NCBI GenBank assembly: GCA_028286585.1
Contig: JAQBRI010000008.1
Coordinates: 84,476 to 148,475 of the forward strand
Length of the DNA stretch: 64,000 bases
Direction of reading: 5' to 3'
Source of the DNA: Candidatus Kaiserbacteria bacterium
Lineage (GTDB): Bacteria; Patescibacteriota; Minisyncoccia; Phycocordibacterales; UBA2100
The notes under the pieces are model-generated. The model had not been told where the DNA came from. It saw nothing but the letters and a program-made list of their open reading frames with translations, and searched no databases. Position 1 is the first letter of the stretch. Each line of letters begins with the position of its first letter. This document shows positions 1 to 64,000 of this stretch, piece after piece. A program made the position numbers and the translations under genes.

Positions 1-590
1 CAGAAGTTGCGACCATGGGATATTACATGAACGAAGTAATCGAAAAAAGTACGCTTCCAGAAAAATTCCTTTCGTTTTCACCATGTTACCGCCGCGAGGC
101 AGGAGCGCATGGCAAGGATACTCGTGGATTGATACGTGTACACGAATTTTATAAATGGGAACAGGTTATATTATGCGAAGCATCACACGAGGAATCGGTA
201 AAATGGCATGAATGGCTCAACAGAAATACCGAAGAGTTTATCGAGTCTCTCAAAATTCCGTATCATACTGTTGTTAATTGTGGCGGAGACCTGGGGCTAG
301 GTCAGGTAAAAAAGTACGACATCGAATTATGGGTGCCGGGCGAAAATACATACCGAGAAATTGCTTCCACTTCATACTTTCATGATTTCCAAACTCGTCG
401 TTTAAATATCAGATACAAAGATGATGCCGGTATTATGCGATTTGCACACTCGATGAATTCGACCGCCGTGCCTACTCCTCGCATTTTGGTTTCAATTATT
501 GAAAACTATCAGCGTGCCGACGGTTCGATCGAGATACCTGAAGTACTTCGATCATTTATGGGCAAATATGCGATCGAAAAACGTAATTGA
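1..590 (+). CDS. serS: Seryl-tRNA synthetase, C-terminal part. The 5' end lies outside the window.
   Basis: The frame is open from the window edge. It carries class II aaRS motif 2 'FSPCYRREAG' and the C-terminal SerRS core 'GLGQVKKYDIELWVPGENTYREIASTSYFHDFQTRRLNIRY'. Confidence 0.85.
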   Translation, partial: EVATMGYYMNEVIEKSTLPEKFLSFSPCYRREAGAHGKDTRGLIRVHEFYKWEQVILCEASHEESVKWHEWLNRNTEEFIESLKIPYHTVVNCGGDLGLGQVKKYDIELWVPGENTYREIASTSYFHDFQTRRLNIRYKDDAGIMRFAHSMNSTAVPTPRILVSIIENYQRADGSIEIPEVLRSFMGKYAIEKRN

Positions 591-1494
591 TTTACGCAAT
601 AGGCGTACCGATACAAGAGCCCCGCAGCCAGCTCATGCGGTACGACTCAAGGATATTCGTCGCGCCTCACCAACTCGTGCACGCCGAAGACGGTTTCGTG
701 TTGTCGCACTGTGCATCGTATTCGCATTACTTGTTGCTGGTACCTACAGCGTACATGTTGCCTCGTATGCAGAAAGATTAACGGTACAAGACGCTGTAGT
801 TACTGGTGGTACTCCCACATTGCAAACCCAGGTGCATGATTTTGCACTGCAACAACTACAGGCATCGAGTACATCCTTTTTGTCTAAAAAGAATATATTT
901 TTGTATAATGTTACGCCTCTTGCGACAGCACTCTTTGCAGCATATCCGCAAATAGCTTCAATAAAGATAGAACATACGAGTCTTTTCTCGAGAACACTTA
1001 CAATTACCATCGTTGAGCGAACTATTTATGGATGGTGGTGCGACAACTTTGTTGATTGCTATGCTATGGACGCAACTGGAAAGATATTTGCCCAAGCAAC
1101 TGCCACGAGTTCACTGCAGCATTTTATTTTTAGAGGAGGCATTTCTGCGACATCAAGCCCGATAGGGCAGATGTATTTGCCTACACATATTAAGGCTGTT
1201 AATGAAATGTTGCAGGCGTTTATAGCGGCAGGAGTAACACCGCTTGGCGCAACCGCAGTTAATGATCAGGATTTTAATATAAATTTGTCGGACGGCTCCT
1301 ACATCAAGGCGTCATTTTCTGAAAATCCGACGGATGTCGTAAAAAATGTACTTTTAGTACGTAATTCCAATGAATTGGCGCACGCTACAAGCAGTATCGA
1401 CTATATTGACGCGCGATTTGGCGACCGTATTTATTACAAACTCAAAGTTGGAGAACCTGCCACCTCGACCGCAACATCAAGTCCGTTGCACTAG
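568..1494 (+). CDS. FtsQ/DivIB-like cell-division protein (POTRA-type). The start is uncertain: the track ORF begins at 499 inside serS.
   Basis: A basic cytoplasmic tail (RRASPTRARRRRFR) is followed by one TM helix and then an extracytoplasmic domain. The architecture and size match FtsQ. Confidence 0.5.
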   Translation: MRSKNVIDLRNRRTDTRAPQPAHAVRLKDIRRASPTRARRRRFRVVALCIVFALLVAGTYSVHVASYAERLTVQDAVVTGGTPTLQTQVHDFALQQLQASSTSFLSKKNIFLYNVTPLATALFAAYPQIASIKIEHTSLFSRTLTITIVERTIYGWWCDNFVDCYAMDATGKIFAQATATSSLQHFIFRGGISATSSPIGQMYLPTHIKAVNEMLQAFIAAGVTPLGATAVNDQDFNINLSDGSYIKASFSENPTDVVKNVLLVRNSNELAHATSSIDYIDARFGDRIYYKLKVGEPATSTATSSPLH

Positions 1495-1534
1495 CGATTA
1501 CTCAATTCTGCGCAAAATATGCTAGTGTATCTCC

Positions 1535-2497
1535 ATGGAATCGTTTTGGAACAAACTAGAAAAGCCTTTCTTTGTATTAGCGCCAATGGAAGACGTGACT
1601 GATGCCGCATTCCGCAAACTTATTGCAGAATACGGAAAGCCCGACGTTACCTGGACTGAATTTACATCTGCCGATGGCCTCGTACGTGCAAACGAAAAAG
1701 GCATGCGCCGGCTCAAACAAAAATTGCTGTACCAAGAGGGCGAGCGACCAATCGTGGCCCAGCTGTTTTCTGCTAATCCAGATAATATGGAAGTTGCGAG
1801 CAGACTGTGTGCAGAACTTGGGTTTGATGGGATAGACATCAATATGGGCTGCCCCGACAAGACTGTCGAAAAACAAATGTGCGGCTCGGGAATGATCAAA
1901 CACCCAGAACGGGCTATCGAAATTATCCGTGCTGCAAAAAGGGGAGCGGGCAGTGTGCCCGTAAGTGTTAAGACCCGCATCGGGTACGCAGGGGATGAAA
2001 TAGATACATGGATAGCGACTTTGCTTCGTGAAGACTTGGCCGCACTTACGGTGCATTTGCGTACTCGTAACGAAATGTCAGATGTGCCAGCACATTGGGA
2101 TCTTATGCCGCGCATCGTTGCCTTGCGAAATAATATTGCACCGCATACGCGCATAATAGGGAACGGTGATGTTCAAAACATTGCAGATGCAAAAAATAAA
2201 ATAGAAGAGAGCGGCTGTGATGGCGCAATGTTTGGTCGCGCAATATTTGGCAACCCATGGCTGTTCACAGGTGTCGACAAAGACACAATTTCACCAGACG
2301 AAAAAGTAAAGACCCTTATAAAGCACATTTCATATTTTCAGGAATTGCTTACAGGAATAGTAAGCGAAGCCGTGATGAAGCGGCATTTTAAGGCGTATGT
2401 GTATGGATGGCCAGGAGCGGTCGAATTGCGAAGCAAACTCATGGAAACAAATAATCTGGACGAAGCAAAAGAGATATTGAGTACGGTCACTTTGTAG
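1535..2497 (+). CDS. dusB: tRNA-dihydrouridine synthase (Dus family)
   Basis: It has the N-terminal Dus signature 'LAPMEDVTD', the 'INMGCP' motif and a catalytic Cys context; 320 aa. Confidence 0.85.
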   Translation: MESFWNKLEKPFFVLAPMEDVTDAAFRKLIAEYGKPDVTWTEFTSADGLVRANEKGMRRLKQKLLYQEGERPIVAQLFSANPDNMEVASRLCAELGFDGIDINMGCPDKTVEKQMCGSGMIKHPERAIEIIRAAKRGAGSVPVSVKTRIGYAGDEIDTWIATLLREDLAALTVHLRTRNEMSDVPAHWDLMPRIVALRNNIAPHTRIIGNGDVQNIADAKNKIEESGCDGAMFGRAIFGNPWLFTGVDKDTISPDEKVKTLIKHISYFQELLTGIVSEAVMKRHFKAYVYGWPGAVELRSKLMETNNLDEAKEILSTVTL

Positions 2498-2510
2498 TAT
2501 AATCATCATC

Positions 2511-3551
2511 ATGACAGAAACAGAGCATTCGACGCTTTATCGAACATACCGCCCGGGTACCTTCGAGGAAATGAAAGGGCAAGAGCATATCGTTACTGCT
2601 CTTACGCAGTCGATCAAGTCTGGCAAAATTGCTCATGCATATTTATTTTCAGGTGGACGAGGTACCGGCAAAACGACTGCAGCCCGAATCTTGGCCAAGT
2701 CGCTGGGTGTTTCGAATAAAGATATTATCGAAATGGACGCTGCAAGTAATCGCGGCATTGATGACATTCGCGAATTGCGCGAAGGTGTTTGGGTCATGCC
2801 TTTTGAATCTCCCTACAATCTATACATTATCGACGAAGCACACATGCTCACCAAAGAGGCATGGAATGCACTTTTGAAAACGCTTGAGGAACCGCCATCG
2901 CATGTGATATTTGTTTTAGCAACAACCGAGCGTGACAAAGTGCCCGAAACTATACAATCGAGATGCGAAATTCATACCTTTAGACAGCCTTCACGAGAAC
3001 TGCTTTTTGAAACCGTTACGCGTGTTGCAAAAGAAGAAGGCTTTGCGCTTGAACCAGCGGGAGCAGAGCTTGTTGCGTTACTTGCCGAAGGGTCTTTTCG
3101 TGATGCACTTTCGATTTTGCAAAAGGTGCTTGGTTCGGCATCCGGCAAAAAAATCGATATCGCACATGTTGAGCAAATGTCAGGAGCTCCACGTGGAGAA
3201 ATAGTGAGAACTTTTGTGCGAGCTATAGGCGAAAGAAATACGGCACAGGCACTTACTGCAATAGGGATAGCAGTCAAGGAAAATATCGATATGCGTACGT
3301 TCACAAAACTGATTATCAATCGATTGCGAATCGTCCTTCTCACACGTTTTGCACCGGATTTGGCAAATGACCTATCGGCTGAACTAACAGAAGCCGATGC
3401 AACGTTAATAACCGAATTGAGTAAGAACAAAAACGTTACCTCGGACACGCTCCGAACTATCCTAGAAGCCTATTCACAAATGGCATATGCCGCCGTCCCG
3501 CACTTACCGCTTGAGCTAGCAGTGGTCGATATGGCAAAAGAACCTTTGTAA
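2511..3551 (+). CDS. dnaX: DNA polymerase III subunit gamma/tau (short form)
   Basis: The N-terminus 'YRPGTFEEMKGQEHIV' is followed by Walker A 'GGRGTGKTT' and Walker B 'YIIDEAHML', then 'SRC' sensor motifs typical of clamp-loader subunits. Confidence 0.8.
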   Translation: MTETEHSTLYRTYRPGTFEEMKGQEHIVTALTQSIKSGKIAHAYLFSGGRGTGKTTAARILAKSLGVSNKDIIEMDAASNRGIDDIRELREGVWVMPFESPYNLYIIDEAHMLTKEAWNALLKTLEEPPSHVIFVLATTERDKVPETIQSRCEIHTFRQPSRELLFETVTRVAKEEGFALEPAGAELVALLAEGSFRDALSILQKVLGSASGKKIDIAHVEQMSGAPRGEIVRTFVRAIGERNTAQALTAIGIAVKENIDMRTFTKLIINRLRIVLLTRFAPDLANDLSAELTEADATLITELSKNKNVTSDTLRTILEAYSQMAYAAVPHLPLELAVVDMAKEPL

Positions 3552-3596
3552 TTCGGGCAAATTTAGGCTAAGATATTACTGTTTCAGTAAAAATAT

Positions 3597-3670
3597 TGGG
3601 AGATCGTCTAATGGTAGGACAGCAGCCTTTGAAGCTGTGAATCTTGGTTCGATCCCAAGTCTCCCAGCCA
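3597..3670 (+). tRNA. tRNA-Gln (anticodon UUG), with encoded CCA
   Basis: Manual fold: acceptor TGGGAGA/TCTCCCA, D-arm GTC-TAATGGTAG-GAC, anticodon stem GCAGC/GCTGT with loop CTTTGAA (UUG), T-arm CTTGG-TTCGATC-CCAAG, discriminator G, then CCA. Confidence 0.9.
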
Positions 3671-5359
3671 AGTTGGAACTCGATGAGGGAACGTGCCTGC
3701 AAGTCTTTCATTGAAGCCATCATTTGTAGGTTCGAGCGTCGAATGCAGTTTACGCTGCGTTTGTAATTCATTTTCTATCAATAAATACGGATGGAGCTTA
3801 TTAATCATAAGTTTTTTGTCTTTTAAGGTTAGGTTCGAGCCGATTGTCGAAAAAATACTTCGCCTCGTCTTTGTATCGCCGTTCATAAATTTCACTCGTG
3901 CCAAGTGGCAGAAATCGACGACTCGCACCGTTTCTTCAAGGGATTGCTCAAAATGATCACCTATTTCTATGATGCGCTTTTCCAGATTTCTTCGCTCTAT
4001 GGAAAGTTCATTTTTCTTAAATAGAAATTCATCAGGTGAAAATATCTCATGATTAGAATTGTGAGCAGATGTATATTCTCGCTCGAGGTTCTTAAAACGC
4101 GTTTGGCAATCTGCTAGGGCAGCATTTAGTGAATCTCGAATTTTCTTCTCATCGTTTCCATCATGTTTGCGTTTCTCTTGCAGATATTCCAGAGCAAGGT
4201 TCAGATAATCGTCGTCGATAGTAATGTCACCAAGAATGATATCAATTTGTCGTACTAGCTCGCTCTCCAGTATGCTACCTTGAGTACATTTCAAATTCTT
4301 TTTCTTTGTGCAATGGTAATACACATAATGCAAAGTCTTTGGCTCTTCCATTTTGTTTATCTTTTTACCACATTTTGGGCACTCAGTTTTATTTTTGTAT
4401 GAAAACTTGTTTTTGCAGTTCGTGCAGATCAGTTGATTTTTTATATCCACCGTGACAGATGAATCACATTCGCCACATCTTATGAGGCCTGTATATGAAG
4501 ATTCGTGTACGCGGCCTCTATGCTTTGATTTATTGCCAAGTAAGATTTGGATACGCAGAAACTCAGCTTCGGTAATCATTGGCATATGGTTACCTTTGTG
4601 AAGTTCACGCACGCTAGTTTCAGAATTTTTCCATTCGAAGTAGCCGTAATAGAACGGATTATTTAAAATTTGATATAAGTTGCTGAATACCAGTGGGCGA
4701 CCGCCAGATTTTTTCTTGTGCATAGTTCGGTACCCCCATTGGTTATTCATGATATCCAAAAGTTTAATGCCAGAGTATTCCCCAGTGAGATATAAACTAA
4801 ACATGCTACGAATTAAATCGAAACGCTCAGGATCGGGAATAATGGTGCGATTACCTTGCTCTCCGGTAAGTAAGTAGCCCGGAGCTGTTATACCAGGTCG
4901 CCAGCCATGCATAACACGGCTCTGTAGGCCACGTTTAACATTCTTCGACAGTCTCATCACATAATCCGTCGCACGACCTCCTTCGATGCTCATTAGTAAG
5001 CCTGCGTCCTCTGGGTAATATGCACGCCCTGGAGTCTTAATAACTTTAATCACACTTTTCTGTAGCATCCACTGGAGTTGTCCGTTGTCTATCGGATTAC
5101 GAGATAAACGATCGATGTCCCAGCATATTAATGCATTTGCTTCTCCTTTCTCAATACGACGTAACATTTCATTGAATATAGGTCGCCCTGGATCTTTTGC
5201 GCTGCGCACCTCAGTAAATGGAGTATTGACTAATGTGATACATTCACGCTCTGCCAGTGTTTGCAGAGCATGCACCTGGTCGCCAATGGATGCTATTTGT
5301 CGTTGTGAATCCTCGGAACTTTTTCGACAGTATGCAAAGTATTTTAATGAGGATTCCAT
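3608..5359 (-). CDS. Large serine recombinase (integrase). Its C-terminal ~20 codons are read antisense through tRNA-Gln.
   Basis: The resolvase-type catalytic domain has 'YCRKSSEDS' and 'DRLSRN'. A recombinase domain, a Cys-rich zinc ribbon (CGECDSS...CTNCKNK...CPKCGKK) and a coiled-coil tail follow; 583 aa. Confidence 0.85.
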   Translation of the reverse strand: MESSLKYFAYCRKSSEDSQRQIASIGDQVHALQTLAERECITLVNTPFTEVRSAKDPGRPIFNEMLRRIEKGEANALICWDIDRLSRNPIDNGQLQWMLQKSVIKVIKTPGRAYYPEDAGLLMSIEGGRATDYVMRLSKNVKRGLQSRVMHGWRPGITAPGYLLTGEQGNRTIIPDPERFDLIRSMFSLYLTGEYSGIKLLDIMNNQWGYRTMHKKKSGGRPLVFSNLYQILNNPFYYGYFEWKNSETSVRELHKGNHMPMITEAEFLRIQILLGNKSKHRGRVHESSYTGLIRCGECDSSVTVDIKNQLICTNCKNKFSYKNKTECPKCGKKINKMEEPKTLHYVYYHCTKKKNLKCTQGSILESELVRQIDIILGDITIDDDYLNLALEYLQEKRKHDGNDEKKIRDSLNAALADCQTRFKNLEREYTSAHNSNHEIFSPDEFLFKKNELSIERRNLEKRIIEIGDHFEQSLEETVRVVDFCHLARVKFMNGDTKTRRSIFSTIGSNLTLKDKKLMINKLHPYLLIENELQTQRKLHSTLEPTNDGFNERLAGTFPHRVPTWLGDLGSNQDSQLQRLLSYH

Positions 5360-5491
5360 AAAGGGTATATATTGATAATAACATTACTTATAAATGGGCT
5401 CAGTTGATCGGCAGAAAACGTACATTACTAATGTATTGCAATTTTGCTGAATTAATACCAGAAAGAGATAAGCAAAGTGGCAACACATATA

Positions 5492-7543
5492 CTAAAAGTC
5501 ATCTAATAGTTTTTGCAATTCATCAGGCTCTACAAGCTCGGGTCGTGGTGATACTTCATTTTGCATAAAGTATTCATCTCTTTTCCCTTTTTTTCTTTTT
5601 CCAATGATATTGGAAGTAAGTAAGCTTTTTAAGGCGTCCTGAACATTACGTTGCCCAATTTGCTTATTGGATTGACAAATACGTTTAATATCCGGAGTCG
5701 TTTGTGGTCCTTCAATAAGAATACTTGGAATGTATTCAATCGCCTCACTAATTTTAGATTCCTTTTCTTCAATTTCTCCATTGTAAATCAACGAAGTCTT
5801 TCGCTGAATTTGGCTTTCATCATCAACCATATCGACCTTAAAAGGTTCAATTTCCTTGTCTAAACGATTTTTTCGTTGATAGATAGTAATGCTGTCATTT
5901 GTTTTCTTCATCATTAACAATATATCTACGCTTGCTGCTTTATCTTGACTACCCAGGAGGTGTTCCTTTTTCGGGACGCCCCCATCGAATCTTTCCGGTT
6001 TGCGTAAATGGTCAAGCCAAATGAAGCACACATTATTTTCTCTCATCTTTTTATAACGGTTAAAGAATTTTCTGATTTCTTCGGCTTTTTGTTCTTCCAA
6101 ACCACCTGCAACAGCACGAAATGTATCAATTATGACAACATCTATTTTTTGATTATGTATCGTCTCAATCAATTCTTTTGCCCAGGCATCATCATTTAGA
6201 TTAATATCATCGGCAGGTAGAAAGATTAGGTTGTCTGAGTCTGTCATACCAAGCTGTCTGCCGCGACTTTGAATTTGCCGTTTGCCGTTTTCTGCATCTA
6301 CGTACAGCACTCGACCTTGCTGGGTTGGATATTTTTCTTCACCAAATAAAGGGGCACCGCTTGATATACATTTTGCAAATTCCATAGCCATCCAGGTCTT
6401 ACCTTCACCTGAGATTGAGGCGAGAATCACTATACCTGCTTTTGGAATAAGGTTCGGGATGCGCCATCGATTTGAAGGGAATTCAAGGGCATCGAGCTCA
6501 CTCCATCGCATCGTGCATATTTTTTTCGTTTTTTCTTCAATATCTGGCTTTTTTTCAGCAAAATTATTTCTTTTCGACTGATCTGGATACTTATTGCATA
6601 ACCACTTATAGGCCTCCTTGTTATCAATTTTAAGTGTTTCGGCAACATAAGTAATGGCATTACCTTTTGCCGGAAAGTCACTACTCGTTGTTGCAATGTA
6701 ATTTCCATCACCTTGGCGGCCTTTAAATGTAGCAGTAGTAACACCATCTATAACAAGATGCCCCTGTTTATTAAACTCGGCCTTTTTCCCAAGTTCTGCC
6801 CATACATCAATTGCGGTTTGTTGAATATCGAAACCCTCACGATCCGCGCTAGCTTCAGTGTTCTTCTGACTAACAGGCTCTTCTGCTTTAGATTGCGATG
6901 GAGTATAGGGAAAGTATTGTTCGAGTTCAGTAATCGTATATGTTTTCCCGTTACCATTTTCCTCAGTGATTAAATAAGGTTCAGATTTGTTGTGATAATA
7001 TCCTGGTTTTCTCAACACACGCGTTACGTCCTTTACAGGATCGCCTTTTGAACCATATTTTATTGACCATTGTATTACACCATTTACCACGTTCTTATAT
7101 CGCTCCTGAGTATGTGTATCAATTTTGTCTTCGTTCAACCACCAGAGTGGTTGTAGGCCATTTTTAGTTATAATCCACACTGAAGGTGAGCAGTGAGCTG
7201 TAAATGCCATTTTAAGGTCAGTCTTGCGACTTTCACGATCCGACTCACTAATTTTTTCGTCGTCCTTGCATACATCAAGATCAGCAAAAACTGCATTCAA
7301 TTTCGTTAAAAATTCTTTGTTACGCTTTGTTTTAGCACCAGATTCTCTTAATTGCTCATGTGTAGCAAAAAAAGAATTTGCTGTCTCAAAGATTCCATAA
7401 CCCTGTGCATTTATGGCCTTAAGTTTATCTTCATGAGGATTTTCAAGTGTAATAGGTATTTTTACCTTGTCTTTATCACTGAAACAAACGACTAGTCGTA
7501 TACCTTGGGTCTCGATTGCTTGAATCGAGCTATTAGTTTCCAT
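5492..7543 (-). CDS. Replication protein of the element: an N-terminal primase-like domain fused to a RepA/DnaB-family P-loop ATPase (helicase-like)
   Basis: The C-terminal half has Walker A 'ASISGEGKTWMAMEFA', Walker B 'VVIIDTF' and 'LDHLRK', as in AAA_25/RepA-like replicative ATPases. The N-terminal ~320 aa resemble phage/plasmid primase N-domains. Total 683 aa. Confidence 0.65.
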   Translation of the reverse strand: METNSSIQAIETQGIRLVVCFSDKDKVKIPITLENPHEDKLKAINAQGYGIFETANSFFATHEQLRESGAKTKRNKEFLTKLNAVFADLDVCKDDEKISESDRESRKTDLKMAFTAHCSPSVWIITKNGLQPLWWLNEDKIDTHTQERYKNVVNGVIQWSIKYGSKGDPVKDVTRVLRKPGYYHNKSEPYLITEENGNGKTYTITELEQYFPYTPSQSKAEEPVSQKNTEASADREGFDIQQTAIDVWAELGKKAEFNKQGHLVIDGVTTATFKGRQGDGNYIATTSSDFPAKGNAITYVAETLKIDNKEAYKWLCNKYPDQSKRNNFAEKKPDIEEKTKKICTMRWSELDALEFPSNRWRIPNLIPKAGIVILASISGEGKTWMAMEFAKCISSGAPLFGEEKYPTQQGRVLYVDAENGKRQIQSRGRQLGMTDSDNLIFLPADDINLNDDAWAKELIETIHNQKIDVVIIDTFRAVAGGLEEQKAEEIRKFFNRYKKMRENNVCFIWLDHLRKPERFDGGVPKKEHLLGSQDKAASVDILLMMKKTNDSITIYQRKNRLDKEIEPFKVDMVDDESQIQRKTSLIYNGEIEEKESKISEAIEYIPSILIEGPQTTPDIKRICQSNKQIGQRNVQDALKSLLTSNIIGKRKKGKRDEYFMQNEVSPRPELVEPDELQKLLDDF

Positions 7544-7819
7544 ATTTTTGAACAGCTAGAGGAACTGCATCCACAAGCGTCACCAATTTCTCAAAAAGCA
7601 GAAGAGTATCATCTTCAGATAAGATTTTGCCAGTCTTAATTTCGTGGAGATCTCTGAATTGGTTCAGATATTTTGCTTTATCTAGCATACATCCGCTCAA
7701 GGTTATGCAGGCTCAATCGTGGTGGACCTGCACACCCTTAAAAGGACGTACCCACGATTGATGGAACTCTTTTTTGCGGTGGATGAAGAATAGACTTCAA
7801 TCATTTCTAAACGCAAATA

Positions 7820-7883
7820 AGATAACAAACCAAAAGGTTTATCTTTAAAATTTATCTTATTTTTTATCTATGAAATTATCTTT
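7820..7883. repeat. Cluster of five TTATC(T) heptamer repeats (iteron-like or DnaA-box-core-like) upstream of the replication gene
   Basis: TTATCTT at 7839, 7852 and 7877, TTATCTA at 7864, and an inverted GATAAC at 7820, all in an AT-rich non-coding stretch. Confidence 0.4.
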
Positions 7884-8233
7884 TCTTCGAGAAGTCGGGT
7901 TTGGCATAAATGCCGCCGCCTGTATTCTCTGCTTTCCTAATAACAATATCACATAATATAAGTATGTAAAATTTGATACGTGTATAAGTAAAAAAATGTG
8001 CTTTTGTCATAAATTGTGTAAAATGTATATACACAACCAATATCGAGCCGAAAGGCAAGTGCCTAAACTATCGAGTAATCGATGGCATGGTGCAAAATCG
8101 CGACAAATGTAGAAAACCCGTTATCAGGGCGTTTGTCGCGTTATGCAGGGAAACTTGCATAGGGCCGCAAGGCCTCCTGGTAGCGGGCTTTATGTTGCCC
8201 AGCTATCAGCATTATCAGTAATGCAAAAAAGCT

Positions 8234-9394
8234 ATGAGCAAAATACTTTCATTTCTAAATTTGATCGGCGCTTTTTTAATTTTTTTAGTATATATCGCAA
8301 TAGCACTTACGCTACTTCTTTTTATACCCACATTACTCTTTGGAGGAGGAGTTTGGTTTTATACAGATTATCTTGCGCCTCTCTTAAAATATGTAGATTA
8401 CATAGCAGCCCTACTTTCTATAATCTTTTTGTTTCTTTGCATTTTTCGCAAGTACAGAATATTCGCTGGGTCGGCTCTAGTCTATTGCTCATATGCGATC
8501 GGTGTTGACCTGTGGTTTCAGTCACTCATTAACACCTACATTTCTTTCGGTCCTGTCGGTACTATATTAGGAGTGTTTTTTCTAGGAGTTGGTGTTTTCT
8601 TTACGGGACTTGTTGCACTATTATGGGCTCACTTATTCACCGCATTTTGGTCACTTCTTGGTTCGGGCTTATACATGATTGGAATACGATGGTTTGGTTT
8701 ATATATCGCACAAAATGAGACTGATAGTCAATATGATCCAAATTTGGACGAACCCGATGAGGATGGAATTACAGAGCGAATGATTCAGAAAATGATAAGT
8801 AAAAATGGGAGCAATAAAAATGTAATAGAAGATATTAGCACGGAATATATAGAGCCAAGGCAAGAGATTGTGAAATTCGACGCAGAAGAGTATCTCTCTC
8901 TGCTGAAAATTACAGAAACATTTATTAATAGAGGGAGATCGGACGATCCACCAAGATTTGTTATTTTTATGGGAGGAGTGGGTAGCGGAAAAACGACATC
9001 ACGCAGGGTGAATTTTTCTATCAACTACGTTAATTTTGATTTTGGAGAAATCCATCTCTCGCTAGAAAAAGCATTTGGTGTGAAATTTCCTCGAATTTCG
9101 GAGTATGCCTCTTATGTAAGTGATCTTGTCTTGCGGCAAGCTCTGCAAGAAAGAAAAAAAATCGTCATTGAAATTATAGGTGATAGCTACGCTCTGATTT
9201 CTCCGGTAATTAATGCAATGAAGGGAATCGGATATGACGTCTCTATAGAAGGTATCATAGATGACACTGTTGCAAGTTACGGAAGATATATGTATGCAGT
9301 GGATAAAGATCCTGACTATATCTCGGCAGCCGATACTCAGGAATTAACACTAAGTTTTTTCCATCACTATTTCGGACTGGTACCAGCGCCATGA
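8234..9394 (+). CDS. Membrane-anchored P-loop NTPase (kinase- or zeta-toxin-like C-terminal domain)
   Basis: About five predicted TM helices in the first 160 aa. The soluble C-terminal domain has Walker A 'FMGGVGSGKTTSRR'. Confidence 0.5.
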   Translation: MSKILSFLNLIGAFLIFLVYIAIALTLLLFIPTLLFGGGVWFYTDYLAPLLKYVDYIAALLSIIFLFLCIFRKYRIFAGSALVYCSYAIGVDLWFQSLINTYISFGPVGTILGVFFLGVGVFFTGLVALLWAHLFTAFWSLLGSGLYMIGIRWFGLYIAQNETDSQYDPNLDEPDEDGITERMIQKMISKNGSNKNVIEDISTEYIEPRQEIVKFDAEEYLSLLKITETFINRGRSDDPPRFVIFMGGVGSGKTTSRRVNFSINYVNFDFGEIHLSLEKAFGVKFPRISEYASYVSDLVLRQALQERKKIVIEIIGDSYALISPVINAMKGIGYDVSIEGIIDDTVASYGRYMYAVDKDPDYISAADTQELTLSFFHHYFGLVPAP

Positions 9395-9449
9395 ACCGAA
9401 TGTCTCAGAGGGCAATAGAGTTGCGGTATTAGCGAGACAAGTAGTATAG

Positions 9450-10508
9450 TTGCCTTCATGGAACTATTGGAACAGGAGAAAAATACTGCTTATACAGTCT
9501 AGACAGAATAAAGCCCGCATGAAACTATTCTCTGAACATTTTGCAGAATTAAAAAGCGACGAACAGCTCGAGGCGCTGCATATGGAATTTCCCCAATACG
9601 ATATTGCATACTTAGTACAAGGTGCGTATGGGCTCCGAAGACACACAAAGGAGTGGATGGAAAGCATGTGGACGCTGTATGAGCCATATGCTGATCCACA
9701 TTTCCTCAAGGAGTTCAAAAGGCATTTTACGCAGCGTTCCTGGGAATTGTATTTGGGCGTGACGCTTCTCAATCATGGTTTCAAGTTAGGCGAACATAAG
9801 AGTGCCGGCGCAGACTTTGATGTGCAGGACGTAAATGGTGAACGTATTATGTGGATAGAGGCAATTGCTGTAAACCCGGGAGATGGGGCAGACAGGGTAC
9901 CAGACCATGCGTATGAAGTTGTAAGAAGTATACCTGTGGATGAAATGCTTTTGCGCGTTGCAGCTGCCTTGGACACAAAGCATAAGAAATATCTTTCTGA
10001 TGTAAAAAATGACTTTGTTGCGAAGACGGAGGCATATGTCATAGCAATCGACCGTTCTGAATTGGGTCATGTGGAAATTCCCCCATCACTCATTTTAAAA
10101 GCTCTTTTTGGTGTCGGTCACCAAACGTTGAGTTTTCCAGTACCTGCCATGGACGAGCCTTCAAGAAGCGTCGAACCAAAAAGATCTTGGGGGGCACTAC
10201 CCGAAATTTCAAAGAAAAGTGGTAATCCAGTATCTATGCGTTTTTTCGAGAATCCCGCACATGCTGGTATAAGTGCTGTAATTTATTCCGTGCCGCATGT
10301 AATTAATAGTCCGCGTCTGCCGGATGAGATGGGTGAGCATTTCTACGTTGTCCATAATCCGCACGCTATAAATCCAATCCCCTTTGGCGTATTGCCATTT
10401 GGTGAAGAGTATCGAGTTGATGAGGATGTAATAAACATTATACGAGAAAGGATGGCATATCAATCACCTGATCCTTTTGAATACCTTGCGACTTCCAACG
10501 AAGAATAA
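9450..10508 (+). CDS. Hypothetical protein
   Basis: 352-aa ORF with no recognisable motif. It may contain a PD-(D/E)xK-like 'DFDVQD...IMWIEAIAV' segment, which is weak. Confidence 0.4.
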   Translation: MPSWNYWNRRKILLIQSRQNKARMKLFSEHFAELKSDEQLEALHMEFPQYDIAYLVQGAYGLRRHTKEWMESMWTLYEPYADPHFLKEFKRHFTQRSWELYLGVTLLNHGFKLGEHKSAGADFDVQDVNGERIMWIEAIAVNPGDGADRVPDHAYEVVRSIPVDEMLLRVAAALDTKHKKYLSDVKNDFVAKTEAYVIAIDRSELGHVEIPPSLILKALFGVGHQTLSFPVPAMDEPSRSVEPKRSWGALPEISKKSGNPVSMRFFENPAHAGISAVIYSVPHVINSPRLPDEMGEHFYVVHNPHAINPIPFGVLPFGEEYRVDEDVINIIRERMAYQSPDPFEYLATSNEE

Positions 10509-10509
10509 C

Positions 10510-11316
10510 TTACTTTGTAGGGTGTGCTTTCGTGATTTCACCTTTGTAGCCCAGAGAAGCAAATATTGCTTTCCAGCTCAGAAAAAGAATCTCACTCGGC
10601 GTTAAGTTCATATGCATCTGTATAACCGGATGACCAGTTGAATTTTTGATGACACTTGATTTCAAAACGATTGTGGAAGTTACTATGGAATCGAGTCCAG
10701 CAGCATGCAAAAAACCATTTCGTATTTTATCGTACAAGTCTTTAATGACATCATCTAGGTTATTTATTCTCAGATCGTCTCGCTCAGATGGTCTATAACA
10801 ACTTACAACCCTCTGCACTTCTTCTGGAGTTAGAAAGGTTGAATAAAACCATATTAGTCTTGCTCTCATGGATGGTGGGTGTTGAGCAGCATGCTCAGCA
10901 GCAAGTTTTTCAAGCGAATCGACGTTTTTAATTTCGTCAAATTTGTTTTTTAGAAAATCCACAAAACTTACACGAGGTTCCGCATGTTCTTTGGTAAATT
11001 TATCCACGATGGAAAACATCACGGCGATTGCTATGTTTGACCAGGCCATGTCCGCAAACATTTCGGGAAGGGTGCGACGTTTTCCTTCTTCTTCAACCAA
11101 TAGAACAGAAACGGACTCCATAATAACCTTGAAAAAAATAAGTAACATCCCAAGTGAGATGATTTCTTCAGATTTCAATTGTGATAGAAAAATATGTAGT
11201 TCTTTCTCGTTTTTGAAATCCATGGCCCAGCCATTTCCAAAACATTTGCTTCCTGGACCTAAAATTTCTAAGATTTGAGCAACCCGCTCTTTAATTGTTG
11301 GTACATCACCTATCAT
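10510..11316 (-). CDS. Hypothetical protein with a HEPN-like Rx4H motif (Abi-like candidate)
   Basis: The 268-aa alpha-helical protein carries 'RNGFLHAAG' (R-x4-H) in its C-terminal third, as in HEPN/AbiD-F-type RNases. Confidence 0.4.
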   Translation of the reverse strand: MIGDVPTIKERVAQILEILGPGSKCFGNGWAMDFKNEKELHIFLSQLKSEEIISLGMLLIFFKVIMESVSVLLVEEEGKRRTLPEMFADMAWSNIAIAVMFSIVDKFTKEHAEPRVSFVDFLKNKFDEIKNVDSLEKLAAEHAAQHPPSMRARLIWFYSTFLTPEEVQRVVSCYRPSERDDLRINNLDDVIKDLYDKIRNGFLHAAGLDSIVTSTIVLKSSVIKNSTGHPVIQMHMNLTPSEILFLSWKAIFASLGYKGEITKAHPTK

Positions 11317-11396
11317 AAATTCACATTATATAGACTATTAATCAAGTTAGAAGTACGCCATTTTGAACCTGATTAATTGATTTAATCATACTTTAG

Positions 11397-11810
11397 TTGT
11401 TATTCATGAGAGTAGCGTTACAATATTCACATATGAAAGCAAGAGGAGGATCACGGCCAAACGCAGGACGTAAAAGGGGCTTAGCAAGCATAACAGCTGA
11501 ACAGGCTAGAAACTATGCCATACAACGCATTACAGCCGAATTAGAACCAATTCTTACTGGGCAGATAGAGGCTGCAAAGGGAATGTATTACGAAGTCATC
11601 GATGACCAAGGTGAAAAAGTTGTTTACCAGCAGAAACCAAATGCACGGGTTGCAGAGTATCTTATCAGTCAGGTAATAGGAAAAGCAAAAGAAACTACGG
11701 ATCTAAATATTAAAGTACCATTTTCTCTATATGAGCTCGCAAAAATGAGGGATGCGGAGAGATTAAAAATGACTGATGGACAACACTATAGAGTTGTAAA
11801 TAATAAGTGA
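11397..11810 (+). CDS. Hypothetical small basic protein, possibly DNA-binding
   Basis: N-terminal 'GGSRPNAGRKRG' basic stretch (AT-hook or terminase-small-subunit-like); 137 aa. Confidence 0.35.
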   Translation: MLFMRVALQYSHMKARGGSRPNAGRKRGLASITAEQARNYAIQRITAELEPILTGQIEAAKGMYYEVIDDQGEKVVYQQKPNARVAEYLISQVIGKAKETTDLNIKVPFSLYELAKMRDAERLKMTDGQHYRVVNNK

Positions 11811-11819
11811 AAATACACA

Positions 11820-12440
11820 ATGAGCTGGATATCAAACAATATTATTGGAATTATAGGAATTGTCGTAGGCGGTTTTATTGCATACCATGTATATTTTTTG
11901 TCTCTGCAGCTCAACTTGAAGGACAAACTCGTATACAAAGACAGTGTGCGAAAGAAAGTTGAACCCTTATTGGCCAGAATAAATAATGGTATTAGTAGTA
12001 AATGCGAACTAGTCAACGTTAAGAAGTATTTGAAATACTATCCGCACAATAATGACTTGAATAAAGATGGCTACACATATCTGGGTGCAGAATTGAAAGC
12101 ATTGCAGTTTGATGGTGTTGAATTTTTTTGTGGCGTGAGAGAGCTCTTCAAAAAACCGGATGGCAGCTATACACTCAAAAAAGAGGAAAGTACAGTGCGT
12201 GAAGAGTATAATGCTCTAGAGGCGGGTGTAATCCCTTATGAGTGGATTGAATATATAGATGGCAGAGGTGATGAGTATAGTTATCGTCCGCAGTTTTTCA
12301 CCCAATTTAAGGGTGAAAGGAAGTCGCCATATAAACACCTGTCATATTACATTCAGAGTGATACGTATTACGAAGGTAGAGATCCAATGGATTTTAAGTG
12401 GCGTAGAATAGAAGTAGAACAAAATAAGTCACTAGTTTGA
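11820..12440 (+). CDS. Hypothetical membrane-anchored protein
   Basis: N-terminal TM helix followed by a 206-aa ORF. It sits 10 nt after the upstream gene. Confidence 0.4.
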   Translation: MSWISNNIIGIIGIVVGGFIAYHVYFLSLQLNLKDKLVYKDSVRKKVEPLLARINNGISSKCELVNVKKYLKYYPHNNDLNKDGYTYLGAELKALQFDGVEFFCGVRELFKKPDGSYTLKKEESTVREEYNALEAGVIPYEWIEYIDGRGDEYSYRPQFFTQFKGERKSPYKHLSYYIQSDTYYEGRDPMDFKWRRIEVEQNKSLV

Positions 12441-12465
12441 ATATGAAGCAGTTTTATGAACAAAA

Positions 12466-12495
12466 AAGGTTCGAATAGCCTCTACAGTGTCCAGC
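12466..12495 (+). repeat. Degenerate copy (copy 0) of the cassette-boundary repeat
   Basis: AAGGTTCGAATAGCCTCTACAGTGTCCAGC against the consensus GGTTCCAACATCGTCCCAGACTGCCAGC. Confidence 0.4.
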
Positions 12496-12549
12496 AAAAT
12501 TAAAAACGGTATCTGACATCGTTTCCACTACATTCACACTACATAAAAC

Positions 12550-12580
12550 AAATCGCCCGAGAACATCGGGCGATTGTGGC
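12550..12580 (-). terminator. Rho-independent terminator for the minus-strand receiver-domain gene
   Basis: Hairpin AATCGCCCGA-GAACA-TCGGGCGATT, followed on the minus strand by a TTGTTTTAT run. Confidence 0.5.
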
Positions 12581-12596
12581 ATTAATTTCCGGCATG

Positions 12597-12938
12597 TTAC
12601 GCCAGCAACTTTCGTAAGTAGTCTGGCACATCATCTTTGTTTACCGAGTGGTCGCAGCCATAGTGCATAAGACGTCTCCTGAGATCCTCGTCAGAAGACG
12701 TTGCTAGCATCGGACCTCTATAGCCTTGTTCACGGAATGATGCAGCCAAGGCATGCCCATATTCGTACCGAGAAAGTTTGCCGTCGAGTACGATTGCTGC
12801 GAGTTCATTCTGGTGAGCGTGGAAGTGTTCCGAGGCTTCCTTGAAGTTAAACGCTTGGAGAAGCTCGAAATTTGGCATGTTTTCCGCATACCGATCTTGT
12901 TCGTGTATCAAATCTTCGACAATCAAAATTTTAAACAT
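12597..12938 (-). CDS. Stand-alone response-regulator receiver (REC) domain protein
   Basis: 'KILIVEDL' acidic pocket, phospho-acceptor Asp in 'AIVLDGK', and conserved Ser/Thr and Lys positions; 113 aa. Confidence 0.5.
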   Translation of the reverse strand: MFKILIVEDLIHEQDRYAENMPNFELLQAFNFKEASEHFHAHQNELAAIVLDGKLSRYEYGHALAASFREQGYRGPMLATSSDEDLRRRLMHYGCDHSVNKDDVPDYLRKLLA

Positions 12939-12986
12939 GGTGACCTCCTTGATGATCTGGAGAGAACTCTAACATAGTTGTAAAAA

Positions 12987-13014
12987 GGTTCCAACCTCGT
13001 CCCAGGCAGCGAGC
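12987..13014 (+). repeat. Cassette-boundary repeat, copy 1
   Basis: GGTTCCAACCTCGTCCCAGGCAGCGAGC, 20 nt upstream of the ATG at 13034. Confidence 0.6.
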
Positions 13015-13033
13015 AATCTGATATAGTTATGTC

Positions 13034-13432
13034 ATGAATCCCGATCCACGCCTACATCACACAGCAAAGCGTATACAACGAGGAAGCCTAGGGAATGTAA
13101 TCGAAATGTTTGCATTACTTGGTTGTAAAGTGTCGTATCGCCCAGAAGGCAATGGTTGGGCAATGATTGGCCAAGAGGGACTTAATTTTGATATCCAGCT
13201 CATTGAGGTAGATGGTATACCGTTAGAAGGTGAGACTCGAAGAGATTCACAAATCTCCTTTGTTTCTGAAAATCCTACTGATCATATTAATAAAGTCCAT
13301 ATATGGGCTGAAGAAAAAAACCTTACATTTATTCAAAAGTCATGGAACGAACGTGAGCATTACTTTGATTTGCCTGATCTCTTTGTTGACTGGGTTGTAG
13401 AAGTAATGCATATATCGGTTGTTGAAAGCTAA
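13034..13432 (+). CDS. Hypothetical protein (cassette gene)
   Basis: 132-aa ORF bounded by repeat copies 1 and 2. Confidence 0.4.
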   Translation: MNPDPRLHHTAKRIQRGSLGNVIEMFALLGCKVSYRPEGNGWAMIGQEGLNFDIQLIEVDGIPLEGETRRDSQISFVSENPTDHINKVHIWAEEKNLTFIQKSWNEREHYFDLPDLFVDWVVEVMHISVVES

Positions 13433-13433
13433 A

Positions 13434-13461
13434 ATTCTAACATCGTCCCATACAGCCAGCC
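13434..13461 (+). repeat. Cassette-boundary repeat, copy 2
   Basis: ATTCTAACATCGTCCCATACAGCCAGCC, starting 2 nt after the stop at 13432. Confidence 0.6.
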
Positions 13462-13485
13462 AATATTGTTTTTTTAATGTAAACT

Positions 13486-14004
13486 ATGTCGATGACACTT
13501 ATTATTATCCTGTTAATCATCATAGGGTTAGCAGTTGTATTTTCTTTAATTCAAAAGGGCGAGAATGTGGAAGTCGAGCATCCGGAAGTACATTCTATTC
13601 AAGAGCAGAAAGATCCCATGCCCTATGTAAGGAAGCAGTATTTTATGACAAATTCAGAGTTAAATTTTTTTAGAAATCTTGAAAAAATAAACCAAAATAA
13701 ATATTTTATTGTTCCTCAAGTATCGTTATCCGGACTAGTTTCAGTTGCTGATAATGAATTGATGAGAAAAACATATAACAATAAAATCGATAGAAAGTCA
13801 GTAGATTTTGTTCTATTTGATAAAGCTACTTTCCTTCCAAAATTGGTAATCGAATTAGATGATAGATCTCATGATAGATATGATAGAAAAATAAGAGATG
13901 AATGGGTCGATGATGTAATGAAGAAGGTGGGTATAAGGATAGTTCACGTCAAGGCTTCTTATTCCTACAATTTGGTGCCAATCGAAGGTCTTTTAGCTGG
14001 TTAA
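13486..14004 (+). CDS. Membrane-anchored DUF2726-like protein (PD-(D/E)xK nuclease-like fold)
   Basis: N-terminal TM helix, then 'FMTNSELNFFRNLE...FIVPQVSL...VDFVLFDK...LVIELDD', which matches the DUF2726 / restriction-endonuclease-like core. Confidence 0.5.
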   Translation: MSMTLIIILLIIIGLAVVFSLIQKGENVEVEHPEVHSIQEQKDPMPYVRKQYFMTNSELNFFRNLEKINQNKYFIVPQVSLSGLVSVADNELMRKTYNNKIDRKSVDFVLFDKATFLPKLVIELDDRSHDRYDRKIRDEWVDDVMKKVGIRIVHVKASYSYNLVPIEGLLAG

Positions 14005-14016
14005 GTATTTTAAAAT

Positions 14017-14045
14017 AGTTCCAACGTGGTCCCAGACTGTCAGCC
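14017..14045 (+). repeat. Cassette-boundary repeat, copy 3
   Basis: AGTTCCAACGTGGTCCCAGACTGTCAGCC. Confidence 0.6.
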
Positions 14046-14114
14046 CTTGACTTAAGTATTTTTGAATGGTAATTTCTTGAAAGAAGTTTCCACTCCCATA
14101 AGGAGCAATTAAAG

Positions 14115-14459
14115 ATGAAGTTCGTTTTCATAGCACATCCAATGTCGGGAGACATAGAAGGAAATATGCAGAAAGTTGTTGCTATCTGTAGAAGTATTCA
14201 TTCCGAAGAAATTATTCCCGTCTTTCCAAGTGCACTGACAAGGAGATATCTCACGCCAGATCCACGAGACCGCGCACTCGCCCAGACGATGATCGAAGAA
14301 TACTTTCGTCGAAGGATCATCGATGAAGTCTGGCTCTATGGCACTGATTTAACAGATGGCATGAAGAGAGAGGTGCGTTTTGCGGTTACCTACAACATTC
14401 CTGTTGTGGCACAGACACCTCAAATGCAACTTTCCCTCGACACATACTTAAAAGTTTGA
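14115..14459 (+). CDS. DUF4406-like (nucleoside 2-deoxyribosyltransferase-like fold) small protein
   Basis: 'MKFVFIAHPMSGD' N-terminus and 'DEVWLYG', typical of the DUF4406/NDT-like family; 114 aa. Confidence 0.4.
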   Translation: MKFVFIAHPMSGDIEGNMQKVVAICRSIHSEEIIPVFPSALTRRYLTPDPRDRALAQTMIEEYFRRRIIDEVWLYGTDLTDGMKREVRFAVTYNIPVVAQTPQMQLSLDTYLKV

Positions 14460-14526
14460 CATCACCTTCGTTTGTATTAAAAACCCTCCGGTCTACATTG
14501 ACGGCGGGTTTTCATTTATCCAAAAA

Positions 14527-14554
14527 GGTTCCAACATCGTCCCAGATTGCAAGC
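14527..14554 (+). repeat. Cassette-boundary repeat, copy 4
   Basis: GGTTCCAACATCGTCCCAGATTGCAAGC. Confidence 0.6.
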
Positions 14555-14612
14555 TAGACGTGTTATTGCAAACGTGGTATTGTTTTGTTCAGAACACAGG
14601 AGGAGAGAGATT

Positions 14613-15032
14613 ATGTCTCAAAATGTTCGCTCGTACTGCGACGCGATTTTCGCGTCAATTCCGACGACCACGATCGAAGTCAAGACTATCGAAGGCACCA
14701 AACGCTTTGTCTTTGGTTTGGTTCAAAGTCAAACGTTGTGCGGCGACGATCTGGGAACATACAACAACTACCAAATCGTCGAGATACGAAGAAGGGGCGA
14801 GGCATCGACGGCAATACTCTCTCTTCAAATGGACACGCGACAATGTGGGCCGACACAAGTCTACATTCGCGGTGAGGCTGCCAAAGATTGGTTTGCTGCG
14901 TCTTCAAAGTGGTTTCCAATCCTTGAAATAACAGCAGATATGTTCGAGGAAGGTGATACACTGATCGTTCCTGTTGCGATCGAGTTTCTCGCACGACTGG
15001 TTCTTTATCGCATCCGAAAACAGGCCTCATAA
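14613..15032 (+). CDS. Hypothetical protein (cassette gene)
   Basis: 'AGGAGGAGAGAGATT' RBS precedes the ATG at 14613. The track ORF starts upstream at 14547 without an RBS. Confidence 0.45.
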   Translation: MSQNVRSYCDAIFASIPTTTIEVKTIEGTKRFVFGLVQSQTLCGDDLGTYNNYQIVEIRRRGEASTAILSLQMDTRQCGPTQVYIRGEAAKDWFAASSKWFPILEITADMFEEGDTLIVPVAIEFLARLVLYRIRKQAS

Positions 15033-15053
15033 ACTTGAGTACACGAAAATCAA

Positions 15054-15092
15054 AAAGGCCGCCTCACCAGTATTGGTTTGGGCGGCTTTTCA
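15054..15092 (+). terminator. Rho-independent terminator after the 14613-15032 gene
   Basis: GGCCGCC...GGCGGC stem followed by TTTTC. Confidence 0.4.
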
Positions 15093-15102
15093 TATGGCAA
15101 AA

Positions 15103-15129
15103 ATTCCAACATCGTCCCAGACTGCCAGC
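15103..15129 (+). repeat. Cassette-boundary repeat, copy 5
   Basis: ATTCCAACATCGTCCCAGACTGCCAGC, the closest match to the consensus. Confidence 0.6.
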
Positions 15130-15190
15130 AGGCATTTTTTAAAAAGAAAACGCCCCCGAAAGAGAGCGTCTCCGTCGGCGGGCAGTTTAG

Positions 15191-15559
15191 TTAGGGTCGT
15201 AAGTACAAATTTCTGTCCTTGAGTCGTTTACATATTGCGCCAATAATATATGAGCTAAAACCGGCTGCGTGTAGGTCAGACCGGGTCTTTTTCAACAGGT
15301 CGCTCACAGTCACAATATTGTTTTGTTCAAGCTTATTGGTTGTAGTTATGCTCAGATCAAGTACATGCACTCCTTCATTGGTCATCGCATCTTCAACATG
15401 CTCGTCAGGAAGAATATCACTGGCCTCGCTTAGTAGTGCTTGGTAGACTTGAAATGCTTCAAGCGTCATTGAATTGCGAAGATGGCCGACTAACCGGCAT
15501 GCTATACACGGCTCAAGCGGCATACAGCCTGCTCGATGGTCAAGAACTAGCACTTTCAT
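15191..15559 (-). CDS. Small protein with an RNA polymerase alpha-subunit C-terminal-domain-like (HhH) domain
   Basis: The C-terminus 'LDLSITTTNKLEQNNIVTVSDLLKKTRSDLHAAGFSSYIIGAICKRLKD' aligns with alpha-CTD '[48 protein letters not shown]'. Start taken at MKVLVLD. Confidence 0.45.
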   Translation of the reverse strand: MKVLVLDHRAGCMPLEPCIACRLVGHLRNSMTLEAFQVYQALLSEASDILPDEHVEDAMTNEGVHVLDLSITTTNKLEQNNIVTVSDLLKKTRSDLHAAGFSSYIIGAICKRLKDRNLYLRP

Positions 15560-15620
15560 GTCATGACTCCCTAAAGGTTCTTTTATATTTATTGCATGAT
15601 AAAAACATTTTGTCAAATAA

Positions 15621-15647
15621 ATTCCAACATTGTCCCATGTTGTAGCC
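15621..15647 (+). repeat. Cassette-boundary repeat, copy 6
   Basis: ATTCCAACATTGTCCCATGTTGTAGCC, lying between two minus-strand genes but still in + orientation. Confidence 0.55.
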
Positions 15648-15759
15648 AACAGCAAAATGAAAACCTCGGTCTGGATATAGATCTAGTCCGGAAGCGATTA
15701 TGTAAAAAAATAAACGGCACCCAAAATTAATCGGGTGCCGTCAGTTTATAGCAAAGAAC

Positions 15760-16290
15760 TTAGATTCTGTAGGTGACCTCTCGCGGGCCGTTGTCCCGAA
15801 GGAAATTCGAAATCCCTTTGAGGTTAGGTCGACTATCTTCCTTGGAGCTTGCAATGTGGCGTAAGAAGCTACGAACGAAATGGAATGCCTGGCGCCCGGG
15901 CCAATATTCGACGTACACTTCCATACTCTCGACTTCCCAGAGATAAAATCCGGAAGTCTGGCTGACGAGTGTCATTAGGACCACGGCACGAGGAAGATTG
16001 GGAAGCTGGTTCTCGCGCCCAAAGGGAGTGCGAACCGACGGCGAGGCAAAAAGAACCTCCGCTTGCACCTTCCTTACCGCTTTGACAGCCCACAATTCTT
16101 CTGCAGGAGGAAGAGCAATATTGAACGCCGCGGAGTTGTCGCGAGAGATGATGGATTCATAGTCGAGTCGGTACTGTGTGAGGAAAATCTCTGTATTGAG
16201 ATTATCCTTAAGCACCTGGGCGATCATGTTCAGCACGTACAGATCGGTCGCGCTGCCAGTCTGTGGCTTGGCTTTCTTTCTTCCAAACAT
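15760..16290 (-). CDS. Hypothetical protein
   Basis: 176-aa ORF with no recognisable motif. Confidence 0.4.
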   Translation of the reverse strand: MFGRKKAKPQTGSATDLYVLNMIAQVLKDNLNTEIFLTQYRLDYESIISRDNSAAFNIALPPAEELWAVKAVRKVQAEVLFASPSVRTPFGRENQLPNLPRAVVLMTLVSQTSGFYLWEVESMEVYVEYWPGRQAFHFVRSFLRHIASSKEDSRPNLKGISNFLRDNGPREVTYRI

Positions 16291-16461
16291 TTTATACCTC
16301 TTTCAGGTATATAGAGCCATATTGCTCCATACCTGCCCTTTCGGCAGTGAATATATTCTACGACTATAATGCTATTTAGTCAATGATTCCTGTAAGCGGG
16401 TCAGTATCGATATTGTTCAAGGAATAAGCAAATTGTTTCAAAAATTTGCTATAATCTCTAT

Positions 16462-17031
16462 ATGAGAAAAGTTGTACTATTTTTGCATCAGTCACTTGAT
16501 GGCTATTGTGGCACCAAAGAGGGAGGATTAGATTGGATTCCTTTTACTCCGGCACTTGAAAAGTATGCTGAACGACTCGTGCAAACAGTCGGATCTCCAA
16601 TGTATGGACGTGTCACATATGAACTAATGAAAAGCTGGTGGCCGACTCTTTTAAATGATGCCTCAGCATCAAAGCATGATAAAAAACATGCTGAATGGAT
16701 TGAAAATGTAGAGAAAATCGTTTTCTCTACTACACTTGGCGAACAAGACTGGAATAATACAAGAGTAATAAGTAGCAATGTAGAAGAAGAGGTTAAGAAA
16801 CTTAAAATGGGTGAAGGGAAAGACTTGGTAATATTTGGCAGTCCAACACTTGCTCGTTCATTAATGGAAATGGATCTTATCGACGAGTTTCAATTTACCA
16901 TTAGTCCAGTTATTCTTGGAGACGGAATAACCTTTATGAGAAGTATTACAAATCGAGTGAATCTTGAGCTTTTGAATTCCGAATCACTAGACGGTGGAAT
17001 CGAAGCACTTCACTACAAGATTGTTAGATAA
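16462..17031 (+). CDS. Dihydrofolate-reductase-like protein (RibD C-terminal domain family)
   Basis: 'LDGYCGTKEGGLDWIP...DLVIFGSPTLARSL', as in YwjB/RibD_C reductases. Confidence 0.65.
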   Translation: MRKVVLFLHQSLDGYCGTKEGGLDWIPFTPALEKYAERLVQTVGSPMYGRVTYELMKSWWPTLLNDASASKHDKKHAEWIENVEKIVFSTTLGEQDWNNTRVISSNVEEEVKKLKMGEGKDLVIFGSPTLARSLMEMDLIDEFQFTISPVILGDGITFMRSITNRVNLELLNSESLDGGIEALHYKIVR

Positions 17032-17089
17032 TAAATTTAAACTATCTTAATGATGGTCAAGGTTTCAAAATAATCGTATAATTATATAT

Positions 17090-17515
17090 ATGACAACAAT
17101 AAGTCCTTGGATTAATTTTAATGGTAATGCAGAAGAAGCATTTACTTTTTATAAATCTGTTTTTGGTGGAGACTTTACAAAGTTGGTTCGTTTTAGTGAT
17201 CTTGCCGGTCCGGAATTTCCGGTTGCAGAAGAAGAGGCGGACAAAATCATGCAAATTGTTTTGCCTATTGGTGGCGCGATGCTTATAGGAAATGATGTAC
17301 CTGCAATTATGGGAAAAGTAAGTGAAAATGAAAATAGAAGTAAAATTCATCATGCAGTAGAAAGCAAAGAGGAGGCTGAAAGAATATTTAATGAGCTTTC
17401 TGTCGGAGGACAAGTAGAGGGGGCAATGGGGGAAAGTCCTTGGGGCACAGACGCCGGTATGTTTAGAGATACATATGGTATTGAGTGGATTATAGAATTT
17501 AATCCGAACAAATAA
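17090..17515 (+). CDS. PhnB-like / VOC (glyoxalase) superfamily protein
   Basis: 'WINFNGNAEEAFTFYKSVFGG' N-terminus, typical of PhnB/3-demethylubiquinone-9 3-methyltransferase-like VOC proteins. Confidence 0.65.
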   Translation: MTTISPWINFNGNAEEAFTFYKSVFGGDFTKLVRFSDLAGPEFPVAEEEADKIMQIVLPIGGAMLIGNDVPAIMGKVSENENRSKIHHAVESKEEAERIFNELSVGGQVEGAMGESPWGTDAGMFRDTYGIEWIIEFNPNK

Positions 17516-17552
17516 ACCAATATAGAACCGGATTTTTACATAAAAAAATCGC

Positions 17553-17813
17553 TTACTGAATGCGATCATCAGTAAGCGATACATTTTCTCCCCAATGTAC
17601 GTATTCAGGATTTTCGGGTCCAGAATATATCATGTATTGTTCGATGTCACAGCACGGACAGTTGTGAGCATCATCAAGCAATTCATTCTTGGAATTATGC
17701 TCCCAGATACACTCGCAAAAGCTACATTTATGCTTATGCGAGCCTTTTAGTAGCTCTATCAGCAGTTGGAAAAGCACAACAACTATGTAGCATATGAGAA
17801 AAATAATATCCAT
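17553..17813 (-). CDS. Small membrane-anchored Cys-rich protein
   Basis: A TM helix, then the CxxC...CPCC cluster 'CSFCECIWEH...HNCPCCD'. Confidence 0.3.
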   Translation of the reverse strand: MDIIFLICYIVVVLFQLLIELLKGSHKHKCSFCECIWEHNSKNELLDDAHNCPCCDIEQYMIYSGPENPEYVHWGENVSLTDDRIQ

Positions 17814-17834
17814 GGCTTGCCACTCCCTGGTTAT

Positions 17835-18218
17835 TCATTCCGATATATTCAGGCCCACAATTCTTGAAGGATCCAGCGTACTGCCGCCTTGCGGAAACAG
17901 TGTGACCGCCTCTCCCGAGATCGGTGAGAGTAAGAAGAGGCGTCCTTCTTCGGCATCCGAAACATTGTAGATAAGCAGGCTTGCGGAGTAGTCGAGGCGG
18001 TCACTGACATTCCATTCACCACCGTCCTCCATCTTGGCGACCCATTTGAGTGTGATATTGAGATCCCCGCAGTTGTCGGATGGAAAACCGGGGACTGGTT
18101 TACCTTCGGTTACCTCGACGGCGGCGATTTCTCCACGGTAGAGATAGTCTTCACCCTCATTTCGAACTTCGAGCTGACCACCTTTATAACGCTGAAGGTC
18201 TTGGGTAGTTAACTTCAT
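17835..18218 (-). CDS. Hypothetical protein
   Basis: 127-aa ORF. Confidence 0.4.
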   Translation of the reverse strand: MKLTTQDLQRYKGGQLEVRNEGEDYLYRGEIAAVEVTEGKPVPGFPSDNCGDLNITLKWVAKMEDGGEWNVSDRLDYSASLLIYNVSDAEEGRLFLLSPISGEAVTLFPQGGSTLDPSRIVGLNISE

Positions 18219-18330
18219 GACGGAATCCTTCTTTCGCCCAGAACAGGCTGGACAGAATGTAGCATATGTTGCACAAAAATTCCACTACTATTCCATGCTG
18301 CCATTGGCTACAGTTTGGTATACTTTGTAT

Positions 18331-18966
18331 ATGAAGTTACTACTTACATCTGCGGGAATAACAAATCAGTCAATTGCCGATTCGTTGATTGATCTTGTTG
18401 GTAAAAAAGTCGAAGATATAAAAATTGGTTTTATTCCAACAGCAGCAAATATTGAAAAGGGAAATAAGGATTGGTTCATTCGGCAATTTATAGATCTCTA
18501 TGCGTATGGATTTACTTGGATCGATATTGTTGATATTTCGATTCCAGAAATTGATTGGAAGAATCGCTTTGCCGAGACGGACGTAATTATGGTAAGCGGA
18601 GGTAATACTTTTTACTTACTCGAGCAAATTCGTAAAGCCGGATTTGCCGAATGGCTTAAAACGATACAGGATACAAAAGTATATGTGGGAATTAGTGCAG
18701 GAAGTATTGTTGCCACCCCTTCAATTGCGATAGCCGCTGTAGATAATGGTGATATCAATTATTCGAATCTAACAGATCTGAATGGTTTTGGATTAGTAGA
18801 TTTTGAAGTTTCGCCTCACACTCCTGAACAGGTAAGTAACGAAGGGAATCTGAATTATATAAAATCTTCGGGAGCAAAGCTATATGGAATAGACAATCAG
18901 AGTGCTATTAGGGTTGTGGATGGGGAAGTAGGCGCTGTCTCCGAAGGTGTCTGGATTGAGTACTAA
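18331..18966 (+). CDS. Peptidase E-like (S51 family, class I glutamine amidotransferase-like fold)
   Basis: 'MKLLLTSAGI' N-terminus and 'SGGNTFYLL...GISAGSIV' catalytic Ser context. Confidence 0.65.
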   Translation: MKLLLTSAGITNQSIADSLIDLVGKKVEDIKIGFIPTAANIEKGNKDWFIRQFIDLYAYGFTWIDIVDISIPEIDWKNRFAETDVIMVSGGNTFYLLEQIRKAGFAEWLKTIQDTKVYVGISAGSIVATPSIAIAAVDNGDINYSNLTDLNGFGLVDFEVSPHTPEQVSNEGNLNYIKSSGAKLYGIDNQSAIRVVDGEVGAVSEGVWIEY

Positions 18967-18989
18967 AAAAGTGTAGCATTATCATAATT

Positions 18990-19013
18990 AAAAAAGCCGC
19001 TCGGAGGAGCGGC
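18990..19013 (-). terminator. Hairpin terminator (GCCGCTC-GGAG-GAGCGGC) with a T-run on the minus strand
   Basis: It lies downstream of the small minus-strand ORF 19056-19208. Confidence 0.4.
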
Positions 19014-19055
19014 AGAGAAATATTCCTCCGAGCTACTTCGAGCGGTACAATTGCA

Positions 19056-19208
19056 TCAGGCTTCCCGTCTCATTCTAATGAGAAAAGGAAGCGCGATGAG
19101 GATCAATACGATGATCGACAGAACAATGCTAGCGACTTGCGATCCGTGATGTGCCGTGCCTGTGGCGCTCACAATTGACCAGCCAAAAAAACCTGCCATT
19201 CCCATGAA
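19056..19208 (-). CDS. Small hydrophobic protein (~50 aa)
   Basis: 'MFMGMAGFFGWSIVSA...VLSIIVLILIALPF' forms two TM helices. It has its own terminator. Confidence 0.3.
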   Translation of the reverse strand, partial: FMGMAGFFGWSIVSATGTAHHGSQVASIVLSIIVLILIALPFLIRMRREA

Positions 19209-19228
19209 CATACTCCTTCTTGCTGCGG

Positions 19229-19612
19229 TTAGATATGGGGACCGTCTGGATCTTGGTATTTGATCCAAACCAGAGGCTGAGCAGGATCGAGTTTGACGCC
19301 GTTCGGATCGTCGGCCAACACATCAATGATGTCAAACTTGAGCTGACGAACCACGCTCTTGGTCAGTTTGGCCTTGCGATCAGGATAGCCAATGGTCTCG
19401 ACTTCGAATGAGAAAAGCGCCGACAATTGTGCACCGGGCGGATACATGAGTGGCAAAAAGTCGATGTCTTCGATTCCGAGGGTTGTGGCCTCGGTGCTGG
19501 CTGCATTAGCAACAAGTTTGCGGATAGCGAGGCCGGCCCTTTTGTGATCGAATTTGAGCATAAACATACTGGGCGCCAGATTGACGTCAATGTTCATAAA
19601 AACCTTAAGCAT
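19229..19612 (-). CDS. Hypothetical protein in the GC-rich block
   Basis: A good RBS (AAGGGAGATTT) precedes the ATG; 127 aa. Confidence 0.45.
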   Translation of the reverse strand: MLKVFMNIDVNLAPSMFMLKFDHKRAGLAIRKLVANAASTEATTLGIEDIDFLPLMYPPGAQLSALFSFEVETIGYPDRKAKLTKSVVRQLKFDIIDVLADDPNGVKLDPAQPLVWIKYQDPDGPHI

Positions 19613-19763
19613 CTAAATCTCCCTTGTTTGAACACGTTGAACTGCGTGCGTTATAATACCAATTTACCTATAAGTCAAGTCTTATGATTTCGATCCCCAC
19701 TAACTTTAATAGTCAGACGCGGGCACTGGCAGTACGTTTTCTAACGCCATAACACTTTTATAT

Positions 19764-19792
19764 TTGACATATGTATAATTAATATGTAATAT
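19764..19792 (+). promoter_or_regulatory. Sigma-70-type promoter TTGACA-N17-TAATAT
   Basis: Exact -35 element with 17-nt spacer, about 45 nt upstream of the ATG at 19838. Confidence 0.45.
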
Positions 19793-19837
19793 AAATTCGG
19801 AGCTAATTGAGGCTTGGAACCAAGAAGGGATTCTAAA

Positions 19838-20323
19838 ATGAGCGACACAAGGACCCGATTGAAAATTCGCAAAATTGCTATTCCAGTCATCGTCGACATT
19901 GGTCGCGACTGGAAACAACTTGTTCGTGCTATGGCACCTGAAACTGGCTCAGAAGTGCCGCAGGAACTCATCTCAAAAGATATTGTTCCTGCACGAAAAG
20001 TCCTACTCGTCAATTTTGGCGAAGATACTTTTAACAATATCGGAGAAGATCATTATCAATCCTGGCATGTCGCCTGGGGTCGCAAAAACGGTCTGCGTCC
20101 AGCAACAGACCGCGAAGTCATGTCGACTGGTTCTGCCGATCTGGAAAGTGATCTCGGCTCGGAACCGGTCGCAATCGTCTTGTTTCAAGTCGAGACGTGG
20201 GGCAATATGCCTTTTGGGCGAACCTTCCAGTTCGCAGGCGGTAGACGCCGTCTCCATTCAGAACTTTTGCTTCTTGGGATGTACCCCAGCTCTTGGTGGT
20301 TTCCGTATGTTCGTGAAGCCTAG
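19838..20323 (+). CDS. Hypothetical protein in the GC-rich block
   Basis: 161 aa from 'MSDTRTRLKI'. Other frames in this GC-rich region are also open. Confidence 0.35.
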   Translation: MSDTRTRLKIRKIAIPVIVDIGRDWKQLVRAMAPETGSEVPQELISKDIVPARKVLLVNFGEDTFNNIGEDHYQSWHVAWGRKNGLRPATDREVMSTGSADLESDLGSEPVAIVLFQVETWGNMPFGRTFQFAGGRRRLHSELLLLGMYPSSWWFPYVREA

Positions 20324-20450
20324 CATCACACCGCCACTTCAAAAGCCACCCTCCGGGGTTCGCTCTGGAGTGGTGGCTTTTTTGTATAATGCACCCTTCA
20401 TTTAAATAAGAATTCGCAAGGATCTTAGCTCTGTACCCGTGTCGCAAGTA

Positions 20451-20479
20451 TTGACAAATAATACATATAATCCTATAAT
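20451..20479 (+). promoter_or_regulatory. Consensus sigma-70 promoter TTGACA-N17-TATAAT
   Basis: Perfect -35 and -10 hexamers with a 17-nt spacer. It reads into the GC-rich unit. Confidence 0.55.
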
Positions 20480-20625
20480 ACTAGCGGGAAATGGGAACTT
20501 CGCATCATGGTAAGCATAGGCATACTTGAATAAAGTTTCTACGGTTACTCCAACAGGAAGGTGAAAGCCAAACTTGTTAGCTAGAAGTCACAACATAGTG
20601 TTGTGATTCTCGCGGAGCCGCCCCC

Positions 20626-20877
20626 ATGACCCAGCATGCAATCGTGGTAGTCCACGCCGCTTCCAACACGGTCATAGTTGGAACCCACTCGTTTACCGAT
20701 GGATTCAAAGTCTCTCGCAGGCAATGGATCATTAGGACAGACGAAGACGCTGTTGCGTATTGTTCATGGCTTACAAACCATGGATTTGCACATCAAAGCG
20801 ACGATTTCCTCGATCGTTGGGTTGAGCGAGGAAGCATTCCGACAATTGGTCTCCCTCGATCAGCGTTTGCGACGTAG
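20626..20877 (+). CDS. Possible small ORF (83 aa) inside the promoter-to-terminator unit. Coding status is uncertain.
   Basis: The region is GC-rich (~50%) with several overlapping frames, and there is no clear RBS. Confidence 0.25.
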   Translation: MTQHAIVVVHAASNTVIVGTHSFTDGFKVSRRQWIIRTDEDAVAYCSWLTNHGFAHQSDDFLDRWVERGSIPTIGLPRSAFAT

Positions 20878-20888
20878 GGGGATCGAAC

Positions 20889-20926
20889 AAAGCCGAACAC
20901 CCCTCTCGGGTAAGTAGGCTTTTTTC
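20889..20926 (+). terminator. Terminator-like repeat element, copy 1 (AAAGCCGAACACCCCTCTCGGGTAAGTAGGCTTTTTT)
   Basis: Outer stem AAAGCC/GGCTTT enclosing inner stem ACCC/GGGT, followed by a T-run. Confidence 0.5.
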
Positions 20927-20961
20927 ATTTTAAATATTATTTATACTGATATACTTACTAG

Positions 20962-21342
20962 ATGAAACTCGATGCAATTGGGGTTGTGAGCAAAGATATT
21001 AAAAAGTCGGTAGCGTTTTATAAGCTGCTTGGTTTTGAATTTGGCGAAGTACCAGACGATGCAATGCATATTGAGGCCAAGCGCCAAAATGATTCTGTAC
21101 GATTCATGATTGATAATTATGAAATGATTAAGGAACATACGGGTATCGATACAGAGCCGTCAAACATGTCTTCGTTTGCAATCTTGTGCGACAATCCAGC
21201 AGATGTTGATTCTGCGGTACAAAAAATAAAAGACGCAGGCTACACAATTGCCAAGGAGCCATGGGATGCGATGTGGGGTCAGCGATATGCCGTTGTGATT
21301 GACCCGGACGGCTACGGAGTCGACTTGTTTGCCACACTCTAA
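20962..21342 (+). CDS. VOC / glyoxalase-bleomycin-resistance family protein
   Basis: The 126-aa protein has a 'MKLDAIGVVSKDIKKSVAFYKLLGF' beta-alpha-beta-beta-beta module. Confidence 0.65.
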   Translation: MKLDAIGVVSKDIKKSVAFYKLLGFEFGEVPDDAMHIEAKRQNDSVRFMIDNYEMIKEHTGIDTEPSNMSSFAILCDNPADVDSAVQKIKDAGYTIAKEPWDAMWGQRYAVVIDPDGYGVDLFATL

Positions 21343-21408
21343 AATATAAAAATACCCAGGCCTTTAAACTCGTTTTACAAACGACACAGGGCACTGTAGA
21401 GTTTAAAA

Positions 21409-22269
21409 ATGAACAGTCTACTAAAGAAATGCCACTCTTTAATAGCCTCTATTGCTGCAATAAAATGGCAGTCACTCGATTTAAAGTTTCTCATAGAGGA
21501 ACTTTTTTTCTTTACTCTTAAAGAATTGCGTGCCGTTTTATTTCCCGGGCTATTTCTTTTGCTGCTACTTATATCAAATTATGTTTTGGTAGGTAACATT
21601 TATAGATATGATTTTCTCTTTGTGGGTGCAGTGCTAATACAAGTTGTGCTACTTGTTTTAAAACTTGAAACCGTAGACGAGGCAAAAACTATATTTTTAT
21701 TTCACATAGTCGGCCTGTGTCTCGAAATCTATAAGACAAATCCAGCAATAGGTTCATGGTCGTATCCAGAACCAGGCTATCTTAAAATTGCCGGCGTGCC
21801 CTTGTATAGCGGATTTATGTACGCGGCAGTTGGTAGTTATATTGCTCAAGCATGGAAGTCTCTACATCTAAGACTTTCTGTTCATCCATCATATTCGATA
21901 AGTATTATTTTATGTATTTTGATATATCTTAATTTTTTTACTAATCATTTTATATATGACTATAGAATGTTTCTTTTTGCAGCCATATTTGTACTCTATT
22001 ATCGAACGAATATTTATTTCACTCCGCGCAAGAGGGAATACAGAATGCCTTTAATTGTCGGCTTCTTACTCATTGCTTTTTTTGTTTGGATCGCAGAAAA
22101 TATTGCTACTTTTTATGGAGCGTGGAAGTATCCAAGCCAAATTCATGCGTGGGAAGTCGTGGGCTTTCAAAAGATTACTTCTTGGTTTTTGCTGGTAATA
22201 ATATGCTTTATCATCGTTGCATATCTCAAACATTTTAAACAAAGTCGTGCTATAAAAGTAAAAGAATGA
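21409..22269 (+). CDS. Polytopic integral membrane protein (DUF817-like)
   Basis: About 8 TM helices; 286 aa. Confidence 0.5.
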   Translation: MNSLLKKCHSLIASIAAIKWQSLDLKFLIEELFFFTLKELRAVLFPGLFLLLLLISNYVLVGNIYRYDFLFVGAVLIQVVLLVLKLETVDEAKTIFLFHIVGLCLEIYKTNPAIGSWSYPEPGYLKIAGVPLYSGFMYAAVGSYIAQAWKSLHLRLSVHPSYSISIILCILIYLNFFTNHFIYDYRMFLFAAIFVLYYRTNIYFTPRKREYRMPLIVGFLLIAFFVWIAENIATFYGAWKYPSQIHAWEVVGFQKITSWFLLVIICFIIVAYLKHFKQSRAIKVKE

Positions 22270-22281
22270 CAAATCGCTGTT

Positions 22282-22313
22282 CAATAGACAGGAGGTAAAA
22301 TAGTGGTAAGCTG
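22282..22313 (+). repeat. Conserved leader CAATAGACAGGAGGTAAAATAGTGGTAAGCTG, copy A
   Basis: Identical 32-mer also present at 22767-22798. Confidence 0.5.
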
Positions 22314-22345
22314 TTTTTAGCTGCTGATAACGTGGGAAGATAGAA

Positions 22346-22684
22346 ATGCAAATCGATCCAAAAGCTGCACTAATGGCAATCGCCATATGCATACTAATGT
22401 ATATTCTGTCATCTTCTTTAGGCTTCAGGGAGGCAAGGCAAGAACTTAAAATCTTGAGAGTGTTATCAAAAAAAGGGCGGGCAAAGAGTCATGAGATTAT
22501 AAACATCGACCGTAAGATTGGATCTATTGCAATTTATGCTCGTCTCACAAGAATGGAGCAATACGGATTTATAGCTGGAGAAGGTCCATCCAAACCCACG
22601 CAATCTCGCGATCCTACAAAAATATGGTGGATCACAATGCGCGGAGCTACGAGACTAAAATATCTGGAAAAGAATTATAGATAG
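22346..22684 (+). CDS. Membrane-anchored winged-helix (PadR/MarR-like) small protein, paralog A
   Basis: TM helix, then 'QELKILRVLSKKG...W.ITM.G..RLKYLE'. Paralogous to 22831-23172. Confidence 0.5.
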   Translation: MQIDPKAALMAIAICILMYILSSSLGFREARQELKILRVLSKKGRAKSHEIINIDRKIGSIAIYARLTRMEQYGFIAGEGPSKPTQSRDPTKIWWITMRGATRLKYLEKNYR

Positions 22685-22729
22685 CATTCGCTGATACTTA
22701 TCATATATGTGATCGTCAAGAGTTCATTT

Positions 22730-22766
22730 AAAGCCGAACACCCGCTCTGGGTAAGTAGGCTTTTTT
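22730..22766 (+). terminator. Terminator-like repeat element, copy 2
   Basis: AAAGCCGAACACCCGCTCTGGGTAAGTAGGCTTTTTT. Confidence 0.5.
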
Positions 22767-22798
22767 CAATAGACAGGAGGTAAAATAGTGGTAAGCTG
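22767..22798 (+). repeat. Conserved leader, copy B
   Basis: Identical to the 32-mer at 22282. Confidence 0.5.
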
Positions 22799-22830
22799 CC
22801 CTCAGTCGCCAATAACTCAGGGAGATAGAA

Positions 22831-23172
22831 ATGTCATTTTATCTTGGAATGGGATTCGTGATGATTGTAATAGTCGTCGCGATACTTGTTTGGCTTTCCT
22901 TGTTACATTCTCGGGAGCAAAAGCAGGAACTCAAGATTCTGGCATTGTTGTCAGACCTTGGTCGGCTTAACGGCCTCGAAATGTTTGAGTATGACAACTC
23001 CATTAGTCCTTCGAATCTCTACAAACGTTTATTAAGATTAGAGCAGGACGGAGTTATTTGCGGAGAGAATTTTGTCCACTTACCGGGAACTGCTCTGCCT
23101 GTTAAAAGGAAATTCTGGATTACTATGAAGGGAAACTCCAGGCTTAAGTATCTGGAACTGAACTTTAAGTGA
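22831..23172 (+). CDS. Membrane-anchored winged-helix small protein, paralog B
   Basis: TM helix, then 'QELKILALLSDLG...FWITMKGNSRLKYLE'. Confidence 0.5.
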   Translation: MSFYLGMGFVMIVIVVAILVWLSLLHSREQKQELKILALLSDLGRLNGLEMFEYDNSISPSNLYKRLLRLEQDGVICGENFVHLPGTALPVKRKFWITMKGNSRLKYLELNFK

Positions 23173-23213
23173 CATACGCAGTATACTTATCGCGAATAGG
23201 CGATAAGCTGATT

Positions 23214-23255
23214 GAAAGCCGAACACCCCTCTCGGGTAAGTAGGCTTTTTCTTTT
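23214..23255 (+). terminator. Terminator-like repeat element, copy 3
   Basis: AAAGCCGAACACCCCTCTCGGGTAAGTAGGCTTTTTC. Confidence 0.5.
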
Positions 23256-23310
23256 TATAATTTAAACATGGCCTACCTGTATAAAATTTAATTCATGCTA
23301 CAATTTTGGC

Positions 23311-23643
23311 ATGACTTTTTTTACAATACTTCCGTTATGGGTATGGATCACAATTTCGGCATTATTCTTTGCTGCTGGTGAATTTCTTTCAAAAAAGTTT
23401 GCGCTAAATCCTGGTTGGGTCTTGTTTACACTTTTTATTCTTGTCGACATCGTTAGTGCAGCGTCGTGGCTCCCGGCAATTTACGAAAAGAATCAGCTTT
23501 CGACCACTGGCGTTATCTGGTCAATTGTTTCTCTTGTTGCAACGATAGGTATCGGGGTTTTTGCGTTCAATGAAAGGCTGACACTTGTACAATCTATAGG
23601 AGTTGCCCTGGGAGGTGTTTCAATTATCCTTTTGAGTTTATAA
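23311..23643 (+). CDS. Small 4-TM membrane protein (SMR/EamA-like)
   Basis: 110 aa with four hydrophobic helices. Confidence 0.45.
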   Translation: MTFFTILPLWVWITISALFFAAGEFLSKKFALNPGWVLFTLFILVDIVSAASWLPAIYEKNQLSTTGVIWSIVSLVATIGIGVFAFNERLTLVQSIGVALGGVSIILLSL

Positions 23644-23650
23644 TGCTGCA

Positions 23651-24289
23651 ATGAATTCCGAAATACAACTCGTCTGTTTTGATCTTGATGACACGCTGAT
23701 TACTCATAATAGCTGGAAGGAATTAGGAGTAGCGCTCGGCGTAACTCTAGAGCAAGATCAGCAATATTTTCAAGAATATATGGACGGTCATATCAACAAT
23801 GATCAGTGGAACGAAAAATTGCTACAAATATATAAACTGCACGATGATGCCAGTCGAGATGGAATTAGCCACATTCTTTCAAAATATACATATGCACCGC
23901 ATGCGCGACAAGCTGTAGCCTATGTTCAGTCGCAGGGATACAAAGTTGCACTAGTATCAGGCTCGATAGACATTTTGGTTTCGATGGTAGCAAAGGAATT
24001 GGGCATAGAAGACCATAAAGCAAATCACACGATGGTTTTTGGGGAAGACGGCAGACTTTCAACCATTCTTTCTGGCGGTAACGACACTTTGGCAAAGTTA
24101 GGATATTTGGAGGCAATAGCAGAAGAACTTTCTGTACCCTTGAGTGCCTGCGCCTGTATTGGAGATGGTGCAAACGACATTGAGATGTTTAAAAAAACTA
24201 ATAGGGGAATTACATTTACCGGCTCTCCAATAGAAAAATGCGCGTGGAAAGTCATTGATACATTGTCAGACATAGAGTCTATTCTTTGA
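23651..24289 (+). CDS. HAD-IB family hydrolase (SerB-like phosphatase)
   Basis: Motif I 'FDLDDTL' and motif IV 'GDGANDIEM'. Confidence 0.75.
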   Translation: MNSEIQLVCFDLDDTLITHNSWKELGVALGVTLEQDQQYFQEYMDGHINNDQWNEKLLQIYKLHDDASRDGISHILSKYTYAPHARQAVAYVQSQGYKVALVSGSIDILVSMVAKELGIEDHKANHTMVFGEDGRLSTILSGGNDTLAKLGYLEAIAEELSVPLSACACIGDGANDIEMFKKTNRGITFTGSPIEKCAWKVIDTLSDIESIL

Positions 24290-24320
24290 GCAGTAGCTCA
24301 TATTCAATACACGTTCAGCG

Positions 24321-25262
24321 TTACTGTAAGCGACACACACGATCAAGCTCTGCAATATCTTGGGATGACGCAACAAGACTTGTACTCGTATTGATTTTAT
24401 ACATGATCGACTTTGAATTATCCACGTGCTCGAGGCCAAGTGCATGACCCAATTCGTGGGCAAGTACGCGTACCAGCTGAATATGATTTGAATATTCATA
24501 AATATTGATTGTCTGTATGTAATTTTTTTCTTCGTAGACGCCCTCTTCAAAGGTTCCGCCTGATGATCCTGTTTGGTTGTACTGATCAACGTTCAAATTG
24601 AGCTGCACAATCTGTTGATTCAACACAGTAGCCTCGGCGTTAAGGGTATCGATGTCAGAATTTAATTTTGATTGAAGAGCCTTAAGATGTGCGTATTTAG
24701 CTTGGAGAGCAATTTTTTGCTGCTGAAGTTGTGCGTAGGCAGATCCAGGCGCACCACCTTTTTGGTTCCATTGTTCGACTTCGGCGTTGTAGGCTGCCTC
24801 CTCGTCTGAGTAGTCCGAGGTCTCACTATCATATGTTTTTTGTTCGTTCGCTACCTGCGCATGCAGGGCTGCATACTTTTGTTTAATCTCGTTATAGTTA
24901 GCTAGGCTCGAATCTACCTCAAGACCAATGTTTTTTAAAGCGTCCGTAGATGCTTGCCTGTTGTCGTATATCAGATTTACCGTCACGTCGCCACCGGTTG
25001 CGACATATGTAAAAAGCTCTTTTTTAGCAGGTGTTTCCCAAACGTCTTCAGCTTCTGCCAGATCTTTGATTAACATATCTTTTTTAATCCCAAAATGTGA
25101 ATCCACCGTACCAATAGAATATGTGAGCGGTGTCGAACATGGAGCAACGCTCGAGCGAGCCTCGCGCAGCATTGCCCATGCCTGATTCTTGTGTGTAGAG
25201 TAGAGATATACTCCGATACCGAGAACTACGACCAAGATAAGTATGTCGTACATTCGACGCAT
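24321..25262 (-). CDS. Membrane-anchored matrixin-like zinc metalloprotease
   Basis: 'HELGHALGLEH' (HExxHxxGxxH) near the C-terminus, an N-terminal TM helix and a Q-rich coiled-coil middle. Confidence 0.7.
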   Translation of the reverse strand: MRRMYDILILVVVLGIGVYLYSTHKNQAWAMLREARSSVAPCSTPLTYSIGTVDSHFGIKKDMLIKDLAEAEDVWETPAKKELFTYVATGGDVTVNLIYDNRQASTDALKNIGLEVDSSLANYNEIKQKYAALHAQVANEQKTYDSETSDYSDEEAAYNAEVEQWNQKGGAPGSAYAQLQQQKIALQAKYAHLKALQSKLNSDIDTLNAEATVLNQQIVQLNLNVDQYNQTGSSGGTFEEGVYEEKNYIQTINIYEYSNHIQLVRVLAHELGHALGLEHVDNSKSIMYKINTSTSLVASSQDIAELDRVCRLQ

Positions 25263-25316
25263 CTATACAGTATAACGGTATCTATAAAACCAACAACAGT
25301 ATGCTAGTATCAATAC

Positions 25317-25862
25317 ATGAACATTCAGAAAATCTTGATCGCACTGGTCGCTATTATCGTTCTTGCGGCACTTTGGTTTTTTGTTACTAAACAAGAAACT
25401 TTAGCTCCAGCTACTGATACAAGTAAAATTGCAACAACAACTTCCGAACAGCCAACGGCGTGCTTTGCTGATGCAAAAATCTGTCCCGACGGTAGCGCAG
25501 TTGGTCGTGTTGGTCCAAACTGTGAATTTGCAGCATGTCCTTCAGTAAATGCAACTTCTTCAACTGTTCACACAACCGTTGGACAAAAAGTTACTGGCCT
25601 CGGTGTCACTATTACACCAATTGAGGTAGTCGAAGACAGTCGATGTCCTGCAAATGTAAATTGTATCTGGGCAGGTACTGTAAAGGTTCGCACCAAAATA
25701 ACCAGTGCAATGGGAACGTCCGAAATGGTATTGGAGCTTGGCGTTCCTACTACAACAGAAGCAGAGATTGTCACTCTTACCGAAGTTACTCCACAAAAAG
25801 TTCCGCAAGAGACAATACCAATATCTTCATATCGTTTTGTTTTTACAATAACGAAAAAATAA
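25317..25862 (+). CDS. Secreted/anchored hypothetical protein
   Basis: Signal/TM helix followed by a Cys pattern; 181 aa. Confidence 0.4.
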   Translation: MNIQKILIALVAIIVLAALWFFVTKQETLAPATDTSKIATTTSEQPTACFADAKICPDGSAVGRVGPNCEFAACPSVNATSSTVHTTVGQKVTGLGVTITPIEVVEDSRCPANVNCIWAGTVKVRTKITSAMGTSEMVLELGVPTTTEAEIVTLTEVTPQKVPQETIPISSYRFVFTITKK

Positions 25863-25914
25863 TTAATAAAAAAGCGCTCGCGTCGAGCGCTTTTTTATTT
25901 GAATTCGCTACAAG

Positions 25915-27312
25915 TTAGTAAAGCGGTGTAACATTTACTGTCGCCGAAACTGTTGCTGAACGACCGTTGTCATCAGTAACTGTAAACATTGGTGTGTAAA
26001 TGCCAGACCGGCTATACGCATGAGTAAATGTCGCACTTGTCTGGACAGTGGTAGGGGCAGGAGCCATTATCTGACTCGCCGCCATATTGTTTTCGTCACC
26101 CCATACGACTGAGTAGTGCAAGTTACTGGTTGCGTTTGACATGGTTGCTGTATGCACTGTCCATGTGCCCTGAGTACCGAGAGCGAGTGTTGTTGGTGCG
26201 TCTATTCCGCTAATCGAAGGACCAGTGTTTGAAGTACTACCGCCTGTCACGGTAAATGTAACCGAGTTACTGGTACCGTTTTCGTTTTGGACGTAGATAG
26301 TGTAGGTTCCCGGAGTAATCAACTGCATGTACATTGCACACATGGAGTTTGGAGGGCAGTACGGACCAATGGATGAAGGAACTGTAATCGTAAGTGTCTG
26401 ATTAATTCCGCCATGGCAGGTTGGGTCGGTTGTACATGCAATCGCTATACTCGATGTTATCGGAATATTTCCAAACGCACCGGCTCCAAAGTGGACGGTA
26501 TTATTTGAAGTAAATCCAAAACCTCGAATGTTGATCGTTGTACCAACTGGGCCTTGTGTTGGAGTTATTGAGTAAATTGTTACGGGAGTCTGAGTAGTTG
26601 TATCGTTGGTCACCGTAAAGCTTACTGCATTACTGGTGCCGTTGGCGTTTTGAACTGACACTTGGTAATCGCCTGGTGTTGTTTGTCGGGAAAGAACAGC
26701 GCACATTGGTGAGGTAAATCTACAAGCTGGGTCAAGAGAACTTGGAACAGTAAATGTAAGAGTGCTTCCATCGTTTGATACAGCGTGCACTATTGCTCCG
26801 CCACCAAAGAGAATCGTATTGTCAGATGTAAACCCTGAACCATGTATGGTTACAGTTGCACCAACTGGTCCTGTATTTGGAGAAACATACTGTAGCTGCA
26901 CGACTCCTGCTTGAGGATAGTTACAATATTTTGCTGCCATATGCGCACGTGTCTGTACGCCAACATATCCGGTTGAACTTACTCCGTTGTCACGCTGAAA
27001 GTTCATGACTGCACGCATGGTAAGTGCACCAAAGTATCCGGTTGCACCTTGAGAGAAGTATCCTTGTGACGCAAGAAAGTTCTGCAAGTTTGTTACTTCT
27101 CCTGCGGTTGACTGATCACGAGTGCCTACGTAAAGGTTACGTGTGAAATTGAAACATCGTTGCTGCTGTGGGGCAATAAGAGTCCCTACGGAGGATGACG
27201 TTTGAGAACCAATGACCTGAGCGCCAACCGATGTTGCGAATACAAGTCCTAATAATGCAAAAAGCGTTGCAAGAAACAAGCTCGCGATATAGGTGTTTTT
27301 TGAAATAGTCAT
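25915..27312 (-). CDS. Secreted protein with a peptidoglycan-binding domain and two IPT/TIG-like Ig repeats
   Basis: Signal peptide, then PG_binding_1-like 'NLQNFLASQGYFSQGATGYFGALTMRAVMNFQRDNG'. Two 'SPNTGPVGATVTIHGSGFTS' / 'TPTQGPVGTTINIRGFGFTS' repeats follow. Start taken at MTISKN. Confidence 0.6.
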   Translation of the reverse strand: MTISKNTYIASLFLATLFALLGLVFATSVGAQVIGSQTSSSVGTLIAPQQQRCFNFTRNLYVGTRDQSTAGEVTNLQNFLASQGYFSQGATGYFGALTMRAVMNFQRDNGVSSTGYVGVQTRAHMAAKYCNYPQAGVVQLQYVSPNTGPVGATVTIHGSGFTSDNTILFGGGAIVHAVSNDGSTLTFTVPSSLDPACRFTSPMCAVLSRQTTPGDYQVSVQNANGTSNAVSFTVTNDTTTQTPVTIYSITPTQGPVGTTINIRGFGFTSNNTVHFGAGAFGNIPITSSIAIACTTDPTCHGGINQTLTITVPSSIGPYCPPNSMCAMYMQLITPGTYTIYVQNENGTSNSVTFTVTGGSTSNTGPSISGIDAPTTLALGTQGTWTVHTATMSNATSNLHYSVVWGDENNMAASQIMAPAPTTVQTSATFTHAYSRSGIYTPMFTVTDDNGRSATVSATVNVTPLY

Positions 27313-27502
27313 ATAAGTATAAGTAAATTGATAATTAGTCATGATGCATAAAGGGTATGTAAGTATGACGTCTGTGTACACTATATCTTACGAAACGGTG
27401 CTGATAATGGATAACCACATACCTGCACTTTTTTGCTTACTATTGACAAAAACGTCTCAACGTTATAGGTTGAAATAGGGGTAATAACTATGGAGATGCG
27501 TA

Positions 27503-27988
27503 GTGAAGTCAATGCATATCGTTAAGCTGGTCGTACTGTTCGCTCTCGGACAAGTATGGCTGACTCAAGTAGCACAAGCAGATCTTCTGACAAAGATTGG
27601 TATGTGTGAATCGCATGGTCAGCAATTTGCCGGTAACGGCCGTGTGTTGCGCAATCGGCAAAATCCGCACGTCGTTGGTATATTCCAGATCAACGAAAAG
27701 TACCACGCACGAAAAGCATTTAGCCTGGGGATGAATATCTATACCCCAACAGGTAACAGGGCATTTGCGCAGCATCTGTTTGCCACCCAAGGTGCACGTC
27801 CGTGGCTCGCATCTGCTGGCTGCTGGAATCATCGCGGCGGCTCTACGATAGTCGGGCATAGATCTCGCACTCGCGCGCGAACTGCCACCTACATGCCGAC
27901 GTACACGTCGGGTGACGGTTCTTATTGGCCAACATATGATCGGAGACAGCGTGTGTCGGCGGCTGGAAGTTATTTGCCGCGACAGTAA
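27503..27988 (+). CDS. Secreted transglycosylase-like (Rpf/SLT-like) domain protein
   Basis: Signal peptide, then 'IGMCESHGQQF...GIFQINEKYH', resembling the transglycosylase-like domain. Confidence 0.5.
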   Translation: MKSMHIVKLVVLFALGQVWLTQVAQADLLTKIGMCESHGQQFAGNGRVLRNRQNPHVVGIFQINEKYHARKAFSLGMNIYTPTGNRAFAQHLFATQGARPWLASAGCWNHRGGSTIVGHRSRTRARTATYMPTYTSGDGSYWPTYDRRQRVSAAGSYLPRQ

Positions 27989-28082
27989 TCTAGTTCTTTA
28001 GATCTTTGAAATGAAAACCTGCCGGGTAATACTCGGCAGGTTTTTTGTTTTTAGCGTCCCTTGTCGGTATACTTCTGTTTAT

Positions 28083-28544
28083 ATGAATTATTGGCTTATT
28101 AAGTCCGAAGCAGAGATGTATTCCATCGATGATCTTGAGCGAGACAAGATAATATCTTGGGAAGAGATACGCAACTACCAAGCGCGAAATTATATGCGAC
28201 AAATGAAAACAGGTGATTTGTTGCTTTTTTATCATTCGATGAGCAATCCAACTGGGGTCGCAGGAATAGCAAAGGTTGCCTCACCTATACATGCCGATCA
28301 GTCTCAATTTGATACCGCGAGTGAATATTTTGATCCGAAAGCAACTTCGGACTCTCCAATATGGGAATGTGTCGATGTACAGTTTGTAGAAAAATTTGCA
28401 CACACTGTTTCTTTGGAAAGTATCAAGGCGGACGCACTACTTGATGGAATGCTTGTGCGTGCACGCGGTTCACGACTCTCTGTACAGCCGGTCTCTCATG
28501 CTCACTTTGAGCATATTGTTGGACTGGGTCAAAAAAAGAACTAA
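28083..28544 (+). CDS. EVE (PUA-like) domain protein
   Basis: Canonical EVE N-terminus 'MNYWLIKSEAEMYSIDDL'. Confidence 0.7.
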   Translation: MNYWLIKSEAEMYSIDDLERDKIISWEEIRNYQARNYMRQMKTGDLLLFYHSMSNPTGVAGIAKVASPIHADQSQFDTASEYFDPKATSDSPIWECVDVQFVEKFAHTVSLESIKADALLDGMLVRARGSRLSVQPVSHAHFEHIVGLGQKKN

Positions 28545-28580
28545 GAAGCCATTTGGTCCAAGTTGGTGTACACTCTCAGC

Positions 28581-29162
28581 ATGGAAATCAAATCAGCTAC
28601 ATTCATCAAAGGTGTTCGGGGTACAGATGATGTTGTTACCGACGGAATACCGCAAGTTGCCTTTGTGGGACGATCGAATGTTGGCAAATCCAGCGTTATC
28701 AATAGCCTGTGTAATAACGGTGGATTGGCAAAGACGGGCAAAAAACCAGGTAAAACAACCGAAATAAACTTTTTTTCAATAAACAAAGACGAGCTATACA
28801 TTGTGGATCTTCCTGGGTATGGTTATGCAAAAGTAGGACCCAAGGAAAAAGAAATGCTCAAAAAGTTAATCTATTGGTACGTTGCAGACGCTGGTGTTAA
28901 GCCGCGTGTCATTGTAGTCGTGATTGATACAAAAGTGGGAATCACACGCTATGACACTGAAATGATAGATCTTTTGAAAGAGTGTGGGCAAAACTATGTC
29001 ATTGCGGCTAACAAATCAGACAAGCTTACACAAAAGGGGCTTGCAGATCAGCTAAAGATTATCAAGCCGCTCGCACAAGGCGCACCGGTTATTCCATGCA
29101 CCACAACAAAACAAAACGGCACCAAGCAGTTATTTGAAAAAGTATTTAACGAAAACGTATAA
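28581..29162 (+). CDS. engB: Ribosome-biogenesis GTPase EngB/YsxC
   Basis: G1 'GRSNVGKSS', G3 'DLPGYGY' and G4 'NKSDK'. The alignment with YsxC starts at 'MEIKS'. Confidence 0.85.
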   Translation: MEIKSATFIKGVRGTDDVVTDGIPQVAFVGRSNVGKSSVINSLCNNGGLAKTGKKPGKTTEINFFSINKDELYIVDLPGYGYAKVGPKEKEMLKKLIYWYVADAGVKPRVIVVVIDTKVGITRYDTEMIDLLKECGQNYVIAANKSDKLTQKGLADQLKIIKPLAQGAPVIPCTTTKQNGTKQLFEKVFNENV

Positions 29163-29165
29163 AAT

Positions 29166-30275
29166 TTAACGGATCGATTGGTATCCACCAATGGTTCCAT
29201 GTTTTGAAAGTACAATCTGCCACAATTCAATCTGTCCGCAGCGAAATCCTCCCGCACAAGAGAGTAGATAATACTTCCACATACGATAAAAACGATCGTC
29301 ATATTTGTCGCGCAGCTCTGGCCAGTGTGTATCAAAATTCTTAAACCACTGCATTAGGGTCAAATCATAATACGGTCCAAAATTATGCCAGTCTTCCATG
29401 ATGAAAAGTTTCTCAATCGCGGTACCAATCTGCGCAATTGACGGAAGCATTCCGTTTGGAAATATATATTTGTCGATCCATGGGTCAGCATGCGTTGTGG
29501 TCACATAGCTGCCAATAGTGTGTAGCAAAAAATAACCGTCGTCTGAAAGTACGTCATATACCTTTTGCATATAACTCCGATAGTTTTTGTAGCCGACGTG
29601 TTCGAACATGCCAATGGAGACAACGTGATCAAACGTACCTTGTACATCATGATAATCCATAAGACGGCTTTCAACCTTGTCTGAGACTCGCACACTATTT
29701 GCATATGCCACCTGCTCTTTTGAGACCGAAACACCAATACCGCGTGCATCGTATTTTTCACCTGCAAAATTAAGAAAACTACCCCAGCCGGATCCAATAT
29801 CCAGTATATTTTGCCCAGGTTTTAATCCAATCTTGCGGCATACCAGGTCGAGCTTGGCCTCTTGTGCTTCATCGAGGGTGTTGGCGTCTTTCCAATATCC
29901 ACAGGTATACGTCATCCGTCTATCCAGCATTGCCTTGTATAAATCGTTGCCGGCATCATAGTGTTTTTCTCCAACCTCGAACGCACGCGTGAGCTGTAAA
30001 TTTGTTATGCGCGCCTTTAACGCTGTCCAAACTAGTACCGGATTATACATAAATCGTGAAGGAATCTTGGCCGACATAAGATGAACAAAAAACTGATCAA
30101 GCTCGATCGCGTCCCACCAGCCATCCATATACGCTTCTCCAAGCCCAAGAGAACCCTTTGCCAGTACTTTATCGTAGAGTTTCTCATTATGTACCTGTAT
30201 ATCCCAGGGCCGTGTACCATTAATTGTGATATCTGCCGTCGTTAAAAAGTCTTGTATAAAACCCTTTGAACTCAT
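29166..30275 (-). CDS. cfa: Cyclopropane-fatty-acyl-phospholipid synthase
   Basis: N-terminus 'GSLGLGEAYMDGWW', SAM-binding motif 'VLDIGSGWG' and a conserved C-terminal Cys. Start set at 'MSSKG'; alternative ATGs lie at 30284 and 30344. Confidence 0.85.
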   Translation of the reverse strand: MSSKGFIQDFLTTADITINGTRPWDIQVHNEKLYDKVLAKGSLGLGEAYMDGWWDAIELDQFFVHLMSAKIPSRFMYNPVLVWTALKARITNLQLTRAFEVGEKHYDAGNDLYKAMLDRRMTYTCGYWKDANTLDEAQEAKLDLVCRKIGLKPGQNILDIGSGWGSFLNFAGEKYDARGIGVSVSKEQVAYANSVRVSDKVESRLMDYHDVQGTFDHVVSIGMFEHVGYKNYRSYMQKVYDVLSDDGYFLLHTIGSYVTTTHADPWIDKYIFPNGMLPSIAQIGTAIEKLFIMEDWHNFGPYYDLTLMQWFKNFDTHWPELRDKYDDRFYRMWKYYLLSCAGGFRCGQIELWQIVLSKHGTIGGYQSIR

Positions 30276-30323
30276 ATATGTCATTTCTATCAGGAATCTG
30301 TAGAAAGTAAACAGGGATGTAGT

Positions 30324-30800
30324 ATGATCAATACCATGAAGCAAGCGACGCTAGCATACTGCATCCGTGAAAATGAAGTTCTTTTGGGTATGAAAAAGCG
30401 CGGTTTTGGTGTTGGTAAATGGAACGGCTATGGTGGCAAGGTCAACGAAAATGAATCGATTCTCGATGCATTGGTGCGCGAGGTCAAAGAAGAAAGCGGA
30501 CTTGTTATTTCGGAGAGTAATACCAAACAAATTGCACATCTAAAATTTTTCTTTGAAGATGTTCCTATATTTGAATGTCATACTTTTTTAATTACCGAAT
30601 GGAGTGGTATTCCAAAAGAGACCGATGAAATGAAACCACAGTGGTTTGCAGTCGATACACTTCCGTATGAAGACATGTGGTCATCTGATATACATTGGCT
30701 GCCGCAGGCGCTTTCGGGTAACAAAGTTTCAGCCACCATACGATTTGATGCAAAAGGGGACACAGTACAAGAATATATTGAGAACGATGTCGATTTTTAA
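30324..30800 (+). CDS. NUDIX hydrolase (MutT-like)
   Basis: Nudix box 'GKWNGYGGKVNENESILDALVREVKEESGL'. Confidence 0.8.
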   Translation: MINTMKQATLAYCIRENEVLLGMKKRGFGVGKWNGYGGKVNENESILDALVREVKEESGLVISESNTKQIAHLKFFFEDVPIFECHTFLITEWSGIPKETDEMKPQWFAVDTLPYEDMWSSDIHWLPQALSGNKVSATIRFDAKGDTVQEYIENDVDF

Positions 30801-30836
30801 ATGATACCTATTTTTGAGTGTTACTATATATGCATG

Positions 30837-32312
30837 CAACACATACTTTCAAAACAGGGGATATTATTCGTGTATTTTTTTATATCAATAATTATACTTT
30901 TACCGATCTCATTTGCGCATGCAGATGGAACAGTATCAATTCAAGGGCTTAATCCTGGAACAGTCGTAACACCCGGAACAACCGTCTCATTTTTTGCTGC
31001 AATAACGGGCTTCACAAGACCATCATTTACTGTTGTTGATTCCGCATCAAGCACTTTGCGCGCAGATGATATTTTTAATTCGGGGACTTTTTACTGGACC
31101 CCGGCGATGAGCGATGTGGGGCCACATACTCTGACGGTCTCGGTGAGTGACTTTTATGGTAACGCAGCTTCTGCAAGTCAAGTAATAACCGTCAGCGCCA
31201 CATCTTCATTAAGCGTTCCCTCGACTATCCCGGGCAGTTCTATAACGACTGGTCAGCCGTTTACATTTTCTGTAACGCCGCAGGGAATACTTAATCCAAA
31301 CTATACAATTAAGGATTCATTTGGTAACTCTTCAATCTCGAGCACGAATATTAATGTATCGGGTACTGTTGTTTGGACACCTGCAAATTCAGACGTTGGA
31401 CAGCATACTTTGCAAATTATTGGTACCGACTATCATGGAGTAATTGCATCAGTTTCCATTCCTATTACGGTAGTTGGAATATCAGCAACTGTCCAAAATG
31501 AGAGCGCAAGCAGTACCGTAGTTGGAATACCGTTTACATTTCAAATAGACACAACCGGATTTACCACTCCAACCTATCTTGCATATGATTCTACCTTCGG
31601 ATCATCGTTTAATGGATCAAACATTGACGTCTCAGGTAAGGTGACATGGACACCAACTTCAATTGATTCAGGAACACATACATTAAATATTATAGTGAGT
31701 GATTTGTTAGGTCATTCAACAACAGTCAGAAAGGTAATAATTGTAGGACAGCCAAGTCTCACTATCGGATCATTGTCACCAGGCGCGGTTGTTGCTGTTG
31801 GTACTCCAGTTACCTTTAATTTATTGCAAAATAGTCTTGCCTCACCAACATATGTGATAAGCGATAGTATGTACAACACATCAATTGCAAGTACGAGTAT
31901 AAATAGTCTGGGTATCTTCAACTGGACACCGGTTGTTACAGACATTGGTACACATGTTTTGAACATTACCTTCTCTGACGTTCCAGGGCATTATGTTGCA
32001 ACCTCACTTGGTCTTCGGGTTGTTGCAAGCGGCACGCCTATTTCTATTACAGCTCCGGCTGCTCCACAAACAGGAACTCCTCATTCGTCTACCAAATATG
32101 TATTTACAAAGGTTCTGTCATTGGGATCGAGCGGCGCCGCCGTAACAGCGCTACAAAATCTACTAACAGTTGATGGCGTGTATTCCGGTCCTATTATTGG
32201 AACATTTGGACCTCGTACACAAGTAGCGGTAAAACTTTTTCAAAAGAAACATGGTCTTTCACAAGTGGGTAGTGTAGGCCCGGCAACGCGCGCTCTACTT
32301 AACCAGCTTTAA
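30837..32312 (+). CDS. Secreted protein with five tandem Ig-like repeats and a C-terminal peptidoglycan-binding domain
   Basis: Signal peptide, then a ~90-aa repeat ending in 'WTP..SDVG.HTL' five times, then PG_binding_1-like 'LQNLLTVDGVYSGPIIGTFGPRTQVAVKLFQKKHGL'. Confidence 0.6.
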   Translation, partial: QHILSKQGILFVYFFISIIILLPISFAHADGTVSIQGLNPGTVVTPGTTVSFFAAITGFTRPSFTVVDSASSTLRADDIFNSGTFYWTPAMSDVGPHTLTVSVSDFYGNAASASQVITVSATSSLSVPSTIPGSSITTGQPFTFSVTPQGILNPNYTIKDSFGNSSISSTNINVSGTVVWTPANSDVGQHTLQIIGTDYHGVIASVSIPITVVGISATVQNESASSTVVGIPFTFQIDTTGFTTPTYLAYDSTFGSSFNGSNIDVSGKVTWTPTSIDSGTHTLNIIVSDLLGHSTTVRKVIIVGQPSLTIGSLSPGAVVAVGTPVTFNLLQNSLASPTYVISDSMYNTSIASTSINSLGIFNWTPVVTDIGTHVLNITFSDVPGHYVATSLGLRVVASGTPISITAPAAPQTGTPHSSTKYVFTKVLSLGSSGAAVTALQNLLTVDGVYSGPIIGTFGPRTQVAVKLFQKKHGLSQVGSVGPATRALLNQL

Positions 32313-32410
32313 AATCTGCGTGAGTAGGGCAGGCTTTTAGCAGAATATATTTGGAATGAGGTGTAAATACCCGCATGCTGTGCTACTATGCAAGTGACAA
32401 ATCACATGGT

Positions 32411-33244
32411 ATGAACAGACATCCTAAAAAAACCAATAAAAACGCGCCTAAAACGACAATTTCTCGTACCGGCAGGCGCGTATCACGTACGCAGCGTGCG
32501 ATGAAGCCTGCACCGGTGCAATCAAGCACCGAGGCCACCTTTCCAATGCGCGTCAATAAATATTTGGCATTTACCAATCACAGTACTCGCAAAGGGGGTG
32601 ACGAACTTGTCGAAAAGGGTATGGTCTTCATAAATGACCGAAAGGCTGTTCTTGGCGACATGGTGCAAGAGACCGATCGTGTAGAAGTGCGGAGAAAAGG
32701 AAAGCAGCCAACATATCATTACTTGGCACTCAACAAACCACCGGGTGTAAACACACACAAAGAATCGATAGACGACACCGACGTGCTTGATCTTGTTCCA
32801 AAGGAGATGCGCATGCATAAGTTTTTCCCTATAGGAAGACTCGACAAGGCCTCGGAAGGGTTGATTATTCTCACCGACGACGGCCGCGTAACCGACAGAC
32901 TGCTCAATCCAAAATATGATCATGATAAAACGTACGAAGTAAAAGTTAAGATGTCGCTCCGTACAAACTTTAAAGAAAAGATGGAAGGTGGCGTTGATAT
33001 CGAAGGATACGAAACCAAACCGTGTGAAGTTACAATTACGGGTGAAAAATCATTTCGCGTTGTACTTACTGAAGGAAAGACGCATCAAATTCGCCGCATG
33101 GTTGCAGCACTCTTTAATGAAGTTGTCTCTCTCAAGCGGTCAAGAATTCTAAATGTAAAACTCGGCACAATGCCGGCGGGAGGACACCGAATAATCCAGG
33201 GTGACGAATTGCAACTTTTCCTAAAAAACTTGAGTCTTGTGTAA
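32411..33244 (+). CDS. Pseudouridine synthase (RsuA/RluB family) with an S4 domain
   Basis: S4 segment 'RVNKYLAFTNHSTRKGGDELVEKGMVFIND' and catalytic 'GRLDKASEGLIILTDDG'. Confidence 0.8.
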   Translation: MNRHPKKTNKNAPKTTISRTGRRVSRTQRAMKPAPVQSSTEATFPMRVNKYLAFTNHSTRKGGDELVEKGMVFINDRKAVLGDMVQETDRVEVRRKGKQPTYHYLALNKPPGVNTHKESIDDTDVLDLVPKEMRMHKFFPIGRLDKASEGLIILTDDGRVTDRLLNPKYDHDKTYEVKVKMSLRTNFKEKMEGGVDIEGYETKPCEVTITGEKSFRVVLTEGKTHQIRRMVAALFNEVVSLKRSRILNVKLGTMPAGGHRIIQGDELQLFLKNLSLV

Positions 33245-33257
33245 TATACTAGTAGGT

Positions 33258-34373
33258 ATGCCTCGATTGTACGTGATTCTAATCTTTGTATGCATCATAT
33301 TGTGCATATTGAGTTTCGGCATCTTATCTATATTTGAATTTTTGCTGCACTCATTTTCAAATGCGTCGCCCTTTTTCTTTGTACTGTTATTGTCATTGCT
33401 TTGTTTTTGTACATTTGGTTTTATTGCAATGTCGGTAGTGTCACAATACTATTACAATACAGTAAGCCGAGCACTCTACACACTCTCTGCAATATGGATG
33501 GGACTCTTTGCGTATCTCCTTATGGGTTCGGCATTGGGAAGTGTTGGTGAAATGATTTTTGGAATATATGGGCAACAGGCCAGAGAAGTTATTGGAGTAG
33601 TAGTGGTCCTGGGGGCATGCATTGTCACTTGGTACGGAGTGAGGCGAGCAAAGCAAATATATACTCACTCGGTATCAGTTACGATACCCAACTTGCCCGC
33701 GGCATGGAAAGGGAAAAAAGCGGTATGGGTGAGCGATCTTCATCTGGGTCAAATATATGGTTCGAAGCATGCACAAAAGGTGGTTTCGTCCATTCAAAGT
33801 CTTTCTCCGGATATCGTATTTGTGGGTGGAGATGTGTTTGATGGGACAAAAGCGCCGGACTTACATGTACTTGTCGCACCGTTTAAAACTGTTAAGCCAT
33901 CGGAAGGTATTTATTATATAACCGGCAATCATGAAGAGTTTGGAGATAAAACCATTTTTCTTGATGCTATTAGGGGTTCTGGTATGCAGGTATTGATGGA
34001 TGAATGCCGCACAATAAATGGCATGCAAATCATTGGTGTGGATTATGCGCACGCATCCAAGGAAAAGGATTTTAGAATGCTGCTCAAGAATATTGCATAT
34101 GATCCTGCACTCCCATCGATATTACTTAAACATGAACCAAAACATTTAGATGTTGCCGAGGACGCGGGAATATCCCTTCAGATATCGGGTCATACACATC
34201 GCGCACAAATGTGGCCGCTTGAATACATTGCACGCCTTGCCTACAAGGGATATTCATACGGTTTAAAATCATATGGCAAGATGCATGTACTTGTATCAAG
34301 TGGGGCGGGAACATGGGGGCCGCCATTGCGCGTTGGTACCGAATCAGAAGTTGTACTGATAACGTTTACGTAG
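33258..34373 (+). CDS. Membrane-anchored calcineurin-like metallophosphoesterase
   Basis: TM helices followed by 'VSDLHLG', 'GGDVFDG', 'GNHE' and 'GHTHR' motifs. Confidence 0.75.
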   Translation: MPRLYVILIFVCIILCILSFGILSIFEFLLHSFSNASPFFFVLLLSLLCFCTFGFIAMSVVSQYYYNTVSRALYTLSAIWMGLFAYLLMGSALGSVGEMIFGIYGQQAREVIGVVVVLGACIVTWYGVRRAKQIYTHSVSVTIPNLPAAWKGKKAVWVSDLHLGQIYGSKHAQKVVSSIQSLSPDIVFVGGDVFDGTKAPDLHVLVAPFKTVKPSEGIYYITGNHEEFGDKTIFLDAIRGSGMQVLMDECRTINGMQIIGVDYAHASKEKDFRMLLKNIAYDPALPSILLKHEPKHLDVAEDAGISLQISGHTHRAQMWPLEYIARLAYKGYSYGLKSYGKMHVLVSSGAGTWGPPLRVGTESEVVLITFT

Positions 34374-34376
34374 GAT

Positions 34377-34637
34377 ATGTATTACGTCTATATTGTTCAG
34401 TGTCGTGACGAAAGTCTCTATACTGGCATCACGACCGATACCAAACGGCGCGTACACGAACATAATACGTCCAAAAAAGCAGCGCAATATACCAAGTCAC
34501 GCCGCCCGGTGACACTTGTATTTGCCAAAAAATGTTCAACACGATCGGTCGCTCAAAAGTATGAATATCGTATAAAAAACCTTACCCGAGAGGAAAAAAT
34601 GATTCTTATTGCAAAAAAACGAATTTCCGCTGTATGA
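34377..34637 (+). CDS. GIY-YIG nuclease-family small protein
   Basis: 'MYYVYIVQCRDESLYTGITTDTKRRVHEHN' is a GIY-YIG signature. Confidence 0.7.
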   Translation: MYYVYIVQCRDESLYTGITTDTKRRVHEHNTSKKAAQYTKSRRPVTLVFAKKCSTRSVAQKYEYRIKNLTREEKMILIAKKRISAV

Positions 34638-35227
34638 TGGGGTATATGACAAACATCGACCTTTCTTTATTTTATTCGTTACATAATCTCGCCGGACAAT
34701 CAAAGTTCATGGACTATGTAATAGTTTTCTTTGGACAATACGCGCTCTACCTCTATATTCTCTGTCTTGCGTATGTGTTGTACCGACACTATTCGTCAAA
34801 AGGTACAGGGGATATTGTACTGTATATACTTGCGATTATTAGTGCACTTTTTGCTCGTTTTGGTGTTGCAAGTTTAGTACGCTATTTTTACCATCACGCG
34901 CGACCCTATACCGCACTGCAAATTCCACATCTTTTGACTGATACGTCCAGCTCTTTTCCTTCGGGACATACGATATTTTTCTTTGCGCTTGCAACGGGTC
35001 TCTTGTTTGTAAACAAGCATCTTGCGTATGCTACGTATGCTCTTGGACTTATTGTGGGAATTGCACGCGTCATGGGCGGTGTTCATTATCCTTCTGATAT
35101 TGCTGGAGGAATCATACTCGGACTCATATCTGGATATCTCGTTTTTCAGGGGTTGTATTACGCGCTCTTTGGAAAAACGACATCAATCAACGTTGGCGCT
35201 GCAAACTCTATTGCAAGACGCTCTTAA
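34634..35227 (+). CDS. PAP2-family phosphatase (undecaprenyl-diphosphatase-like)
   Basis: 'SFPSGHT' and 'GVHYPSDIAGG' motifs; multi-TM. Confidence 0.75.
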   Translation: MMGYMTNIDLSLFYSLHNLAGQSKFMDYVIVFFGQYALYLYILCLAYVLYRHYSSKGTGDIVLYILAIISALFARFGVASLVRYFYHHARPYTALQIPHLLTDTSSSFPSGHTIFFFALATGLLFVNKHLAYATYALGLIVGIARVMGGVHYPSDIAGGIILGLISGYLVFQGLYYALFGKTTSINVGAANSIARRS

Positions 35228-35831
35228 GTACCGGATACACTTTGTCTGCTATTCGTGCATAGCCAATATCATTTGGATGCACTTCATCGCTCATCAGGTC
35301 TTTGTGGCCAATAAGTCCGTCGAGTACATCAGACACGTATGCACTTTTGGTCTGACTCGCAAGATCAGCAAAGGGGGACGCAAAATGATCAACGAGCACT
35401 CCGCCGCGAACTCCAAGTAATACAACGATGATCCCTTCTTTTTGAAAGGTCGAGATTATCGTCTTTAGATTTGCAAATGTAGTGTCCATTGGTACCCGCT
35501 GCAAATAGTCATTGCCCCCTAAAAGAAGTATGACTATCCGAGGGTGAAGCGCTTGTACTTCAGGTATTCGGGCAATGCCTTGTGCGGTTGTGTCTCCGGG
35601 CCTACCCATGTTTGTAATTGGCTGCTGTACCTTTTGCGAAAGGACGGAAACAAAGTCGTGTCCTTGCGTTGACCCTGTCCCGTATACCAAACTATCCCCA
35701 AATGCCACAATAGGGCCGGTTTGTGCTGTTGGGTAGTTCGTTATTTTTGAATTTCTTGGAAAAACAAAATATACACCAGCAATTACAACAATCATTATGG
35801 TACCTGCGACTATACATGTTCTTTTTTGCAT
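35208..35831 (-). CDS. SGNH/GDSL hydrolase (arylesterase-like)
   Basis: 'IVAFGDSLVYG', 'LLLGGNDY' and 'DEVHPN' blocks. Confidence 0.75.
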   Translation of the reverse strand: MQKRTCIVAGTIMIVVIAGVYFVFPRNSKITNYPTAQTGPIVAFGDSLVYGTGSTQGHDFVSVLSQKVQQPITNMGRPGDTTAQGIARIPEVQALHPRIVILLLGGNDYLQRVPMDTTFANLKTIISTFQKEGIIVVLLGVRGGVLVDHFASPFADLASQTKSAYVSDVLDGLIGHKDLMSDEVHPNDIGYARIADKVYPVLKSVLQ

Positions 35832-35837
35832 AGAATA

Positions 35838-36479
35838 TTATTTTCGTACAACAAGCTTTTTTACCGGCTTATGTTCGTCGGCAATGCGCCATAAATACCA
35901 TGATGCGAGGGACGCATGCGGGCGCCATTTTTTTGCCATTAGCTCCATTTCTTCGTGCGTAGGCAATGCCTCTAACTTATACATAATCTGAAATCCTTTT
36001 TTAATTCCCAGATCCAGCGTTGGAAGCACATCCTCTCGATGGAGAGTCGACATAAGAAACATTTGGGCTGTCCATACACCGATCCCTTTTACTTTTGTTA
36101 AGTGTTCAACAATTTGCTCATTAGTCATTTTGGCAAATGCTCGCGGCTTGATGGTACCATCGTTTATCTTGGTCGAAAGATCTAAAATATAAGAAACTTT
36201 TTGAGACGAGAGACCAGCCGTACGAAGTGTTGCTACTGGGGTTTGTAAAACTTGCTGCGGAGTGGGAAATTTTGTACCAAAGATACTTATAAACTTTTTC
36301 AAAATACTGGCGGCGGCTTTGCCAGAGACTTGTTGGTAAACAATTGAACGCACTAAGGATTGATACACGGTTCCTCGATTTTCCCAGCTGGGGACGCCAT
36401 GCTTCTTAATGACATGCTTAAAATACCTATTTTTTGCCAACAAATCAGGCAATGTTCTTACAGTTGTGTTTGCACGCAT
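35838..36479 (-). CDS. HhH-GPD DNA glycosylase (AlkA-like, 3-methyladenine)
   Basis: The HhH-GPD region has 'LTKVKGIGVWTAQMFL' and a catalytic Asp 'VLPTLDLGI'. Confidence 0.7.
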   Translation of the reverse strand: MRANTTVRTLPDLLAKNRYFKHVIKKHGVPSWENRGTVYQSLVRSIVYQQVSGKAAASILKKFISIFGTKFPTPQQVLQTPVATLRTAGLSSQKVSYILDLSTKINDGTIKPRAFAKMTNEQIVEHLTKVKGIGVWTAQMFLMSTLHREDVLPTLDLGIKKGFQIMYKLEALPTHEEMELMAKKWRPHASLASWYLWRIADEHKPVKKLVVRK

Positions 36480-36536
36480 AGTTTAAATGTAGCATTTTTT
36501 ACTTGGTTTTATAGCTTTTTTTGCTAGTATGGTTAT

Positions 36537-37037
36537 ATGACACCGGATACTCAGAATCGTCAACTCCATGAACTCTTCGAAATATCGCTTATTTTAAAGG
36601 GTGCTTTTGCGTTTCTTGAAACCGTATCCGGTATTTTCATATATATGATTAGCGGTGCATTTTTATCGAGGATGATCATTGCACTTACTCAGGATGACCT
36701 TTCACAGGACTCAAATGATTTTATCGCGCAGCATTTGGTCCAGTTTGGGCATAGTATATCGATAGGTTCAAAACACTTTGTCGGCATCTACCTGATGACG
36801 CACGGTATCATTAAATTGCTTATTATTATTGGATTGATGCGCAAGTATCTATGGTGTTATCCGCTTGCATTGGTCACATTTGGACTGTTTATCGTATACC
36901 AACTGTACCGGTATACATTTACGCATTCCATTTGGCTTCTTGTACTCACAGTCTTTGATCTCATCATCATGTACCTCATTTGGAGGGAATACTCTCAGCT
37001 CCGAAAGCTGGCATTATCTGTTACAATAGCAGAGTGA
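36537..37037 (+). CDS. DUF2127-like membrane protein
   Basis: Four TM helices; 166 aa; 'LHELFEISLILKG'. Confidence 0.45.
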   Translation: MTPDTQNRQLHELFEISLILKGAFAFLETVSGIFIYMISGAFLSRMIIALTQDDLSQDSNDFIAQHLVQFGHSISIGSKHFVGIYLMTHGIIKLLIIIGLMRKYLWCYPLALVTFGLFIVYQLYRYTFTHSIWLLVLTVFDLIIMYLIWREYSQLRKLALSVTIAE

Positions 37038-38305
37038 ATCCCGACACATTGCAAACATTAGTGCGAGAGACCGGAGTTTTGGCACAGGCTCGTGATTTTC
37101 CAATATTTGTCGGCGTTTTTTTCTTTTTTCTCGGGTTCATTTGGTTTGCAACGGCTCGCACTCGTGCCCGCAGACATTTGGATTATCTTCTAAGGACGTT
37201 TAATACTGTTACCGAAAAACTAAACGAAGCCGAAAAGATAGGACATTTTGGTAGCTTCAACTGGGACTTCGAAAAGAATTTTAAATACTGGTCTCAGGAA
37301 GTGTACAACTTGTTTGGTATTTATGGAGGTCAAAAAGTACCCGAAATTGGCTGGATTACATCAACCGTGCCCGAAAAAGAGCGCTCCTTGGCAGAAGAAA
37401 AATGGAATTATATTCAAAAAACTGTGGGACCGTTTGATATTACGATGCATATTATTCGACCAAGCGGAGAAGAAGCATACTTGCAGTTCATTGGAAAAAC
37501 CAAGATGACCACTGCTCATATGCTAGGAACAGTCGAAGGAATTGTACATGATGTGACTCATGAGGTGTCCGTCGATCGTGCAAAGACCGAATTTGTGTCA
37601 CTGGCGTCGCATCAACTTAAAGCACCGCTCACCTCTATTGCGTGGCTTGCCGAAGCACTGCTTACAAAAAAGCAGGGTGCTTTGACGCCCGATCAAGAAA
37701 AGTATATCGATACAATGCGGCAAACAAGTCACCAAATGATGGAAATGGTTAACGACCTTCTCAATGTTTCTCGAATCGAACTTGGTGTTCTCGCAATTCG
37801 TCCTGAAGATATAGACATTAGTGCGATGGTATTGAGCGTGAGTGCCGAGCAGCGCAAGATTGTAGAGGATAAACATATAACACTAACTATTGATTGTAGT
37901 CCAGAGATTCCGCATATGGTGGCAGATAAAAGCTTTTTGCGTATGATATTTCAAAACCTTCTTTCTAATGCAGTTAAATATACTCCGCCAAATGGAATCG
38001 TCAGATTTGAGGTCTCACTTGCGCCAACGCAAAAACAAACCATCATGCTGCACGTATCCGATACCGGCATCGGTATCCCTCATAAGGAGCAGATAAATGT
38101 TTTCAAAAAACTGTATCGTGCGACTAATGCTCAGAACACCGTTGCAGATGGAACCGGTTTGGGGCTGTATGTTATCAAATCAATTCTTGAGCGGGTTGGC
38201 GGAAAAATAACCTTTGAATCAATAGAAGGTAAAGGAACAACCTTCAATGTTACGATGCCTGTTGTGTGGCAATCTACAATTCCAACGTCCTTAGCGGAAA
38301 AGTAA
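36980..38305 (+). CDS. Sensor histidine kinase (TM + PAS-like + HisKA + HATPase_c). The start may be the in-frame TTG at 37079.
   Basis: H-box 'LASHQLKAPL', N-box 'LLSNAVKYT' and G-boxes 'DTGIGI'/'GTGLGL'. The first ATG overlaps the upstream gene by 58 nt. Confidence 0.75.
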   Translation: MEGILSAPKAGIICYNSRVNPDTLQTLVRETGVLAQARDFPIFVGVFFFFLGFIWFATARTRARRHLDYLLRTFNTVTEKLNEAEKIGHFGSFNWDFEKNFKYWSQEVYNLFGIYGGQKVPEIGWITSTVPEKERSLAEEKWNYIQKTVGPFDITMHIIRPSGEEAYLQFIGKTKMTTAHMLGTVEGIVHDVTHEVSVDRAKTEFVSLASHQLKAPLTSIAWLAEALLTKKQGALTPDQEKYIDTMRQTSHQMMEMVNDLLNVSRIELGVLAIRPEDIDISAMVLSVSAEQRKIVEDKHITLTIDCSPEIPHMVADKSFLRMIFQNLLSNAVKYTPPNGIVRFEVSLAPTQKQTIMLHVSDTGIGIPHKEQINVFKKLYRATNAQNTVADGTGLGLYVIKSILERVGGKITFESIEGKGTTFNVTMPVVWQSTIPTSLAEK

Positions 38306-38343
38306 ATTGTTATGTGTTTCAAACTGCAGTATACTAAGGACAT

Positions 38344-38739
38344 ATGACACACGATACTAAAAAAACGATACTCGTCGTTGAGGATGATCACTCGATGCAA
38401 ATGGCAGTCGTTGATATGCTTGCCAGTGAGGGATATACGGTACTCAAGGCAGGTGACGGAGAAGAAGGCCTTGGAATTGCACTTAACACGCACCCGGATT
38501 TGATATTTGCTGACGTACAGATGCCAAAAATGAGCGGCATAGACATGATTAAAGAACTTCATAAGGATGAATGGGGGAAAACTGCACAAGTTGTTATACT
38601 TTCGAATGTCTCGGATATTCACACGATTCAGGATGCAATGGTAGAAGGTTCGTTTTTTTACATGATTAAAGGTGATTCATCGATGCAGGATATTCTTGCA
38701 ATGGCGCAGACAAGACTACAGGAGCACAAAGAGGAATAG
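38344..38739 (+). CDS. Single-domain response regulator (CheY-like receiver)
   Basis: 'ILVVEDD...DLIFADVQMP' has the acidic pocket and a phospho-acceptor Asp. Confidence 0.8.
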   Translation: MTHDTKKTILVVEDDHSMQMAVVDMLASEGYTVLKAGDGEEGLGIALNTHPDLIFADVQMPKMSGIDMIKELHKDEWGKTAQVVILSNVSDIHTIQDAMVEGSFFYMIKGDSSMQDILAMAQTRLQEHKEE

Positions 38740-38792
38740 TTTCTAAAAGGATATTGTATATATCCACGCAAGATTGATCTAAGAATGTACGT

Positions 38793-39860
38793 ATGAATTT
38801 TAAACAAATACAGCATTTTTTATTTCCTTCAAGCGCTAATCAACGGCATCCAAAGTTGTTTCGATACGAGGCACTCGCGGTACTTTTACTTGTTGTATCT
38901 GTTTGTGAATTGGGCGCCATGGTAAGCACGACCCAAATGGGTCATGGTATTTTTGCTTCGGTCTTGCCGGCTACCCTTACTGATTTGACCAATAGTGAAC
39001 GCGTCCAAAACAGCGAGCCGACTCTTGTACTTAATGATGTGCTTACTCGCGCAGCGCAGGCGAAAGCCGATGATATGGCTCTGCACCAATATTTTGCACA
39101 TAATTCTCCTGATGGCCGCGAACCGTGGTGGTGGTTCGGGCAGGCGGGCTACGCCTATTCCTATGCAGGTGAAAACTTAGCAATTGATTTTAGTGATAGT
39201 CGTGAGGTTGTGGATGCATGGATGAATTCTCCAAAGCACCGCGAAAATATTTTGAAAGGGCAATATACGCAAATTGGAATAGGTATAGCGCAAGGCATGT
39301 ATGAAGGTCATTCCACGGTATATGTTGTTCAGTTTTTTGGAACTCCGGCACCAGTCGCAGCAGCACCAGCAAAAGCATCATTAACCGTCGCTACTTCATC
39401 ACTTCGTGCCGCAGTTAAACAATCTGCCGCTGCATCATCTACCATCGTTACTCATTCTGTTTCTGCGGCAAAAATTCCCGTAACTATTGCTACGACTGTA
39501 AAGACTCTTCAAATACCGGCTGTTCAAACAGCATCCACTACTGCTTCTGGCCAGGTTCTCGGAGCTGAGTCTTATGGCGTGAAAGGTTGGGCGTATGATA
39601 CTTTTTTGAACGAAATTATGGTTTCTCCTTTAACCTTTGTTAACAATATTTTCTATGTTATGACTGCACTTTTGTTGCTGTTGCTACTTGTAGGATTGTT
39701 ACCAATTCATGCGGAATGGATACATCGCTATGCGTTTGCAAACGGCATAAGTGCAATTGCAGTACTTGTATTTTGTATATTCATTAACACAAGTTACGCC
39801 TTATCTGTCCGTGTAGATGGAGTATCCTCCGAGCGCATAGCAATAGACACCACCTTGTAA
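38793..39860 (+). CDS. CAP/SCP (PR-1-like) domain protein with TM anchors
   Basis: 'HQYFAHNSPDG...AGENLA...WMNSPKHRENIL' are CAP-domain signatures. Confidence 0.65.
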   Translation: MNFKQIQHFLFPSSANQRHPKLFRYEALAVLLLVVSVCELGAMVSTTQMGHGIFASVLPATLTDLTNSERVQNSEPTLVLNDVLTRAAQAKADDMALHQYFAHNSPDGREPWWWFGQAGYAYSYAGENLAIDFSDSREVVDAWMNSPKHRENILKGQYTQIGIGIAQGMYEGHSTVYVVQFFGTPAPVAAAPAKASLTVATSSLRAAVKQSAAASSTIVTHSVSAAKIPVTIATTVKTLQIPAVQTASTTASGQVLGAESYGVKGWAYDTFLNEIMVSPLTFVNNIFYVMTALLLLLLLVGLLPIHAEWIHRYAFANGISAIAVLVFCIFINTSYALSVRVDGVSSERIAIDTTL

Positions 39861-39870
39861 TGATTGGGTG

Positions 39871-41679
39871 TTAGCCGAAAGTAAAGGTAAATGCCTGTAA
39901 TCCAGCTTGAGGAATTATGAGTTTAAGCGTATGACTACTCGCCGAACTCGCATCGATTAACTTATACAGTCTGTTCGTTTGAACGGTGACGTAGGATTTT
40001 CCATTCTTATAGATAATATCAGCGCCTTTCATGTTTGAAGGCATTGGAGATCCATCGAGCTGCACTTCCACAGTTATCGGATTATTAGCTCCAGCAACCA
40101 AATAGACGCCTTTTGCAGTGTATTTGTACGCAACCGAACTGTTTGCAATCGACTCAGCATATTCGTCCAAAATATTCCATGTGCCGCCGAGATAGAGCGT
40201 GTTATCGGCAATTGAATCTTGAATCGTAAATGTGTTTTTACCGCTTGTTCCAGGAATGCCATTTCCAAAAAACTCATTACGGCTTGCTCCAAAATATGTT
40301 TCGGGACTACCGGCCTCGATGGATACCGGAGGGGGAGTAGCAACTGTGCCAGATGGTATCGGTGCGGTTTGTCCCAATATTTGTGCACGTTCAGCAAGCG
40401 CTTTTTGGATGGCTTTTTCGGTTACATCGTAATTACCTTCGCCTGCGTGGTCGTACACAATAAAACCATCGCTATCAATAAGATACTTACGCGGCCAAAA
40501 CTGATTACCAAACGCATTCCAAGTTCCGTATTCATTATCCAGAACGACCGGCCACAAAATGCCAAAACTCTTTACGGCTTGTTCGACATTTGACTGCACT
40601 TTCTCAAATGCGAACTCGGGTGTATGGATTCCAATTATTTCAAGTCCCTGATCATGATATTTCGCATACCATTCCTTGAGGTAGGGAATTGTCCGTTGGC
40701 AGTTGATACAGCTGTAGGTCCAGATATCTACGAGAACGACTTTCTTGCCCTTGAATTCATTAATAGTTATGGGCTGCCCGTTGGTGTTGATATACCCGCT
40801 CGGGTTTGTGATTTCGGGTGCACGATTGTAATGCAAAGATTTTGCTGCAATGCGCGCTGCAGTTGAAAGCATATTTGTGGGTGAGGACGTTGCAGTTGAT
40901 GTGTCAGTCAAATAATCAGTCTGAACGGTGCCAGAAGCTGTTGTGGGCTGCGAAGGTATAAATCGAGGCAAAAGTGTTTGTTCTAACTGTGTCACATCAT
41001 AAATGTGTGAGGCGACTGCAAGTTCAACTGTTTTGTCGTATCCAAAAAATATTGCTATACCAACTGCAAGGAATACAACTCCGATCGCCCGTTTAAACCA
41101 GCCCCTGGGGTCAGACGCAACACCAAGGGATCCCATTATCCTTTGACCAATGATTGTAACGAGCAATAGCATGCCACAGAGTCCGACCGCGTATGCAAGT
41201 AAGTAAATAAATCCTTCAGCAAGGCTTCGTGGAAGAACAGTCGCCAAGATCAAGAAATATGTTGGACTGCAGGATGAAAAAACAGGACCAAGCGCCGCTC
41301 CAACCAAAATATCGCCTACGACATTTTGTTTATTATATCCAGTTGCAAGTATTCGATTTGAATCCTTATTGATGGTATTGAGGAAGGGTATGCTGTCCCA
41401 GAGTTTTGGAAATATCATCGTAACTCCAAGAACAATGATAATAATTCCCGAAACCTCTTCCCAAAAAGTCTGAGGAACGTTTACGAGTGTCGTACTTACT
41501 TTTAGCAAAATGGTAAAAGCAATAACAGAAATACCTAATGAAATGGTTACAACGAGGGCCCGCTTGAGGCTCGTCTCGCCCGAAAGGGAACCACCGACAA
41601 TGACAGGCAAAAGTGAAATCGTACAGGGGGCGAGCACCGTTAATATGCCTGCTAATAGAGAGAGCAAAAATAATATCAT
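39871..41679 (-). CDS. DsbD/CcdA-like thiol-disulfide transporter fused to a TlpA-like thioredoxin domain and an extra C-terminal domain
   Basis: N-terminal CcdA-type TM domain ('LAPCTISLLP'), then a thioredoxin fold with 'YSCINC' (CxxC). About 250 aa of beta-rich sequence follow. Confidence 0.65.
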   Translation of the reverse strand: MILFLLSLLAGILTVLAPCTISLLPVIVGGSLSGETSLKRALVVTISLGISVIAFTILLKVSTTLVNVPQTFWEEVSGIIIIVLGVTMIFPKLWDSIPFLNTINKDSNRILATGYNKQNVVGDILVGAALGPVFSSCSPTYFLILATVLPRSLAEGFIYLLAYAVGLCGMLLLVTIIGQRIMGSLGVASDPRGWFKRAIGVVFLAVGIAIFFGYDKTVELAVASHIYDVTQLEQTLLPRFIPSQPTTASGTVQTDYLTDTSTATSSPTNMLSTAARIAAKSLHYNRAPEITNPSGYINTNGQPITINEFKGKKVVLVDIWTYSCINCQRTIPYLKEWYAKYHDQGLEIIGIHTPEFAFEKVQSNVEQAVKSFGILWPVVLDNEYGTWNAFGNQFWPRKYLIDSDGFIVYDHAGEGNYDVTEKAIQKALAERAQILGQTAPIPSGTVATPPPVSIEAGSPETYFGASRNEFFGNGIPGTSGKNTFTIQDSIADNTLYLGGTWNILDEYAESIANSSVAYKYTAKGVYLVAGANNPITVEVQLDGSPMPSNMKGADIIYKNGKSYVTVQTNRLYKLIDASSASSHTLKLIIPQAGLQAFTFTFG

Positions 41680-41729
41680 ATACTAAGAAGTATAGGCCCA
41701 ACCAAATATATGTACAGTGCGAGAAGTGG

Positions 41730-42095
41730 CTATGTCCAGCTTTCTGCCCAACCAAAGTACAGCAGGATTCCACCAAGTAGGATAAAAATCACACTGAATA
41801 CCTTTATCAAAATCAAAAAGATTGAAAAATCACGATTGAATGCAATGTCATAGAAAAGAGGGTACGAAACCCAGATCGTATACAATCCCACAAGAATATA
41901 TACTATTCCAAAGAGAAACATCTTTCCGATGTAAAAACCATGTGATTGATCTCCGTCTGATTTGAACTTAGAGGTAAGGTACGCGTATCCAACTCCAAAA
42001 ATAATAAACACGCTTAAAAAGCCAATAATATAAATGAAGTTTTCTCCCGAGGAAAAATAGGTACCGATGGTTTGTATGAATGGCATATGACTCAC
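41730..42095 (-). CDS. Small membrane protein
   Basis: Three to four TM helices; 121 aa. Confidence 0.35.
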   Translation of the reverse strand: MSHMPFIQTIGTYFSSGENFIYIIGFLSVFIIFGVGYAYLTSKFKSDGDQSHGFYIGKMFLFGIVYILVGLYTIWVSYPLFYDIAFNRDFSIFLILIKVFSVIFILLGGILLYFGWAESWT

Positions 42096-42246
42096 TAACT
42101 CGTTCTCTAATGGCTAATACTCAAATGGAAGCTACAGGAATAGTATCATCTATCCTTTAAAAGAACACAATTATCCACATACTGGACAACCCCCTGTATC
42201 TGTAATACAGGGGGTTGTCTTAGGCAGGTGCTAGGTCACTCTAGAT

Positions 42247-42795
42247 TTACAATCCAAGGTTAATGCCAGATTGTACCGATGTATTGCTGCGAATCTTCGA
42301 TGACGAGGTGGATTGATTCTCTCCGGAAGATTCGTAATTCTCGGTTCCTACCGAGGTAGAACTTTCTATGAGAGAGTTTTTTCCGTTGTTTTCTGCCTGA
42401 ATCTTGGTAATGAGATTCTGATTGTTGGTAAGTATGTTCTTAAACTGAGCAGATATCTTTGCGGCTGTAGTTGCGTTTCCACTTTGCTGCAAGGCTGAAA
42501 TTTCTGCGGCTATATTTTGCGCATGCTCGTTAAGATTTGCTGTAATTTGCGCCCCAGTATCGGCTGTCAGTTTTCCGTCTGATGCAAGCTGTTCAGCTTC
42601 TGTAAGGCGCGTTTCTGCAGAAGTCATGTCCCACTGTGCACGAGATTCACTAGATAGAAAAAGTGCACCGTGCAACTTTTCTTCTACATTTACTTTGTAA
42701 CCATATAATGCATCTCCAGGAACTGTATTATGGGCTGCAATAGAAACACCTCCGAGTGATGCTGCTAGAACTAATGCTATGGCAATAAATGGCAT
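42247..42795 (-). CDS. Secreted DUF5667-like protein, paralog of the anti-sigma-like protein
   Basis: Signal peptide plus 'PGDALYGYKVNVEEKL...RLTEAEQLASDGKL', similar to the 42884-44002 protein. Confidence 0.5.
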   Translation of the reverse strand: MPFIAIALVLAASLGGVSIAAHNTVPGDALYGYKVNVEEKLHGALFLSSESRAQWDMTSAETRLTEAEQLASDGKLTADTGAQITANLNEHAQNIAAEISALQQSGNATTAAKISAQFKNILTNNQNLITKIQAENNGKNSLIESSTSVGTENYESSGENQSTSSSKIRSNTSVQSGINLGL

Positions 42796-42883
42796 ATGTT
42801 TGTTTTGTGAGGAATAAAGACATAGTGCGAAAATAAATTCCGCTCTATGCTGTTGGTAAGACGAGTTTAAAACCGTATTCTTA

Positions 42884-44002
42884 CTACTTTAACAGTGATT
42901 TTATTGCAGTTGGTGGTTGCACAGGAGAAATCGTAGTATTTAATTTCTTTTGGGTGTCTGAATTAACGTTTGATTGTGTGTCGTGATCCTCAACCTGAAT
43001 TGTGTCAGAAGCATGGATGGTGGTATTGGTTGATGTAGAACTTGTAGAAGTAACTGTAGTCGAAGCGCCCAAAGAAGTTAAGATTTGACCAATCGAATGA
43101 CTAACATCCTTAATTCCTTCTGATGATGAACTCGTACTCGCCGTGCCGGAAGAAGATATAGTAGAAGTTGATGATGAGGTTCGGACAGTTATGCCCCAGT
43201 GACGACTTCGGCTTGCAATATTGTCTGTGGTTTTTTCTGTGTTATTTTCTTGATCGGTATGACTTCGAAGCGCAATCACTGACTGCACATAATTAGAAAG
43301 TAAATTGGCGTTGTTCTTTGTCGCAGCATCCGTACTATCATCGCCAACCGTTGCGAGTACTGATGCCTTGGTAATAAGTGAAGAAAGTCCAGAGTCTCCA
43401 TTGTGCATAGGTTGACCTCGTTTCGCTTGGACAGAAAAAGCGGTAGCAATTTTTGAAGTGGTTGTTCCGGATGCTCCCGTATCGGAAGATGTTGTTCCTA
43501 CCGCAACATTCGAAGGATTGTTGCCGGATGTATTTGAATCAGACATATCAGCGGCAAATTGTGCAGCAAGTGCATGTTCGTCAAAGTTCGATTGTATTTC
43601 GGCTGTGGTTGTTGCGTCGAGTCTGCCTTCTGAAGCGAGAACTCGTGCTTCATCAAGACGTTCAGCAGCCAACTGGGTATGTACCTGTTCCTTTGCCTTT
43701 GGTCCAACGGCAAGCGCCACTTTGATGTTTTCGACAACATTAATTTTGACCTTATAGAGCGCGTCACCAGGAAGCGCCATTTCTGCCGCATATGTGGTGC
43801 CGCTGCCAACTACTGTCAAAAGGAGTACTAATGCAGCAGGTATTGCAAACTGAGGCATCGCCCACCATTGCAGCGGACTTTTTACCAAACGACCTGCCGG
43901 TGTCGCATATTTAAAAACCATTGCACGCATTGTTGCTTTTTCTTCGGTTGAAAGCGTATGTATGTTGGTTTGTGTTTTTAGTTTTTCTTCAAAATTGTTC
44001 AT
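42884..44002 (-). CDS. Putative anti-sigma factor. It has a single TM helix and an extracytoplasmic DUF5667-like domain with a Ser/Thr-rich tail.
   Basis: It overlaps the ECF sigma stop (ATGA). A ~50-aa cytoplasmic N-domain precedes the TM helix and 'PGDALYKVKINVVENI...'. Confidence 0.55.
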   Translation of the reverse strand: MNNFEEKLKTQTNIHTLSTEEKATMRAMVFKYATPAGRLVKSPLQWWAMPQFAIPAALVLLLTVVGSGTTYAAEMALPGDALYKVKINVVENIKVALAVGPKAKEQVHTQLAAERLDEARVLASEGRLDATTTAEIQSNFDEHALAAQFAADMSDSNTSGNNPSNVAVGTTSSDTGASGTTTSKIATAFSVQAKRGQPMHNGDSGLSSLITKASVLATVGDDSTDAATKNNANLLSNYVQSVIALRSHTDQENNTEKTTDNIASRSRHWGITVRTSSSTSTISSSGTASTSSSSEGIKDVSHSIGQILTSLGASTTVTSTSSTSTNTTIHASDTIQVEDHDTQSNVNSDTQKKLNTTISPVQPPTAIKSLLK

Positions 44003-44532
44003 ATGGTTTTGGTTTCTTCTTCGAGGATAGCACGTAATTTTTTGAGTCCCCGGTGTATTCGTACTGAAACTGCATTTTCTGTTTCGTTTGTGATTTTTGC
44101 TATTTCTTCTAATGTCAGACTATTAATATACCGATACATCAGTGTTTCTTTATACAATTCTGGCAATTTTTGCAAAGCCTCCAAGGTTCGAGCGCCATCA
44201 AATCTGTCCATGGCTTCTTCCATTTCGTCATGCTCGCTTTGAGGAATGTGCGACTCTATAACTGAATCTGTATCATCAGTAATCATCGCGTCCAAAGACA
44301 CGCTTTTTTTCTTCCGATACTCATCAATAATAAGTCGACGCAAAATTTGATAAAGAAAGGGCCTATATTCACGTACGGGTTCACCTTTCTGCAGATATTC
44401 CCAAGCACGTAAATATGTTTCCTGAGTAAGGTCGCGAGCCCGCTCGCGGTCGGAGATTCTTAGTGAACAATACCGAAAAAGCTCATCTACATGCTGTTCA
44501 AAAGCTATTTCAAATGTATTATTATCTCCCAT
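43999..44532 (-). CDS. ECF (group IV) sigma-70 family sigma factor
   Basis: The region 2 motif 'DLTQETYLRAW' and the region 4 HTH 'LTLEEIAKITNETENAVSVRIHRGLKKL' are both present. Confidence 0.85.
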   Translation of the reverse strand: MGDNNTFEIAFEQHVDELFRYCSLRISDRERARDLTQETYLRAWEYLQKGEPVREYRPFLYQILRRLIIDEYRKKKSVSLDAMITDDTDSVIESHIPQSEHDEMEEAMDRFDGARTLEALQKLPELYKETLMYRYINSLTLEEIAKITNETENAVSVRIHRGLKKLRAILEEETKTI

Positions 44533-44669
44533 ACTCTATGACGGTTTACCCTGTTAATTCTTTCACAGAATGCGTAAGTGGACAACAGTTGAGAAGGGGA
44601 GAGTGCATATGAAGAATATTCTGGACTAATCAATAAATATAGCATATTTTTCCTGTTATACTACGCACC

Positions 44670-44993
44670 ATGGCAGGTCTCTTTCATATACATAAACGCA
44701 AGCGGAGTGGGCTATACCCAGCACGGCAATGGAATATGAGACTACTCGACAGAGTGGTATATGTGGCAGGCATAATTGGTCCACTTTCAACAATCCCTCA
44801 AATATACAAAATTTTTGCCTTCCACAATGCAAGTGGTGTTTCTATTAGCACATGGGCGATATGCGCAGTCCTTGATATTCCCTGGATATTCTATGCCATA
44901 GCCCACAAATCCCGTCCGCTGTTTGTGTGTTATATGCTTTGGCTTATCTGTAACACGATAATAGCCGTTGGTGCCATACTGTACTCAATGTAA
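44670..44993 (+). CDS. SemiSWEET / PQ-loop family small transporter
   Basis: The 107-aa protein has three TM helices and the PQ motif 'IPQIYKIF'. Confidence 0.5.
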   Translation: MAGLFHIHKRKRSGLYPARQWNMRLLDRVVYVAGIIGPLSTIPQIYKIFAFHNASGVSISTWAICAVLDIPWIFYAIAHKSRPLFVCYMLWLICNTIIAVGAILYSM

Positions 44994-45030
44994 GTTAAAC
45001 CAAAATACTTGTCCTCAATAAGTATAAAAT

Positions 45031-46050
45031 TTATACTTTAGCTTTCTTTACCGTTTTTATTATCTGAGCTGCCACCTTGTATGGATCTGCTGCAGAATTT
45101 GGTCTACGATCTTCAAGCCAGCCCTTCCATCCGTGCTCGACAGTACTGATAGGTATTCTAATGGATGCACCCCGGTCCGAAATGCCATATGAGAATTGAT
45201 CGATAGACTGTGTTTCGTGATTACCCGTAAGTCGTAAATGGTTATCAGCGCCATATACAGCAATATGTTCTTTGACAACAGGAACAAAGGCCTCGCAAAT
45301 TGTTTCAAATGTCTTCTTTTTACCAGTTTTGCGCATAAGTCCGTTTGAAAAGTTTGCATGCATGCCTGAGCCATTCCAATCTGTGTTTCCAAGCGGTTTA
45401 CAGTGCCAATTAATCGCAACACCATATTTTTCTCCAACTCTTTCAAGCAGGTATCTTGCCATCCACGTTTGGTCCCCAGCATTTTTTGCACCTTTTGCAA
45501 AAACCTGAAATTCCCACTGGCCCGTTGCTACCTCGGCATTAATACCTTCTATATTGAGACCTGCATCTAAACACAAATCTAAATGCTCCTCGACAATATT
45601 TCTGCCATATGCATTATTTGCACCAACTGAACAATAATATTGACCTTGCGGGGCAGGGTAGCCTTGCGCTGGAAAACCGAGCGGTTTGTCTATTTTTGTG
45701 TCCCATAAAAAGTATTCTTGTTCAAAACCAAACCAAAAATCATTGTCATCATCTTGAATAGTTGCTCGACCATTACTTTCATGAGCTTTTCCATCTGCAG
45801 TTAAAACCTCACACATGACAAGATAGGAGTTCTTTCTCCCTGGATCAAGGCAGACAAATACTGGTTTCAAAATACAATCTGAAGAACCTCCCGGTGCTTG
45901 CTTGGTTGATGATCCATCAAATGACCATTTTGGGCAATTTTTTAACAAACCATCAAAATTTTCTACTATTTTTGTTTTAGAACGAAGGCTCTGGGTTGGT
46001 TTATAACCATCCAACCAAATATATTCAAGCTTTATTTTTGTATTTTTCAT
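45031..46050 (-). CDS. Glutamine synthetase type II (eukaryote-like GSII)
   Basis: GSII N-terminus 'LEYIWLDG', 'FGFEQEYF' and 'GSGMHANFS' catalytic motifs. About 340 aa from MKNTKIK. Confidence 0.75.
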   Translation of the reverse strand: MKNTKIKLEYIWLDGYKPTQSLRSKTKIVENFDGLLKNCPKWSFDGSSTKQAPGGSSDCILKPVFVCLDPGRKNSYLVMCEVLTADGKAHESNGRATIQDDDNDFWFGFEQEYFLWDTKIDKPLGFPAQGYPAPQGQYYCSVGANNAYGRNIVEEHLDLCLDAGLNIEGINAEVATGQWEFQVFAKGAKNAGDQTWMARYLLERVGEKYGVAINWHCKPLGNTDWNGSGMHANFSNGLMRKTGKKKTFETICEAFVPVVKEHIAVYGADNHLRLTGNHETQSIDQFSYGISDRGASIRIPISTVEHGWKGWLEDRRPNSAADPYKVAAQIIKTVKKAKV

Positions 46051-46303
46051 AATATATAAATTATAACCTAATTTCTGCCTCATTCGTACGCTCCTCATAG
46101 GACTTGATAGTATATTTAGTCGTACTACAATGTACGTATTACGACGAAGAAGGCTCCAAGCGGCTAATTACCTAAGGAGCCTTCTTCTTTTGTATCTTTT
46201 TCCTAGTATCCGTTAGCAGCATTGTAATAAATATTGCTCTAATACGACTCTATATGATGTAGTTAGGTAAACCGACGTATTTTATAATAAACAATACATA
46301 CAT

Positions 46304-46513
46304 ATGAAAACAATGACTTGTAATGAACTTGGCGGGGCATGTGATGAAAAGTTAACTGCTGAATCGTGGGATGAAATGGTAACAAAAATGACAAAGCATG
46401 TCATGGATAATCACCCAGATGTGGCTGAAGAAATGGAAAAAATGCACAACGAAGATCCTAAGAAATGGGGTTCCATCATGAAGCCAAAATGGGAAGCCGC
46501 TGATAGTAATTAA
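46304..46513 (+). CDS. DUF1059-family small protein
   Basis: 'MKTMTCNELGGACDEKLTA' matches the DUF1059 N-terminus. Confidence 0.55.
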   Translation: MKTMTCNELGGACDEKLTAESWDEMVTKMTKHVMDNHPDVAEEMEKMHNEDPKKWGSIMKPKWEAADSN

Positions 46514-46557
46514 ATCTCATTATCGGTGAGTTTAAATTCAAACACGAATCATAAAAA

Positions 46558-46586
46558 AGAACCATGTAAATATGGTTCTTTTTTTG
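46558..46586 (+). terminator. Rho-independent terminator (AGAACCAT-GTAAAT-ATGGTTCT followed by T7)
   Basis: Perfect 8-bp stem and a TTTTTTT run after the DUF1059 gene. Confidence 0.6.
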
Positions 46587-46590
46587 GGTG

Positions 46591-46664
46591 CGCGACCGGC
46601 CGGAATTGAACCGGTAACCTCCCGCGTGACAGGCGGGTGCTCTAACCAATTGAGCTACGGTCGC
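46591..46664 (-). tRNA. tRNA-Asp (anticodon GUC)
   Basis: Manual fold of the reverse complement: acceptor GCGACCG/CGGTCGC, anticodon stem CCCGC/GCGGG with loop CTGTCAC, T-loop TTCAATT. CCA is not encoded. Confidence 0.85.
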
Positions 46665-46738
46665 AATGTGGCATAGTATACGATAAATTTGCCTTTTTCG
46701 CAAAAAAAGAAATATGTCTCATTAGTTGTGCTAGAATA

Positions 46739-48016
46739 TTGCCAATGACAGAAATACAGGATCGCCTCATGCGCTATTGGAAAATTCTCGGTCCAGGTCT
46801 GATAACAGGAGCAGCGGATGATGATCCTTCAGGTATTGCTACTTATTCTCAAACTGGTGCGGCATATGGTTTTCAACTTCTGTGGCTCACGATTTTTACT
46901 TTTCCGCTCATGGGAGTGGTACAAGAAATGTGCGCACGCATAGGAATGGTTACCGGCCGAGGGCTTGCCAGTAATATTCGTCAAGAATACTCAAAAACAG
47001 TACTGTTGATTGTTGTAATACTTTTGGTCGCAGCAAACACTTTTAATATTGCGGCAGACATTGGTGCGATGGCACAAGCAGTGCAGCTCTTGGCTCCAAG
47101 GTTATCGTTTGGCTTTTTGGTAAGTTTTATTGTTGTCGGAAGCATTGCGCTCGAACTTTTTATAACCTATAAGATCTATTCAAAATATCTCAAATACCTT
47201 GCAATCGTACTTTTGGTCTATGTTGCAACCGGTTTTCTTATTAAGCCCGACTGGCATGCAGTCATGATAAACACATTGGTTCCCACAATTACATTTACAC
47301 GTGATCAATTGATTCTTATATGTGCGATTTTGGGAACAACTATTTCGCCCTACCTTTTCTTTTGGCAGGCATCGCAGGAAATCGAAGAAGAGATCGCAGA
47401 AGGCCGCGACTCAGAAGCGCAACGCCTCGACGCTACAAAAGACGAAATCCATTTTATGCGTGTCGATGTATGGAGCGGCATGCTTTTTTCTAATTTGGGA
47501 ATGTTTTTTATCATCCTTACTTGCGGAGCTGTCTTGTTTTCGCACGGAGTTACTAATATCCAAAGTGCATCGGACGCTGCAGAGGCATTGCGGCCTATCG
47601 TTGGTGATTGGGCGTACGTGCTCTTCTCTGTTGGAGTAGTCGGAGTTGGTTTGTTGTCGATTCCGGTTTTGGCAGGATCGAGCGCATATGCAATTGCCGA
47701 AATGATGGATTGGAAGGAAGGTCTCTCAAAAAAGCCGACACAAGCCTATGGCTTTTATGCTGTTATCGTATTTTCGATGCTGGTTGCACTTTTACTTAAC
47801 TTTATTGGACTCAATCCTATTAAAGCGTTGATTTATGCTGCAGTCGGTAACGGCGTCGTGGCACCTATTATGCTCTTTTTTGTGGTGATACTTAGTTCAG
47901 ACACAAGTCTTATGGGCGCATGGGTTAACGGAGTATGGCTCAAGACAATAGGATGGATTACAGTGGGCGTCATGGGTATTGTTGGCGTTGCAACAATTGC
48001 ATCAATCTTCATCTAA
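46739..48016 (+). CDS. mntH: NRAMP-family divalent metal (Mn2+/Fe2+) transporter
   Basis: 'GPGLITGAADDDPSGIATYSQTGAAYGFQLLW' is the NRAMP signature; about 11 TM helices. Confidence 0.8.
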   Translation: MPMTEIQDRLMRYWKILGPGLITGAADDDPSGIATYSQTGAAYGFQLLWLTIFTFPLMGVVQEMCARIGMVTGRGLASNIRQEYSKTVLLIVVILLVAANTFNIAADIGAMAQAVQLLAPRLSFGFLVSFIVVGSIALELFITYKIYSKYLKYLAIVLLVYVATGFLIKPDWHAVMINTLVPTITFTRDQLILICAILGTTISPYLFFWQASQEIEEEIAEGRDSEAQRLDATKDEIHFMRVDVWSGMLFSNLGMFFIILTCGAVLFSHGVTNIQSASDAAEALRPIVGDWAYVLFSVGVVGVGLLSIPVLAGSSAYAIAEMMDWKEGLSKKPTQAYGFYAVIVFSMLVALLLNFIGLNPIKALIYAAVGNGVVAPIMLFFVVILSSDTSLMGAWVNGVWLKTIGWITVGVMGIVGVATIASIFI

Positions 48017-48025
48017 TATATTTGT

Positions 48026-48472
48026 ATGGACACAATTGAACACTCTGCAGGTGTAATACTATTTCATTTTGATGGGTCAGAAAATCCACTGGTGTTATTG
48101 GTGCAACACACCGATGGACACTGGGGCATGCCAAAAGGTCATGTCGAATCAAACGAATCACTTTTGCAAACGGCAGTAAGAGAGCTGCGTGAAGAAACGG
48201 GAGTTGATAAAATTGAGATGATCTCTGGAATAACGCTTACCGAATCCTACAGTTATGAAAGAGAGGGGATACAATATGACAAACAGGTTGTCTATTTTGT
48301 TGCAGTTGCAAACACACGATCACTTCCAGAGCGAGAGAATGTATTCAAACAAGAGATACCCGACGTGTTGTGGGTACCGTTTCAGGAAGCACTTATAATC
48401 CTTTCGCACGAAGAATCGAGGGAGGTGCTGCGACAAGCGCAGCAGTATGCAGTCGATCAACTTCAAAAGTAA
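48026..48472 (+). CDS. NUDIX hydrolase
   Basis: Nudix box 'GHWGMPKGHVESNESLLQTAVRELREETGV'. Confidence 0.75.
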   Translation: MDTIEHSAGVILFHFDGSENPLVLLVQHTDGHWGMPKGHVESNESLLQTAVRELREETGVDKIEMISGITLTESYSYEREGIQYDKQVVYFVAVANTRSLPERENVFKQEIPDVLWVPFQEALIILSHEESREVLRQAQQYAVDQLQK

Positions 48473-48542
48473 GTTTCTTTGTGGTATTCTCACAAAGTTC
48501 TCGTGAGTGATGTACTACGCAATTTCGTAGTGAGTAAAAGAA

Positions 48543-48615
48543 GCCGATGTAGCTCAGCTGGTAGAGCGTCTCCATGGTAAGGAGGAGGTCGCCGGTTCGA
48601 TTCCGGCCATCGGCT
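48543..48615 (+). tRNA. tRNA-Thr (anticodon GGU)
   Basis: Acceptor GCCGATG/CATCGGC, anticodon stem TCTCC/GGAGG with loop ATGGTAA, T-loop TTCGATT. Confidence 0.85.
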
Positions 48616-48727
48616 CAACATGTTTAAATAGTGCAGTTAATTGACATACTGCATGATTTGATTTATAATCCGGCCGGTTAGTTCTGGATGCGCAGCAGCA
48701 TCCTTTCTCTTTTAGGGGGCAATTGCA

Positions 48728-49495
48728 ATGAATATTGTTGCGACAATTCGGGCACTTTTGGCACTCGTTGGTCTGCTTACCGTTTCAACCTACGTACGTG
48801 CAGGTGAAGCTCCACAATTTACTTGTGCAGCTTCGGAGTCAATCTGGTCACGCTATCTGGCAGGGCAAGGAGGATTCTGGAATACGCGATCGCCGACAAG
48901 TGTTACGTTCGGGGAATGCAGTCACGTGGAAAGCGGACTTTTCGCCAACTTCACGGTGCTCAAATCGCTCAATGTGACAAAGAAGGAGCCATGGGAAAGC
49001 GAAGTCGATTTTGCAATCGGAAAACGCGGTGCCCTCGGCGCATTTGATTACACTGCCATGGTGCAGTGGTATCGCGTAGACTTGGGTTCCAAATTCCATC
49101 TCGTCAACATTCTCAATGGGAATACCAGTTTGGGCTGGACAACAGCACTAAACGAGCGAACAAAATTGCGCTTGTACGCGGTGGCAGACATCATGTCGCC
49201 ACAGTCGGGACTGGCTGGAGGTGTTGCAACAAGCTTTGCGCTTGGCTCAACACTTACGTTCCAACTCTCGGAGCGCTGGTCGACGTCGACAACGGTCGAG
49301 GCGTGGAAATTCGTCAGCCACGGATTTCTGCAGAACACGAATTGGAATATCAAGGCCATCCAGGGCGTGAAATTCCAAATCAACGATGACTGGTCACTCA
49401 ATGTTTCAGCAATGCTGATGCACGGCAACATCACCGATCGACTTGATCATTCAACCAAGGGCGTAGTGAAGGTAGGATTCACAGCGAAGTTTTGA
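48728..49495 (+). CDS. Secreted hypothetical protein (possibly beta-rich; ends in Phe)
   Basis: Signal peptide; 255 aa; C-terminal '...VKVGFTAKF'. Confidence 0.4.
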   Translation: MNIVATIRALLALVGLLTVSTYVRAGEAPQFTCAASESIWSRYLAGQGGFWNTRSPTSVTFGECSHVESGLFANFTVLKSLNVTKKEPWESEVDFAIGKRGALGAFDYTAMVQWYRVDLGSKFHLVNILNGNTSLGWTTALNERTKLRLYAVADIMSPQSGLAGGVATSFALGSTLTFQLSERWSTSTTVEAWKFVSHGFLQNTNWNIKAIQGVKFQINDDWSLNVSAMLMHGNITDRLDHSTKGVVKVGFTAKF

Positions 49496-49614
49496 ATTAC
49501 GCTCGCAACAAACATGGGCCCCGACGAACATACACGTCGGGGCCCATACTTATTCTTATTTTGAATAAATCCATACATACAGGTAGAATGGTCACAATGT
49601 TTAAAGTGCTGTTC

Positions 49615-49685
49615 GCCGAAGTAGCTCAAGCAGGTAGAACTATGCTTTTGTAAATCGTTTGTGCGCCTTGTTGTTCGTATATTGT
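49615..49685 (+). pseudogene. Decayed tRNA-Thr-like remnant (UGU-type anticodon loop), in tandem upstream of tRNA-Thr(CGU)
   Basis: The 5' part GCCGAAGTAGCTCA is identical to the downstream tRNA. The anticodon arm is recognisable (TATGCT-TTTGTAA-ATCGT), but the D-stem has a mismatch and no T-arm remains. Confidence 0.4.
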
Positions 49686-49687
49686 TT

Positions 49688-49761
49688 GCCGAAGTAGCTC
49701 AGTTGGTAGAGCGACGCTTTCGTAAAGCGTAGGTCGCCGGTTCAATCCCGGCCTTCGGCTC
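49688..49761 (+). tRNA. tRNA-Thr (anticodon CGU)
   Basis: Acceptor GCCGAAG/CTTCGGC, anticodon stem ACGCT/AGCGT with loop TTCGTAA, T-loop TTCAATC. Confidence 0.9.
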
Positions 49762-49772
49762 AAAAAACTAGA

Positions 49773-49800
49773 TAAAATTAATGCCACACTTTTACATTTA
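49773..49800 (-). terminator. Hairpin GCCACACTTTTA-CATTT-AAAAGTGTGGC downstream of the minus-strand Nudix gene
   Basis: 11-bp perfect stem with a T-rich run on the minus strand. Confidence 0.45.
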
Positions 49801-49824
49801 AAAGTGTGGCTGGCGGTCCTAGGT

Positions 49825-50343
49825 TTAGCTAGACGGAACTGTTATTGGAGGACAGGGCAAAATAACTGAGAACTCGATAAGCTTGCGAAAATGTTCCGAC
49901 ATAAATTTGCCTTCTCTCACAAGCTCGTAAAATTGGTCGTAGGTGATGAATGATGCCTCCTCGCCCTCATTATAACTATGGTGCGGTCCCATCCACTTAA
50001 GTTCGCTATACTCGATGTTTCCAACAAAAATGTACTTTTCAAAACGAACACCATTCCTTTGGGCGACCCAATGACAAACATACGTCGTGTCTTTTTCTTT
50101 GACTGACAGTCCTGTCTCTTCGAGTACTTCCCGAATAGCCGTCTTTATGGGCCTCTCGTTATTTTTTCTTCCGCCTCCAGGTAATTTGAAAAGGGGATCT
50201 CTAGTGGCTCTTTCAATGACGACAACAATTCCAAGCGGAGGGGGAGGTGCTCGGTTGCCATCTTCATCGACAGCATTGCTGTATCCATCGGGGTACACTC
50301 GTATAAACATGAGTGCAGCGTGCTTGACACTAATAGTTGCCAT
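49825..50343 (-). CDS. NUDIX hydrolase
   Basis: Nudix box 'GGGRKNNERPIKTAIREVLEETGL'. Start taken at MATISV. Confidence 0.7.
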   Translation of the reverse strand: MATISVKHAALMFIRVYPDGYSNAVDEDGNRAPPPPLGIVVVIERATRDPLFKLPGGGRKNNERPIKTAIREVLEETGLSVKEKDTTYVCHWVAQRNGVRFEKYIFVGNIEYSELKWMGPHHSYNEGEEASFITYDQFYELVREGKFMSEHFRKLIEFSVILPCPPITVPSS

Positions 50344-50455
50344 TTTTGAACTCCTATACAGCATAGGTGCTATCAATTTTGCATCTGTTTTGCACTATGT
50401 ATTTTAAATCTCTCGGTGTCAAGGAATATCTCTACATGATATACTTGTCGCATCT

Positions 50456-51352
50456 ATGCAGAAAGCTGATATTGAGGCGCGATTGGCGCAAATTGAACAA
50501 GAAATGGGTGAGGCAATTTTTTGGACCGATAAAGAAAAGGCCCAGCAAACACTCAAAGAATATCAGGATCTAAAACAAAAACGCGATGGTGCAGGCGCAT
50601 ACGACAAGAGCGATGCAATAGTCACTATTATCTCAGGCGCTGGAGGCGACGACGCCGAAGACTTTACTCGGATGCTTTTTTCGATGTACTCAAATTTTGC
50701 ATCTTCTAAAGGCTGGTCGACCGCGCTGATTTCTGAAAACAAAAACACAATGGGTGGGTATAGAAGCGTTTCTTTTGAAATAAGCGGCTCAAACGCATAC
50801 GGAATGCTCAAACATGAAGCCGGCGTGCACAGACTGGTGCGAATGTCTCCATTTAATTCTGCAGGCAAACGACAAACATCATTTTGTTTGGTCGAAGTAC
50901 TACCGCGCCTTCCAGAGGGTGGCGACATCGTTATAGAAGACAAAGATCTTGATATATCAATAGCGCGATCCGGAGGCCCAGGTGGTCAAAACGTAAACAA
51001 GCGTGATACGGCTGTACGCATGACGCATATTCCAAGTAATTTTTCTGTGCACGTTACAAGTGAACGCAGCCAAGCTCAAAACAGAGAAAAAGCACTCGAA
51101 ATGCTGCGAGGTAAGCTCTTTCAGCAGCGCGAAGAAGCAGCAAAACTAGAGAGCCGAGGACTTTCTGTTGCATCTTCGACTAAGATTGAATGGGGAAGCC
51201 AGATACGTAGTTATACACTGCATCCATACCAACTTGTAAAGGATCATCGTACAGAACACGAGCGCCGTGACATCGAACAAGTACTTGATGGAGATATACA
51301 ATCTTTCATCACTGCGGAAAAGTCACTGGACATCTCAATTGAGGGAGTATAA
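50456..51352 (+). CDS. prfB: Peptide chain release factor 2. It is N-terminally short and has no programmed +1 frameshift site.
   Basis: The RF2-specific 'SPF' motif (MSPFNSAGKR) and the 'GGQ' motif (SGGPGGQNVNK) are both present. The 298-aa alignment starts near E. coli residue ~40. Confidence 0.85.
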   Translation: MQKADIEARLAQIEQEMGEAIFWTDKEKAQQTLKEYQDLKQKRDGAGAYDKSDAIVTIISGAGGDDAEDFTRMLFSMYSNFASSKGWSTALISENKNTMGGYRSVSFEISGSNAYGMLKHEAGVHRLVRMSPFNSAGKRQTSFCLVEVLPRLPEGGDIVIEDKDLDISIARSGGPGGQNVNKRDTAVRMTHIPSNFSVHVTSERSQAQNREKALEMLRGKLFQQREEAAKLESRGLSVASSTKIEWGSQIRSYTLHPYQLVKDHRTEHERRDIEQVLDGDIQSFITAEKSLDISIEGV

Positions 51353-52050
51353 TGGTTGAAAGACATATGATTTATTTCGATAAAGTTACAAAAATATATT
51401 CCTCAGGTTCAGCACCCGCAGTAGAAGACATTACTTTGGGCATTGAACCAGGAGAGTTTGTTTCGATCGTAGGACATTCGGGTGCAGGCAAAAGTACACT
51501 TCTCAAAATGCTATTTGCAGAAGTGTTTCCAACCGAGGGATCGGTCTTTTTTGGTTCTCGAGATATTAATGCACTCTCACAAAAGGATCTTCGTATTTTG
51601 CGTCGCAACATTGGAACGGTTTTCCAAGACTTTCGACTTCTTCAAACCAAGAACATTTTCGAAAATATTGCATTTGCCCTAGAGGTTGCAGGCAAAAGTG
51701 ATGCCGATATCGAAGCAGATGTACCACACGTGCTTGATCTTGTGGGACTTTCTGACAAAATCTGGAATTTTCCAAATCAGCTTTCGGGTGGAGAACAACA
51801 GCGAGTTGCTATCGCGCGTGCGATCGTTAACCAGCCAGACGTACTTATTGCCGACGAGCCAACCGGTAACCTTGATCCGGTAAACGCACACGATATTGTC
51901 GAGATCCTCAAAAAAATTAATGATCTTGGAACAACTATCCTTCTTACAACACACAACAAATCCATCGTTGATTCTGTCGGAAGGCGAGTAGTAACTATGG
52001 ATCGCGGACGTATTATTCGAGACGATTCTTCGGGTAAATACGTTCTTTAA
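51352..52050 (+). CDS. ftsE: Cell-division ABC ATPase FtsE
   Basis: Walker A 'GHSGAGKST', ABC signature 'LSGGEQQR' and Walker B '[11 protein letters not shown]'. The start overlaps the prfB stop (TAATG). Confidence 0.9.
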
Positions 52051-52070
52051 ACTTAAATTAATATATTCTT

Positions 52071-52991
52071 ATGACATTTTGGGTAACAATTAAACGGGTG
52101 ACACGATACGGACTTTTGGGCTTCTTCCGAAATGGTTTTGTATCGCTTTCGGCAATTTTTATCATGACGATTACGCTCTTTGTTGCTTCTGCACTGATTA
52201 TTTTTGGTGCAGCACTCAATTCAGTGCTTAAAGATCTTACTACCAAGGTTGATATCACCGTGTACATGATGGTTGATGCTACCGACGACCAAATTCAATC
52301 ATTGCAGCAGTCGGTAAAGACGCTCTCACAAGTCTCTTCTGTTGAATATATTTCTCGAGAATCCGCTCTTGCTACATTTGAAGAGCGTCACAAGAACGAT
52401 CAGCTTACATTGCAGGCACTTCAGAGTCTTCCTGACAATCCGCTGGGCGCATCGCTCGAAATTAGAGCGAAGGATCCAAGTCAGTACGCTGCTATTTCAA
52501 AATATCTTGAGGATTATCAAAATTCCAACAGCAGCAGCGGTATCGATCGCATCAACTTTGTGCAAAATCAGGTTGCTATCGATCGCCTTACCTACATAAT
52601 CGACGCTTCACATAAGACCGCTCTCACTATCGCTATCATTTTGGGCATCGCATCACTTCTTATTGCATTCAACACTATTCGATTGGCAATTTACATTGCT
52701 CGCGACGAAATAAGTGTCATGAATATTGTCGGTGCATCACATTGGTTTGTCCGAGGCCCGTTTGTTGTTTCTGGATTTATGTACGGAGTTTTGTCGGCAA
52801 TAATAGTGCTTGTCATACTCTATCCACTTACTGTATGGCTCGGTCCGCCTTCGGAGCACTTCTTTGGTACGTTTAATGTGTATTCATACTATGTGAGTAC
52901 GTTCCCACTGCTTGCTCTCATACTTTTGGGCACCGGTGCAATTCTTGGGTCAGCATCGAGTTACTTGGCAGTTCGTCGGTATTTGCAATAA
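52071..52991 (+). CDS. ftsX: Cell-division permease-like protein FtsX
   Basis: FtsX topology: TM1, a large periplasmic loop, then 3 TM helices. It is adjacent to ftsE. Confidence 0.85.
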   Translation: MTFWVTIKRVTRYGLLGFFRNGFVSLSAIFIMTITLFVASALIIFGAALNSVLKDLTTKVDITVYMMVDATDDQIQSLQQSVKTLSQVSSVEYISRESALATFEERHKNDQLTLQALQSLPDNPLGASLEIRAKDPSQYAAISKYLEDYQNSNSSSGIDRINFVQNQVAIDRLTYIIDASHKTALTIAIILGIASLLIAFNTIRLAIYIARDEISVMNIVGASHWFVRGPFVVSGFMYGVLSAIIVLVILYPLTVWLGPPSEHFFGTFNVYSYYVSTFPLLALILLGTGAILGSASSYLAVRRYLQ

Positions 52992-53019
52992 ATTATATAA
53001 CTAGTATCTTTACACAATC

Positions 53020-54675
53020 ATGTCGCGCGCGCTGAAAAGTAATCATAAATATATCTTTGTAGTTGGAGGGGTGATGTCAGGAGTCGGTAAGGGAATTTCG
53101 GTCGCTTCATTGGGCAAAATATTAAGTGCACGTGGCCTATCAGTCAACGTGATGAAAATCGACCCGTATCTTAACGTAGACGCGGGCACCATGAACCCAA
53201 CCGAGCATGGCGAGGTATTCGTACTCGACTCTGGGCTCGAGACCGATCAAGACATGGGTAACTATGAACGCTTTCTCAATATTGATATCGGAGCAAACGA
53301 CTACATGACCAGTGGCATGGTGTACAAGGCAGTGATCGAGCGTGAACGAGCTCTGGGCTATGGCGGTAAGTGTGTTGAGGCAATCCCGCATGTGCGCGAC
53401 GAAATAATAGGCCGCATCAAAAGTGCTGCAAAGGAATCCAAGTCCGACATAACTATTGTCGAAATTGGAGGAACTATCGGTGACTTTCAGAACGAACTTT
53501 TTATCGAAGCTGCCCGCGTATTGCACCTCGAGAACCCAGACAACGTTGTGTTTATCATGGTGTCATATTTGCCAGTTCCAAGTACCTTGGGCGAAATGAA
53601 GACCAAGCCAACACAAACTGCAGTGCGAGCTCTTAACTCGTATGGTGTACAGCCCGACATCATCATTGCCCGATCAAACCAGCCTATCGACCAGCGACGC
53701 AAAGAAAAGCTTGCTATTTGGTGTAATGTTCAGGCGGATCACATTATCTCGGCACCGGATGTTAGTTCTATTTATGATGTACCGCTCAACTTTGAGCGTG
53801 ATAAGTTCTCAGAAATTGTCCTCAAGCGACTCAAGAAGCGAGGCAAGCAAACTTCCGACCTTGAAAGCTGGAAAAGATTTGCAGCGCACGCGAGCAATGG
53901 CCACAAACAGGTCAAAATTGGCATCGTAGGCAAATATTTTGATACAGGGGACTTTGTCCTCTCGGATGCATATCTCTCGGTTATCGAGGCGCTCAAGTTT
54001 TCTTCGTACGAACTTGGAGTCAAACCAACTATTAGCTGGATCAATGCAAAGCACATTCAGGATGGCACTGTACCAATCAAGTCACTTTCTGAATACGACG
54101 GAATTATTGTGCCGGGTGGATTTGGCGAAAGTGGTATTGAAGGCAAAATCATGACTGCAAAATATTGCCGTGAACAAAAGATTCCATACTTTGGATTGTG
54201 CTACGGACTTCATATGCTTGTGATTGAGTTCGCACGACATGTTGCGGGCCTAACAGGCGCCAACACAACCGAAATCAATCCTAAAACTGCCTATCCTGTT
54301 ATCGATATTTTGAAAGAACAAAAAGAAAAGCTTGCTCATAAGGATTACGGTGGATCGATGCGCTTGGGAGCATATCCATGTGAATTGCTCGAAGGCAGTA
54401 TCGTACGAAGTGCATATGGCGAGGCTGTTGTATCGGAGCGTCATCGACATCGATACGAAGTAAATCCAATCTATGTAGAACAGCTCGAAAAGGCTGGCCT
54501 GGTATTTTCTGGCATTTGGAAAGGAGGTCAACTTAAAGAAATTGCAGAGCTTCCAAAGAAAGTGCATCCATTTATGGTAGGTACGCAATTCCACCCAGAA
54601 CTCAAGGCACGACCACTGAGCCCACACCCATTATTTACCGCTTTTATCAAAGCTGCTCTTTCGGGCAAGAAATAG
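53020..54675 (+). CDS. pyrG: CTP synthase
   Basis: N-terminus 'KYIFVVGGVMSGVGKGISVASLG', a glutamine-amidotransferase domain 'GGFGESGIEGK' and a Cys 'GLCYGLH'. Confidence 0.9.
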   Translation: MSRALKSNHKYIFVVGGVMSGVGKGISVASLGKILSARGLSVNVMKIDPYLNVDAGTMNPTEHGEVFVLDSGLETDQDMGNYERFLNIDIGANDYMTSGMVYKAVIERERALGYGGKCVEAIPHVRDEIIGRIKSAAKESKSDITIVEIGGTIGDFQNELFIEAARVLHLENPDNVVFIMVSYLPVPSTLGEMKTKPTQTAVRALNSYGVQPDIIIARSNQPIDQRRKEKLAIWCNVQADHIISAPDVSSIYDVPLNFERDKFSEIVLKRLKKRGKQTSDLESWKRFAAHASNGHKQVKIGIVGKYFDTGDFVLSDAYLSVIEALKFSSYELGVKPTISWINAKHIQDGTVPIKSLSEYDGIIVPGGFGESGIEGKIMTAKYCREQKIPYFGLCYGLHMLVIEFARHVAGLTGANTTEINPKTAYPVIDILKEQKEKLAHKDYGGSMRLGAYPCELLEGSIVRSAYGEAVVSERHRHRYEVNPIYVEQLEKAGLVFSGIWKGGQLKEIAELPKKVHPFMVGTQFHPELKARPLSPHPLFTAFIKAALSGKK

Positions 54676-54681
54676 GTGGTG

Positions 54682-54706
54682 CGGGTTTGTATAAAGCCCG
54701 ATTTTC
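54682..54706 (+). terminator. Rho-independent terminator after pyrG (CGGGTTT-GTATA-AAGCCCG then ATTTTC)
   Basis: 7-bp stem with one G-U pair. Confidence 0.5.
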
Positions 54707-54757
54707 ATATATTCTACTGATTAACAGGGGATTTATCCCGCTGAAATTGTGTAAATC

Positions 54758-54775
54758 TTGCGGGATCGTCTAATG
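54758..54775 (+). repeat. 18-nt partial copy of the tRNA-Gln(CUG) 5' end (TGCGGGATCGTCTAATGG)
   Basis: Exact 18/18 match to 54888-54905, 112 nt upstream of the intact tRNA. Confidence 0.6.
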
Positions 54776-54887
54776 GCGCCATTTTTCAAGAAGTACACGA
54801 CTATGAAAAATGAGTGTCTCTAGGTAATCCTAGAGGAAGGAAGTTTGTTCGCGTGAAGAAAGTAATGGCCTTGGAAAATATATAATT

Positions 54888-54958
54888 TGCGGGATCGTCT
54901 AATGGTAGGACATCTGCCTCTGAAGCAGAGTATCTTGGTTCGAGTCCAAGTCCCGCAG
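54888..54958 (+). tRNA. tRNA-Gln (anticodon CUG)
   Basis: Acceptor TGCGGGA/TCCCGCA, D-arm GTC-TAATGGTAG-GAC, anticodon stem TCTGC/GCAGA with loop CTCTGAA, T-arm CTTGG-TTCGAGT-CCAAG. Confidence 0.85.
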
Positions 54959-54999
54959 CAAGTCAGTTTCTAATTTATGAAATGTTTTCTAAATAAATT

Positions 55000-55722
55000 A
55001 TGGATTATACAAAACTCAGTTCAGAACATCAGATTAAAGAGCTTTTATCTGCAATCACTCATGTACTTGGAAAATACCAAGATTTGCGAGCAATAATTTC
55101 CTTACCTAATGAAGATGGTCGTAATGTTGGTATATACGGAATCCAAACCACAATATTTTCTTTAGGTCTAACATACCATGCGATAATCGGTGCTGGACTT
55201 ACTCCACAAAGAACAAAAGATGAAGTACTTGCGTCATTTAAGCATTATCACACATTCGAAGGAAAGACTGATGATCAAATGATTGATTTAGCGGCAGATT
55301 TCTGGAAGAACAGCGTGCTAAGTCTGACACATTTTAGACTAGATTCGCTGTTTAGAAATCTCATAAAAGCTCTGGGAGGAAATCCTGGATCTCAAGGATT
55401 TGGCCCGAACACAACATTGCTATTTAACTTAATCACTCTTCGTGACCGGACTACGAATGAAAATATTCTAGATATATTTAGTGCGATGAGAAATTCCCTT
55501 CACAATAATGGAATTCATATAAAAAACCCAATACCACTGACTATTTTTTACGGTATGCAATATGAATTTCAACCAGAAATAGACATCAAATGTGCGTCCT
55601 TCGGACATATTTTTGCCATATTGGAGGCAACTGCCGATGTTCTGACTGATGTGTTAACATCACCCGAAATTATCGCTTTGCCGAAAGTGGAAGATTTGTA
55701 CGCTGATCTTAATCCGGAATAA
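55000..55722 (+). CDS. Hypothetical protein
   Basis: 240-aa ORF, the first gene after tRNA-Gln(CUG). Confidence 0.4.
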   Translation: MDYTKLSSEHQIKELLSAITHVLGKYQDLRAIISLPNEDGRNVGIYGIQTTIFSLGLTYHAIIGAGLTPQRTKDEVLASFKHYHTFEGKTDDQMIDLAADFWKNSVLSLTHFRLDSLFRNLIKALGGNPGSQGFGPNTTLLFNLITLRDRTTNENILDIFSAMRNSLHNNGIHIKNPIPLTIFYGMQYEFQPEIDIKCASFGHIFAILEATADVLTDVLTSPEIIALPKVEDLYADLNPE

Positions 55723-55735
55723 GTCTATACAATAA

Positions 55736-55764
55736 AGTTCTAACATTGTCCCACACTCCCAGCC
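55736..55764 (+). repeat. Cassette-boundary repeat, copy 7 (island 2)
   Basis: AGTTCTAACATTGTCCCACACTCCCAGCC. Confidence 0.55.
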
Positions 55765-55808
55765 ATCTTAAGTGCAGTTTCGAGTCGAGGGGACTATATA
55801 ATGAAATT

Positions 55809-56090
55809 ATGGACGAACAGAAAATAATTGATAATTTTAAATCAGAAGGGTACCAAAAGATATACATATGGGATGCAGAACCCGGAGAAATAGACGAGGA
55901 ACATCAGCATGACTTTGATACTTGTTTAATTATTCTTAAAGGAAAAATTAATATTACTTCTTTAATAGACGCTGTTGTTACTAATACGGCTCATCAGGCT
56001 GGGGCACATATTTTTATTGAAAAGAATAATCCTCATTCTGCAAAAGTCGGTCCAGATGGCTGTCGATACCTAGTTGCTGAAAAACATTAA
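55809..56090 (+). CDS. Cupin-fold small protein
   Basis: 'EHQHDFDTCLIILKGKINI' is a cupin motif. Start taken at MDEQKII. Confidence 0.45.
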   Translation: MDEQKIIDNFKSEGYQKIYIWDAEPGEIDEEHQHDFDTCLIILKGKINITSLIDAVVTNTAHQAGAHIFIEKNNPHSAKVGPDGCRYLVAEKH

Positions 56091-56094
56091 TGTA

Positions 56095-56120
56095 AAAATG
56101 GGGTCTGACCCCATTTTCTA
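56095..56120 (+). terminator. Hairpin terminator AAAATGGGGTC-T-GACCCCATTTT (family copy 1)
   Basis: 11-bp perfect stem followed by TTTTC. Confidence 0.55.
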
Positions 56121-56195
56121 TTTAGAAACTCAAAACTTTTTCCTGAATATAAATCTCACGAAAGATTTAGTATTTCTGACTTAACGGAGGCGGTT

Positions 56196-56414
56196 ATGTC
56201 TGGATATTCCAGAGGACACCAAGAAGATGCGAGAATTAGTTGCATTATTGATTTTATTGATTCTTTCAGAGATAGCAGAGAGGCGCAATCGGATATTCTT
56301 TCTCACGAGAAAGGAACTCGATTGCTCGCTGCCGTGTATGAATCAGAAATCAAGCGGTCACAGGGAGAAAATCCTGTTGTAAATATAAAATTCAATAATC
56401 CGTCTGCAAGTTAA
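56196..56414 (+). CDS. Hypothetical small protein
   Basis: 72-aa ORF preceded by an 'ACGGAGG' RBS. Confidence 0.35.
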   Translation: MSGYSRGHQEDARISCIIDFIDSFRDSREAQSDILSHEKGTRLLAAVYESEIKRSQGENPVVNIKFNNPSAS

Positions 56415-56585
56415 TTTCTCCGAGCTCCGTCAATTATATGTGCCCAAAGATCTCTCGTTAAATTATAAAAAAGTACAAAATGGGTCAAGGAATAATGGGA
56501 TCATGTCCCAATTTATCTATTGACAAACTACGTATAAGATGTACTCTGTATACCAGAAAGAACTGCAGCTCTCGAGGAAAACGCC

Positions 56586-56888
56586 ATGCCCAAACAACGA
56601 ACTGTTGTATCGGATGAGCAATATATCTCAAATGGACTCCTGACTCCTAAAGAGATCCAGGAGCTAAGATGTAGACTCAATCTCACGCGCCTGCAACTTG
56701 CAGAATTAACAGGATGTGGCTCCTCCTCTATCCAACGATGGGAAGCCGGTACATCACTCCAAAATCTGCAAGCTGATAGATTTCTACGACTTTTGGAAAA
56801 GCCGGGGATACTCAAAGAACTGATCCTACTAAACTTTGAACATACAATGCGCTTGTCCCACAAGCAGCAAAGAAGGAGAAAAGGGTGA
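56586..56888 (+). CDS. XRE-family HTH DNA-binding protein
   Basis: 'LTPKEIQELRCRLNLTRLQLAELTGCGSSSIQRWEAG' is a helix-turn-helix. Confidence 0.6.
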   Translation: MPKQRTVVSDEQYISNGLLTPKEIQELRCRLNLTRLQLAELTGCGSSSIQRWEAGTSLQNLQADRFLRLLEKPGILKELILLNFEHTMRLSHKQQRRRKG

Positions 56889-57280
56889 ATCAGATAGAAA
56901 TAGCGGCCGGCAATTTAGTGGCAAAAATCGTCCAAGCGAGCGTGCCAATAGGCGAGTGGTATGCAGACTACTACACGATGCTCACTAATGCCCTCAATAG
57001 ACCCTGGAGTAACAATGTAACAGGGCAAGAAAGTAACATCGAGTTCTTTGCTATGTCTCTCGTGTGGGAGATCTCTGAAGTAGCAAAGGATCCGATCCAT
57101 CAACTCGAAGAGTACAACATCCTGGCTGCGCTTTTTGAAGAGAAAGGCTTCACTGTCGATGCCAGAAAAATGAGCTCTACGGAATATAGCGACTTCGTTC
57201 TCGAAATCTCCTGCACTTGCCCATCAGCTATCAGCGTGCAAATATTCGAAGCAATCGCCAAAAAAAGTCGGCTCCACTAA
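56885..57280 (+). CDS. Hypothetical protein. Its GTG start overlaps the XRE gene stop (GTGA).
   Basis: 131 aa; translationally coupled to the XRE gene. Confidence 0.4.
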   Translation: MNQIEIAAGNLVAKIVQASVPIGEWYADYYTMLTNALNRPWSNNVTGQESNIEFFAMSLVWEISEVAKDPIHQLEEYNILAALFEEKGFTVDARKMSSTEYSDFVLEISCTCPSAISVQIFEAIAKKSRLH

Positions 57281-57406
57281 GCAGATTACTGGAGAGAATA
57301 AATCAAGCGTCTCATTACGAGACGCTTTACCCTTTTATGTACATGGATGAAAATGTAAACTGATCAAATCATTTCTTTTTTCCAGTGCCTGCTGTACTAT
57401 AAAGTT

Positions 57407-57970
57407 ATGGAAATAGGAATTTGGGGTGACAGTATAACCTACGGGGAATGTGATAGTGAAGGACTTGGATGGGTCGGGAGATTTCGTAATTCTTTTTCTC
57501 TTGAAGAATACGTCGGCGTATATAACCGCGGTATTTGTGGAGACACTACTAAAGACTTACTAAAACGCTTTTCAACTGAAGCTGAGTCTATAAAGCCGAA
57601 CAAAATAGTCTTTGCTATCGGTATCAATGACTCAAAGTATCCTATGGAACAGACTTCCAACAACGTTCCACTTCATGAGTTTAAAGAAAATATGCGTTCA
57701 CTTATCGAGCAGGCAAAAGCCTACACCAAAGATATTTATATTGTTGGTGCTACCAAAGTTGATGACGCATTTGCCCTTCAAAGTGGTACTTGTTTTGTAA
57801 ACAAGGATATTCAACTTTACAACGATTGTCTGAAAGAACTTTCCAGCAGATTGAATTTTATAGATGTATTCGACGTTCTTGACCCCGTTACTGATTTACA
57901 TGACGGTTTACATCCAAATGCAGGCGGATATCAAAAGCTTTTTATAGAGATTGCTCCAAAAATTAAATGA
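57407..57970 (+). CDS. SGNH/GDSL-family hydrolase
   Basis: 'IWGDSITYG', 'GINDS' and 'DGLHPN' blocks. Confidence 0.65.
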   Translation: MEIGIWGDSITYGECDSEGLGWVGRFRNSFSLEEYVGVYNRGICGDTTKDLLKRFSTEAESIKPNKIVFAIGINDSKYPMEQTSNNVPLHEFKENMRSLIEQAKAYTKDIYIVGATKVDDAFALQSGTCFVNKDIQLYNDCLKELSSRLNFIDVFDVLDPVTDLHDGLHPNAGGYQKLFIEIAPKIK

Positions 57971-57974
57971 TATA

Positions 57975-58145
57975 TGAAAAAAATCCAAATCCTTATGGTT
58001 CATGGAGGCATGACCTTCAAAAACGAGAAGGACTATTTGCACTACCTAAAAACTAAAAAGGTCACAACAGCCAAAAAGATATACTGGGATGTAGACTTTG
58101 AAGAAAAATTGGGAAAAGGATTTGTAAGAAATGGGGGCTGACCCC
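57975..58145 (+). pseudogene. 56-aa ORF 'MKKIQILMVHGG...' ending inside a terminator hairpin. It may be a truncated hydrolase N-terminus.
   Basis: It resembles the start of an alpha/beta-hydrolase-type esterase but stops after 56 codons within AATGGGGGCTGACCCCATT. Confidence 0.25.
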
Positions 58146-58148
58146 ATT
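58130..58148 (+). terminator. Hairpin AATGGGG-GCTGA-CCCCATT (family copy 2)
   Basis: Same family as the hairpins at 56095 and 59472. Confidence 0.4.
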
Positions 58149-58209
58149 ATCTTGAGTAAGCAAAAAGTGCAGCTGTCTGCAAAATAAACACATATGCTAC
58201 ACTTTTTGA

Positions 58210-58674
58210 ATGACTGAGCGGAAATGTTTGGAATGCGGTTCACCACTTGAGAGCGTAGCTGGGTGCCGTGATTATTTGAACGAGATGATCAAATGGGATT
58301 TTGAGGATTTTACTGGTGTTGGAAAGGTACATCATCTAACAGTACTTTCTTATAATCTCCAGCATCCAAGTTTATATTCTCCCAAGGGCTTGGAGGATGC
58401 AAAAGCTTCATTGCAAGAGTTTTTCAGACATCCAGAATCCTTTAATAGGCATAATGAATGGAACAAGAAAAAGCTTGCATCAAACGTGCGGGATTGGAAA
58501 ATAACTGGTACATCTGAAAATCATGGTGTCTATGTATCAGTGCCCACCTGGAAGATTACTGCTTCTGATGTGGTAAGAGCCGGTCTGCCGCACTATGTCG
58601 AAAATGTAAAAGCTTGGACAGATTCTGTTCTTAAATCTCTTATAGAATCGGGAAATATTGATTCGACTTCCTAG
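58210..58674 (+). CDS. Hypothetical protein with an N-terminal CxxC pair
   Basis: 'CLECGSPL...GC' then a 154-aa ORF. Confidence 0.4.
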   Translation: MTERKCLECGSPLESVAGCRDYLNEMIKWDFEDFTGVGKVHHLTVLSYNLQHPSLYSPKGLEDAKASLQEFFRHPESFNRHNEWNKKKLASNVRDWKITGTSENHGVYVSVPTWKITASDVVRAGLPHYVENVKAWTDSVLKSLIESGNIDSTS

Positions 58675-58691
58675 CGTGTATAATCTTTGAT

Positions 58692-58955
58692 ATGAAAGCA
58701 GTCTTAATTGGGGAACCATCAGGCGTGTCCATGGAAACTATAATGGCTGTGTATCCTCGCCATAAAGAAGTTGTTGATATGTTTATTAAGCGTGGCGAGG
58801 TAATAGGAATAGGCCCTTTCACAGACTTGGGCAATATGGCAATTTTTAGAAGCCGAGAGGCTGCTGAAGAATTTGCGACACTCGATCCATTTATTCTTGA
58901 GGGGATGGTGAAATCATTCACAATTCGAGATTGGAATGATGCAATACTCACATAG
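58692..58955 (+). CDS. YciI-like small protein
   Basis: 'GIGPFTDLGNMAIFRSREAAEEFATLDPFILEGMVKSFTIRDW' matches the YciI-family pattern. Confidence 0.55.
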   Translation: MKAVLIGEPSGVSMETIMAVYPRHKEVVDMFIKRGEVIGIGPFTDLGNMAIFRSREAAEEFATLDPFILEGMVKSFTIRDWNDAILT

Positions 58956-58999
58956 ATTCCTTAAAAAATGTAGTTCGAAAAAAACTGTATACTATTTGT

Positions 59000-59470
59000 A
59001 TGAAATATGTTGCATTGTTGCGCGGCATAATGCCAACAAATCCAAACATGCGCGGCGAAAAGTTGAGAGCCGTATTTGAGGGACTGAAATTTAAAAACGT
59101 GCACACGGTAATTGCAAGTGGGAATGTGGTGTTTGATTCATCTAGCAAAAATACTACCGAGCTTGAAACAAAGATAGAAAAGGAACTTCTCAAAAAGCTT
59201 GGTTTTACAAGTACTACCATGATTCGAAACCACGCAGAATTCGAAGCGTTGGTTAACAAAAAACCATTTAAAGGCGTGAAAGATGAAAAGCCAAACTATC
59301 TTGTTGTGACATTTTTTAAAGACCGACGCAAAGATCTCTGCACAGTTATTGACCTTGGCGCGAGTAAAACACCCAAGTTTATGGCCTATATTGAACGAAA
59401 GCACGGCAAGGCCATGACTACCCGCACGTGGAAGACTGTCAATCGCATACTTAAACAGATGGAAACATAA
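59000..59470 (+). CDS. DUF1697-family protein
   Basis: 'MKYVALLRGIMPTNPNMRGEKLRAVFEGLKFKNVHTVIASGNVVF' is the canonical DUF1697 N-terminus. Confidence 0.65.
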   Translation: MKYVALLRGIMPTNPNMRGEKLRAVFEGLKFKNVHTVIASGNVVFDSSSKNTTELETKIEKELLKKLGFTSTTMIRNHAEFEALVNKKPFKGVKDEKPNYLVVTFFKDRRKDLCTVIDLGASKTPKFMAYIERKHGKAMTTRTWKTVNRILKQMET

Positions 59471-59471
59471 G

Positions 59472-59492
59472 AAATGGGGTCAGGGCCCATTA
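59472..59492 (+). terminator. Hairpin AAATGGGGTCAGGGCCCATT (family copy 3, imperfect)
   Basis: It immediately follows the TAA stop of the DUF1697 gene. Confidence 0.35.
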
Positions 59493-59524
59493 TCGTGTGT
59501 CGATATTTAGAATATACTTACTAT

Positions 59525-60574
59525 ATGCGTCTCTCTACTCAATCAAAATACAAGATATTTGTTCTAGCCTTTTGCTTTCTGGCCATCCTTGCCCTGGTCG
59601 CAGTTGCATACGCGGTGTGGTATTCGTACGAACGTCACGAGAAGCTTGTTCAATCAGAAGTGTGTAAAGAAACACTCGCGAATCCTGCCAAGCCAACTAT
59701 GGTCAAGGGTCCTGACGGCAATCCTGCACCGCTGTACACAATAAATGGATGCACTACCGTAGTGGTACCGCCAACTTTATGGAATCTCATTCGTGGCCGA
59801 ATGGTGTTTGATAACGTACCTAACCGCATGAAGGTAAACCCGTATTCATTTTCAGACATTCTGCGAGGCAGCTATACGTTTGGACCAACTGATATTGTTT
59901 GTGATCAATCTGCGACAACGACTGATTGTTCACAATTTGGGGTAACCTTGAAACCACCTATTGATAGGGCAGCGCTCGCTCAGGAAGCACTAACGCGACT
60001 ACAGGCAAATATCAAAAACGTTACGCCTCATTTTGTCGATGTCAGCAGACTAAACTCACAATCCCTTACCCCCGAAGAATCCGAAATAAAAGACGACATA
60101 ATAGGGGTTTTCATTACAGAAAATCCTGGAGAGAGTGAAGACTATTACTCGACCATCTGGCTCATTGCTGTTGGAAAACGATACATACTTGCATCAAAGC
60201 CAATGGCCGAAAGTTCGTACGATGAAATAATCGATTCACAAACAGGAAAGGTCACCATTATTCCTGGTGAATCGCGATACTATCTTGCATCGAGTGGAAG
60301 AAACACTGCTCTCTATATCGATTATCAAGCTATTCGTACGTATGCACTCGACGCGGCCGACGCTGTGATTGTGCCTGGTTCACAACTTTCTGGAAACGAA
60401 ACGTATCACTCGGGTACTTCTGACGCATATCTTGCCTCTATTCAAACGCATACTAAAAATTCTATAGATATTTCCATTTTTGATTCTTCGCAGATCGTTC
60501 AGAATCCCGATGCACAACCAAATGCCATGCAGACGATGAATAAGAAAATACGGACAGCTACTTTCTTATTTTGA
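59525..60574 (+). CDS. Secreted/anchored hypothetical protein
   Basis: N-terminal TM/signal helix from 'MRLSTQSKYKIFVLAF'; about 350 aa. Confidence 0.4.
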   Translation: MRLSTQSKYKIFVLAFCFLAILALVAVAYAVWYSYERHEKLVQSEVCKETLANPAKPTMVKGPDGNPAPLYTINGCTTVVVPPTLWNLIRGRMVFDNVPNRMKVNPYSFSDILRGSYTFGPTDIVCDQSATTTDCSQFGVTLKPPIDRAALAQEALTRLQANIKNVTPHFVDVSRLNSQSLTPEESEIKDDIIGVFITENPGESEDYYSTIWLIAVGKRYILASKPMAESSYDEIIDSQTGKVTIIPGESRYYLASSGRNTALYIDYQAIRTYALDAADAVIVPGSQLSGNETYHSGTSDAYLASIQTHTKNSIDISIFDSSQIVQNPDAQPNAMQTMNKKIRTATFLF

Positions 60575-60578
60575 GTGG

Positions 60579-60598
60579 TGTTTCAACATCGTCCTAGG
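60579..60598 (+). repeat. Cassette-boundary repeat, copy 8 (island 2, partial)
   Basis: GTTTCAACATCGTCCTAGG. Confidence 0.45.
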
Positions 60599-60658
60599 AA
60601 ATAATAAGGTACCATCAATATAGGTAGTCTTTTTGATATTTTCGGCTATAGTTCCCAT

Positions 60659-61249
60659 ATGATAAAAGCAGTCATATTCGATTTGAATGGAGTCTTTATT
60701 CATAGTCCTAAATTAAGTGATCGTTTTGAGAAAGACTTTGGAATTCCGACAACCATATTCCTTCCCAAGCTTGGAGAAATAATGGACAAAGTCCGCAAGA
60801 CAAACGCTGGAAACGCATTTACGTACTGGGAACCTGTTCTTAAAGAATGGAATATTCAAATGTCAGAGAAAGAATTTTGGGACTATTGGTTTAGTGCAGA
60901 AACTCCTTCGGAAGAAATGATTGCCCTCGCAAAAGAATTAAAAGGAAGGGGAATCAAAATAGTTACACTCTCGAATAACTTTAAGGAGCGGACGGAATAC
61001 TACGGCCACTATCCATGGATGAATGATGTCATGGATAAAACATACTTTTCTTGGCAAACAGGATTGGTAAAACCAGATGTTGAGGCTTGGAATCTGGTCT
61101 TGAAAGATTTGTCACTTGATGCAAGTGAATGCATTTATTTTGATGATCAAGAGAAAAATCTTAAAGCTGCCGAAAGTATTGCAATCAAAGCATATATGTT
61201 TACAAATCCAAAGGACACAAAAGTTCAAATAGAGTCTCTTTTGGAATAA
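60659..61249 (+). CDS. HAD-superfamily hydrolase
   Basis: Motif I 'VIFDLNGV' and C-terminal 'YFDDQEKNL'. Confidence 0.7.
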   Translation: MIKAVIFDLNGVFIHSPKLSDRFEKDFGIPTTIFLPKLGEIMDKVRKTNAGNAFTYWEPVLKEWNIQMSEKEFWDYWFSAETPSEEMIALAKELKGRGIKIVTLSNNFKERTEYYGHYPWMNDVMDKTYFSWQTGLVKPDVEAWNLVLKDLSLDASECIYFDDQEKNLKAAESIAIKAYMFTNPKDTKVQIESLLE

Positions 61250-61296
61250 TAGTTGTGAAAATGGTGCCTGATTGGTAATTCTGTTTAATTCCTAAC

Positions 61297-61325
61297 AAAG
61301 AAAAAGACCCGGCTGTATGCCGGGT
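61297..61325 (-). terminator. Hairpin GACCCGGC-TGTAT-GCCGGGTC with TTTTTCTTT on the minus strand. It is the terminator of the GcrA-like gene and the left copy of a 30-bp direct repeat.
   Basis: 29/31 identical to 63480-63510. Confidence 0.55.
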
Positions 61326-61338
61326 CGGAAGTTATTAT

Positions 61339-62127
61339 TCAGCCATTTATGTAAGAACTATTTGCTTGCCACCTTGTCAGATTTTTACTTTCTTCTAGAG
61401 GTAGGGGCCGGTGCAGTAAGCCTGCGTGGTATGCGCAGTACTGATCGCGCTTTCCCGACGTTGCATTACCGCAGTATAAAGCGCTCGCTCCGCTACCAGC
61501 AACCACTGTTCGGCATGCTCCAGTTTCAGGCATGCCGAAGAATGAGAAATTTTTGAACTTGGGCTTTGTTAGCACAAGAACAGTTTTTTGCACTTGAGCG
61601 GGCACAAATGTTTCCAGAATAATTTCAGGAGCCAGCTGAGGCTTTTTTGCTTTTGGTCGTGATCTTCTTCTTTTCGAGTTATTTCGCGCAGCACTTTGTG
61701 GCTTTTTCCTTGCGCTATCATCTAGTTCACCCGCTTCACGCATTCTGTTAATCCGACCTATAACCGCAGACCGGGTTAGATCAGGTATACCAAGAAGCCG
61801 CTCTTCCAAAACGGCACTCTGTGCCTTGGCTTGAAAGTGTTTTGCAATAACCTCTCCGCTTAGTCCTTGCATCCAAAGCGTTTTTGCTAATTCACTATGT
61901 TCTGGGGTCCAGATTGTATCCCTATTCGTACCCTGAGTCGACGGGTGGGTTCTCCCTCTGTCGTGCAGTCTCCCTTTCTTTCGCATTGTTCGAAGGCGAC
62001 CAAGAATTGTATTCCTGATTACAGTAAGGTAGCCCATACTTCGAAAGTAGCCTGCAATATCTTCCGCACTCATCCCTCCCAGCCAGAGCTTAACTAGAAG
62101 TTCTTCTCGCTTTATAGTCCAATTCAT
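61339..62127 (-). CDS. GcrA-family cell-cycle-regulator-like protein with a tandemly duplicated N-terminal DNA-binding domain
   Basis: Two repeats, 'WTIKREELLVKLWLGGMSAEDIAGYF...TVIRNTILGRLRTM' and 'WTPEHSELAKTLWMQGLSGEVIAKHF...RSAVIGRINRM'. A GcrA-type C-terminus '...YCGNATSGKRDQYCAYHAGLLH' follows. Confidence 0.6.
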   Translation of the reverse strand: MNWTIKREELLVKLWLGGMSAEDIAGYFRSMGYLTVIRNTILGRLRTMRKKGRLHDRGRTHPSTQGTNRDTIWTPEHSELAKTLWMQGLSGEVIAKHFQAKAQSAVLEERLLGIPDLTRSAVIGRINRMREAGELDDSARKKPQSAARNNSKRRRSRPKAKKPQLAPEIILETFVPAQVQKTVLVLTKPKFKNFSFFGMPETGACRTVVAGSGASALYCGNATSGKRDQYCAYHAGLLHRPLPLEESKNLTRWQANSSYING

Positions 62128-62286
62128 CAGAACCCCCTAATCATTTCAGAGAGCAAGAGTAGTCTGCCAGAACTCTACAACAAGAATATAGTTTTTGCTA
62201 CTCAGCCTCGACGTATTGGTTTTTTTACTGTAGATTGCTGGCAGAGATGATCTCTTGTTTTAATCTAACCCGTAAGGAGTGGAACG

Positions 62287-63417
62287 ATGTCAAATACGCA
62301 AGTTATCAAGCCAGGTTCAACCCTGGGCATTTTGGGTGACGGCCAGCTTGGCCGAATGCTCGCAATGGCTGCTGCGCAGCTGGGATATAAAGTTGCGGTA
62401 CTTGGGCCTGGCGGGCGTGAGAGCCCCACAGGTCATGTGTCCTATTGGGCAAAAGCATGGGGCCCAAATGTCGAAGTGAGCGAAGAGCTGCTCGATGAAT
62501 TTTGCGCACTTGTGTCGGTAGTGATGATTGAATGGGAAAATATTCCCATTGCACTCGTCGAGCGCATCAAGAATAAAGGCATACCAGTGAGGCCCGATAG
62601 TTCGGTACTGGCTGTCGCGCAAGATAGAATGCTCGAGAAAGCTGCTGCGCAGTCAGTAGGCATTAAGACACCTCATTATAAGCATTTGGAATGGGGGCTT
62701 GGTATATTGACTGCAAAAAGCCTCGCCTTGGAAGATGGTATTCTGAAGACTTGCCGCGACGGCTACGATGGCAAGGGCCAGGTACGCGTCAAGGCAGGCG
62801 AGAAGCTTGAAAAAGCATGGGCACAACTTAAAAATGTGCCTTGCGTTCTCGAGGAGCTAGTTGACTTTGCATGTGAAATTTCGATCATCGTTGCTCGTGC
62901 GCCTGGTCAGGTTCCAAAAACATATGGCCCGTTCCAGAACGAGCACGTGAACGGAATTTTAAAAAATGCCACCAAATATGCAAAGGGGACTTCGCTACTC
63001 GGATATTTTTGGAAAGAGAAAAGCGAACAAATTGTCCAGAATGCAATTAAGGCCACCACTTCGCTAGCAGCTCACCTCGATGTGCATGGGCTCCTCGCTG
63101 TTGAGTTCTTTGTTCTTCATGACGGCACGGTCCTTTTCAACGAGATGGCGCCCCGGCCTCACAACTCGGGGCATCTCACCATGGAATGCTGCTACACGAG
63201 CCAATTCGAGCAGTACGTCCGAGCAGTATGTAACTTGCCGTTCGGATCAAGCGAGTTTCACTCTTGGGGAACTATGCACAATCTCCTTGGAGACGAAGAA
63301 GGGGAATTGCAAAGCCTCTATCATTCAGAGAGAACCTCCTTTCATCTCTATGGTAAGAAGGGAGAGAAGACTGGGCGCAAGACGGGTCATGTGGTTTACT
63401 ATCGAATCGATACCTAG
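62287..63417 (+). CDS. purK: N5-carboxyaminoimidazole ribonucleotide synthase-like ATP-grasp enzyme (PurK family)
   Basis: 'LGILGDGQLGRMLAMAAAQLGYKV' N-terminus and an ATP-grasp core; 376 aa. Confidence 0.75.
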   Translation: MSNTQVIKPGSTLGILGDGQLGRMLAMAAAQLGYKVAVLGPGGRESPTGHVSYWAKAWGPNVEVSEELLDEFCALVSVVMIEWENIPIALVERIKNKGIPVRPDSSVLAVAQDRMLEKAAAQSVGIKTPHYKHLEWGLGILTAKSLALEDGILKTCRDGYDGKGQVRVKAGEKLEKAWAQLKNVPCVLEELVDFACEISIIVARAPGQVPKTYGPFQNEHVNGILKNATKYAKGTSLLGYFWKEKSEQIVQNAIKATTSLAAHLDVHGLLAVEFFVLHDGTVLFNEMAPRPHNSGHLTMECCYTSQFEQYVRAVCNLPFGSSEFHSWGTMHNLLGDEEGELQSLYHSERTSFHLYGKKGEKTGRKTGHVVYYRIDT

Positions 63418-63435
63418 TTATGTTCACTTGTTAGA

Positions 63436-63477
63436 ACTCGTCTGTAATGTATACAGACGAGTTTTTCTGTTTTTTTA
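63436..63477 (+). terminator. Rho-independent terminator after purK
   Basis: Stem ACTCGTCTGTA/TACAGACGAGT (11 bp) followed by TTTTTCTGTTTTTTT. Confidence 0.65.
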
Positions 63478-63479
63478 AA

Positions 63480-63510
63480 GAAAAAGACCCGGGCGTATGC
63501 CGGGTCTCTA
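63480..63510. repeat. Right copy of the 30-bp hairpin repeat AAAGAAAAAGACCCGGGCGTATGCCGGGTC
   Basis: Near-identical to 61297-61325. No minus-strand gene lies to its right, so it is not obviously a functional terminator here. Confidence 0.5.
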
Positions 63511-63597
63511 TAGTAAAGGAATTTATCTGCAAAGTATCCATACACTTCTTCGCTCAAAATTGAAGGGACCAGGTATAGAGGTGATATAATTTCATTC

Positions 63598-64000
63598 ATG
63601 ATACTAAATAGGCAAATTCTTTTTGGTCAAAGAATTCTGTTTGTAGCTGCCGCTCTATTTTTTGTAAATGCTAGTTTTGCTTTTGCTCACGAAAGAGAAG
63701 TGATAAATGTAGGCGGTACAGACTATCTTTTTGTGGTTGGATCACTTAACGAGCCGGTTGTTGTCGGAGATAAAACAGGTATTGATTTGCGGGTGTATAT
63801 ACCAGACCCAAAAGACATTGGAAATTCATCGGCAACAAACACAAAGCCGGTACTTGGACTTGAAAAAACATTAAAAATAGAAAATATTTCGGGTAGTAAG
63901 AGTAAAGAATTTCCACTCGAGGCCTCGTGGGGAAAGGAGGGAAGTTATCAGACTGTATTTTATCCCAGTAGTGCGGATGATTTTTCGTACAGAATATTTG
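63598..64000 (+). CDS. Secreted hypothetical protein. The 3' end lies outside the window.
   Basis: ATG at 63598 with the signal peptide 'MILNRQILFGQRILFVAAALFFVNASFAFA'. The frame is open to the window edge and is not in the ORF track because no stop is present. Confidence 0.4.
   Translation, partial: MILNRQILFGQRILFVAAALFFVNASFAFAHEREVINVGGTDYLFVVGSLNEPVVVGDKTGIDLRVYIPDPKDIGNSSATNTKPVLGLEKTLKIENISGSKSKEFPLEASWGKEGSYQTVFYPSSADDFSYRIF

Follow-up and report, generated by a model that had tools for sequence, protein, structure and literature searches.

Two near-identical copies of a 30-nt hairpin-forming sequence bracket a 2.2-kb segment within the 64,000-nt stretch of Candidatus Kaiserbacteria DNA analyzed here (the window). 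On balance, we believe that this pair represents a locally duplicated ordinary terminator module, with one copy at work and the other an orphan, and that it was not left behind by foreign DNA inserted recently. The 30-mer, AAAGAAAAAGACCCGG..GTATGCCGGGTC, occurs at 61297-61326 and 63477-63506. The copies are separated by 2180 bp, lie in direct orientation (both on the plus strand) and are identical at 28 of 30 positions, differing by two substitutions. The original prediction had described a near-identical direct repeat, which was borne out, with a right copy at 63480 and an identity of 29/31, both of which are corrected here. The segment between the copies contains only a GcrA-like gene and a PurK-like gene, and the features of the locus are as follows.

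61297..61326, minus strand: left terminator copy (hairpin at 61306-61326; -17.5 kcal/mol, z -5.4)
61339..62127, minus strand: GcrA-like gene (262 aa; Pfam PF07750, 77.7 bits; gathering cutoff 26.9)
62128..62286, no strand assigned: divergent intergenic region between the GcrA-like and PurK-like genes (41.5% GC)
62287..63417, plus strand: PurK-like ATP-grasp gene (376 aa; Pfam PF22660, PF02222 and PF17769)
63433..63476, plus strand: purK's own terminator (14-bp stem, then UUUUUCUGUUUUUUU; -18.8 kcal/mol, z -5.3)
63477..63506, minus strand: right terminator copy, the orphan (-16.4 kcal/mol, z -3.9)
63560..63600, plus strand: promoter-like site (TTGAAG ... TGATATAAT, ending 7 nt before the ATG at 63598)

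Identity and Uniqueness of the Repeat Pair

A search of the window together with 5.05 kb extending rightward from contig L001 (69 kb in all) revealed no third copy with three or fewer mismatches, and none of 100 dinucleotide shuffles contained a match to the 30-mer. The same 69 kb yields 2701 pairs of terminator-like sites, and apart from the repeat pair itself the two most alike agree at 19 of 30 positions (mean 11.4, sd 1.8). The script that scored these pairs was used for the background distribution only; as the right stem runs into the tail, it placed the flagged pair in the wrong register. An identity of 28/30 is far above this background and, together with the stable folds of both copies and a U-tail present on the minus strand only, supports a common module. 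We therefore infer that the two copies share common descent.

Alignments of the sequences beyond the two copies were not significant (p = 0.34 and 0.63). Similarity ends at the edges of the terminator module, and the repeated unit is therefore the putative functional unit. A repeat longer than the 30-mer was considered and rejected on the basis of these alignments, although TTCTGTTT is present upstream of both copies. The repeat pair is not an assembly artefact, since a separately built Logan assembly agrees with the window at 9069 of 9069 bases. Rfam yielded nothing credible between 61 and 64 kb, the best match being ncr1175 (E = 0.55).

Two unrelated terminators might also come to look alike through a preference of the lineage for this tail and for GC-rich stems. 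The stem and A-run recur across many unrelated phyla, and the tail UUUU(U)CUUU, which recurs at the PurK terminators of four related loci, is typical of relatives' PurK terminators. A scan of GTDB with a pattern consisting of the stem plus A5 proved too loose, matching unrelated terminators in Pseudomonas and across a wide range of phyla, and served only as a control for such convergence. The stem and A-run are common to more than 130 unrelated terminators of other phyla, yet among the matches listed none has fewer than four mismatches to the 30-mer; the source MAG is absent from those same listed matches. Similarly, a scan of JGI metagenomes with the AAAG leader included in the pattern produced 13 unrelated matches with different loops (GC 45-66%), none of which comes from this organism or a relative. 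The loops of the two copies agree at five of seven positions, which comes close to refuting independent convergence, and the background maximum of 19/30 likewise argues against it. We consider this explanation extremely improbable.

Both Copies Have the Shape of Intrinsic Terminators

Each copy combines a stem-loop with a U-tract, as is typical of Rho-independent terminators, which have a GC-rich stem of this length, a short loop and a U-rich tail. The stems comprise 7-8 bp, including 6-7 G-C pairs, and the tail is provided on the minus strand by UUUUUCUUU, with no corresponding T-run on the plus strand. In the left copy, an 8-bp stem (GACCCGGC/GCCGGGTC) encloses a 5-nt loop, and the tail follows directly after the hairpin at 61305-61297. 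In the right copy, the C-G pair that closes the stem is lost through a CT-to-GC change.

The two copies differ in their relationship to nearby genes. The left copy is located just 3′ of a gene on its own strand, 12 nt past the stop codon of the GcrA-like gene. This placement agrees with the original assignment of the copy as the minus-strand terminator of that gene, and its sequence and position suggest that it is the working terminator. The right copy does not follow a gene on its own strand; it has purK's terminator on one side and, on the other, the promoter region of the plus-strand gene that comes next. That it lacks a minus-strand gene had also been proposed, and the surrounding annotation agrees, with the next gene on the plus strand and the nearest minus-strand gene to the right (64368-64673) having its own hairpin. 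No credible minus-strand ORF was found upstream of the right copy, where the only ORFs run through the hairpin itself. The terminator of purK abuts the orphan copy, and the two therefore form a back-to-back pair, an arrangement like that of terminators between convergent genes. Unlike ordinary, independent terminators, the two copies are near-identical, and the right one has no cognate gene.

This arrangement is best explained by a single Rho-independent terminator module, consisting of a U-tail and a GC-rich hairpin on the minus strand, that is present twice. By this account, the right copy would most likely be the leftover terminator of a minus-strand neighbor that was once convergent on purK, and this postulated neighbor would have been lost when the accessory region was rearranged. 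The 91 bp that follow the orphan copy on its right retain no trace of such a gene, which counts against this account. A minus-strand promoter-like site at 63630-63601 was examined and rejected, as its 9/12 match is of the kind expected by chance. The orphan copy may still block antisense transcription into purK and gcrA. A point against the module reading is that only two copies are present in 69 kb and that these precisely bracket the GC-richest 2.2 kb, a pattern that an insertion would also produce. Duplication of a terminator, with one of the copies orphaned, is a commonplace of genome wear and, in itself, matters little.

Local Families of Look-Alike Hairpins

Near-identical terminator hairpins form several small families in this genome and in its relatives, each clustered locally. 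Within the window, three look-alike hairpins at 56092, 58125 and 59468 are found at the 3′ ends of plus-strand genes that belong to different Pfam families or to none, and three look-alike terminators form a second family at 20889, 22730 and 23215. Among the related loci, a 36-nt repeat with 94% identity, composed of a terminator tail plus a promoter-like box, brackets the PurK-like gene in L005, and L003 has 12 occurrences of a 32-nt motif within 13 kb. The pair described here is probably one case of such near-identical terminator or promoter modules residing at neighboring intergenic regions in this genome and in related ones. The earlier suggestion of a genome-wide terminator family is not demonstrated, as the 30-mer itself has only two copies in 69 kb; a weaker form of it applies, in that small local families exist.

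Some short palindromic repeats dispersed in genomes can also act as terminators; the REP and BIME sequences of enterobacteria and the Correia elements of Neisseria are of this kind and occur in tens to hundreds of copies per genome. The 30-mer resembles these elements in being a short, hairpin-forming intergenic repeat that is present more than once and can sit at the 3′ end of a gene. It could belong to a mobile family of this type that inserts in intergenic DNA and is dispersed throughout the genome, with the two copies being neighbors by accident. Several short intergenic repeat families are indeed present in the window and in relatives, and the right copy occupies a site where a terminator is not needed. 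However, both copies in the 69 kb fall within 2.2 kb of each other, and no copy with this loop appears in JGI metagenomes, in IMG/VR or among the GTDB matches listed. Moreover, the unit is shorter than those known elements at 30 nt, lacks terminal inverted repeats beyond its stem, shows no target duplication and has no associated transposase that we could see. We therefore regard a dispersed mobile hairpin as quite unlikely.

A more speculative proposal, and one that we judge very unlikely, is that recombination at terminator hairpins in Kaiserbacteria moves self-contained gene units, insulated by terminators, into variable regions of the chromosome, with the 30-bp repeats representing the joints. 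If so, the unit shuffled here would consist of the GcrA-like regulator and the orphan PurK-like ATP-grasp enzyme, and the look-alike terminators at neighboring genes would be a by-product of the shuffling. More generally, near-identical terminator and promoter modules appear to be used repeatedly at neighboring genes in CPR genomes, which invites the question of how they spread. These reused modules could serve to map transcription units in organisms that nobody can grow.

Composition of the Bracketed Segment

As had been noted, the bracketed segment is richer in GC than the window. Its value of 47.9% is the maximum among all 2.2-kb windows (mean 42.2%, sd 2.2), and its flanks have 40.7% and 40.3% GC. 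Of the six canonical terminators that are strongest in the 69 kb, three are located at its edges, which is a further point against the module reading. The expected shift in codon usage was found only in part. The GcrA-like gene has an average GC3 (0.395) and an ordinary codon fit, and the PurK-like gene, with a GC3 of 0.517 against a local mean of 0.36, is elevated by only 1.7 sd and ranks 7th of 82. The extra GC is owed chiefly to the PurK-like gene and to the Arg-, Gly- and Ala-rich GcrA-like protein, rather than to a sharply bounded foreign block. The divergent intergenic region, which presumably contains the promoters of both genes, carries an imperfect inverted repeat (62163-62186 / 62222-62245) and has no match in Rfam.

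These data bear on the possibility that the gcrA-purK block entered as a cassette between its neighbors, a HAD hydrolase gene on the left and a gene for a 227-aa protein on the right, either by recombination at a pre-existing hairpin or with duplication of a 30-bp boundary sequence, one copy being left at each end. Direct repeats that coincide precisely with the ends of the GC-richest 2.2 kb would be consistent with such an event, as would the raised GC3 of the PurK-like gene. In relatives this gene occupies at least four different neighborhoods and is GC-richer than its neighbors in three of five genomes. The arrangement resembles att sites or target-site duplications in that direct repeats surround a compositionally distinct block. 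In contrast to such systems, the repeat coincides exactly with a putative functional terminator rather than with an arbitrary target sequence, and no recombinase, transposase, integrase or other mobility gene was found in or beside the segment. The ordinary composition of the GcrA-like gene also argues against a cassette. Thus, the horizontal insertion with duplicated boundaries that had been proposed is not supported by the tests applied here, and we consider it unlikely; the similarity stops at the module edges, and neither an empty site nor a non-CPR donor was recovered, as described below.

Flanking Genes and Synteny

The right-hand neighbor is a plus-strand gene starting at 63598. Its 227-aa product is a secreted or membrane protein whose first 134 residues match nothing in Pfam, and no precomputed Pfam match exists for the full-length protein. 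The promoter-like site preceding this gene is matched in the L147 ortholog by a near-identical TGTGATATAAT box, also positioned 7 nt before the ATG. The orphan hairpin is upstream of the promoter-like site and would therefore lie outside the transcript of the 227-aa gene.

Orthologs of the 227-aa gene (53-66% identity) reside in another neighborhood. In L147 and L148, the region upstream of the ortholog is mutually conserved and different from the region found here, which places a rearrangement breakpoint close to the right copy. This breakpoint would be compatible with insertion of a cassette. A 366-aa protein of the left flank is unrelated to the hypothetical genes located upstream in L147, L148 and L005. 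Among the related genomes examined, none retains both flanks of the segment or presents an empty site, and in no relative are the GcrA-like and PurK-like genes adjacent. The two genes are therefore not a travelling pair, which also speaks against a cassette. The locus lies in a rearranged accessory region.

The GcrA-like and PurK-like Proteins

For both proteins, the closest named relatives are other Paceibacteria. The search for a donor that had been suggested along with horizontal transfer uncovered no close non-CPR relative of either protein, and IMG/VR contained no viral relative; these results again disfavor insertion of a foreign cassette. A literature search on GcrA or purK in CPR returned nothing relevant.

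In Alphaproteobacteria, GcrA (PF07750; Caulobacter structures 5yiu and 7ye1) regulates the cell cycle and is a cofactor of sigma-70. Like GcrA, the protein encoded here has an N-terminal DNA-binding domain and a C-terminal, Cys/His-containing GcrA domain, and it matches Caulobacter GcrA (7ye1_G) with an E value of 1.3e-4. It departs from the alphaproteobacterial protein in its CPR host and in carrying the DNA-binding domain twice in tandem (residues 3-55 and 73-135; internal repeat E = 1e-12). Furthermore, it scores only 48 bits against the NCBIfam equivalog sig70cofacGcrA, which is far below the cutoff of 280. A word-based search for close homologs recovered only the protein itself, and an exhaustive search gave 124 weak matches, the best full-length one being a Paceibacterota protein with 41% identity. 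PHROGs yielded weak GcrA-type matches only.

The PurK-like protein has the three-domain architecture of N5-carboxyaminoimidazole ribonucleotide synthetase (preATP-grasp, ATP-grasp and PurK_C) and aligns over its full length with solved structures of this enzyme (10bm_A, E = 1.8e-67). In contrast to PurK, it falls below every NCBIfam equivalog cutoff (355.5 versus 387 for NF004676; 281 versus 318 for TIGR01161). It belongs to a clade of Paceibacteria proteins with 46-62% identity, whose genes are solitary, lack purE and are found in several neighborhoods; beyond this clade, the best named matches are from Alphaproteobacteria (41-45% identity). No Rfam match was detected in the PurK leaders of relatives. 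That purK would occur here without purE had been anticipated, and a query with an E. coli PurE sequence found no PurE-like sequence in the 69 kb. PurE was likewise absent beside the PurK-like gene in the related neighborhoods examined.

To our knowledge, de novo purine synthesis is not expected in Paceibacteria, and the solitary PurK-like genes of this lineage therefore suggest a non-canonical role for the enzyme. Paceibacteria repeatedly carry members of the solitary PurK-like ATP-grasp clade as well as regulators of the GcrA family, the one found here having its DNA-binding domain doubled. Neither this recurrence nor the reuse of terminator and promoter modules hinges on the flagged repeat.

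A Repeated Hairpin Brackets gcrA and purK

A 30-mer, AAAGAAAAAGACCCGGCTGTATGCCGGGTC, lies on the plus strand of the window at positions 61297-61326 and recurs on the same strand, at a spacing of 2180 bp, at 63477-63506, the copies being 28/30 identical and differing by two adjacent substitutions (CT to GC). These are the near-identical direct repeats of the original prediction, with the right copy beginning three bases to the left of the 63480 given there. The repeat found no match in 100 dinucleotide shuffles of the window, and no third copy with up to three mismatches occurs in the window or in the 5.05 kb by which contig L001 extends it on the right (69 kb together); that the pair represents a dispersed mobile hairpin appears quite unlikely. 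L001, assembled independently from run SRR13312974, agrees with the window at all 9069 bases that they have in common, which rules out an assembly artefact. The genes and terminator surrounding the two copies are as follows.

61339-62127, minus strand: GcrA-like gene (Pfam GcrA, 77.7 bits)
62287-63417, plus strand: PurK-like gene with complete PurK architecture
63433-63476, plus strand: purK's own terminator (-18.8 kcal/mol), abutting the right copy
ATG at 63598, plus strand: 227-aa gene, the first real gene beyond the right copy
64368-64673, minus strand: nearest minus-strand gene, with a hairpin of its own

On the minus strand, both copies read as a GC-rich hairpin with UUUUUCUUU directly behind it; on the plus strand, a T-run is absent from both. 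The left hairpin, GACCCGGC-AUACA-GCCGGGUC, has a free energy of -17.5 kcal/mol (z -5.4), and the right one, whose substitutions have cost it the closing C-G pair, -16.4 kcal/mol (z -3.9). Because the left copy starts 12 nt past the stop codon of the GcrA-like gene, it is placed as that gene's predicted intrinsic terminator, and position, hairpin, and tail all agree with the role originally assigned to it. The right copy was said to have no minus-strand gene to terminate, and this holds: purK is served by its own terminator, the only minus-strand ORFs to the right pass through the hairpin itself, the next gene is on the plus strand, and the nearest minus-strand gene carries its own hairpin. This copy is therefore an orphan. 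Of the six strongest canonical terminators in the 69 kb, three sit at the edges of the gcrA-purK segment.

A box, TGATATAAT, ends 7 nt ahead of the ATG of the 227-aa gene (window 63560-63600), and the ortholog in the relative L147 has TGTGATATAAT at the same 7-nt distance (L147 7980-8003). Both are extended -10 elements (TGnTATAAT), and neither gene has a Shine-Dalgarno sequence at the usual distance, which together suggest that the two mRNAs are leaderless. We infer that the orphan lies upstream of this putative promoter and in no obvious transcript.

The Two Copies Appear to Share a Single Origin

The stem and A-run constitute generic terminator sequence. The matches listed for a loose pattern of the two in GTDB genomes come mostly from Pseudomonas and other unrelated phyla, the same pattern with an AAAG leader occurs 13 times in JGI metagenomes (host organisms of 45-66% GC), and at four related loci the PurK terminators finish in the tail UUUU(U)CUUU as well. 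Since tail and stem recur in this way, they are by themselves weak evidence for shared descent. All look-alikes from JGI and among the GTDB matches listed are, however, at least four mismatches from the 30-mer, the window copies agree at five of seven loop bases, and when terminator-like sites across the 69 kb are compared in 2701 pairs, the best other pair reaches only 19/30 (mean 11.4, sd 1.8). From these sequence comparisons we conclude that the two copies descended from one sequence; pure convergence of two terminators is very improbable. The similarity stops exactly at the module edges, and the 90-nt flanks to the left and right align only at shuffle level (p 0.34 and 0.63).

The best-supported account, toward which we lean, is that an intrinsic-terminator module has been duplicated locally. 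The left copy would terminate the GcrA-like gene. The right copy, back to back with the purK terminator in an arrangement as between convergent genes, would most simply be left over from a minus-strand neighbour since lost or relocated, and may still stop antisense transcription.

Composition and Relatives of the Bracketed Genes

The bracketed 2210 bp were described as GC-richer than the window, and at 47.9% GC they are indeed the maximum among all segments of that size (mean 42.2%, sd 2.2), as against 40.7% and 40.3% in the flanks and 41.5% between gcrA and purK. Gene by gene, the compositional shift is milder. The PurK-like gene has a raised GC3 of 0.517 (rank 7 among 82 ORFs, which average 0.391 with sd 0.075) and ranks tenth from the bottom in codon fit, whereas the GC3 of the GcrA-like gene (0.395) is average, and its 47% GC reflects amino-acid composition, because the excess resides in codon positions 1 and 2. 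Elsewhere in the window, at 15760-20405, several ORFs stand out by an unusually high GC3 (0.53-0.60) and by a codon fit that is the worst in the window; they are candidates for real, foreign, or wrong-frame genes.

15760-16290, minus strand: high-GC3 ORF
17835-18218, minus strand: high-GC3 ORF
19229-19612, minus strand: high-GC3 ORF
19875-20405, plus strand: high-GC3 ORF

In the GcrA-like protein the N-terminal DNA-binding domain is present as a tandem pair (E 1e-12), as it is in P0130, an unrelated metagenomic GcrA of 229 aa. The window's protein scores far under the NCBIfam GcrA equivalog cutoff (48 against 280) and matches Caulobacter GcrA weakly. A word-based search for close relatives returned only the protein itself; an exhaustive one against 1.84 billion representatives yielded 124 matches, the best full-length one (41% identical) being annotated as a GcrA family regulator from a Paceibacterota MAG, and a further one coming from Candidatus Adlerbacteria. 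GcrA-family genes thus recur in CPR bacteria, and the Paceibacterota relative resides in a housekeeping neighbourhood (SerRS, DprA, GcrA, MazE, RND pump, TopA).

The PurK-like protein aligns full-length to solved N5-CAIR synthetases but scores below all NCBIfam equivalog cutoffs (355.5 against 387). Among the proteins related to it at 46-62% identity are some annotated as Kaiserbacteria, Paceibacterota, and Patescibacteria, with Alphaproteobacteria such as Azospirillum forming the next tier at 41-45%. For neither protein do the best named relatives point to the donor outside the CPR that the original prediction had envisaged. The absence of purE from the window was borne out: a search with an E. 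coli PurE sequence found no PurE-like sequence in the 69 kb. In the related loci examined, the PurK-like gene is in every case monocistronic, has a terminator to itself, and never adjoins purE or gcrA, its GC exceeds that of its neighbours in three of five genomes, and its neighbourhoods recur yet differ (L003, L005, L007/L008, L145/L146).

Ham1-PurK-SHMT-DUF2914
L19-(hypothetical)-PurK
PurK-small ORF-Mu Gam

These solitary PurK-like ATP-grasp genes form a clade within Paceibacteria, and their distribution suggests either a non-canonical function or a history of repeated transfer. At the related locus L005, the leaders of the PurK-like and SHMT genes (5673-5790 and 7199-7290) open with a common 36-nt stretch (94% identical) and also share the box CTAACT(A/C)ACGGAT; the PurK leader is approximately 330 nt long. 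Neither leader has a match in Rfam, and the two genes may have a joint regulatory leader.

Insertion of the gcrA-purK block as a cassette, the horizontal transfer originally proposed, would account for repeats that coincide exactly with the GC maximum, and a synteny break does lie nearby. The 227-aa gene has orthologs at 53-66% identity, and those in relatives L147 and L148 reside in a mutually conserved neighbourhood of BacA, beta-CASP nuclease, hypothetical, and NUDIX genes that is missing from the window, where synteny is otherwise limited to RF1 several kb upstream and a downstream NUDIX gene, in the order of L147. To the left of the 227-aa gene the window is arranged differently from its relatives, which places a rearrangement breakpoint near the orphan hairpin. 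Against insertion, no recombinase or transposase gene lies inside or adjoining the segment, neither protein has viral relatives, the composition of gcrA is ordinary, the relatives of both genes are lineage-internal, the limits of the repeat are the functional limits of a terminator, and no empty site occurs among relatives carrying 227-aa orthologs. We consider such an insertion unlikely.

Look-Alike Modules at Neighbouring Genes

Other families of look-alike modules are present in the window.

56092-56124, 58125-58157, and 59468-59500, plus strand: three hairpins AAATGGGG-loop-CCCCATT, 70-82% alike
20889-20935, 22730-22776, and 23215-23261: three 47-nt terminators AAAGCCGAACACCCCTCTCGGGTAAGTAGGCTTTTTT, 79-89% alike

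The former lie at the 3′ ends of plus-strand genes whose Pfam families are different or none (a 93-aa gene, a 55-aa gene, and DUF1697), and only the 56092 copy has a good T-tail. The likeness of the 47-nt terminators is due in part to tandem paralogs; a 69-nt leader, 83% identical between copies (22280-22348 and 22765-22833), precedes two small tandem paralogous genes, suggesting that gene, leader, and terminator were duplicated locally in tandem at 22-23 kb. Among the related loci, L005 has a 36-nt repeat (94% identical; terminator tail plus promoter-like box) on both sides of its PurK-like gene, and L003 has a 32-nt motif in 12 copies within 13 kb (positions 350 to 11228). With several families in the window and its relatives, look-alike regulatory modules at neighbouring genes appear to be a habit of the lineage, and two modules bracketing one or two genes are therefore expected occasionally. 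The repeat itself is real but ordinary, and the orphan PurK-like clade, the Paceibacteria GcrA-family regulators, and the conserved intergenic motifs are more interesting leads.

One such motif, of approximately 32 nt, is conserved in two Kaiserbacteria genomes, as AAAAAGGTTCCAACATCGTCCCAGACTGCCAGC in the window (six copies at 12982-15637 and one at 55731-55763) and as AACAGGTTCGAACATCGTCCAGCAGGCGGAGC in L003, with all copies on the plus strand. It fills almost every intergenic gap of L003, usually right behind a terminator T-tail, and is followed by a TTGAC-like box in about half of the aligned copies. The motif has no match in Rfam and could be a promoter-upstream or regulator-binding element. 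Separately, window positions 8060-8175 (plus strand) match the Rfam LOOT RNA (RF03000) at 84.4 bits, where the gathering score is 46.4.
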